From assembly GCA_951406725.2 (NCBI GenBank), contig OX597814.1:75144001-75208000 (forward strand): DNA of 64,000 nucleotides. The letters are read 5' to 3'. The translations under genes and the position numbers were made by a program. Source of the DNA: Octopus vulgaris. Its lineage: Eukaryota. A model generated the notes under the pieces. That model had not been told where the DNA came from. It did no database searches and saw nothing but the letters and a program-made list of their open reading frames with translations. This document shows, in pieces, positions 1 through 64,000 of this stretch (within the stretch, counting starts at the first letter, position 1; every line of letters starts with the position of its first letter).

Positions 1-1917
1 GTACATCTTATAGAGTTTCTACCTACGCCTCTACTACAGATCAAGCCGGGCCATCTACCTGAAGGGATTTGTGGTTTGCTTGCCTTCCTACTTATGAGGA
101 CTTTGGTTTTAGCTAGGTTGACTCTAAGGTCCTTCGATTCTAATCCTTGTTTCCACACTTGAAACTCTCCTCTAGTTCTGATAGTGACTCAGCAATTAGA
201 GCAAAGTCTTCAGCATAGAGAAGCTCCCAGAGGCATCCTGACTGGAATTCCTCTATTATTGGCCGGAGGACTATGATAAATAGGAGGGTGCTGAGGACTG
301 AACCCTGGTGGACCCCAACCTCTACCTTGAATTCTTCAGTGTACTCGTTGCCAACCCTTACCTTACTTACAGCGTCCCTGTACATGGCTTGCACAGCTCT
401 CACTAACCATTCATCTATCCCTAGTTTCCTCACTGACCACCAGATGAGGGATTGGGGGACCCTGTCAAAGGCTTTCTCCATGTCAACGAAAGTCAGGTAC
501 AGGGGCTTATCTTTGGCTAGGTATTTCTCCTGCAGCTGTCTTACCAGAAATATAGCATCAGTGGTGCTTTTCCCTGTTATGAAGCCAAACTGCATCTCAT
601 CCAAGTTGACTCTCTCCCTAATCAGTTGGGCTATGACCCTCTCCGTAACCTTCATTACCTGATTCAACAGCTTGATACCTCTGTAATTATTTGTATCTAG
701 GGCGTCACCTTTACCTTTGTAGCAGTTGACTATTATGCTGCTACACCAGTCATTGGGTATGACTCCTTCGTGTATCACCTGGTTAACTATATGGGTGACT
801 AGGCTACAACCAGATATTTTGAGCATCTCTGCAGTAATTCCTGATGGGCCTGGGGCTTTCCCTGTCTTCATGCTTCTAATTGCCTTAACTACCAAGGAAC
901 TGTCAACTCAGATAGCTGGTCCCTCTTTTGGGTCGACATTTGGCAGACTCTCTTTATCCCATTCATTTTCTTTATTCAGCAACCTTTCATAGTGGCGCCT
1001 CCAAACCTCTCTCTTTGCATCCTCATTTAGCGCAAGTGAACCATCATCCATGCGAACACATTTCTCTCCTACCACATCACGATTCTCTCTCACACACTGT
1101 CTTGCAACACAAAATACCTCAAGTCTTTGTTCCTCACGGCGCAGAACATTGGCAAATTTTCTTTTATCTGTTTCCCCTCTGGCTAAATAAACCTGCCTCC
1201 TAGCTTCCCTTCTGGCAGTCTGATACACTCCCCTGCTACCACCGCTCTTCCAAGCCTGTTTCTTTTGTCTAATAGTCTTGTCAACAACATTGTTCCACCA
1301 CCACATTATTTTGGGTTGAGAGGGGGCTTTGCACCATCCACAGAGCTGGTCGGTGGCCCTTAGCAGGTTGTCCCGTAGGAACCTCCAGTTGTCTTCTATA
1401 CCATGTGAAGCTATTTCCCCTTCTATTTCGTCAAAGGTTCCGAGTAATACGTCTCTAAATCTCTGTCTGTTAGCAAGATCTTTAAGTCTCCAGAACCTTC
1501 TTCTCCTTGCGGGTCGTTTTCTGGGCATCCATTTAGCACTGATCCTGAAGTCACTAACTACCAGTCAATGTTGTGGGGTTCATTCTTTGCCAGGGAAGGT
1601 TTTGGCACTTAGAAGCAGCCATTTCCCCCTTTTTCTGGTGAGGATGTAGTCAATCTGACTAGTGTGTCTGCCAGATCGGTAGGTGACTAGGTGGCTGGCA
1701 GGTTTTCTGAAGTTAGTATTGCAAACCATAAGATCATTTGCGTCACAGAACTCCAGCAGCCTGGCTCCCTCTTCATTGCAAGAGCCGAAACCGTAGCCTC
1801 CATATATGCCATGGAACCCCCCGACATGTTGTCCAACATGTCCATTGAAGTCACCAGCCACAAAGAGAAGGTTCCTGTCATTCATTAATGCGGTAGTCTG
1901 CAAGAGGGTGTCATAGA

Positions 1918-1921
<4 letters not shown>
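1..1921 (-). mobile_element. RTE-clade LINE copy, 5'-truncated and frameshifted (APE C-terminus + RT); runs off the window start
   Basis: ORF fragments 1580-1920 (VAGDFNGHVG, SQIDYIL), 908-1528 and 140-895 (KAPGPSGI, FVDMEKAFD, GVHQGSVLS, YAED). Highly similar to 33670-35600 on the opposite strand. Its 5' end abuts a (TA)n tract. Confidence 0.95.
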
Positions 1922-1985
<64 letters not shown>

Positions 1986-2515
1986 TAACATATAATATAC
2001 ATATAACACATATAATACATATAACATATATATATATATAGAGACAAAATATATATTTATATCATTCAAGCACGGTAGTGGTTGAATATATTAAGTCCAC
2101 CATTTTGTCAATTGCAGCAGCTTCCAAGCTTCACCACTAATTCAGCTCTCAAATGAGTTAATAGTTTTACAGAGGACACCTCTTAAGTTACACTTTGGCA
2201 TAAATAGTTTGGGATTTGGTTCAGTAGAAAAAATGTTACATCAAAATATCTATGACCTCAAGGTGGGCAGTAAGGCAGATATTCATCTTCAATTAACATA
2301 AATTTTTTAATTTTAAATTAGAAATATACTTTTCTTAGACTTAAATGATACAAAAATGCATGAGGAATTTAGAATTGCTAGTTGCATTGAATAAAAATTA
2401 GTAGATAAAGAGTTATAAGGTAAAATGTTATGAAATTTTATGTTAGTAAGAAAGGGAGTAATGCTGAAGCAATAAGAATAAAGAATATATTTCTAAAATG
2501 ACTCTTTACATTCTA

Positions 2516-2620
2516 AGGCGGCAAGCTGGCAGCAATATTAGGGCGCTGGGTGAAATGCTTAACTGTATATCATCTGCCTTTACGTTTTGAGTTCAATTTC
2601 CGCCGAGGTTGACTTTGACA
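2516..2620 (+). mobile_element. SINE family A, 5' part
   Basis: ggcggcaagctggcag...gagttcaatttccgccgaggttgactttg, the same head as 13691-13904. Confidence 0.75.
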
Positions 2621-2730
2621 TGCAGATTATTTGATTAATTTTTGTTCACTAAACACTTTCAAACTTCCGATGCTGGTAGAATGTCACATAGAACAGGTTT
2701 TACTCTTAACGTCTTTGACAAAATTTTGTA

Positions 2731-3047
2731 TTTTAGTCGAAGAAATTGACTCCAGGACTTATTCTATGTAAGCCTAGTAGTCATTCTATTGGTCCCTTGT
2801 GCCAAATCACTAAGTTACGGGGATGTAAACACACCAGCAGCAGTTGTCAAGCAACGGTGGAGTTGGACAATCAGACAAAAAGACACACAAGCACACACAC
2901 ACACATATATATATATACGACTGGCTTCTTTCAGTTTCCATCTACCAAATCTACTCACAAGGCTTGAGCTGGCTCGAGGTACCATGCTGTGAGACTGACC
3001 CTGGAGCCATGTGGTTGGGAAGCAAGCTTCTTACCATAACTGTGCCT
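2731..3047 (-). mobile_element. SINE family B, degenerate copy
   Basis: Similar to 31928-32333 (ttctttcagtttccatctaccaaat, cactaagttacggggatgtaaacacaccagc). Confidence 0.8.
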
Positions 3048-3885
3048 AAATCAAATTTTAATGCCTATACAGACTTAACAGAAGTGCATGTGAATATGGA
3101 TACATATTTGTGAAGAGAACATAAATACTCTTCACAAATATATACATAAGTGAGAGAGGAATGAGTGTGTGTGTGAGAGAGAGAGAGAGGGGGGAGAGGC
3201 AAATAGTATCGATGTTATTTCCTTTAGTACTAACTGATGTCCTTAAGAAAACTAAGCATGTTATAGAGATTCTTTCTTATTTTTCAATGAACAACAGGGG
3301 GGCTGCTTGTGTTTGAGTAGCAGACTATAAATTTGGGTAAAACATTACAATATCTATAGAGCAATAACATTTATATTTTTTGACAAAGTGCAAGGCGAAT
3401 TTTTGTCGAAGTAGTGTACTATAAATTCCAGTATGATGGTAGTTTTCCCTGTTGATTCTGGAGAGATGAAATACCAAATCATGATGGAAAGAGAGCATAA
3501 AATTAAAAAAAAAAATTAGAAATACAGAAGCTTCTTATATAGCTTTGTTTCAGTAATATAAGAGTGGGCAAAAAGCAAGACAAAAACAGTAATGTAACCG
3601 TATATGTGTGTATGTATATTCATGTAAATAAATGTATGTATACACATATACAAAAGTGAACAAAGTGAGTATATTAATATTTCTTTTCACTGAATAGAGT
3701 TATATATTTTCGAAAGGTAAAACAAAACAAAAAATAAAATATAAAGAAAAAGAATCAATCTTCATTCTTAGAAATTTTATTTTTACAATTAAGAAAAAGA
3801 ATCCTTTTATTTTGAATTATAATTTTATTTGTTTTTAGAATTTCACTTTTAAAGACTAGACAATAACATTTCAAACATAACTTAC

Positions 3886-4056
3886 TTGGTCGGTAAAGCA
3901 CGGTCACCATCTCTTCTCTGCATCTCTCTCTGAGGCACAGGATACCATCTGAAGTTTAGTTTCCAGTTAAAGCCACCCCAAGTCATGTCGGAACCAGTAA
4001 TGTACTCAAATGTGTCATCACTAATTACATCAATTATTGGACATACCACAGATTTC
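3886..4056 (-). CDS. GALNT1: Polypeptide N-acetylgalactosaminyltransferase (GALNT1/13-like), internal coding exon, 171 nt
   Basis: Minus strand reads tctcag|G AAA TCT...CCG ACC AA|gtaag. It translates (R)[56 protein letters not shown], nearly identical to the GALNT1/13 catalytic-domain segment. Splice phase matches the preceding exon. Confidence 0.96.
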
Positions 4057-4699
4057 CTGAGAGAAACAACAAAATGAAAAAAAAAATCTTATTACATGGG
4101 ATAAAATAAAATAGAGTGAAAGTTGTAGAGAGGGTAGTAAAGTCTGGGTGATCTCAGCCAGTGATCTTAATTTATTCTAGATATTTTACTTATCTTTCTA
4201 TTTTCCTTGGGGAAAGGAATGAATGCCACAAATCCCATTCCACTACCCTTTTATTATCAATAAAAGTTGAGTATCTGCTGACAGATACCTCCATTGAATG
4301 AAAGAAAAACATTTATCTATTCCAGTAACTGAATAAGCAATGAAAGGATAGATAAATATTTGTCCTTTATCATTTTCACAAGATGACTGAATAGGTAAAA
4401 AAGTCATTAAATTTTGACATTTTTTAATGCTTAAACAGTTACTGAGGGTGTAACCTGTCCCTTGTCTAATGGGCTAAATTTGAGCACACTCATTTAGCTG
4501 TCATTAAAAGTATATATACTGACAATTAGTAATATGAAGTAGATTTATAGAACTGTGGTAAATTTATGAGAAATCCAACATGTTTTCTGTCCCTCTATGA
4601 TACATTATATTTTCAACACTTGACATAAAGCCACCACCTCCACCACATAGTGAAAGCCTTTTCTTTTTGCCTCTGTTCTCTTTCTCTTTGTCTTTCAAG

Positions 4700-4900
4700 T
4701 TACTTGGTAACCTCACTAGTGCTGGTGGTATGTAAAAGTTACCCAGAACACACTGTAAAGTGGTTGGTGCTAGGAAGGGCATCCAGCCATAGTAATCATG
4801 CTAAAGCTGATACTGGAGCTCAGTATAGCCCTGCATCTTGCCACATCTTGTCAAACAGTTCAATTCATGCTAGCATGGAAAATGGATGTTAAATGATGAT
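4700..4900 (+). mobile_element. RTE LINE 3' terminal fragment
   Basis: gtggttggtgctaggaagggcatccagcc...catgctagcatggaaaatggatgttaaatgatgat matches the 3' end at 36775-36919. Confidence 0.75.
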
Positions 4901-7676
4901 CACAACATGTTTATATTCTAATGTTAACATTTGGCTGAAATAATGGTACTGAATTGTATTCCATTCATCTGGGAAGTTACTGAAAAATAATTTTACCTAT
5001 TAGGGGATTTTCCTTGTACCCACATAACATCACAAATAAGCATTAGCCCAATAAACTACAGAGAGCATTGAAGGACAGACATCTTGCAACATCTTGTTGT
5101 TTGAGGTCTTATCAAGCAACTTTCTTCTCATTCTCCTACCACTAACTCATGGTATTTCCCTCATTCCAATAGCTATGCCATCAATCCTCATAATATCAAT
5201 ATACATATGCTATATTGCAACTGCATCACATCAAGTATTTCAATTCTGTGCATGTACATATATTAACTCAATTGCTGACATTTATCAATGGCTTCTGCCA
5301 TTGCTTTGCTGTACCATGTTTTATAATTAATAGAACTGTTAGCTTTTTTGATGACATGGGTATGCTAGTGTTTATACAGAAAAATACCCACGTCTCTTAT
5401 ACAAGAATTGATCAATTGCTTCAATAATCAGTTGTTTCCTCAGTGTAATGACATTTAGTCTCTGAAAACCTAACATACCCAGACAGATCAAATATAAATC
5501 AAGATCAACAAATTAAATTTTACCCTCCCCCCCACATACACATAGAAAGAGATAAATTTTGGAAAAAATTAATAATGATTTGAATAATAAGAAAAAAAAA
5601 TGATTTAACAACAATAACAGACAACATACATAAGCAATTGTATTTTACTGACGAATCTTAATATATGCATTCATGTCACACTAACATTATTATAAAGCTA
5701 TTTTGGTCATCTAAGTCATCTTTTCAAGCTATTTCAGACACAACTATAATCTAACATTGTTATTCAAGTCACAGAAGCAATATAAACAAGCCAGACTGCT
5801 TATCCTACCTTACTTATTATGGATTTGTCTTAACATTGCATTGGCTCTTTCAATTTCATGACAGTAAAATTCTTTCACAGAATGCATCAAAATTTCAGAA
5901 TTAATATCATTCTCTGAGACTTATTACAGATTAACATTTCCATGGAAAACATCAAGAAAGAGACTAGACCACACCAGACCATAATATTTTGCAAATCACT
6001 TCACGTCAATGAATAATATTGCACTCAGAGAATCATATTCTACTAATCTCTTTGAGGACATGATTCAATAAAATAAGCTCTGGTTTAGCCTACTTTTACT
6101 TAATCATGCTTTCTCCTTCCTAATTCTACTGCTCTTTCTCTTGAGCATTTTCCATTTTATTATCACTGTTTGCCACAGCCATTAGGTTTATCACTTAGGG
6201 CTTATCTACAAATAAAATCCTCATCCTTTAATAAACTGAAGCTATTAAATACAATGAATGAGTTAAATATTTCAAGTAAATGTTAAAACATTAATGCTCA
6301 TGGTTCTTTAATCTTATAACATTTATCAAGCAAAAGGACACATTTTATGAGGCAAGAGGCAAAAATAAGCTTCAATGGTGAACTAAATGAGGATTAATGG
6401 ATAATAAAATTCACAAATAATAAACTTCTCTTCAAGGAGATAGTTTGATAAATGATACTCTCCTTCTTGGTGATTCTCCTTCATATAATGTTGCTGTGTC
6501 ATAAAGAAATTTTCTTTGCAATGCTGTGCTTCATGTTCAATCCCACAGCACAGCACTTTGGGCAAGTGCTTATCAAGGCTGCAACCCAACCAAAGGCTTA
6601 TTGTATTGATTTTATATTGCATATGTGAATAATAGCATCATTGGTTCACATATTTTATGAAAGTAAAACAAATACCACAAAACAGTTTATTGGTTTACTT
6701 GCAGCTGGTTACATACTGCCTTGCAATATATACACATGCAAACATATTTCAGACAGCTTTCAGTACAATCTTCATTGCCAAATTTCACTCATGAGGCACT
6801 GGTCAACACAAGGCTAGGGTTGAAATCAAATCTAAACCATGTGGCTACAAAGGGGATTTCTTAACCATGCAGCAAAATTCAGTGCCTGGAAACTATGCTG
6901 AAGCCTGTTGGAATCTGTGTGAATGTGTGTACCTCTACACAGACACTCACACAGAGACATGGGATGAACAGAAAGAAATTTTTGGGTTGTACATAAGTAT
7001 CCAAATATATTTAGTCCTCTCCTAGTTACATCTTGTTGTACCAAGGTGGAATTGTCCCTTCTCCCTTTAAGAGATTGATAAATATCTGACAAAGTATTGG
7101 GGTTGATATAATCTACAAGAATCCTTAAAGGAATGCTCCAGCATTCAGTAACTGAAGCCAATAAATGAATAAAAGTGTATATACATGTGTGTGAATATAT
7201 GTGTATACATGCTTGTATGTACATAAGTATATACATACACATAACAACATCTATTCTATTCTCTATGGTAACTAGGATAAAATATATATTTGAACCTATG
7301 TTGGTGTGAAAACCAGACATTAGAAACCCAGGAGTCACAATGAAGTTTCAGCTTCAAATAAATGAGATAAAATAACTCTTTCATTCTTTTGTGAACTCTG
7401 TATTTTAATCTTATTTAATACTCATGTGCATGAAGACACTAAAGAACTCATGGATGGTTTAAGCATCACACTGTTATATGCTAAAATATTTAAGCAGAAA
7501 AGTGAGTTTCATGCAAAAAAACAAAAAAAACAACAACAATAATTTGGAAGAACAAAAAAAAAACTTACAAGAACAAGGGGAAAAACCCTTTAAAAAATAT
7601 GAATTAAATTAATAACATTGAAGATACAATTAATCACTTCAGATGTGGTTTCCTAGGTAAATGGAGTGGCACTTAC

Positions 7677-7779
7677 CGATCTTTATGAATTTCTGCAATT
7701 AAAGGCTCTAGCCAACCAGGGGAACACTCACAGTGTGCATCAAGGAATGTTAATATACTACCTTTAGCCACAGCAGCAC
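7677..7779 (-). CDS. GALNT1: GALNT1/13-like internal coding exon, 103 nt, with the DxH Mn2+-binding motif
   Basis: tttcag|GT GCT...GAT CG|gtaagt. Translates (G)[33 protein letters not shown](R). Phase 1 in and phase 2 out, consistent with both neighbouring exons. Confidence 0.96.
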
Positions 7780-7832
7780 CTGAAAATAAAATAATCATAT
7801 TATATATATTTATGTGTATAACTGGCACTATG

Positions 7833-8140
7833 TCGATTATGACAAGGGTTCCAGTTGATCCAATTGACAGAAGTGCCTGCTCGTGAAATTAATGTGCAAG
7901 TGGCTGAGCACTCCACAGACATGTGTACCCTTAACATAGTTCTCAGGGATATTCAGCATGACACAGAATGTGACAAGACTGGCCCTTTGAAATACAGATA
8001 CTAATCATTTTTGCCAGCTGATTGGACTGGAGCAACATAAAATAAAGAGTCTTGTTCAAGGACACAACACGCCACCAGGAATTGAACTCATGACCTTATC
8101 ATTGTGAGCTGAATACCCTAACCACTAAGCCATGCTCCTT
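7833..8140 (-). mobile_element. tRNA-derived SINE family C
   Basis: Minus-strand head has A-box TGGCTTAGTGG and B-box GAGTTCAATTCC. The body (ccagtccaatcagctggcaaaaatga) is shared with 52705-52942. Confidence 0.8.
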
Positions 8141-9134
8141 ATATATATGTGTGTGTGTGTGCATGTATACACACACACATAAAGTAAAGGTATCTGAATA
8201 AGGAATATATCTCAACATTTAAATGGACAAAAGTTCTCTAATAAACTTTTAAATAGATCTGATGTTGAAAACTTTTGTGCACTTTGATAATTCCATTGAT
8301 TTCAGTAAATATTAAAGCATTAACCAGAATGTTAATGTGTGAGTGTGTATGTACTTGTCCATTCTCCACAGACCCTTTCTCTCTTCTACCAGCTAAACTA
8401 CTGCCACTTCTTTTGACTAGCTGTTTTGCCCTTCACTATTGTAAGACTTTTACTTGATCTGGGGGTTAGGAAATATTGGCGGAATGCCAGTCGGTGCTAC
8501 ATAAGTTACTGGGTGACCATCTTATGCAGCCGAACAAATTACAGTTTCTACTTGGAAATATGTCCAGGTCTACCCTGTAATGATATTTGTAGTATACTCT
8601 GTAAACATTACATTTCAAAAGCTTCTAGCCTGTAGAGTCCATGTTTCTAAGGTATTAGTTGTAAGTGGAAAAATAAGCAAATTACACAGCCGAACTTTAA
8701 GTTGCTGGCTGATGTGCTATTTGTTCCAAACCACAGACAAGATAAAATCATTACCAGCATAGTTTGTCATCACTATCATCATTGTTTTGACATTTACATT
8801 TCCAAGGTTGTTTGGGCAAGACAGAATTTGTTGAGTCAGATGTCCTCTCTGGTATCAACCCTCACCTGGTTTCATTTACAACTATTACAGGGTATCAAGA
8901 CAAGAAGACAAACTCTCTCCCGCCACACATGTAACAGGAAGTTCTTTCAGTTTTCATCAACCAAATCCACTCACAAAGCCTTGGTTAACCTGAGGCTATT
9001 GTAGAAGGCACATGCCCAATGCACAATGGGACTTAAATTGAAATTATAGGGTTGGGGAGCAAACTTCTCAACTATAGCTCTATATATATATGTGTGTGTG
9101 CAAATTGAAGCTATCAAATACTCTTAAGATTATT

Positions 9135-9520
9135 TCATTCCTTAAATAGTTGCTAGTGCACTAAAGGCCCTGCCAAACAACACACCTCTTTCACTATGAA
9201 AATGTTGTCATTTTTTCCAACAAATGAACACAAGCTTGGCAGCACTGTTAGCATGGTGTGCAAATTGCTTGTGGCATTTTGTCCATCTTTACATTCTGAA
9301 TTCAAATTTCACTGAGGTTGACTTTACCTTTCAATGGTAATGAAATATGTACTGGTTGAACTCTGGGAACAATGTAAACAATTTACTCCCACTCTCCAAA
9401 ATTGCTGGAGAATTTGAAGCTATTATTTTCTCCACCAAATGAAGTCAGTGAGCTGGGAGAATTGTTAGCACGCCAGACAAAACGATTAGTCCATCTTAAT
9501 GTTCTGAGTTCATATTCAAC
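9135..9520 (+). repeat. Local direct duplication, copy 1 (unique flank + two SINE-A pieces)
   Basis: Colinear with 12895-13290, including the non-SINE flank (ttaaatagttgc..gtgc.ctaaagg.cctgccaa). Confidence 0.85.
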
Positions 9521-9584
9521 AAATTACTTTGAATTAAAATATAATTTTAAGGAAATATTAGTGAATTTCTTAAATTAATGTTTT

Positions 9585-9790
9585 CTGTTGTTGCCTCACC
9601 CTAAGTCATTCCTGATCCAGGACAGCTATGATCAAAGACACTGCAATCATGATCCTGATATATTTTACAGACACTATGTGATTAGGACCACATTATCAAA
9701 TGCTCCCCACTTTTTTTAAGATGCCAGGGTGTCCATATGATAGAGATCTGGCTGCTACTTCTAACAGCCAGAATGATTTCATTGGTTCAA
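9585..9790 (-). mobile_element. Short interspersed repeat family D
   Basis: Motifs (gagatctggctgctacttctaacag, tatgatcaaaga) recur at about 14470-14640 and, inverted, at about 20470-20655. Confidence 0.55.
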
Positions 9791-10570
9791 ATGCGCAGTG
9801 TTTGAAGGCATTATTTTAAACAAAGACAGCTATAAAAAATTCTAGTGCCTTATCCCTATAAATGAGACAATAATATGAATAGAAAGGTATTATCATAAAA
9901 ATTATGAGCCAAAAATAAGAGAGAGAGGGAGAAGAGAAAGGAAAGAAAAATGAACTGAATTTGTGGAATTTGGTGAAAAAATTAAGTAGAAATTATTAGA
10001 ACAATCCACAGCAGATTTGATTTGATTTGAATAAAATTATTTAATCTATATTTTCTTTTCTTTACCAAAATGTTTGGAATACAATGCAACAGAAACATCA
10101 GCACATGCCAATGCCACAATTAGTTTACATCATGCCTAGATGAATGTTGCAATGGTACCTACATTTCAATTATATAATCACAAACAAGTAAGACGTATTG
10201 CTTTGATTAATGGCACATTTAAAAATATAGCAATTAGGTCCTAGAACTGTACCAATAAAACACCAATTTGACTACTCACTAATTGTTCATGTCATTTTTT
10301 TTCAGACTGTGTTACAAATTTATGATGAGATTAAAAATGTTGTGTTCCACTGCTTAAGAGAGCAAAGTAGCATATCTCAAGCAATGCATTCAAATAACTG
10401 AATGTTTGATAATAAATAATAGACTGACAAACTGCTATGACTACTTGTCATCTTACATAGTAGTAATCTTTGAGTGGCTTATTTGTCACATATATGTATT
10501 GACAGAAGTTCAACAATGGGAAATCATTTAGGATTATAAAATTCAGGTAATTTCATAAAATAATGTATTA

Positions 10571-12763
10571 TAGAGCAACTTCGGTTCTTGACCATAATTT
10601 GTTCTGTTAGTCTATTCTAAAAACAAATTGTTTGAGATCCGAGTCATTTTTTCCCATTATAATTAATGTAAAAGAGATTAATTCATTTCCAAGCACCAGA
10701 TAAATGCTTATTTACATGCTTATACTATATATTTCAGTATAAAAATATTTATTCAAACTGTAAATAACACACTATTTATTAGAAAGAGAGTGCCCTTTCA
10801 TAGAAACTTCTGGTAACTGTCTTTCAGGGGTCTCTTCCCTTCTCTGTCTCTTTGGCACAGGTAAATCTTTCTCTGGGGTTTCTTTTCTTTCAGTAAAAAC
10901 CTGTCCAATGTTAGCTGTTTTTGCCTGTGTTGTAAAATTTTTCTAAAATGAGACATGACATTGTCATTGAAAAAGGTTTGCTACCACTGTATCAGGGTGA
11001 TATTTTCACAGAAAACTTAGCACATAACCCCATTTATCACAAATTTCTTTGAGTAAAGAACTTGGGACATCCTTCTTTTTTTCAGTCAGTCTTTTGCTGT
11101 TCATTTTGAAGGCGTACAAGCTCTTTGGTGGTAAGCTCAGTATGGTGGTCTTCCACCAGCTCTTCAATATCTTCATTGTTGACATCCAAGCCCATAGTTT
11201 TTCCCTTAGAGACAATATCATCAACAATAGCAATTTCTTCAACAGCAGCAGTATTTGTAACTGTCTCAAACACCTCAAAGTTTTGTTCTGGTACAGTCTG
11301 GCCAAAGTTTCCTACATGATGAATTCATGGTTCTGTAACTCACTTGGTTCCATGCATAATCAATAAGATTAATACAATTCAGGATATTGAAATGATTTTT
11401 CCAAAATTCTCTGATAATTAACTGAGTGTGATTAGTGACTTAAAAACACTTTCGAAACAAGGCTTTCATATAAAGTTTCTTAAAGTTTGCAATGACCTGT
11501 TGGTCCATTGGTTGTGTTAGAGGAGTTGTGTTATATGGCAGGTATTTGACCTGAATAAAATCAAACTCTTCAACTAAGTCATCCTCCAAACTTGGAGGGT
11601 GAGCAGGAGCATTATCTAACACAAGAAAGCATTTTAGTGGCAATTTTTTTTTGCAGATATTTTTTAAGACTGGGCAAAAACTTCATGAATCCACTCAATA
11701 AAAAAAATTGTCTGGTTACCCAAGCCTTCGTATTAGCCCACCACATAACAGGAAATTTACTCTTCATAACAGTGTTTCTTTTGAAAACCTTCGGATTATT
11801 GGAATAGTAAATAAGCAAGGGCTTGACCTTGAAATCACCACTTGTGTTGCTGCATACCAAAAGAGTTTATCTTTCATTGACTTGTGCCCTGGCAAAACTT
11901 TTTCCTCCTTAGTAATATAGGTCCTATTTGGCATGCATTTCCAAAATAATCCTGTTTTATCCCCATTAAACACCTTTTGGGGAGATAACCTCCTTCCTCT
12001 ATCAAGTCACTAAACTTAATCACAAATTTTTCAGCTGCATCCTTGTTTGAACTCGCTGCCTCTCTATGCCTAATTACACTATGTATTTCACTTCTCTTCT
12101 TAAATTTCTCAAACCAGCTTCTACTAGCATTGGATTCAAAAGTATTACTTTCAGCACTTGTACCAGGGATTTTCTTTACTAGATCATTATAAATTTCTAA
12201 TGCTTTCTCACAAATAACTGCTTCATTGATATTGTCACCTGCTGTTTCTCATTTATAAAAATAAGCAATAACTTTTCCATTCCTTTGAGTATCTTTGGTC
12301 TTTGTTAATTAATAACAGTCACTCCTTTTGCAACATCAGCTGCTTTTGTAATTTCCTTATTTTTTAGAATAGTAGATATTGTCGATTTAGGTACACCGTA
12401 CTGCTCAATGAGATCTGACACACGATCGTCATTTTCGTGTTTTGCGATGATTTCTTTCTTCACTTCAATTGTTTTTCCCTCAACCTTTCTTTTTCCTTTA
12501 CCAGTATCACTGCTAGCTTTCTTTGGAGCCATGACTAAGAGCTAATGAAGAGAAGAAAAAGGCACAGTACAATAAAACTGGAAAAGTAAAGCACAACACA
12601 CAAATTTATACAACACGGTGGTCAACTCAGAAATGATTTGGTTTGGCAATGTTGTTCGAGAACCAAAATTTTGTTCGATAACCAAGGCATTTTCATCTCA
12701 AATTTTCTGTTCGAAAACCAATTTGTTCGACATGTGAGACATTTGAGAACTGAGATTGCTTTG
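10571..12763 (-). mobile_element. Tigger/pogo-family DNA transposon, decayed transposase
   Basis: Degenerate TIRs (tagagcaacttcggttcttga vs reverse complement caaagcaatctcagttctcaa) flanked by TA. Minus-strand fragments show a CENP-B-like HTH (KSTISTILKNK), FNGDKTGLFWK, and LVLDNAPAHP...LPYNTTPLTQPMDQQVI (DDE_1). Confidence 0.93.
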
Positions 12764-12894
12764 TATTTCTAAATCAGTATGACAAAAAGCTCTTATGCAG
12801 AGTACAATTCAAATGGTTTTAAATAATATTGAGGAGGAAGAAGAACATAGATAATAAACTTCCTCTGCATCATATAATATTCATAGCAATCATG

Positions 12895-13290
12895 TCATTC
12901 TTTAAATAGTTGCTTGTGCCCTAAAGGTCCTGCCAATTAAAACAACACTCCTCTTTCAGTATGAAGATGTTTTTGTTATTTTCTTCAACAAATAAATGCA
13001 GAGCGCTGGAAGAATTGTTAGCATGGTGGGCAAATTACTTAGTGGCATTTTGTCCATCTCTACATTCAGAGTTTAAGTTTCAATGATGTCGAATTTCACT
13101 TTCAACATCAATGAAACATGTACCAGCTGAACACTGTGAGCAATGTAAACAATTTACCCAAAATTGCTGGCCTTTTGTCAGAATTTGAAGCTATTATTTT
13201 CTCCACCAAATGAAGTCAGTGAGCTGGGAGAATTAATAGCATGCCAGACAAAACGCTTAGTCCATCTTTATGTTCTGGGTTCATATTCCA
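12895..13290 (+). repeat. Local direct duplication, copy 2
   Basis: Colinear with 9135-9520. Confidence 0.85.
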
Positions 13291-13417
13291 CAGAGGTCAA
13301 ATTTGCCTTTCATCCTTTTGGGATCAATAAAATAAATACCAGCCAAGCACTGAGGTTGATGTAATCAACTATATCCTTCCCCCTCAAACTGCTAGCCTAG
13401 TGGTGAAGTTAAAAAGA
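13210..13417 (+). mobile_element. SINE family A with 17-bp TSD
   Basis: attattttctccaccaa occurs at 13193-13209 and 13418-13434. Central gcctttcatccttttgggatcaataaaataa motif. Confidence 0.85.
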
Positions 13418-13690
13418 ATTATTTTCTCCACCAACTTCTGAAGCACTGACATCCATCAATCTTGACTCCAACCACCACTTCCTTCAATCCTATTATACTC
13501 TACAAAAACACAAATCCAATATCTTGCCTTAACTACTGTCATCAACTATCCTCACTGCATGCTCTATACCAGCTTCAACTAAAAAGTGAAGTCTGCAGCT
13601 AATACACAACCTATCTTTTCCACTACATGTGTAACTCAAAGAGATTGTTTTCAATTATATCTTTTAACTTCATTAATATTTATCTGGTTT

Positions 13691-13904
13691 AAGGTAGTGA
13701 CCTGGCAGAATCATTAGCATGGTGGGCAAAATTCTTAGTAACATTTCGTCTGTCTTCACATTCTGAGTTCAAATTATGCCAAGGTCAACTTTGCCTTTCA
13801 TCCTTTCAGGGTTCTTAAAATAAATATTAGTTGAGCACTGGAGTCAATGTAATTGATTCACTCACTTCTCCAAAATTGCTGGCCTTGTGCCAAAATTTGA
13901 AACC
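13691..13904 (+). mobile_element. SINE family A, full-length, with 16-bp TSD
   Basis: TSD aatatttatctggttt at 13675-13690 and 13905-13920. B-box-like gagttcaaatt, conserved gcctttcatcctttcaggg core. Confidence 0.9.
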
Positions 13905-16451
13905 AATATTTATCTGGTTTCTTGAATATTCCAGTAACAATTCAGTTTACCTCATTTGTTGCCTTGATATCATCAACTGAAGTGTTTGGCTTTCTATAAA
14001 AAAAAAATCCTCAAACCTTCAGTCTTCTCAATTTTTCTTTTATATGTAACTTATCATAAACAGAAATGTTTGAGTTTCTAAATAACCCATGCCAGTTTAT
14101 CACTTTTCCTCTTTCTTAGATTGCCTCCTGGATGTTATATTCCTAAAGACAGCTAATTTCTTTTCATCTTACATCACTACCTAACTCTCACTAGTTACAC
14201 TATATTCAAATATATTGAAACACCATCAGAATATCTAATTTTCCTAGTTGTTGATAGTTTGTACTAAGTCAGCTCTGATTGACCAAACCTATATGCCTAC
14301 GTAGGGTGAGATTCGTGGGAGATTTGGTTGGCCAAGCAACCACATTAAGACTTTTGTGTTGGCTCAACTTTCAATGTGTGTTTGTGTGGGTGGTTAGTGA
14401 ATGTGTATACAGGTTTGTTTGTATTTTCTCTTGCTTGTGTTTGTATATTTATATGTGGGTATATTGTTGTTTAACTCAAGGCTAATTCTGATTAAACAGA
14501 TCTATAATCTTTTTCATTTCTTTTTTCCTTTTTTCAGTCACAAAGATAACTTTATCCAAAGTTCTTCTCTGTTTTTAAGATAATGTGATTTGAGGGATTT
14601 GGCAGCTATTTACAGCACAACTGACCATGAGAAACCTCCCTCATAGGTTCCCTCTCCAAGTGTCTCTGAAGGCATGGAAACCATAAGGAATATTGAACAC
14701 ATCAAAATACCAAAATTAACCTTTGCTTTCAAAAAGGATAATAGTTAATTCTCCATGGTGTATGGAATGACAAACCACTTTCAATCACTACTGGTGCACT
14801 AAGCAGCATCAAGATTCAAATCTTCAGCCTGATAAAGAAAGCTTCAGACAGAAAAATCTTTACTCTTTGACCTACTTTCTTTTATATTGCTCATTCTTTT
14901 ATTGATACTGCAACAGGCAGTTCACTTCAAAATTTGCTAGAAGTCCTTCCTCTCCACTTCTGAACTTCTTACTAGCCTTACTAAAAGCAAATAGGATTTT
15001 CCAGTTAATCAGCTTTATTTACATTTTACATTTCCTAATGAGAGAGAGAGAGAGAGAGAGAGAGGCAGTGCTTCCTGGTTCTATAAAAATGGAAATTCTA
15101 TAAAATCTAATTGCTCATAAAATGAAAGACTAGATTAGAGTGAAATATGCCATGAAGCTTGACATGTCACCCAGCTTGATGCCAAATCAGACTGGGTAAA
15201 TATATTCAGCTTCCATCACCTGCCAGATTAAATTCTTTGTATCTATCATAAACTGCATTAACAATAAACTTGCATGTATATCATTAATTAGAAGCATCTA
15301 GTTTAGTTTCACTTTAAAAATCAATTTTATCCATAAGAGTTAATAAAACAGATGTGTTCAAAACTATTTTTTTTCCCTATGATGATTCTCCAGATACTTG
15401 CCTTTTCTTTCGTGCACACACATATGCACAAACAAAAGTTTTCATATCCCACCTGCCAACCAATGGAAGTTAGGTCATTACAACAACCCAGCATAAGTGG
15501 TTCACATACAAGTCACGCTACCACCTACTTGTCCAACAGAAGACTAATAAACCAAGCATACATGTTCTGCATGTAAAAGCTGTCAACAAATTCTGTCAGT
15601 TTTATCATAATATTTTTCTAATTTCTTCTAGACAGATTGAATTGTCATCCACAATTTTAGCAACAATGCTTAACAAGAATATAGATATAAGCCATCACCA
15701 GCTCACGATCAGAGTTTCTATGCACATAGTAACTACCTTCTAAAATAAAATATATTCAAAAATAGAAACCTATCAAAGCAGAACCAGCTACAATAAGTAA
15801 ATAAATAAATATATAGTAAAAATAAAATAAATAAAATAAAATTTTCAAAAAAATTAATACAAAAGCAAATTTGATATCAAATAGCTTTATGTTTAGATTT
15901 TTATAACTCTTTTTAATACTATAACATAATAGAAAAAAAGTTAAATATAACAGTGACTTGGGAGATTTTATTTAAACATAGATTCTGCACCATAATATAG
16001 CTTTGATATAATACTAAAATTATATCTGACCAGCACAGAAAAACTAAGTTCAATCAGTGATGATAGTAATGGTAATATTCAAATATAGATGAAATATAAT
16101 CAACTTGGATATATTCACCACCACCCAGCCAAATATTTAAGCATACTTCTTTTGCTTTAAATCAATTCATGGGGGAGATAAGTAACTGCTGGCTGTTTTG
16201 TAAAAATGCTCAGAACAAATCAATTTTTTGTTACTCAGCTATATTATAAGAATGGAAACTATTATTAAATTGATACAAGCAGAAATATGATACACACAGA
16301 GTACAATCCAATGGCTGTAGCAATCTTTGATAATGTGATATTGGATCTTCTAGAAATAGAAGGTCTAATTCAGTACAGTATGATACCTAGCTCACAGGTA
16401 TTCATACCAAATCCTCTAAATGGAATTTCTTGTGCCAGATCAGAGAATGTA

Positions 16452-17741
16452 CGAGGGACGTTCAATAAGTAATGCCTCTGACCCACTTGCAGTTGTTTGA
16501 TCTAGCTGAAATTTTGCATGTGCAATTATTTATATCTCTATAGAGTAAGTGGCAAATTACAGCTCTGAATTAATTGTGGTTTCTGATTTACAGGTGTTTG
16601 AACCGAGTCAAGTGTGAAATGGAGCCTGTTGAGTGTCGAGCAGTGATCCGGTTTTTGTATTTGAAAGGACACACACCACGGGAGACTTTTGATGAAATGA
16701 AAGTAACTTATGGTGATGATGCCCCATCATATGACCTTGTAAAACGCTGGCATCGTGAATTCAAACATGGTCGGAACTCTGTGGAAACAGCTCCCAGATC
16801 TGGTCGCCCCTTCTGCCATTGATGAGGCATCTGTCCGTCAAGTTGAGGATGCCATTTTGGAAGATCGACGCATAATTATTCGCCAAATAGCCCATGAGGT
16901 CAAGATTAGTACTGGGTCTGTGGAAACTATCATTCATGACCATTTGCATATGCAAAAGGTGTCGGCCAGATGGATTCCCAGGTTGCTCACGCCTTTTCCA
17001 GAAGCAAGAACGTGTCGAGTGCTCGAGGGTGAATTTGGAGATGCGCCAAGAAGATGAGTCAAAATTTTTCAAAAGACTGATTACACAGGATGAAACCTGG
17101 GTCCATCACGATGATCCAGAGACCAAAGCCCAGTCAATGCAGTGGAAGCACTGTGACTCACCCCTCCAAAGAAGGCAAGGGTGCAGCCCTCCTCTGGCAA
17201 GGTCATGCTCACAGTCTTCTGGGACCAGGACGGAGTAGTAATGAAAGATTTCCTGCCAAAGGGTACCACAATTGCAGGAGCCTATTATGCTTCACTTTTG
17301 AGGAAATTAAGAGAAGCTATCAAAATCAAGAGGTGGGGCAAGATCAGCAAAGGCATCCTCCTCCTGCAGGACAACGCTCCGGTGCACAACTCGCTTGTCG
17401 CCAGATCAGAAGCACAGGCGTATGGCTATGAACTCCTCCCCCATCCCCCTACTTTCCTGACCTTGCACCCTCTGATTTTCACCTCCTCCCAGTCATGAAG
17501 TTGTTTTTGAAAGGAAAGCGTTTCCCAGATGATGCAGCCTTGATTTCTGAAGTCACGTTCAGGTTGGAGGACCAAGCTGGGGTCTTCTACAAAAACGGTC
17601 TCCAGAGCTGCATCAAACAATGGGAGAAATGCGTAACTCTGGGTGGTTCCTATGTAGAAAAAGACTAATAACTGTGCCAAGTTTCGTTGCTCTACTGCTA
17701 TGGGAAGTGGGTCAGGGGCATTACTTATTGAACGCCCCTCG
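16452..17741 (+). mobile_element. Full-length mariner element (1290 bp), frameshifted DD34D transposase
   Basis: TIRs cgaggg(a/g)cgttcaataagtaatgcc(t/c)ctgacccactt, TA on both sides. Transposase about 16619-17668 with WIPRLL, TQDETWV, LQDNAP and PDLAPSDF split over frames. Confidence 0.96.
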
Positions 17742-17911
17742 TACATTGCTGCAGAATGGTTGTCTAATCTTCCATTCTGCTCTACTCTAAGAAACTGGAA
17801 CTATGCAATAACACTTAATAAACTGAGTTATTTGCAGCATTTTCATTTTTTTTTTTCCATCTGAAGTATAGCATCCATTTCAGTAATATATATCTACTGA
17901 GGAAAGTCAGT

Positions 17912-18258
17912 GTTCTGGGTTCAGTCCCACTGCACAGCACTTTGGATAAATGTCTTCTACTATAGCCTCAAGCTGACCAAGACTTGTGAGTGGATTTGGT
18001 AGAAGGTAACTTAAAGGAGCCTGTCATAAGTGTTTGTCTTTGTATCTGTGTTTGTACCCAACCGCCACTTGACAACTGGTGCTGGTATATTTATGTCCCC
18101 ATGACTTAGTGGTTCGACAAAAGAGACTGATAGAATAAGTATCAGACTTTATGAAATAAATACGGGGTTGATTCATTCAACTAAAATGTCTTCAAGGCAG
18201 TACCCCAGCATGGCCACAGTTTAATGACAGAAACAAATAAAAGACTAATGATAAAGAT
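17912..18258 (+). mobile_element. SINE family B
   Basis: gggttcagtcccactgc...gtgagtggatttggtaga...gatagaataagt...ccccagcatggccacag; matches the reverse complement of 31928-32333. Confidence 0.85.
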
Positions 18259-19093
18259 ATAGTCACTGAGCAAGTGATAGACACATAACTGATCCCCAGC
18301 TTGTTACTCAGTTCACACAAACCAATTTTAGAAACCAGTTTTTCTTCCAATAGGAATTCAAGGAGAAGTTATGATGTTAATTACTCAACATAGCCAAAAT
18401 GGCTCGAGCTGCTTACAATTGCATTTCAATGAGACCTTTAACGCTTTCAAGTGAAAGTTAATTATCAGATTTTTTTGCGTAATTTTCTGCTTTTATTATT
18501 ATTTCAGAATGATGGAAAATATTCACTCAACGAAGGAGGAAATACACACACACAGACACATAGATGTGTGTGTGTGCAAGTGTATACAAGAGTAAATGTA
18601 ATTATGTGTTTGTATATGTTCCCACTTCACTCTGCCTCACCATCTGCCGTTTTATCTCTGCTTCAATATCATTATCTTTCCTATCTCTTCACAATAATTT
18701 AATCTTTTATCATAAATGTATCTCTGTGGTTGTTTGATGTATTGTACATATCAATCTTTCTGTCCTTCTCCAATCCTACTTCTAATACCCTGTCACCTGT
18801 ACCTCGTTCTAATGGCTATTTCAGGAATTTATAGATACATTTCCATCCAACTTTCAGACTCTTCTCAGTTCATCATGACTTTCTTCAGTTTGCTAATCTC
18901 TCCTTATTTTAATATATTTTAGACTCTTATAGTAAAGCAATATTTTACTTGTGATAATATTTTTATGCAGTACCTACAGTTAAAATTTTGATTAGCTCAG
19001 TGAACCTGCTGTCAAAATTTAAGTAGCTCACCTCTGGTTATAAATCAATATCATAGTCTACTGAATCATCGACTCAAATTACAGAGCAGTATA

Positions 19094-20370
19094 CTGGGTT
19101 GGCAAGAAAGTATTTTCGGTTTTTTAGTGTGAAATAAAAGTAATTTTTTTTTCATACAAAGAATGAACTTTAATCAATTATATATTTTCCATTTTGTTTG
19201 ATGACTTTTTGCCATCTTTCTGGCAACTTCATGATTCCGCGCTCATAGAACTTCTGGCCCTTATCACCAAAAAACTGAGGCAAGTGCGATTTCAGGTCAT
19301 CACTATTGAAAGTTTTACTATTCAAAGAAGTTTATAAACTTTAAAATAAATGGTAATCTGATGGTGCAGGGTCAGGACTATAGGGTGGACATGACATCAC
19401 TTCCCAACAAAGGCCTCCAATAATTTTTCACAAGTTAGCAAAGACGTGTGGTCTAGCATTGTCATGGTGGAACACAATTCTCTTGCGATTTGCCAATTCT
19501 GGTAATTTTTCTTTGATTGCTTCCTCCAGTTTCATTAGTTGCTGACAGTAAAGATCTGAATTGATCATTTGGTTGCTTGGAAGCAGCTCAAAATACACAA
19601 CACCTTTGTAATCCCACCAAATTGACAGCATGACATATTTTTTTATGCAATTCAGCTTTCAATGTGGTTTGTGCTGGTTCATTATGCTTAGACCATGATT
19701 GTTTTCGATTGATATTATTGTAGACAATCCATTTTTCATCATCAGTGATGATTCATTTCAGAAAAAAGGTTCATTTCATTGCGTTTGAGATGCATATCAC
19801 AAATATTGATTCATTGTCTTAAATGAATCTCTTTCAATTTATGTAGAACTCAAATATTGAGCTTCTTAACAAGTCCAAGTCATTTTAAGTGATTTTCAAT
19901 TGTTGTGTGTGATACATTTAACCTCTCTGCAATCTCTTGCACAGTTATATGACAATCAGATTCAATTATGGCTTTCATTCAGTCAGCAACTTCAGTAGGT
20001 CGACCGGAACATTGGTCATCTTTGAGTGAAAAATCTCCAGAATAGAATTTTAAAAGCTATTTCTGACATGTGTGTTCTGTCAAGCAATCAAAACCATAAA
20101 CTTCACATACCTCTTTGTGAGCCTCAGCATCTTTCTTGCCGTTACAGAAATAAAAAAGCAAAATATGGTGAAAATGTTTGTTTTTGCACTCCATGTTAAA
20201 ATTGACACTGAACTTACAACTGTAAACAAAATTACATGCAATTTGCTTCTAAAGTAAGCTAAAAGTAATGACTAACAAATGAGAAAAGGAAAAGATAAAA
20301 AGACTGACAAAAGTCATTCAAAAAAATCTATCTATTTGCGAAAAACGAAATTACTTTCCTGCCAACCCAA
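19094..20370 (-). mobile_element. Mariner element (Hsmar1/cecropia-like), decayed
   Basis: TIRs (c/t)tgggttggca(a/g)gaaagta(t/a)tttcg, TA flanks. Minus-strand remnant MLSIWWDYKGVVYFELL...FHHDNARPH; transposase about 20194-19170. Confidence 0.93.
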
Positions 20371-20739
20371 TATAATCCTTTATGTCATAAAAAACCCCAA
20401 AAAAACAACCTTTATTAATTAGTCAAAAGTGGAAGGCAGCACCTATGTTCTATACAAATAAAGAGCCTCTAAGTGGTCACATGACCTGCTAAACCAGCCC
20501 AAATCTCTCCTAAATCATAACTAATCTACCCCTATATTTTTTTAAAGGGATAATATAGTCATAGATACACTATGTCTGGAAAACAAAAGGATGAATTATA
20601 ATATCTTTGATGATAGGACTTTTCAAATCCTGCATAACATAGAGCTAAACAACAAATTAAAAAAGACTAAAAATAGTTGCATGGATAAGCTGTGCAAAAA
20701 CGATAAAACAAATTATCGTACAAGTTCAAGAGATGTGTG

Positions 20740-20785
<46 letters not shown>

Positions 20786-20945
20786 ACTGTATACATAGAT
20801 GTGCAATTGAGTGTCAAATATTGAAATGATTACCAAGAATAAATAAATATAGATAAAGCCAAAAAACAAAAATAGAAAATAAAAATAGAAGTTTTAGCAG
20901 TGGGGTACTTAATAAAGTTGAAGGGAATGAGCTGTGTGTGTGTGC

Positions 20946-20995
<50 letters not shown>

Positions 20996-21589
20996 CAGTC
21001 AGAGATCAATAATGAAGTCCACATTCCACTTCTTCACTCTACACGAAATCTGTATCATAAGATGTACGTGTAAAAGAGAATTACTCAGTTAAGTTTGGTG
21101 TGGTGTATGTTTTTGTTGCATCTTATTGTACCACCAGTTTAAGGGAGGATGTCTCAAGAACTAGGATGGAGGAAGTTTTCTCTGATTTAATTCTCATTCA
21201 GAGTTAATGCCCTTCTAGATGGGTAACTCTTGGGTTTATTGATCAGGTCAGTGCACACTCAACAAATTTCAGCTTTAGTTCAAACAGTTTTTCAGTCAAA
21301 TTTAGGCACACTTCAGCACAGATGTGACAGTGTGGTTAAGAAATCCACTTCAGACACACATGGTTTAGAGTTGAACTTATCAGTGTTGGCTGGTGCCTTC
21401 TATTATAGCTGCAGGGTTGACTAAAGACTTGCGAGTAAAATTTGGTAGACAGAAACTGGAAGAAGCTTAGAGTGTATGAGTGTGAGTATTTTTCCTTGTC
21501 ATTATGTGTGTACTAACTAGTCATCATAAAAACAATATTGCATGTTATCAATAATCTATGAAAGCATGCCTGGCTACTGAGCTGGTCAT

Positions 21590-21725
21590 TGTTTGAAACG
21601 GATGAGAGTTGGTGACAGGAACAGCATCCAGTCATAGAAAAAGGAAATTTACCTCAACAAAATTTCATGTAAACTATGCAAGCATTGAAAAGTGGATGTA
21701 AAACTGACTGATAAAGAGGATGATA
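21590..21725 (+). mobile_element. RTE LINE 3' terminal fragment, degenerate
   Basis: gttggtgacaggaacagcatccagtcatagaaa...gcaagcattgaaaagtggatgtaaaa resembles 36778-36919. Confidence 0.6.
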
Positions 21726-22135
21726 AATGTGCATATTTATAAGAGACAAAGAGAGAGAGAGAGAGAGGGGGGGGGTGTGACAGAGAAGAATATAAATAAT
21801 TTATTAAATAGCAAGATTTTAAAATTGTTATCTAATTGAATTAATTCTTATCTTGGTTCTGTCAATATTAGTCCTGCAGATTTAGTTGAGAATTTGTCAG
21901 TCAATATGCACATGTCCAACATATTTTAACTTTTCTAAACACAAAAATTTTATTGCTTATCTGTGGGAATGATACATTAAAATAACAAAAATATTTTAAA
22001 TGCTGAAAGGAGAGAATACATCAGAACTAATTCTTGGCAGAATTTTGAGAGTGGAGCCAAAAATAAAGGTATAAATCTAAATAATAATGAAGAATAATTT
22101 ATAGAAAATTAAAGGTTCTGTTTTAATTAACTTAC

Positions 22136-22240
22136 CTTTTAATCGGGCCCTGATCAATCCTGTTCTTTCTTCTAACCGAACAATATGTACTTTTGCTCCT
22201 AATTTGGCAACATAATCATCTAATTTCTTCCCTAAGTAAT
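22136..22240 (-). CDS. GALNT1: GALNT1/13-like internal coding exon, 105 nt
   Basis: ttccag|AT TAC...TTA AAA G|gtaag. Translates (D)YLGKKLDDYVAKLGAKVHIVRLEERTGLIRARLK(G), including the GLIRAR motif of GalNAc-Ts. Joins the 7779 exon in frame. Confidence 0.95.
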
Positions 22241-22374
22241 CTGGAAAAGGAAAACAAATTAGGTAAATAACTCATACAAGTAAGAATAAGCTCATAATTA
22301 AGCAACAGTATTTTATTATGTAGGTAGAAGGCTAGAAATTCCTTTTGTGGTGGTAGAAGGCATTTTAATTGATA

Positions 22375-22510
22375 AAATTGACCCTAGTACTTGACTGGTA
22401 AGTTATTGAACCTAGAAGGTAAAGTGGATCTTGGCAGGATTTGAATTTAGAATACAAAGAACCACATCAAATACTGACAGACATTTTGTTTGACGCTCTA
22501 ATGACTCTGT
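22375..22510 (-). mobile_element. SINE family A, degenerate
   Basis: Reverse complement shows ttagagcgtcaaacaaaatg...ctaaattcaaatcctgccaag...accagtcaagtactagggtcaattt. Confidence 0.55.
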
Positions 22511-23043
22511 GAATCCTATCACCATCATCAACAATAATACCACTGCTGTCACTATCATCATCACTATTACTATCATAGAGATCGCTATAATTGTGATGTC
22601 TTTTGTAAGAATATTTTCTAATATATTCCAAGCATATTTCTTTTCTTTCTGCATCCTTTTGTTTAGTTTCAAGAAGGTGATATACAAGAGAGTGACAGCA
22701 AACCAAATAAGCCTTCATATGCCTTGTTTAGGGGACAGCAGCAAGAAGTTCAAGGTAAGTGTCTCACCTCTTTGATCTTATTACTGAAGAATAATTCTCA
22801 GGATAACTATGACTTTAATACAAAGCATTACTATCAGGATCTGAAGATTACAAGGGGTGACAAGCCACAGAAATTAAAATTATTTAATATGGAAGAAGTA
22901 TATAGCAAAGTTGCATTGGGAGAGTAAAATGCATTGTTGTAAGGATAATGAATTTTTGCACAAACATGAAAATTTCAATCTGTAGAGAGAGGAAAAGAAG
23001 TACTGAAGTTCATACTTTTCTCAAGGTCAATATGAAGCAGTTT

Positions 23044-24712
<1,669 letters not shown>

Positions 24713-25859
24713 AAAATAATGAAAACATCTAGCATCATAATTTTGAAGTATCTATAAAACTGTCAAAAGCTTGTTTATTTTTAGGTCTTTTATTTATTTA
24801 TTATTAGTGTTGCTTAATATGTTTTGCTAAAATTGCAGTTTCTTTTCAGATATCATCATAAAAAGCTAATTAAAATTCATTAAATTGACAGATCTATTGG
24901 ACTTTCAGAGAGGTCAAATTGTTGGTGCATGAATAGCAGGTGCTAGCATAGCAAAAACAGCCGAAATGTTTGGTGTATCAAGAAGTACTGTCTTGAAAGC
25001 AATGACAGCCTTTGAGAAAGAGGGAAAAACCTCCTTGTCGAAACAAAACTCCGGAAGAAAACCAAAGCTTTCAGACAGGGACCGTCGGACTCTTACATGA
25101 ATTGTTAGAAAGGATCAGAAAAGTACAAAACTGTTCACACAAAGCTGGATTTCATGGTAGGGCTGCAATCAGAAAACTACTTCTTTCAAAAACAAACACT
25201 GCCAAGCATTTAGAGTGGAGTAAAACCCCACAGAATTGGCCCCTAGAGCAGTGGAAGAATGTTATTTTCCTGGATGAGTCATCTTTTACCTTATTTCTGA
25301 CCACTGGCTGAGTATACATGTCGAGAAAGCCAAAAGAGGCTTTGACCCAGGCTGCTTTCTTCCAACTGTTAAATATGGAGAAGGATCTTGTGATGATCAG
25401 GGGTGTATATCTTGGAAATCCACTGGCCCAATGGTTTCCCTTCATGACAGAATTAATAGTCAAGGCTATTTAAGCATTTTATCTGATCAAATTCATCCTA
25501 TGGTTGTGCAACTGTTTCCGAAGGAAAACACAATCTTTCAGGATGATAATGCACCAATTCACACAGCTAAACATCTTATCTGGCCAACACAGTCCACAGA
25601 TCTCAATATTAGTGAACATTTTGGTGCATTTTAGAAAAACAAGTAAGGAGCCAATATCCTCCACCACCATCACTACAAGAACTGGAGACTGTTTTAGCTG
25701 AAGAATGGACAAAAATTCTTTTGGAAACAATTCAAACTTTGTACGAGTCCATACCTCATGGAATTCAAGCTGCAATTACTGCCAAAGGCAGTCCTACCCC
25801 ATTTTAAAATAAATTTGTTTGAGATTTTAAGGTGTTTCCATTATTTTGTCCAACCCCTG
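24713..25859 (+). mobile_element. Tc1-like DNA transposon, internally deleted and decayed
   Basis: Right TIR (reverse complement caggggttggacaaaataatggaaacacc); partial left TIR aaaataatgaaaacatc abuts the microsatellite. Remnants FQRGQIVGA, WKNVIFLDESSF, FQDDNAPIH and WPTQSTDLNISEH (DDE triad). Confidence 0.9.
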
Positions 25860-25904
25860 TGTATATACATACACATAAAATTTCTTTGACGAAGTCTAAC
25901 AACT

Positions 25905-28900
25905 TCAGGGTCAGAAAAAAAGTATTGCGATATAAAATGAAGTAAACCAGATGTAGAATTCATTAACCAAGAGTTCATCATCACACTAAAGCATCTGTAC
26001 TGTGTAATGTTTACAATATATCTGAAACACGGAGTTCTTACATGGAAAGTTTTAAGGAATAGAAAATGACAATGACTAGTCCAGCTGTGTGTACAAACAA
26101 CTGAACTACCTACTCATTGTAGAAGATCATAAATGGATGGGTTTCTGCAGATTTGTGTACCTTTAATGTAATACACAGGCAGAATGAGCAGGACAGTGTG
26201 ACACGGTTGGCCTTTTGAATTATAGATGTAATCTGTATGGCAGGTTTTTACAGATTCTGTCTATTAAATTTTACTCACAAGGTTAGCTTGACCTGAACTT
26301 ATGGCAAGATGTCATGTCTGACTAAGTCAGAGATCTTGAGATCTTGGAAAGCAAACTTCTTTATCACTCAACCAAACTTGTGATGAACTCTGACATATAA
26401 ACATATAGACACAGTCACCAAAAGTATGAACTTTGTGCGATTCAGTGGATAAAGTATTAAATGTTTAGGGTACATACAAAATATCTACACTGATAAATTT
26501 ATTCATAAATTCTGAATTCAAATCAACTAGTGCTTTTGTTTTCATTTTCCATCTTTTGGTCAGTTCACATAATTCTTCTTTGCCTCAGTTTACCTAGCTG
26601 AGGAAATGAGGCTTTTATCCACTTCAGATTAATGTTCTGAGCAAAGCAAAATTTATAGGTTATATGGATCCTAGTAATTTATGAATGGATTAATCTAACA
26701 ATGTATATGAAAGAGAAGATAATGCCAGAGTGTCCTCACATGAATATTTTATGAATATAGGAATAATCATTTAGAGAGCCAAGCTAGATGGTGATAAATT
26801 ACCATCCTTCAATTTGTAACAAAAATAGTAACCAGAAAAACATAAAACTATATTAATTAATTTGTTTTAGTTGTTGAAGGCATATTATCCACAGACAACA
26901 AACTTTGAGGTGATCTGTTTGTCAGTTATACAACTGAGAGTTGATGTTCTACTACTCTACTACAAAGGAGCTTCTTAGATTAGACTAAAGTTTTTACAAA
27001 TGTGGGTGGTTTGTTTTAAGGAAAACCAAAGGAGAAGAATCAAGATGACAAATGAAGATTCAGCTTCAAAATGAAATTAAGTTTTTTTTTGTGTTTTGAT
27101 GAACTTTCCTCAATAATATTTTCTTATCAGACCTCTATAGCTAAACAATAACAATTGACAGCAATTGTAGGACCTTTAAATAAAGAGAGACGTCTCTACC
27201 AGTTTATAATTTATTACTAATTTTACTATTATAAGAATTCCAATTATTTTAATTTCCTCATCATGTATCATGATTAGATTAATTATTCTCTAGTCCAAGT
27301 AGTTAATTGAGTGGTCATTTGTTATAACTTTAATTGAAAGAGAAAGCCTGAAGATCCTTCACTCATTGATCGATCTCAAACAAATGGTTTGTGTGTTAAA
27401 TTGTTGCAGTTTTATGTCTGGTGGGGAATTAAAGTGAGTAAAGAAATATTTACTTTGAAATACTCTTCTAGAGAAGAAGTACTGACCAAAATATTTTGCA
27501 AAGAGTCTAGTAAGTAGGACATAATACTAGTTTCTAATGAGTAGGTTTAACTAAAAGTGAAACAGGAGAGAAGCTTCAGTAAACATTGACATTGGGTGCA
27601 ATTTATGATGATAATTTTTTCAAGTGGTTATTGACTAAGTTATATAGTTTGGTGAACAGATAGCAATTTTCCATTTGCTCCCATATTACATCATTTCAGC
27701 AGTGAAGTAAAGGTTTCAATGATTTTTACTAAAACTCATGGTTTTGACAAGTGAGTAAAATAACCATTTATGTCAGAGAAATATAGGACGAGAGAGAGAG
27801 AAGAGAGAGAGATAAACTTCCATTATTGATAGCTCATTATCTTCAGTATTAGTTGTAAAGTGAAGTCAGGAGTTCTTGAATAAAATCTTATGTCTAAATT
27901 TTTAAATCATTTAAAAGAAATGTGATATGCAGCTTTTTTAGCTTAGAGATATATCGAACAAGGATACATGGGGAAAAGATGGTAAATATAACAGTGTCTT
28001 CTTACAGACTGGATGACATGCTGAAAAGATTAACTGAGATGTGCTTAATATAACACTGTAAGAAAGAACAGTTCTTGCTTCTATATTAACCAACAGTAGA
28101 TATACTTTTTAACAATGCTTTTCTAGTTTCTGAAAGAGGCCATCTATCAATTCACATGACCGTGTGTCTGGACAAAAGCAACATAATCACAATTTGAAAG
28201 TTTTTTAGTGTGTAAAGTAAAGAAATTTCCAATCAGCAAACACATAAGCAAAAATAAATTGAATAGTTTGATACAAAAAAGTTCTTGATGAGAACAAATT
28301 GGAATTGAATGTGTTGGTCACAGGGTGTGCAAGGGACAGATGGTTCTTTGGGTAGAGATGATCAACCATTAAGATCAAAGCAAAAGGTTTTATATCAAGA
28401 AATTGAAGGGTAACACAAAGGTTATAAGTTCAAATCATGTCAGTTGTTCAAATTCTCTAATTGCATCTTGTTTATTCCAAAGCATTGTGCAGTGTCCTCA
28501 GGCAAAGCTGTTTCTTTTAGTCACTTCAGCTAAACTAAACATAAATGCCACTCAACGTTTCACAATGAAGTAGATGATTATAAGGTCATTCAATAGTAAG
28601 ATAATTATTTCCAACAAGTCATCATAATCTTTCTGGGTATGCAAACTCAAGTAACTAATACAAGATATCAGGAACAAAGTTAAGAGGAGAGAAATTGATA
28701 AATCTTAATAGTTTTGCAATTTTGACAAATTTAAAAATTAAAGTGTAAATTCTATTTTCATTATTAGAAGTACTTATTGCAACTACACCAATGACAAATG
28801 CTATAATGGAAGAATACAGCTACTCAACTTCTTTCCTGTTGTGAAAAAAAATGAGTTCATGAAGCACAATAAAAAAAAATACAAACAAAAGGGAAGAGCT

Positions 28901-29499
28901 TTGATGAAATCCTCCTGAAAACACTAACTAATAGACTAATTGTGAAAACACTACCAGGAGACTACAAGACTAAGTGGAAAATTCTCATGTAACGTAGGAA
29001 TATTCTCACAGAAAATGAACAGGACCCTTTTGAAGAGGCCTTTCAAGACCTCCTTCCATCCCACTGTGAAGACCAGATTACTGATTATTTGAAATCAAGG
29101 CAAATAACTTCACTTTCACCTTAAACAAACATAATTGTACTAAAAACTAAGTTCTAAAAACATCTGACCTGGAAACGATATTAGACCCCAAGTTACAGGA
29201 TTTGGATGTAATGGCCATTGAATCATTTGTAGTCAGAGTCATCCTAGACCTGTTGGGTTCCCTCACTGGCCTTAAACAAATATCTCCTAACTAAGGCTAT
29301 TCTACATAATGTGTACAATGCATATTACAACTACATTTTCTATCTTGAATATAAATACTTTGATTTCAGTTATCTGCATCTTCTTAATTCTCATATTTCA
29401 TTCCATTTGGTTCGAATAAGTATTTCTTTTCTCTGACACACCAACATCATCTATTGAAGCTGATATATCAATAAGATACTTCTTTTCTGATGGCCCTTG
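25905..29499 (+). mobile_element. Possible ancient hAT-like transposon remnant
   Basis: About 28760-28870 reads LLEVLIATTPMTNAIMEEYSYS..VKNE(L)xSTI, resembling the hAT C-terminal dimerisation region. Weak candidate TIRs cagggtcagaaaaaaagtat (25906) and reverse complement caagggccatcagaaaagaagtat (29498). Confidence 0.3.
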
Positions 29500-29521
29500 A
29501 TATACATATATATATAAACAT

Positions 29522-29582
<61 letters not shown>

Positions 29583-29792
29583 CATATATATGTACATATA
29601 TATACATACATATACATACATATATATGTACATATATATACATACATATACATAAATACATATATATATACATGCATATATATAAATACATATATATATA
29701 TACATGCATATATAAACATATATATATATATATATATACATAAATACATATATATATATACATAAATACATATATATATACATGCATATATA

Positions 29793-29866
<74 letters not shown>

Positions 29867-29896
29867 TGTATATATATATATATATATATATACACA
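29500..29896. repeat. (TA)/(CA)/(TACA) compound microsatellite
   Basis: Directly visible. Confidence 0.95.
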
Positions 29897-30530
29897 CTTG
29901 TCCTAAGTCACTTTGACTATTGCTCTCAGCTATGGTCACCATCCAGTGTCAAGTTAATCACAGAACTTGAGGCGATCCAACGAAGCTACACGAAGAAGAT
30001 AGCCTCAGTGCAGCATATAAGTTATTGGGAAAGACTCAAGAGATTGAGACTCTATTCCTTAGAGCGTAGGCGAGAAAGATATGCCATAATATACATCCAG
30101 AAGATCCTAGAAGAACTTGTCCCAAACTTTGGCATCGAGAGTTACACAAATGCCAGAACTGGGCGCCACTGCATAGTGCCAAGGACTCCGAAGTTGCCAT
30201 CAAAATGAAGGACAAGATACTGTGATAGCGTGGGCTTCCGAGGCCCACAGCTCTTCAATATCCTCCTGATCAACCTAAGAGACCTGCATGGGGTGGATGC
30301 AGATGTCTTTAAAATAAAACTGGATCTCTTCTTTTCAGGTGTCCCAGATGAACCAACTTCACGGCAGGAGGTGCAGATGAGGGCAGCTGCATCGAACTCT
30401 CTCATGCACCAAATGGCAATTGCTAAAAAGCATTCGTGAAGTAAAATCATGTAGCAACACCAAATGGTGGTGCCCCAGCATGGCCACAGCTTGTGAGCAG
30501 AAACTAGATAAAAAAAAATAAAATAAAAAA
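29897..30530 (+). mobile_element. CR1-like LINE, 3' fragment with intact 3' end
   Basis: [61 protein letters not shown]. Ends ggtggtgccccagcatggccacagc...gaaac plus an A-rich tail. Confidence 0.9.
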
Positions 30531-30852
30531 TATATACATATATACACATATACATATACACACATATATATATATATATACATATATACACACACATATA
30601 TGTATATATACATATATACACACATATATATATATATTTATATATATATATATATACACATACATATATACACATATATATATACATACATATATACACA
30701 TATAGACACATATATATACATACATATATACACATATATATATACATACATATATACACATATAGACACATATATATACATACATATATACACATATATA
30801 TATATTCATACATATATACACACATATATATATACATACATATATACACACA

Positions 30853-30886
<34 letters not shown>

Positions 30887-31201
30887 CACATATATATATA
30901 TATATATCTATATATACACATATATATGCACATACATATATATATATACATACATATATATATACATATATATATATATATACATACACATACATATATA
31001 TATACATATATATATATATATACATATATATATACACATATATATATATACATATATATATATACACATATAAATACATATATATATATATATATGCATA
31101 TACATATATATACATACATATATATATATATACATATACATACATATATATATATATACATATACATACATATACATATATATATATATACATATATATA
31201 T

Positions 31202-31410
31202 GAAAACATCTTTCTTCAAAATGTGACCTCGTGTGTACCGTTGGCGATTTTTTTTCCTCTGTCTTTCCTTCTCCTATGTTTCGGACGAAGAGCTCCGCTT
31301 GAAACGTTAGACCCTCCTTCTTTCCTTCTTTCCTGAGCGTCCAATAATACTATATTCGTTCCACGTCCTCGTGTTGTGTTTCTTTGTGATTTCTTGTTTG
31401 GATTAACAAC
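31202..31410 (+). mobile_element. Penelope-like terminal-repeat (pLTR) fragment
   Basis: Shares its layout (..gaagagc..gctcgaaacgtt..ttcctgagcg..taatac) with the 3' end of the PLE at 46020-46150; duplicated at 37446-37673. Confidence 0.7.
31278..31312 (+). ncRNA. Minimal type I hammerhead motif, variant core (CGGACGA)
   Basis: gttt-cggacga-a-gagc-tcc-gctt-gaaa-cgt-t-agac: stem I, stem II, GAAA and palindromic ACGU stem III. U4 is changed. Confidence 0.6.
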
Positions 31411-31529
31411 ATATATATATACATATATATATATACATACACATATACATACATATATATATATATACATACGTATATACATATATATAGATAAATGAAA
31501 GAATGGAGTGGAACGACGATTTAACAAAA

Positions 31530-31628
31530 TTCCTTTATTCTCGACATACGTTTCGAAGACTGCATATTCTTAATTCCGAAGGAATAAAGGGTGCATTATG
31601 CCGTCTTCTCATCAGGAAAGACAAGGAA
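31530..31628 (-). ncRNA. Type I hammerhead ribozyme, intact core (within a ~220-bp element at 31490-31707)
   Basis: Minus strand: stem I 5' arm, CUGAUGA (31615-31609), stem II GAAGAC.GCAUA/UAUGC.GUCUUC, GAAA (31554-31551), stem III ACGUAUGU, GUC triplet (31545-31543), stem I 3' arm GAGAAUAAAGGAA. Confidence 0.88.
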
Positions 31629-31837
31629 CTTATGTCAGCATCATGATGAACAAAAACTTTTAGATGACTGCCCACACAAAGTCCATAGTGATAATGAGTG
31701 TTTCTTTATATATATATATATATATACATATATATATACATACATATATATATACATATATATATATACATACATACATATATATACATACATACATATA
31801 TATATATACATACTTATATACATACATATATATATAC

Positions 31838-31892
<55 letters not shown>

Positions 31893-31927
31893 CATACATA
31901 CATATATATATATACATACATATATAT

Positions 31928-32333
31928 ACTCTTTTACTCTTTACTCTTTTACTTGTTTCAGTCATTTGACTGCGGCCATGCTGAAGCACCGCCTTTAGTC
32001 GAGCAAATCGACCCTGGGACTTATTCTTTGTAAGCACAGTACTTATTCTATCGGTCTCTTTTGCCGAACCGCTAAGTGATGGGGACGTAAACACACCAGC
32101 ATTGGTTGTCAAGCAATGCTAGGGGGACAAACACAGACACACACATATATATATATATATACATATATACGACAGGCTTCTTTCAGTTTCCGTCTACCAA
32201 ATCCACTCACAAGGCATTGGTCGGCCCGGGGCTTTAGCAGAAGACACTTGCCCAAGATGCCACGCAGTGGGACTGAGCACGGAACCATGTGGCTGGTTAG
32301 CAAGCTACTTACTACACAGCCACTCCTGCGCCT
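31928..32333 (-). mobile_element. tRNA-derived SINE family B, full-length
   Basis: Head aggcgcaggagtggctgtgtagtaag...gctcagtccc, internal TA/TG microsatellite, and a (taaaagag)n tail. Confidence 0.9.
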
Positions 32334-32964
32334 ATATATATACATACATATATATATACATACATATACATACATACATATATATAAATACATACATATA
32401 TATACAAATATATATATACATACATATATATACAAATATATATATACATACATATATATACATATATATATATACATACATACATATATATACACATATA
32501 TATATACATACATATACATATACATATATATACATATATATATACATATATATACATATACATACATACATACATATATATATATATATACATACATATA
32601 TATACATATACATACATACATATATATATATACATACATATATATATATACATACAAATATATATATATATATACGTACATACATATATATATATATACG
32701 TACATACATATATATATATATATACATACATACATATATATATATATATATGTATGTATATACATATATATATATATACATATACATACATACATATATA
32801 TATATACATATATATTTACATATACATATATATATACATATATATATATACATATATATATATACATATATATATATACATATATATATATATACATATA
32901 TACACACACACACATATATATATATATACATATATACACACACACACATATATATATAAATATA

Positions 32965-33343
32965 CTAGCAGTATCGCCCGGCGTTGCTCAGGTTTGTAAG
33001 GGAAATAACTATAAAGCATTTTTAGAGAGTTATAGCCAAAAAATAGCAAAAAAATGGAAAAAAAATGATGGTAAATTTTTTTTGAGAGTTAAAAAAGGTG
33101 GAGTTGCGTCCCCTAGACGGTCTGTGGTTTGGGTTTCTGATTCTCGACCCCATGTCGAATTTATCGATTTTTTTCAGAACTGGGGGAACTTTTCAAAATT
33201 TTCGCTGCGTTAGTTTTGAATTATGACATTGGGCTATGTGTGTGTCAAGTTTCATCAGAATCGGTTGAAAGCCGTGGTCAGAGTGAGGGTACGAGAAAAC
33301 AGACACACAGAAAACGCACAGACAAACTGCCGTTTATATAGAG

Positions 33344-33348
<5 letters not shown>
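32965..33348 (-). mobile_element. Non-autonomous Helitron
   Basis: Minus strand starts A|TC, ends CTAG|T, and has a GC hairpin (cctgagcaacgccggg) about 8 nt before the CTAG. Confidence 0.8.
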
Positions 33349-33380
<32 letters not shown>

Positions 33381-33440
33381 CACACACATATATATATATA
33401 CATATATACACACATATATATATACATATATACACACACA

Positions 33441-36400
33441 GGAACACTCACAGGCAAGGAACACAGGTACAAGATTTTCTGGGCAGGGAACACTCACGGG
33501 GTCGGGGGCGTGGGTATACTTCTTGCGGAGAAATAGGTAGATAAGGTAATCGAGGTAGTCAGAGTAAGTGACAGAGTAATTAAAATTAGATTAGTCCTTC
33601 ACCATAGGACAGCTACCATCATCTCGGCATATGCCCCTCAACCAGGGCTACCGAAGGACAAAAAGACCAATTCTATGACACCCTATTGCAGACTACCTCG
33701 TTGACAAATGACAGTGACCTTCTCTTCGTGGCAGGTGATTTCAATGGACATGTTGGACGGCATGTCGGGGGCTTCCATGGCGTCCATGGTTTTGGCTCTC
33801 GTAATGAGGAGGGAACCAGGCTGCTGGAGTTCTGCGATGCAAATGACCTTATGGTCTGCAATACCAACTTCAGGAAACCCACCTCTCACCTAGTCACCTA
33901 CCGTTCTGGCAGACACACCAGCGAGATTGACTACATCCTTGCCAGAAAAAGGGAAAGAGGGCTGATTATAAATGCCAAAACCTTTCCAGGCGAAGAGTGT
34001 ACTCCTCAACATAGATTAGTAGTTAGCGACTTCAGGATCAGAGCTAAATGGTTGCCCAGAAGAAGACCAGCTTGGAGGAGAAGGGTCTGGAAGCTTAAAG
34101 ATCCTGCAAATGGACAGAGATTTAGAGGCATACTACTCGAAGCCTTTGACGAAATAGAAAGGGGATATAGCTTCACTTAATGTGGAAGACAACTGGAGAT
34201 TTCTACGGGACAATCTGCTGACAGCCACTGACCAGATCTGTGGATGGAGCAAAGTACCATCTCGACCCAGAGTAACATGGTGGTGGAACACTGTGGTTGA
34301 CAGGGCTATTAGACAAAAGAGACAGGCTTGGAAGGACTGGAAGAATGGTGGTAGCAGGGAATTGTATCAGACAGCCTGAAGGGAAGCTAGGAGACAGGTT
34401 TATTTAGCCAGAGGGGAAGCGGATAAGAAAAAATTTGCCAATGTTCTGAGCCGTGAGGATGAAAGACTTGAGGTATTTCGTGTTGCAAGACAGTGTGTGA
34501 GAGAGAATCGTGATGTGGTAGGAGAGAAGTGTGTTCACATGGATGATGGTTCACTTGCGCTAAATGAGGATGCAAAGAGAGAGGTTTGGAGATGTCACTA
34601 TGAAAGGTTGCTGAATAAAGAAAATGAATGGGATAAAGAGAGTCTGCCTAATGTTGACCCAACAGAGGGACCAGCTATCCGAGTTGATAGTTCCGTGGTA
34701 GCTAAGGCAATTAGAAGCATGAAGACAGGGAAAGCCCCAGGCCCATCAGGAATTACTGCAGAGATGCTCAAAATATCTGGCAGTGTCGGCTATAACCTAG
34801 TCACCCGTATAGTCAACCAGGTGATACACGAAGGAGTCATATCCAATGACTGGTGTAGCAGCATACTAGTCAACTGCTACAAAGGTAAAGGTAATGCCCT
34901 AGATACAAATAATTACAGAGGTATCAAGCTGTTGGATCAGGTAATGAAGGTTACGGAGAGGGTCATAGCCCAACTAATTAGAGAGAGAGCTAGTTTAGAT
35001 GAGATGCAGTTTGGGTTCGTGCCAGGGAAAAGCACCACTGATGCTATATTCCTGGTAAGGCACCTGCAGGAGAAATACCTAGCCAAAGATAAGCCCCTGT
35101 ACCTGGCTTTCGTTGACACAGAGAAAGCCTTTGATAGGGTCCCCCGATCCCTCATCTGGTGGTCAATGAGGAAACTAGGGATAAATGAATGGCTGGTGAG
35201 GGCTGTGCAAGCCATGTACAGAGATGCCGTAAGTAAGGTTAGGGTTGGCAACATGTACACAGAAGAATTCAAAGTAGAGGTTGGGGTCCACCAGGGTTCA
35301 GTACTCAGCCCCCTCCTATTTATCATAGTCCTCCAGGCAATTGTGGAGGAATTCAAGACAGGTTGCCCCTGGGAGCTCCTCTATGCTGACGACCTCGCTC
35401 TAATTGCTGAGTCACTATCAGAACTGGAGGAGAAGTTCCAGGTGTGGAAGGAGGGTTTAGAATCGAGGGGCCTTAGAGTCAACCTAGCTAAAACCAAAGT
35501 ACTAATAAGTAGAAAGGTAGACAATCCACAAATGTCTTCAGGAAGATGGCCCTGCTCGATCTGTAGAAAAGGTGTAGGTAGAAACTCTATAAGATGTACC
35601 CAGTGTAAGCTATGGACACATAAGAGGTGCAGCAATGTCAAAGGTAGGCTAACTGGGAAGATAGTTTTTGTATGTGGCAGATGCTCGGGAGCATTGACCT
35701 CCGAAAATCTGCAGAAAACAACTTCCGTCACTTTCCAGGGCGAAAAACTAGAAGTAGTTGATAGCTCCCGTTATCTAGGTGACCAAGTCAGTAGTGGGGG
35801 TGGGTGCACTGAGAGTGTAACTGCTAGAATAAGAATAGCCTGGGCAAAGTTTAGGGAGCTCTTACCTCTGCTGGTGACTAAAGGCCTCTCGCTCAGAGTA
35901 AAAGGCAGACTGTATGATGCATGTGTACGAACTGCCATGCTACATGGCAGTGAAACATGGGCCGTGACTGCTGAGGACATGCGTAAGCTCATGAGGAATG
36001 AAGCCAGTATGCTCCGATGGATGTGTAATGTCAGTGTACTTACTCGACAGAGCGTTAGTTCCTTGAAATGTTGTACCTAAGAAGCATCAGTTGTGGTGTG
36101 CAAGAGAGACGATTGCGCTGGTATGGTCATGTGGCGAGAATGGATGAAGATAGGTGTGTGAGAAAGTGCCAATCCCTAGCAGTTGAGGGAACCCGTGGAA
36201 GAGGTAGACCCAGGAAAACCCGGGACGAGGTGGTGAAGCACGACCTTCGAACGTTAGGACTCACCATGGAAATGACTAGAGACCGAGACCTATGGAAGTA
36301 TGCTGTGCGTGAGAAGACCCGGCAAGACTAGTGAAGCCATAACCCGTGGCCCCTACCTGGGACGTAGTCAGTCCACCTGTGCATACCTTCCTTCTTGTGA

Positions 36401-36920
36401 ACACTTGTGAAGACCTGTTGAGGCAAGTGAAAATCAAATCAAATCAAATCAAAATAAATGAACATCAATGGAATTTGTATCCTTGTGGTACCAGTGCTGG
36501 TGGCACATAAGAAAACCATCCGAACGTGGCCGTAGCCAGTAGCGCATCGACTGGCCTCCGTGCTGTGGGCATGTAACAAACACCATCCGATCGTGGCCGT
36601 TCGCCAGCCTCGTCTGGCACCTGTGTCGGTGGCACATAAAAAACACCATCCGAGCGTGGCCGTCTGCCACCTGTGTCAGTGGCACATAAAAAACACCATC
36701 CGAGCGTGGCCGTCTGCCAGCCTTGTCTGGCACCTGTGTCGGTGGCACATAAAATCACCCACTACACTCTCGGAGTGGTTGGCGTTAGGAAGGGCATCCA
36801 GCTGTAGAAACACTGCCAGATCTGACTAGCCTGGTGCAGACTTCGGGCTTGCCAGACCCCAGTTGAACCGTCCAACCAATGCTAGCATGGAAAGCGAACG
36901 TTAAACGATGATGATGATGA
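33441..36920 (+). mobile_element. RTE-clade LINE, near full-length and 5'-truncated (APE-RT, a few frameshifts/stops)
   Basis: APE motifs (SAYAPQ, GDFNGHVG, IDYIL, QHRLV). RT ORF 34497-36080 (NYRGIKLL, KAFDRV, GVHQGSVLSPLLF, YADD, YLG). C-terminal RLRWYGHVAR..RGRGRPRKT to 36331, then a 3' UTR and a (GAT)n tail. Confidence 0.97.
36495..36760 (+). repeat. ~65-bp minisatellite (about 4 units) in the RTE 3' UTR
   Basis: Repeated ggtggcacataaaaaacaccatccgagcgtggccgtctgccagcct..tctggcacctgtgtc; one unit is internally deleted. Confidence 0.9.
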
Positions 36921-37537
36921 TATATATACATATATACACATATATATATACATACATATATACACATATATATATACATACATATATACACATATATATA
37001 CATATATATACATATATATATACATACATATATACATATATACATACATATATACATACATATATACACATATATATATACATACATATATACACATATA
37101 TATATATACATACATATATATACATATATACATATATATATATATACATATATATATATACACATATACATATATATATATACACATATACATATACATA
37201 TATACATATATATATATACACATATATATGCACATATATATATACATACATATATATATACATACACATACATATATACATACACATACATATATATATA
37301 CATATATATATATATACATATATATATACACATATAAATACATATATATATATACATATACATACATATACATATATATATATACATACATACATATATA
37401 CATACATACATATATACATACATATATATATATATACATATATATGAAAACATCTTTCTTCAAAATGTGACCTCGTGCGTACCATTGGCGATTTTTTTTC
37501 CTCTGTCTTCCCTTCTCTGGATCTTTCCTTCTCCTAT

Positions 37538-37572
37538 GTTTCCGACGAATAGCTCCGCTCGAAACGTTAGAC
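37538..37572 (+). ncRNA. Minimal type I hammerhead motif, variant core (CCGACGA), in pLTR fragment 37446-37673
   Basis: gttt-ccgacga-a-tagc-tcc-gctc-gaaa-cgt-t-agac. Confidence 0.6.
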
Positions 37573-37822
37573 CCTCCTTCTTTCCTTCTTTCCTGAGCGT
37601 CCAATAATACTATATTCGTTCCACGTCCTCGCGTTGTTGTGTTTTTTTGTGTTTTCTTGTTTGGATTAACTACATATATATATACATATATATATATATA
37701 CATACACATATACATACATATATATATACATACATATATAGATACATATATATATACATATAGATATATATATATATAGATAGATAAATGAAAGAATGGA
37801 GTTGAATGAGGATTTAACAAAA

Positions 37823-37921
37823 TTCCTATATTCTCGACATATGTTTCGAAGACTGCATATTCTTAATTCCGAAGGAATAAAGGGTGCATTATGCCGTCTT
37901 CTCATCAGGAAAGACAAGGAA
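37823..37921 (-). ncRNA. Type I hammerhead ribozyme, intact core (element 37783-38000)
   Basis: CUGAUGA at 37908-37902, same stem II as the 31.5 kb copy, GAAA at 37847-37844, perfectly palindromic stem III ACAUAUGU, GUC at 37838-37836. Confidence 0.9.
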
Positions 37922-38314
37922 CTTATGTCAGCATCATGATGAACAAAAACTTTTAGATAACTGCCCACACAGAGCCCATAGTGATAATGAGTGTTTCTTT
38001 ATATATATATATACATATATACATATATATATACATACATATATACATATATATATACATACATATATACATATATATATACATACATACATACATATAT
38101 AAATACATACATATATATATATATATATACATACATACTTATATACATACATATATATATACATATATATATATATACACATATATATATGGTGGTGCTA
38201 TTAAGTTAGACATGGCCTGGGCCAATAATGGCCGAAACCTATCAAAGTATCAAAGTATATATATATACATATATACATACATACATACATATATATATAT
38301 ATATACATATATAT

Positions 38315-38522
38315 ACTCTTTTACTCTTTACTCTTTTACTTGTTTCAGTCATTTGATGCGGCCATGCTGGAGCACCGTCTTCAGTCGAGCAAATCGACCC
38401 CGGGACTTATTCTTTGTAAGCACAGTACTTATTCTATCGGTCTCTTTTGCCGAACCGCCAAGTGATGGGGACGTAAACACACCAGCATTGGTTGTCAAGC
38501 AATGCTAGGCGAACAAACACAG

Positions 38523-38553
<31 letters not shown>

Positions 38554-38717
38554 AGACAGGCTTCTTTCAGTTTCCGTCTACCAAATCCACTCATAAGGCA
38601 TTGGTCGGCCCGGGGCTTTAGCAGAAGACACTTGTCCAAGATGCCACGCAATGGGACTGAAAACGGAACCATGTGGCTGGTTAGCAAGCTACTTACCAAA
38701 CAGCCACTCCTGCGCCT
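38315..38717 (-). mobile_element. SINE family B, full-length (cassette B copy)
   Basis: Near-identical to 31928-32333. Confidence 0.9.
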
Positions 38718-38886
38718 ATATATATATATACATATATATATACATATATATATACATACATACATATAAATACATACATATATATATATACATACATACA
38801 TACATATGAATATATATATATATATACATACATATATATATACAAATATATATATACATACATACATATATATACAAATATACATA

Positions 38887-38918
<32 letters not shown>

Positions 38919-39359
38919 CATACATACATACATATACATATATATATATATATACATATATATATACATATATGTACATACATATATATATATATATACA
39001 TATATACATACATATATATATACATATACGTACATACATATATATATATATATATACATATATACATACATATATATATATACATATACGTACATACATA
39101 TATATATATACATATATACATACATATACTTACATACATATATATATATACATATATACATACATATATATATATACATATACGTACATACATATATATA
39201 TATACATATACGTACATACATATATATACATATACGTACATACATATATATATATATATATACATACATATATATATATATATATATTTACATATACATA
39301 TATATTTACATATACATATATATTTACATATATATACATATAAACATATACATATAAAC

Positions 39360-39410
<51 letters not shown>

Positions 39411-39479
39411 CATATACATAGATACATATATATACATACATACATATATATTCATATATACATATATATACATATATAA

Positions 39480-41237
39480 AGGTAAAGTTTATGAAAAAAA
39501 CAAAAGACGAAGACAGGTGGTGTACAAAACAAACAGATGTATTAGTATAACGCTCAGGAATAGAAAAAGTCTTTTACGTTTTGAGCCTACGCTTATCTAC
39601 AGAAAGGTACACAGAAAAAAACAAGGAGAGAAAAAAATGTGTGTAGTGGCTAATGATTTATCATGGCGTCTGACTCAGACAAAATGATCAGACGGGAGGA
39701 GGAAAGTAGGGGAGATAACAAGGTAAAGATGACCCCCAACACAAAGGTGCATGTGTGTATAAGAGAGTATGTATGTGCGTATGAAAGATGGCTGGTGGTC
39801 TTGACATATGTGTGGATGTGGAGATGTAGGGATGGGTGTGTGGTGGTGTGTTGTGATGTGTATGTATGTGTAGGTGTGAAGATGTGGGGATGGGTGTGTG
39901 GGTGGTGTGATGTTGTGAGGAGGTGGGGGAGGCGAGAATGGGGAAAGCACGGGTTGGGTGTGGGTTCGGCTGGGGGTTGTGTGTAGGCAGAGGGTGGGGG
40001 TAGAGGTGAGGTACGTGGGGAGGGGAGTGGGATAGGGTGGGGGATAGGAAGGATAGGGAAGGTGGAGTAGTGGTGGGTGGGTTTATGGGGGGAGGGAAAG
40101 GTGGGTACGTGAGGAGAGGAGAGGAGGAGAGAGTAAGAGAGGAGAGAAAGAGAGAGTGAAAGAGTAGGAGAGAAGAGAGAAAGAGAATAAGAGAAGAGAG
40201 AGAAAGAGGGAAGGATGGAAGAAGGAAGGAGGGGAGAGAAAGAAAGAGAGTAGGAGAGAAGAGAGAAAAAGAGTAGAGGTGAAGAGAAGTAGCAGTGAAG
40301 AGATGTGGGAGTGAAGTAGGAGTGAAGAGAAGTAGGAGTTGGGTCAAGAGAGGAGAGTTGGGAGGGATGGAGGAGGGAGGGGGAGAGAGGAAAGGAGAGA
40401 GAGGGAGCAGAGAGAAAGAGACAAAGAGAGTAGGGGAGAAGAGGGAAAGAGAGTAGAGGGAAAAGAGGGAAGAAGAGGGAAAGAGAGTAGGGGTGAAAGG
40501 ATGTAGGAGTGAAAGGATGTAGGAGTGAAGAGAAGTAGGAGTCGGGGAGGAGGTTAGATGAAAAGGGGAGGAGAGTTGAGCCCAAATGGCGTAAAAGATC
40601 GAAGAGAGAAGATTAATCCCTGTTCGTGGCGTAAGTGGGAATCAGGATGGCCTCTGTGTAAGGACAATCCGAACACAGACAGGTGTTGCAAGGATTGACC
40701 GGTGGAGCGGAAATGACATGAGACTGGGGTGTCATTGCCGAGGCGGATGTCTCGAAGGTCTTCCGCGAACCGGTCAGCCAAGCGGCGTCCCGTTTGTCCG
40801 ATGTACAGGGAATGGCAGAGAGCAGGAGATGCAATAGATGATATTGCTGGAGGTGCAGGTGAAGGAGTCGATGATGCGATAGGGTTGATGATGTGTGCCG
40901 GTGAGGAGGGTGGTGTTGGAGAGGTAAGGGCAAGTGCGGCAGCGTGGGCGGGAGCAGGGGAACAAGCCGGGTTGGGAAGGAGGGTTGGGGAAGAAGGCTG
41001 TGAACCAAGAGGTCTCATAGGTTATGGGCTTGTTTGAATGAGGGGAGGGGTCGGTTAGGGAAGATGTGTGAAGTGGACGGGTCGGACTAGAGATACCGGA
41101 AAGCTCAGAGAATGGTGAGTTGGAGAGGTAGGGTGGTAAGTGAGGGGAAAAGGGAGACAGGAGACTGCAGGGCAGGTTTGGGGGGAGAGAGCAGATGCAC
41201 GGTCTACGGAACGTGCTCTGGCAAGGGCGGTGTGGAT
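39480..41237 (-). mobile_element. Penelope-like element (Neptune-like), 5'-truncated and frameshifted
   Basis: Minus-strand fragments PCSRPRCRTC..NIIYCISC and LYIGQTGRRLADRF (GIY-YIG), a pyrimidine-rich 3' UTR, and a terminal repeat similar to 45950-46155. Confidence 0.9.
39571..39606 (-). ncRNA. Degenerate minimal hammerhead in the PLE terminal repeat
   Basis: Reverse complement cttt-ctgtaga-t-aagc-gtag-gctc-aaaa-cgt-a-aaag. GAAA has become AAAA, so it is probably inactive. Confidence 0.55.
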
Positions 41238-41269
41238 ATATACATACATACATACATATATATATTTCT

Positions 41270-41428
41270 TTATTGCCCACAAGGGGCTAAACATAGAGGG
41301 GACAAACAAAGACAGACAAAGGGATTAAGTGATTACATTGTCCCAGTGTGTAACTGGTACTTTATTTATCGACTCCGAAAGGATGACAGGCAAAGTTGAC
41401 TTTGGCGGAATTTAAACTCAGAACGTAA
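41270..41428 (-). mobile_element. SINE family A, 3' part
   Basis: Reverse complement gttctgagtttaaattccgccaaagtcaactttgcctgtcatcctttcggagtcgataaataaagtaccag. Confidence 0.8.
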
Positions 41429-41429
41429 C

Positions 41430-43110
41430 TGACGTACAGTGTATAATGCTGACCTATCCACTGAATATGGTCACTAATATTCTAAAACGTCACTGGATAG
41501 AAAATGAAATCAGTGCACTGATAAATGCTTGCTTAGTACATTCACCATTACACCATTGCGTAAAAGCTAAAGTCTATGGTAAAATCCGCTGAAAAATTAG
41601 TGTCACAATCCTTTTACAGATCTGTAAAACAGATCAAAAACAAAATAAATCACATATCATTTCATACTTTACACATGCACATGGTAACACTGGAAGCTAT
41701 ACTTGTCAATGGACATAGCTCACCAACTGACCCAATGCCAACAGGTCAGGAGTCACTTCAATGACCCATTAGCCAGCAACAAATAACACCCTCATTGATA
41801 TTGCTATCTGACCTAATTCCATCCATTGATATTGCTATCTGACCTAATTCTACCTTGGCAAACCAGGACTAGCAACAACAGCCTGCCACTGCTACTACAT
41901 TGAAAGCACCTTGTTTGGCACCACTATCTGACCTACTGCTACTACAATAGGACCACTGACCAATGAGCCTGCCAATATAGAAAAACCTCTAGTATGCCCA
42001 TATCAAAAATCCTGTTGATATCACTCTCAAGGTAACTGTAGACTTGGCCCCAGCGGCACCAACAACAAGGAACGCTGTGCTTTTTTCCATCCTACCTGTT
42101 AAGAGCACCTGATCCTAAATTGGATGCACAAAAGGCAATGGATGCACCTTCTTCCATCCTAGACTACCAAACTTGTGTCACTACCACCATCTGAAGGGCA
42201 CAAAACGATTGAAAAATAAATATAAACAGCAACAGAGGAGACCTACGACAACAACAAAAACAAAATACAACCAAACAATGAAGAGAGAACTATGGAAAAA
42301 CATAACACTAAATAACATAAACATGAACTATGTATCATCTGACGAAGTGGCAAACCAAAGAGGCAACTCTTTTTTACTAACTTATCTAGAAAATATGAAG
42401 GCCAACCTAAGCCAGGAGATCCAGCGAGCTATCAGCAACCATCTATGCAAAATACAAGGAACACCCACCCACCACCAACTAGAAAATCATACACACACAG
42501 CTCCATACAAAAACTACCCTCATTGCTACCTCTGAACAACATAAAACATAACTTAAAATGATGCAAACATCAAACTACCCTTACCTCGACATTCCTGTTA
42601 AATGTATGTGGCATCAACCCATCACTCATTGTTCAAACAGTACATTGCTTCCCTTTCTTTATCCTTACTGAAACTCACCTAAACAGCACACATATGGATA
42701 CTGAAGTGAAAATAAAAGATTTCACCATCATCCGTGCAGATTGCACAGACCAAAATAAAGAGGGGACAGCCATCTTTCTCCATGACTACTTTTCAGTTGA
42801 TACCAAGGACATATTTTCCAATGGCTATTGTGAATCTATATCACTATTCAACAAAGCCAAAGACATAATCATTGTTGGTCTTTACAGGCCTCCCCAAGCA
42901 CCTCTAAAGTGCTTTGAAGAGTACCTCAACAAAATCAAGTCCTTCCTTCAAAAATACAACTTTGGAAACACTAGTGATGGGTGATTTTAACCTCACTCAT
43001 ATAAACTGGCCTACAAATACTCTGAAATTAGGCAAATGCTCTACATCAGATAAAGCAGCAGCAGAATTACTCTTTTATCTAATGGATAAATTCATCCTGA
43101 CTCAGCTATA
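41430..43110 (+). mobile_element. CR1-like LINE, 5' half: ORF1 remnant with CCCH fingers + APE endonuclease remnant
   Basis: About 42000-42170 reads C*YHSQGNCRLGPSG..ERCAFFHP..GCTKGNGCTFFHP. About 42600-43110 reads LTETHL..IIRAD..GLYRPP..VMGDFNLTHINW. Confidence 0.75.
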
Positions 43111-43111
43111 T

Positions 43112-43730
43112 ATAGATGAGGACAGCTGTGTGAAAAAGTGTCACACCCTAACAGTGGAGGGAACATGTGGAAGAGGTAGACCCAGGAAGACTAAAGATGA
43201 GGTGGTGAAGCACGAGCTTCAAATGTTGGGCCTCACAGAGACGATGCTCTGCTTGAGAAGAGCCGGCAAGCCAAGTGAGCCAGTGTAGCATAACTGGCCC
43301 ATTTAAGAGGACTCTTCAATCATTGGGCAATAAACTGTGCTTGAGAAGACCTGTTGAGTTACGTGAAATCATTGTCGTGGCCGATGCCAGTACGGCGTAA
43401 CTGGCATCTGTGCCATTAGCATGTAAAAAGCACCATTTGAGCATGGTTGATGCCAGTGCGCCTGACTGATCCTGTGCTGGTAGCATGTAAAAAGCACCAT
43501 TTGAGCATGGTTCTCATGCCGGTGGCACGTAATAGGCACCCACTACACTCTTGGAGTGATTGGTGTGAAGAAGGGCATCCAGCTGTAGAAACCTTGCCAG
43601 ATCAGATTGGAGCCTGGTACAGCCTTCTGGCTTGCTAGTCCTCAGTCAAACCATCCAACCCATGCCATGTGTATGTGAGTATGCATGTATGAGTTGTGTG
43701 TGTGTATGGAAGTTAAACAATGATGATGAT
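43112..43730 (+). mobile_element. RTE LINE 3' fragment (older subfamily)
   Basis: DEDSCVKKCHTLTVEGTCGRGRPRKT, a 3' UTR with two minisatellite-like units, and a gatgatgat tail; homologous to 36143-36920. Confidence 0.88.
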
Positions 43731-43871
43731 GTATATATATATGTATATATATATATATAAAGTTCACAGTTCACTTTCCAGAGGGTTCCTTTTTTCCTTA
43801 GTCTCTACTCTTCTATTTCATTACTTATCTGTGAATTTTCCGTGTCTAGATCTTTCATATGGTCTCTATTT

Positions 43872-43947
43872 GTCTCTTATGATGGAATACCCCATATTCA
43901 GGCATACTCGCCAATCACTTGGGATATCCCAGAAACAGCTGTAAGAC
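43872..43947 (+). ncRNA. Type I hammerhead motif (G5U core change) in a ~415-bp element at 43758-44172
   Basis: gtct-cttatga-tggaatacccca...tgggatatccca-gaaa-cagctgt-a-agac: palindromic stem III ACAGCUGU and a GUA triplet. Confidence 0.75.
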
Positions 43948-44257
43948 CTCAACTAATTTAATAATAATATTAAATAATGTATACGACTTGAGATACTTGT
44001 TATGCTTTCGGCATTTGTTGTCCTCTTTCATAAATGTATATCTACTAAATTCGAAACCTAGAATGGATCTGTAGCTCGTCTCAGGTATGGGCTTGGAACC
44101 CTGATAATCCATTGCAGCACTTACCCAGCATACCTATTCATTTAGATCACCAGTGAACTAAACCCCCATATTCTGTATATATATGTATATGTGTGAATGT
44201 GTATATATCTTTATTTTTAGGTGAACATATGTATGTATACACACACACATATGTATG

Positions 44258-46155
44258 TAGCCCTCCACTTCACTTCCACTATCTCCAACACCTCTGTCTC
44301 CTTCCTCGACATTTCGGTTAGCATTCTTCACTCCACTCTTACCACCTCCATTCACTACAAACACACAGACTCACACTCATACCTCAACTTCTCTTCCTCC
44401 CACCCAGAACACACCAAGCTTTCCATCCCCTATTCCCAATTCCTCCGTCTACGTAGGCTCTGTAGTGACGACCATGACTTTGAGACTCAGTCTCAACGTA
44501 TGGCTCACCACTTCACCCTACGTGGATACCCCCTCACCACTATCCACACCGCCCTTGCCAGAGCACGGTCCGTGGACCGTGTATCTGCTCTCTCTCCCCG
44601 AACCCGCCCTGTAGTCTCCCGCCTCCCTTTTCCCCTCACTTACCACCCCACGACCCTACGTCTCCAACGCACCATTCTTCGAGCTTTCCGTCATCTCCAG
44701 TCCGACCCGTCCACTTCACACCTCTTCCCTAACCGACCCCTCCCCTCTTTCAAACGAGCCCACAACCTTCGAGACCTTTTGGTCCATAGCTCCTTCCCTG
44801 ACCCTACCTCCCAACCCGGCTCGTTCCCCTGCTCCCGCCCACGTTGCCGCACTTGCCCTTACCTCTCCAACACCACCCGCCTCACTAGCACCCACCATCG
44901 ACCCTATCCCATCATCCACTCCTTCACCTGCACCTCCAGCAATATTATCTATTGCATCTCTTGCTCTCTCTGCAATTCCTTGTACATCGGACAAACGGGA
45001 CGCCGCTTGGCTGACCGGTTCGCGGAACACCTTCGTGACATCCACCTTGCGAACGACACACCGGTCTCACGCCATTTCCGCTCCACCGGTCACTCCTTGC
45101 AACACCTATCTGTGTTCGGTTTGTCCTTACACAGAGGCCATCCGGATTCCCGTTTGCGCCGTGAACAGGAATTAATCTTCTCTCTTCGCTCTTATACGCC
45201 ATTTGGTCTCAACTCTCCCCCCTCCTCATCTAACCCCCCTCCTCACCTATCCTTTCTCCCCCGACCCCTACTTCTTCAGTCCTTCATCCTTTCACCCCTA
45301 CTCCCCTTCCCTCTTTCTCCCTCCCTCTTCCCCTTCCCTCTGCTCCCTCACTCCCCTTCTCTCTCCCCCTCTCCCTCTTTCCTCCTTCATCCCCTTCCTT
45401 CTCCCCCATCCTCTCCTCTTCCCCCTCTTCTTTCCCTCCCCTTCTCCCCCTCCCTCTCTTCTCCTCACTACACCACATGACTTTACACATCACATCACAT
45501 ATGATGTGCCATACTAATACACACACCAACTAATACATACTAATACGTACTAATACATACTAGTACATACTAATACTTACACCAACCCTATACATACACA
45601 CGTCCAGACCCCGCACACGCACTTATACTCTCTCACACACACACACACACACCTATACATACCAATACGTACTAATACATACTAATACATACTAATACAT
45701 ACACCAACCCCATACATACGCACGTCCAGACCAATCCTACGCACTAATACTCTCTCATACACACACACACACACACACACACCCTTATACATACTAATAC
45801 ATACACCAACCCTATACATACACACATCCAGACCCCTCTCACGCACTTTTAGCTGGTCCCTCAACCCATTTATCAACCCTATTATCTCCCCTTATTTCGC
45901 TCTCGCGTCTCATGTTTGATCTTTGACCCCTGGCCGAAATCAGATCGCCATGTTGATTCGTTAGCTACTGCACGCATTTTTTTCTCTCCTTCTTTCTGTG
46001 TTTTTCTCTCTCTGTGTATCTTTCTGTTGAAGAGCGTAGGCTCGAAACGTTAAAGACTTGTTTTATTTATATTTCCTGAGCGCCATACTAATACAATTGT
46101 TCGTTTGTTTTCCACCTGCCTTCGTCTTTTGTCTATTTTCATAAAGCTTCCCGTT
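44258..46155 (+). mobile_element. Penelope-like element (Neptune-like), 5'-truncated; RT thumb + Cys linker + GIY-YIG in one open frame
   Basis: ORF 44221-45480: SFLDI..YKHTDSHSYLNFSSSHP..SIPYSQFLRLRRLCS..CSRPRCRTC..IIYCISCSLC..LYIGQTGRRLADRFAEH..HF..GH..E..FGLN. Followed by a pyrimidine tract and a hammerhead-bearing terminal repeat. Confidence 0.95.
46019..46056 (+). ncRNA. Minimal type I hammerhead in the PLE terminal repeat (CUGUUGA variant)
   Basis: tcttt-ctgttga-a-gagc-gtag-gctc-gaaa-cgt-t-aaaga. All stems pair, with palindromic ACGU stem III. Confidence 0.75.
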
Positions 46156-47969
46156 ATATATATATATATATATGTGTGTATGTGAGTATGCATGTATGTG
46201 TTGTATGTGTGTATGTATATATGTGTGTGTGTGTGTGTGTATTATTACTTAGTAAACTGAAAAGATTAAATGGTTTATAGTATGTGTAGGTATTTGTGTA
46301 TACATATGTATATATGTCTGTGTATGTGCATGTATGTATATCTATGTAGGTATGTATAGGTATATATGATGTATTTGTATGTATATGTGTATATACATAT
46401 GTAATCAATATTGGTCTATATGTATATCTATAAATAAGTATATTTATGTGTATCTGGATATGTGTATATAGATGCATGTAACTATGTATGTATTTATGTA
46501 TACATGTATGCGAGTATTGTCTGTATATATGTGTATATCTGCACATGTGTTTATGTGTATATATTGGTGTGTGTACATATACATATATTTTAATTTGTAT
46601 ACATCTTAAATAAATAAATTAATGTATGAATAAATAAAGTGATACTAATTTTTACTAATTTTTTAAAAAATTAAAAATTGATCATTGTATTAGGTTGTGA
46701 TAAAATTTTTAAATTATGCACGATGACATGAACAAAATTTTTTTTCCGTGTGATATTTTCCCCAACTTTATAATGTGACAACATTATTTAACATAATTGT
46801 ATTTGAGGCCAAATTTTGTAGTTATACTGAACGATTTTTAAGCTATTTTATTTTAGCTGAAAGGTTTGTAGCTTTAAACTAGTATATTAACGAGGATATC
46901 TATAATATTTCAGTGGATTCATTTATAAATTTAATACTAAGTACCATAAAATATATTTGTCTTAAGTGTAAACTATATTACTATATTTGTAGTTAAATTT
47001 AGGATTTAAGTTTTAATTATGCTATCATCTTCATATAAAATGATTATAAGTATATAAATTGAATAATGATATATAGATAATTTTATAAAAGGCCCTATCG
47101 TGATCATAAGTACGTATTTGCGGTTATTTTTCCGTAGGCAATGAATGTATAAATATATAAACACTGATTTACGGTGGTATTTTCCTCTGATAAACTAAGT
47201 AAATTTGTGTTTTTATACCTGTTATTTACTAAGAATAATGTTTATACTAGGATGAATAAATAGATTAGAATAATTATTATATATAATTATATATCTTTTT
47301 GAATAATTATGCACATATGAATATTTCTTGTATTTTATATCATCATATTATGTTCTTTCAGATTTGTATACACATAAAAATTATAGAATAATAAAACTAT
47401 TGGCTTACTCTAATTTATTCCCTTCTGTAAAACTAAGTAATATTCTGAAACTTTATTTATTTATATATTATCATTTTTATGTAAGAAATAGCATCGTTTA
47501 TAATAATTGTAACTTTATACGTTTGTTTTACATTGGTGTATTTAGTAGAAACTTTTGAGTGAATGAATTGTTGATTAAAAATTTTTTTAAATGAATTTAG
47601 TGTCTGAATAAAATATGTCCTTATCTATTTATTTTTTTCATCATAGTATATGGTAATTTGAAATAGAATATATTTCCTACTCTGCCATAAATTCTTACAT
47701 ATCATATAGATCTTATATAATAAAGAGGGCAGAGATTATTTTCAATTGAATATCTTTAGATTAATATTATTGGAGATGCATAAGAACATTTTATGGCCGT
47801 TGTAATTTTTCTTTACTTAATTATTTTATCTATTTGAATTTTGCTTTTGTTCATATTATATTTAATTATATTTTTGAATTATTAATGCTCACGCTTGTAA
47901 ACATAAGTATATTTTAAATCAGTCTCTTTTGTGATTTACCAGTCCTTGCATGGGATTTTTGCTTTTTGT

Positions 47970-48067
47970 ACAAATATTACCCTGAAGAGATTCGTATGTA
48001 TAAACGTAAATTTTTATAAATTCACGAGTGGATATGAGTCGAAACAAATTATTGGATATATATTTGT
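47970..48067 (+). ncRNA. Type I hammerhead motif with intact CUGAAGA/GAAA core and long stem II
   Basis: acaaatattacc-ctgaaga-gattcgtat...atatgagtc-gaaa-caaatt-att-ggatatatatttgt. Stem II has 9 bp, stem I pairs with bulges, stem III has a C:A mismatch. Confidence 0.7.
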
Positions 48068-48499
48068 TTTAATTATTTATTATATTATATCTTTTTATAG
48101 TATAATTATATTATAATGTAAATAAATTTTTAATATGTCAATTGTATTTCTATACTTCCTTTAATATTTGTATATTGTAATTGTATCATATTATTTGTAG
48201 TATTCAACAGAAGCACCAGTGAAAATTGGATGTTTTCCATCCTTTTAAAGGAAATGGCTTTTGCCTTGGTTTGATTTATATATTACATGGAAAAATATGA
48301 GCAAGAGAAATAATATTCTTAAGATTATAAACCTGGAAAAGTACAGGACAAGTTTCTACAGTTTGAAAAGTTCAGGACTTTGCTAGTAAAGTACAAAACA
48401 AAAACATTTTTTTTCCAGGCTATGCTGTTATGCTAATTAATAATGTGTCAATTAATAATTTAAGATTTTACTTTACTGAAAGTTGAACAATAAATTTAA

Positions 48500-48632
48500 A
48501 GAGTGTGTTGTGCGTGCATGCGTGTGTGATAGAGAGAGAGAGGTGTGAATGAGAGTGACAATGTACATTCTTTTTATTTATTTTTTCTTGTTTTTTTTTG
48601 AATGAGTGAATTACTGAGAGAGATGTGTTGTC

Positions 48633-48690
<58 letters not shown>

Positions 48691-48744
48691 GCAGTGTAAA
48701 TTTTATATATTTACTTTCTCTTGCATCTTTTTTAGTGTTTGACT

Positions 48745-48797
<53 letters not shown>

Positions 48798-49080
48798 GGT
48801 GTGTCTTGCTCTGTGAGAGAGTGAGAGAGAGAATGATAGTATAAATTTTTTTTGCATGTATGTATAAGTAGCTAAGTAAAATTTACGCTGTCTCTCTCTC
48901 TTGCTCTGTCACATACCTTCTTTCTCTCTCTCTCTCTCCCAGTCAATCACTCACAAATTCACTGAAAAAAGATGTGAGAAAAAACTTTTAAATGTATGCT
49001 GTCCCTCTCACTCTCTCTCTCACATATACACACAACACACACTTTCTGTTTTGCATTCCTCATCAGCACATACATACGTC
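48500..49080. repeat. (GA)n tracts followed by (TC)n tracts, an imperfect inverted arrangement
   Basis: catcttttttagtgtttgactgagagaga (about 48724) versus tctctcccagtcaatcac..tgaaaaaagatg (about 48933-48974). Confidence 0.5.
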
Positions 49081-49789
49081 CATGTCCTCTCTCTTTCACT
49101 TTATGCTGGTTTCAAACAAAATGTACAATTCCACTCGCAAAAATAAATAAAAAAATTTTATGAAATTTACTAAACGCCAAGTTAAAACAAAAGATTGCCA
49201 AAATTTCTAAATAATATTTTAGTTTTTTTCATTTTTATGATATAATCGCATTAATTAATACAGACGACATAGTTAAACTAACTGCAAATTAGTGGTATCG
49301 TTGATAATTTGTTCCTTACCTCAGCGAAACTGGTGACATATATTAAAGGTCCCCTTATAGAACTATATTTATAAAAAAGTATAGAATTACATTATCACCC
49401 TCAAACAAACACTTATAACTTTTTTCTTTTAAAACTTCATTGCATGAGATTGATACCATGAAATTCCACAAATTGAGCTCTATCATTTAAGCTTAATTAA
49501 TATATCGTTTTTTTTTTTTTAAAAAAAAGCTAATTATACCTAAAAGCAATTTTTTGCCTTACTTATATTTTTCTTTATAATATTTTACCTCACAACTTTT
49601 TTGATACAAATTTTTGTTGCAGGGGATTAAAACTATGAAATTCTTCACGCTTTCTTCTATCATTGAAGCGAAGATAAATATATTTTGCTTTTAAAATAAA
49701 AAAGTTATTTAGATCTAAACTTGACTGGAGGCATTACTTACTCTCCTATAATGCTGCTACAAATATTGATGTAAACTTTTTTCTACTGG

Positions 49790-49910
49790 ACCAAATCTCA
49801 ATTTTTTATGCCAAAATGTAGCTAGGGAGCAGCCCTCTTTAAGAGTGTTAATAGTTTTCAATTTGGTTAAGAACTGAATTAGTGACAAAGCTCTGAAGAT
49901 GTTGCAAGTA
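49790..49910 (+). repeat. Old dispersed repeat; inverted homologue at about 2110-2215
   Basis: tttatgccaaaatgtagct...gaactgaattagtgacaaagct matches the reverse complement of 2114-2213. Confidence 0.55.
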
Positions 49911-51019
49911 AATTGCAGCCTTAAGAATATTATTCAACTACTACCGTACTTGAATGGTATTTGTACATATGTATGTATGCATGGATATATATACATATTT
50001 ATATCAATGTACGTATGGATATATATATATATAAATATATACACACACACACACATATGTATGCCTGCATGTATATATATATTAAAAAAAGAATGTTGTT
50101 TATTTTAATTTAGAAAAATAAAGAGTATTAAAAAGAACACATTATGGGATGACCCAATATAGAGGCTACCAAATAAACTATATTTTTGGCATGACTCTTT
50201 TTTACAACTAAAATAACCTTGGAAATGAGGTCAGGTCACACAATTTTGAGGTCATTTTCAGGCAACATTTCAATTTGCTTCTTATGTTTCACTTATGTGT
50301 AGAATTCTACACAGACATTTATGAAAAGGTACACATAAATATTGTATTAAAATAAACCACAACCAAAAAGTTTCATTAAAAGACATCCATTTCTTTATAT
50401 GTTATGAAGAAATAGTCACTCACTCTCTTTCTCTCAAATGCACACACACACATACAAAAAAGATGTATGCATGTGTATTTATGTATGTGTATATGTATGT
50501 GTGTGAGAGAGTGAATGCTACTTACATATACATGCAAAAAATACATACATGACACACACCACTCTCTCTCTCTTCCAGACACACACATGTTCATTTCATA
50601 TACATGTACATCTTTCACTTTCTGCTTTCACTTTGAAGCAGATGTCGCCTTTTCAGTTTCTGCTCTCTTCAAAGTATAAAGAAATAGAAAATTTTATGGA
50701 AATTAACAAACAATCATATGATTCCATATAATTGAGTTGATGGGGGAGGGGGGAATTAAAATTTTGAAAACATGATTTCTGGCCAAAACCATATTAACTC
50801 CCTTTTATACAATGAAATAGTATATAGTTTGTGATTCTTCTTAAGAACAGAAAACACTTTCATACAAACCCATGCCAATTGTACCCTCCTCTCTTTACTT
50901 TTAAACAAACAATAACTTCCATTACACCAGTAATCCAGTTCTCTATATATCAGCTGTGCTGATTCTACCCATAAGAAAGAAACAAATAATACAATGTGAC
51001 TGTAGGTCATAACACCTTG

Positions 51020-51215
51020 GCAATGCCAGGATGCATCGCTAGTAAAACATGATTTCTGGTAAGGTAGCCGCAGGAGAAATACACAGCTAAAGATAAACCT
51101 CAGTACTTGGTCTTTGTTGATTTGGAGAAAGCCTTTGGCAGGGTCTCCCAATCCCTTATCTGGTGGTTAATGTGGAAACTAGGGATAGACGAGTGGTTGG
51201 TGAGAACTGTACAAG
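51020..51215 (+). mobile_element. Internal RT fragment of the RTE family
   Basis: gcaggagaaatacacagctaaagataaacc...gagaaagcctttg...atctggtggt...aaactagggatag matches 35050-35210. Confidence 0.85.
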
Positions 51216-51227
51216 TTATTATTAATA

Positions 51228-51350
51228 ACATTGCCTTTCATCCTTTTGGGGTCAATAAAATAAGTACCAGTTGAGCACTGGGGTTGATGTAAATTAACTT
51301 AACCTTCTTCCCTCAAAATTTCAGGCTTTGAGCCTATAGTAGAATGGATT
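51228..51350 (+). mobile_element. SINE family A, 3' half
   Basis: ttgcctttcatccttttggggtcaataaaataagtaccagttgagcactggggttgatgta, followed by an (att)n tail. Confidence 0.8.
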
Positions 51351-52704
51351 ATTATTATTAATACCTAAGAGAAAAAGGTAGATAGTGAAAACTAGCAGTT
51401 TCAATCCTAGCTGAAGTCAATTCATTCTTTATTTTTTAAAAAATATATTCACAAAGTTGTGGTCATACACAACTATGAAACTATGAGACAATGGTTAAAT
51501 AAAGATATTGACAACAGGGTAGGAATATTTTACTAATTATACCTTATATAAACCTATATCTTCAATTAAAAACAATTTTGTTTCTATAAATAGGAAAGTT
51601 CATTAGCTTAACTTGAGAATATTGCTGATATTACTGGAAATTATCTTATTAAAATGACACTAAACAGATGTATAGTTGTTTGTTACTTCAACAAATTCAA
51701 TGATTTTTTCCCTCCATCCATTATGATAAATTTGAAGTCATTTTGTTTTTACTTTTAATCAACATTTAAATAATGAAAAGTTATGAAGTATCATGTTTCG
51801 AGAGTAGACAGCAAAGAACTTTCCTTATGAAGATAAAATAAAAAAAATAAAAAAACCCATCACCATCAACAAAAAACAATTTGTTAATCACCTTTCAACA
51901 TCAAATAACTTTTAATTATTGAAGATTTCCTTAATGATAACTTTTCAATAAATTATATTTGACAGAATTTCTTAAAATGCAAATAACTTAACTAATTCTA
52001 ACCCTAATATGTTACAGTCACACAATTTCCATTTGTATAATTGTCGACAGCATAAGAAGTGAAAAATTTCTGAGCTGAATGAATAAATTATGCAATAGTT
52101 CAAGATCTTTAATACTTTATTGAAGAGAAAACTGAAGATAAAGAAGAGGACACCTGAAATGCAGTAAATACTGAGTCATTAGAAACATGCAGATAAATAT
52201 TACATCTGTATGTATCTGAATAGCTGCTTAAGTTGCTACAGTTATAGTAAAATGTGGAATTGCAGTTATTCTACATTAGTTTTCTGAATCACAAAAGTCC
52301 TTGGGGCTTGTAGTTAACTCTGATTCCATAATTAAGCAAGTGAGAAACAAATCTTCCTTTTGATTAGAAATGTCCATCATATATAGGTTTACCATGGAAG
52401 GCACTGAGCTCTGTGTATAAACATATAAATTATTTGGTGAATTCCACAGTACTGTCACTTCTTACAACAATTAATTATACCAGTCATGATACTTTTTCAG
52501 AAATATGTCGACTTGGATGCTGAAAGCAAAATATTTCAGCAGTGTCAGTGACAAGATTTAAAACTCTAGCTTCTTGGCTAGTCGTTGGGTACTCTATTAA
52601 TTTAGATAACTACTCTGTCAGTTACACTACACTGAGTATTTACAATTAACCTAATGTTTCTCAAAATTGCAACATTGCTAAGTGAAATTATAATATCAAA
52701 AAAG

Positions 52705-52942
52705 GTCAAAGTCCTTCTGGTGCAGAAGGCTGGTTACCCAGATTCTGTGGCATATATATTGCCTGTCTGGTTAGGATAGCAGCCCATCACAGAATTACTC
52801 ATTTTTGCCAGCTGAGTGGACTAGAGCACTGAAAAGTGAAGTGTTTTGCTCTAGAACAGAACACACTGCCCAGTCCAGGATTCAAAATCACAATCTAACA
52901 ATCATGAGTGCAACACCCAACCACTAAGCCACATACCTCCAC
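52705..52942 (-). mobile_element. tRNA-derived SINE sharing its head with family C
   Basis: Reverse complement gtggcttagtggttgggtgttg...gaatcctggactgg...agtccactcagctggcaaaaatgagta. Confidence 0.75.
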
Positions 52943-53899
52943 ATAATTATATAACTATATCTGAACAAATGTAACTGATACTATACTTTAAGCAATGACA
53001 AAACATACCAGTGCAACTATGGTTTAAATAACCATAGTATAAAATACAGTGTCCCTGTATCAACAAATAACTACAATGCTGCTTACATCTCCAGATAACT
53101 GCAACATTGCCAAGCAACTACAGGTAAACAATTTGTATCTCTAGGTAATTATAAACAGCTTAGATTCTAAAAGTCTGTATAGTAATTACATTATCTCTTG
53201 GTAAATAGTTCACAATGGCAACTTTGAAGAAACAGAATTATAGTTCTTCAAAGAATAACCAAATTTTGCTTTTCAAGTAATTTAGTAAAAATAGGACAGA
53301 CTGAGGAAAGCTCCTTTACAATTAGAGTTAAATATCAACTTCATCAAAAATAAATTTTAATACCATCCCAAGCAAAAATTACTGCTTTAGCCTTTTCACT
53401 AAGAACAAAATTCATAAAATGAAAAATAAACCCAGGCATACATCAACTGCAATATATTAATAGAAACAGTCTTTATAACTAATGAGCTTCATTTTTTCTT
53501 TAAGAGACAATAAAGTTAGATCAGATACTAAAAAAACAAAGAAAACTCAGGACAAATCTAGTTGAGTTGTTCATTGTCTTGATTTTCAAAATCTGCCAAT
53601 TTGATTTAGTTTTACTTTTCTTTCATATCTAACCATATTTGAGATAGTTTTTATCAATACCAATAAGTGGTTGTTAGACTAGACATAAATAAAGCAAGAT
53701 CTGGAAGTAGACTTAAAATTATAATTCGGAGATGATAAAAAAAGATATCAGATAACAAATTTTAAGAGATATTTAAAACAACTGAAGTTTAAAAACAAAA
53801 ATAATAGCACAGTTATCCTATAAGTCAATAGGAGTAGTATAAATTAAATACTATAAACATCTTAATTACATATAAAATAATAAACATATATTTTAAGGT

Positions 53900-55010
53900 C
53901 TGGTCAGGAAGGAGTTGTGCCTATGGTTTTTACAGGTCTTTCTAGACTGCATGAAATCACCACTGTAGGAAAAAATGGGACAGATATTCTGGAAGAAAAG
54001 ATAAAGCATAGTAGTTAGTGCAGGTCCCAGAGGGGAGTGTAGACTATGTGGATGAGAAGGAGAGATGAGTAAGTTGGGTGTGTTTGAATGGAGATGGAAG
54101 GAGACTAACTTTCAGGAGCAGAAAAAGCCTTGTAATTAATTGTTATGATGTTGCTCCCATCACAATCCAATCTCTGGCCTATTTTTTTAATTTTTGTTTC
54201 TATAGTGGCCACTACAGAAAAAAAAAAAACAGGCCAGGGACTGGATTGTGATGGGAGCAAGATCATAACAATTAATTACGAAGCCTTTTCCTTCTTGGTT
54301 GTGGTCTAGAATGTTTGAGTGGAGTTAGCAGGAATGTATGAGAAATGAGAGCAATATTGCATATATTTCACTTGAGCTTAGTAGCAAGGTAGCATGTGTT
54401 TGGTGTTGAAGTATTTTCTGGAAGTAGATTTAGAAGGCTAATCATTGTGATGTTGTCTTTACCAAGCTGAAGGACCAGTGACGGTGCAAGCCAAATATCC
54501 ATAGCAACATTGAGTATTGTCCATGTTTAGTGGGGATGGTGGTGGGTGAGGTTCAATATTGTTTTCTTGATATGTGCAGTGATTATTTCTTTGTGTTAGT
54601 GAAGGTATCAAGATTAACATGACCCCATTGGAGAATGTTTTCCAGGTTCCTGTTCATGAAGTCATTACTGATTTTGCAAGGGTACCATAAATAGACAACA
54701 AAGGTTGCAACAATGCATCATATGCATACAACACAGGTATATGATGCTTAAGTGCAGAAGGTTAGGGAAGAGTATGGATGGAGCATTGTCGACAAGTAAA
54801 AGCAAGTTGCTGATATAGAGAAGAAACAGTGAGGAGGACAAAAGCAAGTATTGGAGCACACTAGAGTTGACAGAGTGTAGGTTACAAAGAAATCATCAGC
54901 AATCTCAGCAACGGAGCAGTCTAACAGAGAGCCTCCAATCCAAAAGACTAGAAGTGGATGAAACCCATAGAGAAGCATTTTTAGCAAGGATATTCCCATA
55001 CCAGACAAGT
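53900..55010 (-). mobile_element. Highly decayed CR1/Jockey-like LINE RT 3' region
   Basis: Minus-strand remnants LLSSSLFLLYISNLL (cf. SVLSPTLFLLFINDL), ILDHNQ..K and SFLP. Confidence 0.5.
54121..54290. repeat. 170-bp near-perfect loopless palindrome
   Basis: Centre tagtgg|ccacta at 54208/54209; arms gtaattaattgttatgat.ttgctcccatcacaatcca.t.cctggcct and its reverse complement. Confidence 0.95.
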
Positions 55011-55559
55011 CTGAATGCTTTATAACACTATTTAAAATAACATAACAGTAAACGTTCTTTTTTTATAACATATTCTTCATGATATTTAAGTTATAAACTG
55101 CATCATTAAATTCTCTGTTAATAAATATAAGGAATACTTCAATTATTATTATTTTTTTTTATAACTGTTTCGCTAACTAATATCAAGTTAAACTACTGCA
55201 ACAGTTTGTTTTGAAACTATCCACTGAAATTGTGAATGTGCTTGCATATTTTACAACCATTCTAATGATTTTCTGACATTAGAAATTTTACACTCCTTAA
55301 GTAAAGGTTGATTAGCTTTTATTTGGACTTCTTCACAATGTCGAATTGAATATATTTTGACATACAAACTGAAAGAATCATTAAGAAAAACAGACACAGT
55401 TCCTACAATATAAAGAAACTGTTTTAATTTAAATCTAGCAACAAAATAAAATTAAAACCTTAACTGGAATTGAGTTGATTTATCCTTTATGTTTTATTTT
55501 TGAAGAGCTTACACAGCAGCATATGACCCCACATACATTTAATTGCAATATTGATGTGT

Positions 55560-56200
55560 ACACCAAGGGTGCTGGACACTAGTGAGCAGCAAGGTACAAT
55601 CTCTTAGTTTCCTTCTCAACATCATTACTGTTTCTCATTTTCCACTTTGTTACAAGACTTCCATCTTCAGGAATTCTCCTCCCTTCTCAGTAGTCGATAT
55701 GCATTTTTGCCACCATTTGAGTGTCTTATCAGTTTCTCAAGATATTAACTGATGTATTAATTTTTATGCAAGGAACTTTGAGTTTAGATGTCCACATGGG
55801 CTGTGAACCATTGTTCTGTTGATGGTGTCAAAAAGGCTTTGGTCTTTTAGTGTCTAGAAGTAGCTTCTAGACGCTAAGAAAGCAAAATGTTTTTGTTGCA
55901 AGAACATAAAATGACCAGTATCTCTAGTTCTATCATTGTTGATGATATTCAAAGCTGAATGTATGAATGGGCATGTAATTCTTTTTGCTATGTCTTTATG
56001 TATAACAAACTTTCTGTCTACTATGGTGTACATATCAACAGAATACCTGTGTATAGGTCTTGACATTATCACAAGTGATTAAAGTAGATTTATGAACCAT
56101 GAATTAGTGTGAAGCGAAATCCATGCATAACACTTTTTTTCCCTAGAAGAGTGTAATTCCAAAGTTGTGTCCATCTTCTTCACTTATAAAGATAAGAAAA
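55560..56200 (-). mobile_element. Highly decayed LINE RT remnant
   Basis: Minus strand ..KRITCPFIHSALNIIN.. resembles the RT QG-x-P-LF region; downstream LKWW..I resembles the RTE C-terminus. Confidence 0.35.
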
Positions 56201-58699
56201 CACCAAACAGTATCACATGATCGGTCTCACTTTTGATGTTTCTGTCTCAAAGTTTAGGATAATATGCTTTTTTTTTTCATGTTCTTGTTCACTCTTAATC
56301 ATGATTCATCACTCCTTCTGTATTGCCAGCCATCACTCTCTGACCCCTGCCATACATCATTTTGCCTACCTCTGCTATTGCCCTCATTTCCCCACTGTCT
56401 TCACCCCAATCAGTAAGTCTACCATTATACTCTTACACTTTCACCCACTCATTCTGCCCCTTCTGTCATTAACTTTCTATTTCCCTCACGGGTAACATTG
56501 CCTTGAACAGACATAACATCTTAAGGTAGTGAGTACTCTTTAGGTAATCCCTCTTGCGATGGTGTGAGGCTCTTCTCTGCCGAGTGTCACTTCTAGAGTG
56601 ATGGCAAATGAGCAGAGAACAATTAGAGTTAAGAGGTACTTTTGGTCCTGTCTCACTGAGGACTTTAAAATCTCTCTAGTATTTGTGCCATGAAGAATGC
56701 ACTCAATACATACTGTAAAGTTTAAAGTTAAGTATATGATAATCTGTTTAGTGTTAGTCCCACAAGAAATGCAGCTAATACAAATCAAGCGAACATTGAA
56801 CATAAAAAAATCTGTCTATGAGAGTTGCAGCTTCCATTAAGAACTTGGATCATGATGATCTGTCAAACCCATAACATCATGGAAAGTGGACATAAGAATG
56901 ATGATTGATATACAGAGTGGTGGTGGAGGATATAAAAGAAACATACAGAAATTAACTACAAACTGAGTAGTAGAATGAATAAAAAATTAAATTATATTAA
57001 AATGTCTTTTAGCATATAGTTTTCTGGCTCATAAAAGGCCATGATCAGAGGAAGGGTCACAATAAGGACTATATTTTAAATATTGAATGAAATTGAACAT
57101 AAACAGACTGACAATGTGTTTGTAGCAATAATGATAAAAGATTATTTAAGAGAAAGATAGAGGGGAAAAAATCATTTTTATGTTGAAGTTTTCATGTGGG
57201 TATAGGTTGGATGGGACTTTTGGCGGCAGTATTTTATAGGTGGATTTCCTTCTTGATGCCATCTCTTTTTAGTCATCTCCTATGACATAGAGGTATATGG
57301 TGTACCTATTCTAAAATTAAGATACACATATCATTCAGAAGTTTAAGGGAAATTTAAGTAAAAATTAAACTTTATTAAATTGTTGCCTAGCTTACAGTCT
57401 TCTAGCTGATGAATATCTACAAAATATGATAAGAAGGTATGTCAAAAAGAGAATTATATTCTAAATATTGAATGAAGAGTTAAGTTTTCATTAGAAGTGT
57501 GTCTAGTAGGAAAGAAATATGAGAGTATCACAGGATAGATAATTTGAAGCATTAATGGTTTCTGGAATATTCTTAAATTGTACATGTATATGAATAATTT
57601 ACATTGGTGCTGTATAGATCACTAAAAATATAATAGAAACTTTCACAGTGAGATGGTGAATAACATCTATGATATTATTTTGTGGGTGGGGTTGGGGATG
57701 TGTTTTGTAGTTTTTGACTCAGTCTAAAACAGAGATACATTCATAAATGTACTAAATATATAAATATTTTCTTCTTATAACAGGTATTTAACTTCAGCTT
57801 GTGCTGTAAAATATATGCTTCAAAAAAATTTGTAACGATGACACTGAATTTTCACATTGTCAGCTTCTTGCATGATTTAAAAAACACCTAAATAAAGATT
57901 TAATTTTTTTTTTTTTTTACCTCAAGAGGATAATTTGTAGAGAAATAACAACTTACAAAAAAATACTGTTACAATCTTATATAGATATAAATAAAACTGT
58001 TGCATCTCATAACTGCTAATTTAAATGTGGCCAAAGGATATTGTACAGTTACACATAATATAGACACAAGTAAAGAATAAGAAATGATATTCTTAAACTA
58101 ACAATTAGATACAACCCACATGACAGAAGAAAGTACGTTGTATTGATTAGCAGCTTTGATTTATTAACCACATAATTACACATACACACGCACACTTTAA
58201 AAAAAAAAATTCCAGAGCAGAAGTTAATTCTCAACCTGCATCTGATATTGTAAAATGCAGCAATATTGATTTTTTCATCACCTAGCTTTAATCGTGGAAA
58301 GGGAAAATTTTTGAAATATTATTTATGGCTATCTATAATGGTTACGACTAACACTCATTTTTAAAAAAAAAAAAAGATAGTATCATATGTATACTGAAAT
58401 GAAATCATTTCACCAATGCTTTGTATGATGAGGTTTCAAATTCACATGTGTCAGTCTACCTAGCAAAGTACAATCTGAAGAATTTGGGGTTGGATAAAAG
58501 AAATCATAAGCAAACAAGAAGGTATTTTGATTTTGTCAGTTATTAGAATAGATCAACCACATAATTGATACCATGCACATATTACTTCAGTCTTTTAAGT
58601 TTCTGGCTCCAAATCAAAACAGATAATTGCTAGCCTAGTTATATATTCTAGGTAGTTTAAAAATGATCGAAATAAAATATTTATAGCCTTCATACTAGT

Positions 58700-59770
58700 T
58701 TGCTATATTTTCCTTCTACAGACAATGATATGAATTTCTGCTTAAATCAAAGACAGAAAAAAAGCTCAACAATATGCTACTAAACTTTACACAAACACAA
58801 TATATATAACACTAACTTCATATACCCACCTACCAACATCTATCCTCAAATTGTCTGCTCTTAATACTATGTACATATAAAGCTTCTTCCTTCCTTTTTC
58901 CCCCCATCACCCAACTTGCTAACCATTTATATTTCCTATAAAATCACAGACACACTCCTACTATTCTTTCATACATACTTTGAACAACTTTCTGTCCTCT
59001 GTCTTGACAAAAAAAAAGTTTTTTTTAGCTGTCTTCCACTAGCCCTTCTCTAAAGATCTTGTCCATATTGGATTATACTCTCTTAGATTTAACTCCCAAC
59101 CGCATTGTACTTTTTATATGCACAAACACACAGAAAGCCAACTCTTTATAATATACACACAAAACATCACAAAGACTTGTACATACTCTGAGCAAATACC
59201 TGTGCTACACTTTGACCAATACACACATTTGAATTACAAGTGCATGCGCACACACACGCCAACACAAAATGCTATTCATATTTCACATGCATTCAATCTT
59301 ACAGCCTGATACATTCACACCACACCCACATATCAACTCACCTACACATTAACACTAACACCATCCAATATGACATGCACACATATCATTAAACACATGT
59401 GTACCCAACCAAACACACTCATATATGCAATCTCTACATACTGGCTATCAAAAGTACACATATTGATACAAACACCTACACACCTGCCCACATCTCCCTT
59501 TCTGACTACCTCATAGAATGACAGTCCTCCCTTTCATCTTTGTCATCTTCCCATTTCTACCCAATTATATTACAGAATTTGTTTTCTCTCTCTCTCATTC
59601 TCACACTTCCTCCTCTTCTCTCTATGTGTCCTCTTCAGTTCCCCTTCTTTCTTTTTAAGGACAAATATCTGAAACATTAAAGACACTTCACTTTTCCTTC
59701 AAGTGCTAAACTTAATAATATATTATTATGACATTTATCCTCTCTGTATTGTTTTAACTATATTTACTGT
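58700..59770 (+). mobile_element. Ancient Penelope-like copy
   Basis: CA-rich then pyrimidine-rich tract, ending ctttctttttaaggacaaatatctgaaacattaaagacac, a decayed version of 46019-46060. Confidence 0.45.
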
Positions 59771-61426
59771 TTTTTTTTCTAATTTTAATTTTTATTTTAC
59801 ATACACATGACAAGACAAATGATGACTATTAACATCAATAAGAAATCTGTGTGTTTACTTGACCTGCAAGAAATAACCAAACCTTGCTCATATCCAACTC
59901 TACTGTTGCAAATATTTACAATCACTTTATGCACAAGTATTTCAGTTTATGAAAGGCATTGGATATGGTGGACATAAAGATACTGACTGTAAATAAGATG
60001 GAATGGTCATGCCTATTATACTTTTGATCACAGTCACAGTTGACAGGGTCAACTTAAATTTTAATTGTAAAATTCCTGCAAAATGTAAAGCATTGACAGG
60101 ATGTTTACACATACAACAGATTTCTTTTGCTATGGTGCAAAGAAGTATTTTAAGCCAAAGCACGCACCCTCTTAAAATGATCCTCTTTTACTCCTTAAAC
60201 TTATTTTATTGACCCTGATGTAAATAGAACTATTAAATGCAAATCCCTATAAAGGTATATATTTCACACAATCTAGTTTAACATGCATGCTAACACTTGC
60301 ACTTAAAGCAACACCTTGCTTAATCTTGATATTGATTTCTTACAATAAGAGACATTAATTCTTGTAAACGTAAGGAAGTCTATCGAATTAATCCAGAAAA
60401 TTGCATGGTTTCTTTTTTCAAATTTTAAGAAGTTGGTTCCAGCAGGATATACATAATTATTTACTTCTAATATTGGCTCAAGGCAATATACTATATATAC
60501 TTTATACAGCTATTTGAATTCACTCTGGAAGGTTAAGAAACAACCCTAGCAGAATGTAAAGGTTGAACATAAAACTGTAAACAAAACCTATTCAATAAAC
60601 AACAGTGCACACACACACACTCACACAATAAACAACAAAAACAAAACACAAAATTCTTCCAAATGATTAGCCTAGACAAATTTAAGAGGATTAACAGATC
60701 AAGATTTTTCACAAAAGTATTAATTATTCAAGAAATGTTTCTATTTCTTGCTAACATACAGAATAAAAACTGAAAGTACAATAAATGATAGAGATTCTCA
60801 TTTACAAAAATGAGGTATCAATTACTCCTTATAGAGATAAAGGTGAGAGCCACAGTGAACATCTATTTACATTTGTATGAAAAGATTCAAACATATATCA
60901 GTTGTATAAAAGTTTGCTGCATATAAAGTCATACTGTGATTGCCTTCCTTAATATTACACTGAGGGCAGTGACTGGGCAGAATGAAGAGTACTGGACAAA
61001 ATGCCATGAAGTGTTCAGTTACACCTTTTTATGTTCTGAATTCAAAACCCACCCTTCCACATTCTAAAATGGTAAATATCAAGAACCTCAAATGGCTGTT
61101 CATCAACTGTTCTCTCCTTCAAAACTGTGATTTCTATCATAAATAGATATTAATATTATGATCAATATCACAATCAAACTGCTCAATTCCTACCAAAACT
61201 GCTCTTTTAACATATCACTGTACTGCTCATAAACTAAGCAGCACAACGGTCAGTGAAAAATGGTATCCATCAGATCCAACTAGCTGACACATTTCACTTA
61301 TTTACTTACTATGAAAGATATTCTAAAATTATGTAACTATAAGATTGTTAAGTCATAAATGATAAAGTTATAAAGTTCGTGTTATTATGAATATTATGCG
61401 AACATTTTTTGTATATAGAAAAATAG

Positions 61427-61700
61427 GTGCAAGCATGACTTTGTGTTAAGAAGCTTGCTTCCCAGCCACATATTTTTGGATTTAGTCTTGCCTTGTGAGT
61501 GGATTTGGTAGATGGAAACTGAAAGAAGCTCATCGTGTGTGTGTATATATTTACATCCTTGTAACTTAGCAGTTGACAAAAAGAGACTGATAGAATAAAT
61601 ACCAGGCTTAAGAAAAAATAAGTACTGAAGTTCATTCAATTAAAAATTTTTCAAAGTAGTACCCCAGCATGACCGCAGTCTAATGACTGAGACAAAAGAT
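61427..61700 (+). mobile_element. SINE family B, internally deleted
   Basis: gtgcaagcatgactttgtgttaagaagcttgcttccc...gtgagtggatttggtagatggaaactgaaagaagc...ccccagcatgaccgcagtc. Confidence 0.8.
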
Positions 61701-63155
61701 GAATGAGTATTACTGAATATATGACTGGACTAAAATCAGCCATCCTCTGTATGTGTTTGTGTGTATATGCACATGTACATCACCAGTGTTAATAGAACTT
61801 CATTTTACATTTCCTCCATTAAAACTAACAAAACACAGTATTGCAGTAATTTAACATTCAAAATTCATAAAAAAAAAAAAAACCTCTCAAAGCTCAACCT
61901 TTCCTGGAATTTCCTACTTAAATTTGTGCCCTTCAAAAGAAACCCTCTTGATGCTTTATTAGCATTTGCAAAAGAAAGCAGTCAGTTTGTCACACTCAGT
62001 TTGTGTTTGCATTCTAGAGAATATATTATAGCATTTCTTTTGCAATTCTGCAATTTCTTAAAGGTCTAAGAAACCAATTTTTTCTTAACACTTTTTCATT
62101 ATCCTTAACTGTGGAAAGTAGTTTTATATACTAATCTATCTTTCATTGAGGAATGTCATTTTTAAAAATATTTTTTTGTTGAGATAACATCAGTTTTATT
62201 GAGGCAGCATAACTTGAAGAAAATACCAATTCTATTTTTTTTTGGTATACATTTAACATCATTACTGGAATAACCATGAAATTTGATTTGCAGTTAAAGG
62301 ATTAAAATTTTTGTTATCCCATTACATTATATAAGTAGAACATCTTTCAGTACTTAACTGGAGATTTTATAAAAACAAAGAAGAAAGAGAAAAAGAGAAA
62401 AAACAGTTACAGAATTACTGGGATTTTCACTGACAACTTACAAAACCATATTGAATTAATTAACAAAATGTATTTGACAAACAAAAATTCATGTGAGCAT
62501 TGCATTTCTAAACTAATGTGCACAGGCAGTAAAATCAGGGTAACTATGAAGAAATGTTAACTATTTGGATGGATGATTTATCACCCACTACTCTCCCAAA
62601 CTTAAAAGCACTGAATATATTAAATCAGTTGAACAAGAAGCTGAAGAAGTTAGCCAAATGTTTGTTGAAACTACCTTAATCAATGATAGTTTTGTACAAA
62701 TGGAGCAGAAGGTAGGATCTGAAGAAGCCAATGTTATATTCAAGAGATATTGTATGTTAATAACAAGACCTTCAGCTGTGAAGATTCTAAGGAGTTAAAA
62801 GTAGGTAGGTGTTGACTTCACAAAGCAAAGAAAAAAATCCTCCTTAGTTGGCTTTAACAATACAGATTAGTGAAATAACATGCTTTACTTTCAGAAAATG
62901 ACTCACATATTGAGTGAAACATGACAAAAGATCTGTAATAATAGTGCTGAATTTCTATAGACATTTGTAAGGTAGCAACTAAGTAACTAACTTGTGATGC
63001 ATATTTTTGTATAAGTCTAACAGAACCAATAATCTTATATACAACTTTTTTTTGTTTAATAAATAAATTAGCTATTTTGTTTAAAGTATCTCTTCCATAT
63101 AAAGTATACTTGTGGTTTAATTGAATTTTATTCAAAGAGGACTACTGTATTTTAA

Positions 63156-63972
63156 CCCTTTCAACCCAGAATTTTTTCTCAAGATTTGCATGCATTTTCT
63201 CTAAAATTTTGGTAAAACTATATAATGTAGATGCTTATTAGACGGTTTATGATGGTGTCAGTTATGTAGACACTATTTTTAATCTGGTACATATTTGTAC
63301 CATTTGGTTTATCTAATCTACCATGCATGTATCATTGTATTTAGATGAAGTACCATGTATGTACCAGTTGCATCAAAATATTGCAGTGAATCTTGCAAAA
63401 AAAAAAAAAAAATGAAAATTTCAAATATTAGGGAGTAGTATGAAGGTTGATTGAAAAATTGTATATGTATGTTTGATTCACAACAAAATGAAGTTTCTCT
63501 ATAGAACAGTTTATAACACAACTGGAACAATCTTAGCTATACAACAAACAAACAATGGTACAAGAGTGTACCTATACAAATCCACAATGGTACAGGAGTG
63601 TACCACTAAAAATTATTTACTTTTAGAAATATGTATTGCAAGAATTACTATCCAAAGCTTATAAACTATGCACAACATGTTTATGATTAAGTAAATATGT
63701 TTACAGTGAAGAAAATGTTATAAATAACTTACCAAAGCATGAGAACCAATAATAAACACTTAAAAGCAGTCGGTAATGGCAGGGATTAGGGTGACATGTG
63801 AGCCTTTTGAGCTGTCATTATAGTGTCATACACTCCAATTATATGTCTGATGCTACATACTTACCAGAAAACCAGAGCGATACTATACTGCATTACACAG
63901 AATGGGAAGTTTAAAGATTTGGGTGGTAAAATTTTTGACTGGTACAAATATGTACCAGCCGAGCCAAAATGG
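63156..63972. mobile_element. piggyBac-like non-autonomous element (MITE)
   Basis: TTAA on both sides (63152-63155, 63973-63976), ends CC(C/A)TTT, and a perfect 19-bp subterminal inverted repeat ctggtacatatttgtacca (63284-63302 / 63940-63958). Confidence 0.6.
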
Positions 63973-64000
63973 TTAAATACGTATACTATTTCTTTCAATA

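Follow-up and report, generated by a model that had tools for sequence, protein, structure and literature searches.

The window, a 64,000-nucleotide stretch of the Octopus vulgaris genome (contig OX597814.1, positions 75,144,001 to 75,208,000), raises the question of why eight hammerhead ribozyme motifs should lie together in one host intron and what kind of element carries them. A first-pass annotation had assigned them to about five families and read them as an autonomous Neptune-like Penelope-like element (PLE) plus several short non-coding hammerhead elements, possibly undescribed retrozyme families. A sequence check found all eight motifs where that annotation had placed them, and a type I descriptor with one core mismatch allowed caught five of the eight in 31101-48200, compared with a mean of 0.025 matches (maximum 1) in 40 dinucleotide-preserving shuffles of the same region. 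All are in type I order, with palindromes replacing stem III as first described (ACGU, ACAUAUGU, ACAGCUGU and ACAAAUUGU). This includes family E, in which ACAAAUUGU is followed by a GG that pairs with CC to form stem I; a fold of E with a long monomeric stem III was rejected, as was a ninth motif at 38220, which is a LINE tail. Of 158 Rfam matches, the 150 listed were microsatellite-driven miRNA matches and included no hammerhead family, and folding and cofolding programs did not single out the hammerhead dimer, which was not the minimum-energy state for most motifs.

A genome search traced the motifs to five dispersed repeat families, A to E, in agreement with the initial estimate, and the window copies are 5'-truncated pLTR ends of all five (Table 1). 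They represent six insertions rather than eight, because two motif pairs stem from a local duplication, A1+B1+SINE and A2+B2+SINE, with about 96% identity per part and a common 5' flank. This flank occurs elsewhere in a single copy, on C13.

Table 1 Hammerhead-bearing copies and host intron, in window coordinates
Feature	Position	Strand	Hammerhead	Description
A1	31215..31407	+	31278-31312	Family A pLTR fragment, Neptune-type family 2, decayed
B1	31490..31706	-	31539-31619	Family B pLTR fragment, Hydra-type
A2	37459..37672	+	37538-37572	Second family A fragment, duplication-derived
B2	37783..37999	-	37832-37912	Second family B fragment, duplication-derived; family-like core and stems
C2	39480..41238	-	39571-39606	Family C copy, Neptune-type, older and 5'-truncated, with endonuclease remnant, 3' UTR and pLTR
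D	43786..44172	+	43872-43947	Family D pLTR fragment, Hydra-type
C1	44259..46155	+	46019-46056	Young 5'-truncated Neptune-type family C copy
E	46175..48270	+	about 47970-48075	Hydra-type 3' UTR and pLTR of family E, AT-rich, about 2 kb
Host intron	22241..64000, on to 69743	-		Polypeptide N-acetylgalactosaminyltransferase 1-like gene

Compared with their own families, five of the eight motifs carry damaging changes. In A1, position 4 is G and 11.1 is U; A2 keeps the family core CCGACGA and has U for G at 10.1; C2 has AAAA in place of GAAA (G12A) plus A at 10.1, alongside the family's U6; D has G5U in this copy, where its family core is canonical; and E, with a canonical core and long stem II, has G16.2A. 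Full family matches in core and stems are limited to B2 and C1, the latter with the family C core CUGUUGA (A6U), while B1 has a canonical core, a long stem II, a single wobble in its stem III palindrome and a predicted cut after 31543. Most of the eight motifs are likely to be inert today.

The cluster does lie in a single intron, as first proposed: the intron spans 47.5 kb, its flanking exons join in frame across 22241-69743, and the gene was identified as polypeptide GalNAc-transferase 1-like (E 6e-32 for one exon). Only B1, B2 and C2 share the orientation of the host pre-mRNA. Recruitment of the cluster by the host gene, for example through the B copies pairing over 6.3 kb as a dimer to cut the pre-mRNA, would fit the canonical cores, sense orientation and compatible palindromes of B1 and B2. 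However, these two copies are 96–97% like thousands of others in the family and were duplicated along with their neighbours, five of the eight motifs are damaged, five are antisense to the host and the background density of such copies is high, so that we consider recruitment very improbable. Genome background for hammerhead copies of the five families is 15 in 400 kb, about one per 27 kb, and the cluster is a modest local excess over this value, partly due to duplication. A microsatellite hot spot was unsupported as the cause of clustering (12.8%, versus a median of 9.6% and a maximum of 23%). The cluster itself is ordinary transposon debris; extrapolated from the 15 copies in 400 kb, the five families may total about 100,000 hammerhead-bearing copies genome-wide.

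What these copies are ends of can be read from longer relatives. Family copies have a common 3' end, graded 5' truncation, adjacent (TA)n and often an inverted second pLTR (in 7 of 30 B loci), and each of the five families is joined elsewhere to a Penelope-like ORF, most weakly for D and E. Assigned by motifs, A and C are Neptune-type and B, D and E are Hydra-type; Pfam missed the Hydra-type ORFs. The Neptune-like PLE anticipated by the first-pass annotation is present: C1 retains the RT C-terminus, CX4CX2C linker, GIY-YIG endonuclease, 3' UTR and pLTR, and a full-length family C copy (L155) has two pLTRs, RT and GIY-YIG, its translation showing DKG, a CX2-5CxxC linker plus, at the C-terminus, a GIY-YIG with CCHH. 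For family A, endonuclease, 3' UTR and A follow one another at three loci (L444, L445 and L450), in 9 of 20 ORF loci (five with the CCGA core) A sits some 1 kb upstream of the ORF, and the linked ORF aligns to that of family C at about 40–75% by segment. Family B has an 804-aa ORF with DKT and YRDD motifs (L239), only 20% identical to the family C ORF. Families D and E are linked to endonuclease remnants only, upstream of D in several of 20 loci and, for E, at L255, where an inverted pLTR abuts an endonuclease remnant followed by pieces of the E 3' UTR. As a counterpoint, the E link is one interrupted locus and the D ORF is known as remnants alone. Evidence that includes L255 led to the rejection of an earlier reading, in which E was a 1.7-kb non-coding element whose 5' end is fixed.

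With ORF-linked copies in every family and no short head-to-tail arrays in 150 loci or in 50 further A loci, none of the five families is an ORF-free retrozyme, and this part of the original proposal was not borne out. The case for a non-autonomous element is best made for family A, perhaps with others: a SINE- or retrozyme-like unit with its own pLTR promoter, copied by a Neptune protein. Family A has at least 7,733 exact-core copies, nearly all of them close to 210 bp long with 5' ends that cluster around one site, and none of 50 position-picked A loci runs into the 3' UTR and ORF, for which reason some could be copied without the ORF; moreover, there are two subfamilies with diagnostic differences, and one preprint derives animal retrozymes from pLTRs (bioRxiv 10.64898/2026.07.22.740005). 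Yet the same A pLTR, CCGA subfamily included, flanks ORF-bearing elements, its upstream 3' UTR extension is found at 323 places, the arrays are missing and copy ends do not coincide with the ribozyme cut site. The short clustered copies had suggested that A is ORF-free altogether, which the ORF-linked loci rule out; the non-autonomous variant we judge improbable.

We consider it highly probable that five Penelope-like families supplied the eight motifs, each motif belonging to a hammerhead-bearing 3' end (pLTR); six truncated insertions and a local duplication left them, and most are likely inert. On the model published for PLEs, a protein with RT and GIY-YIG encoded by the element would nick AT-rich DNA and copy the RNA starting at the pLTR end, and early termination of copying would leave 5'-truncated fragments. 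The hammerhead of the source element would cut weakly, as a dimer through its palindromic stem III. PLE hammerheads have the consensus CUGANGAH, low activity and a dimeric mode of action (PMC4209133), and ribozyme-dead mutants insert normally in vitro (PMC11167929).

The fold appears to be under selection in the source elements. Among B and its relatives (five sequences from three lineages), both partners had changed in 6 of 20 pairs, a stem covariation limited by the small sample, and 91% of cells were paired compared with 32–52% for slid controls. Palindrome swaps also remain palindromic (ACAUAUGU to ACACGUGU and ACAGCUGU to AGAGCUCU).

Canonical CUGANGA and GAAA cores characterize B, D (with palindrome ACAGCUGU), E and older A, but not C, in which U6 is fixed, or younger A, which has C4; the first-pass annotation missed that both Neptune-type families have fixed non-canonical cores. 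In family A, 5,507 copies carry U4C. Its canonical copies were considered as CpG decay of CCGA, a reading rejected because diagnostic sites mark them as an older subfamily. In family C, U replaces A at position 6 in 15,252 exact copies, compared with A in 168 and C or G in 397, and is present in all 24 distinct copies gathered by flank. U6 holds across subfamilies that vary at the free positions N7, where all four bases occur, and H17, occupied by A or U at 29 of 30 loci (downstream-flank median identity 69%), and all other core bases are conserved. The number of A6 copies fits point mutation. Three of ten examined (L263-L265) have divergent flanks and may represent an older A6 subfamily.

The unusual trait is a very abundant, recently copied family with a fixed change in the catalytic core. 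Searches of the hammerhead literature returned no title on a natural A6U variant, and judged by titles and abstracts no paper deals with these octopus motifs. Outside this search lies Lunse et al. 2017, which reportedly describes many PLE hammerhead variants and may include A6U. Position 6 changes lower activity, with kobs below 0.1 per min for A6C (PMC3088659), and the U6 core would likely weaken or slow cutting. Because U6 is predicted to be slow, yet the family numbers more than 15,000 exact copies and includes young, nearly identical ones, efficient cleavage is probably not needed for copying. In assembled contigs from four runs that may be RNA, the C pLTR is covered, with the greatest depth over the ribozyme, a pattern that gives no reading of expression, strand or cut ends.

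Whether A6U could instead be a fully working variant, with cleavage part of the cycle, depends on compensation by a dimer, a tertiary contact, a protein or a metal such as Mn2+. Family C keeps all other core bases while its free positions vary, and Mn2+ reportedly restores the activity of a natural A6C variant (PMC7151607); against this stand the lowered activity of position 6 variants, the weakness of minimal PLE hammerheads even with canonical cores (PMC4209133) and the dispensability of cleavage in vitro (PMC11167929). We find full function doubtful. That C conserves all its other core bases, as a counterpoint, argues that some catalytic or binding role persists. Offered tentatively, and less likely than not, is the proposal that a Neptune-type radiation of more than 15,000 copies keeps an A6U hammerhead with selection on every other core position, either as a working ribozyme (through dimerisation or rescue by protein or metal) or as a non-cutting RNA signal for its own protein. 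PLE hammerheads are weak cutters, and the one system so far reconstituted did not need them. The Neptune-type sister families, whose cores are canonical, U4C or A6U, have all been amplified in the same genome, one of them with young near-intact copies, and they offer a natural series on whether cleavage matters; descriptor searches demanding CUGA would miss the A6U family.

Several features can be placed against known systems. Like the Hydra clade (Craig et al. 2021, PMC8557442), B has DKT, the RWL form of RWK, CxxC and CxH around the endonuclease end and no CCHH, E has the CxCX5C linker, and canonical hammerhead cores and (TA)n insertion are shared with the clade; in contrast, B has an Asn-rich stretch instead of this linker (not clear in D), B, D and E have a stem II lengthened to about 50 nt, and the E 3' UTR exceeds 2 kb. 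With the Neptune clade (PMC8557442), A and C share the DKG RT, CX4CX2C linker, C-terminal GIY-YIG with CCHH, partially tandem pLTRs and (TA)n neighbours, but differ in their non-canonical ribozyme cores. Minimal hammerheads of animal PLEs (Cervera and de la Pena 2014, PMC4209133) match A and C in the 4–5 bp stem I, the extra base between 9 and 10.1, the G10.1-C11.1 pair and the palindromic ACGU for stem III, and likewise occur mostly as single truncated copies, with some opposite-strand pairs. The portions of that work consulted, which include no cephalopod, give U3-A8 as the sole core variant, whereas A6U (C) and U4C (younger A) are fixed here. Finally, non-LTR retrozymes (Cervera and de la Pena 2020, PMC7229834; bioRxiv 10.64898/2026.07.22.740005) have in common a type I hammerhead in a short repeat and kinship with pLTRs, but are ORF-free tandem repeats, whereas the five octopus families are dispersed single ends of ORF-bearing elements.

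The window spans G000:C1:75144001-75208000, and all eight hammerhead motifs proposed in the first-pass annotation are present in it (A1, A2, B1, B2, C1, C2, D and E, the letters denoting five families). A type I descriptor allowing at most one core mismatch recovers five of the eight, whereas 40 shuffles averaged 0.025; the other three escape it through changes particular to the copy or through a stem I below the length that the descriptor demands. The host gene is GalNAc-transferase 1-like, and two of its exons join with a continuous reading frame, so that all eight motifs lie, as had been claimed, within a single 47.5-kb intron. Three motifs (B1, B2 and C2) are in sense orientation to the host pre-mRNA. 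Relative to their families, A1, A2, C2, D and E bear deleterious changes and B1 differs by one wobble, while B2 and C1 match.

Coordinates of features in the window, the host gene and fetched loci outside the window
Feature	Location	Position	Strand
Host exon	host gene	ends at 69744	-
Host exon	host gene	starts at 22240	-
LINE copy	window	33440-36920	+
LINE copy	window	1-2060	-
Long inverted repeat	window	54117-54295	
Stretch copied at L167	window	31202-34407	
Copy of that stretch	L167	G000:C13:20597000-20600240	
Internally deleted element	L312	1200-1640	
Example of family D	L076	1718-1803	
Family B ORF	L151	1076-2374	
Tandem hammerhead repeat	L356 (G000:C1, near 20.00 Mb)	2745-4763	

Searches of the 2.8-Gb genome found all five families to be dispersed repeats, with first-look candidates numbering 3085 (A), 2224 (B), 793 (C), 2467 (D) and 471 (E), 40 of which were scored in each search. 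Motif-based clade assignments place A and C among Neptune-type and B, D and E among Hydra-type Penelope-like elements (PLEs). One family C locus (L155) contains a pLTR (the hammerhead-bearing end), a reverse transcriptase (RT) with DKG, a CX4CX2C linker, a GIY-YIG domain with CCHH and a second pLTR; pLTR identity is 99.3% in 29 other top copies. Family A spans ~210 bp in most copies, continues upstream into a 3' UTR and Neptune-type endonuclease at three loci (L444, L445 and L450), and precedes the ORF by ~1 kb at 9 of 20 ORF loci, with a CCGA core at five of the nine. Family B has an 804-aa ORF with DKT and YRDD, and its endonuclease carries CxxC + CxH and lacks CCHH; DKT, CxxC + CxH and the absence of CCHH are marks of the Hydra clade (PMC8557442). 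Similar Hydra-type endonuclease remnants lie upstream of family D in several of 20 loci. For family E, an inverted pLTR adjoins an endonuclease remnant with CxCX5C and then pieces of the E 3' UTR at L255, and this one interrupted locus suggests that E was also joined to a PLE ORF.

Several structural variants were observed among these copies. An inverted second pLTR occurs in 7 of 30 B loci, and the family B ORF (L151) has an Asn-rich low-complexity stretch in place of the zinc-finger linker before the endonuclease. In most family D copies, stem II is flanked by two additional bases, a C following position 9 and an A preceding G12. In the internally deleted element at L312, the N terminus of the ORF is fused directly to an A pLTR, and L419 looks similar.

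The window elements had also been read as possible retrozymes, which are pLTR derivatives in animals (bioRxiv 10.64898/2026.07.22.740005; PMC7229834; PMC6765202). This reading is unsupported in the loci examined, where longer copies are linked to ORFs and short head-to-tail arrays were seen neither in 150 loci nor in 50 further A loci. PLE hammerheads reside in pLTRs, occur mostly as single truncated copies and cut weakly as dimers (PMC4209133), and PLE reverse transcription begins internally in the RNA (PMC11167929). We infer that the window copies are truncated insertion products of PLEs. Elsewhere in the genome, L356 holds a tandem hammerhead repeat in which a 359-bp unit recurs 5.6 times at 98% similarity. 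Its core is canonical for type I, two opposite-strand motifs lie close by, and its sequence is compatible with a non-LTR retrozyme; in a relative at L139 the palindrome differs. The flanks of fetched loci also yielded, by chance, many other hammerhead families whose stem III is palindromic; their cores are canonical, their palindromes vary and their stem II reaches ~75 nt (L009, L059, L100, L151, L153, L157, L160, L164, L248, L260, L262, L263, L305, L307, L328, L366 and L386).

The eight motifs are six insertions, the A pair and the B pair each being counted once because of a local duplication: the block of A1, B1 and a SINE is repeated 6.3 kb on, with A2, B2 and a second SINE in the same order, and the corresponding parts are each ~96% identical. 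The 5' flank common to both blocks occurs at three places genome-wide, two in the window and one on another chromosome or contig (C13), where it sits in a near-identical stretch. The copy at L167 is 98–100% identical, ends at a run of N and may be a duplicate created by the assembly or the product of a very recent segmental duplication. The blocks are separated by one of two LINE copies (87.5% alike) encoding an endonuclease, RT and PHD-like finger; the long inverted repeat, 83% complementary, is possibly a MITE. In a sample of forty evenly distributed 10-kb stretches, the five motifs occurred 15 times, and a single stretch accounted for four of these occurrences. Against this background, the cluster has 6 insertions per 16.8 kb versus 0.63 expected (Poisson 5e-5, with borders set post hoc and counts clumped), and the whole window 6 versus 2.4 (P = 0.036).

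Across B and two related lineages (five sequences), both partners have changed in 6 of 20 stem pairs, and 91% of cells are paired, compared with 32–52% when partners are slid; the shuffle control for covariation is weak, as 115 of 500 shuffles reached the same covarying-pair count. In relatives of B and D, the stem III palindrome is replaced by another palindrome. The hammerhead fold was probably kept in the source elements.

Core variants characterize both Neptune-type families. When all other positions of a 29-nt pattern are kept constant, family C has U at position 6 in 15,252 places, A in 168 and C or G in 397, and all 24 distinct copies retrieved through their downstream flank carry U6 (59 matches, less 35 duplicates or copies without the stem II anchor). 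Among 30 U6 loci picked by position, every base is represented at N7, 29 have A or U at H17 and median downstream flank identity is 69%; together with the 24 flank-retrieved copies, this argues that U6 is an old family trait retained across many subfamilies. Family A has C4 in 5,507 copies (a younger subfamily) and U4 in 2,226 (an older one). Ten of 80 metagenome loci with related elements carry an ORF-strand hammerhead, all with A6 and two with C4 (L503 and L515, from other organisms); U4C thus recurs, and has arisen or persisted, outside this genome. This core is known from a viroid (PMC3088659). A6U was absent from those ten hammerheads, a small sample, and from the literature searched, outside which lie the PLE variants of Lunse et al. 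2017. An A6C hammerhead cleaves at <0.1 per min (PMC3088659), with activity restored in Mn2+ (PMC7151607), and mutants with an inactivated ribozyme show normal insertion in vitro (PMC11167929); U6 would likely slow cutting without hindering spread of the element.

The main text of a paper on an octopus genome, in the portion consulted, annotates Penelope-like elements and leaves ribozymes unmentioned (PMC13282606); the displayed rows of the PMC8557442 supplement include octopus Naiad entries, and none of the displayed entries matched the C motif. A6U is one new-looking core variant and merits a cleavage assay. The hammerhead observation is real and the kind of element is already known: the window motifs belong to the established system of PLE hammerheads.
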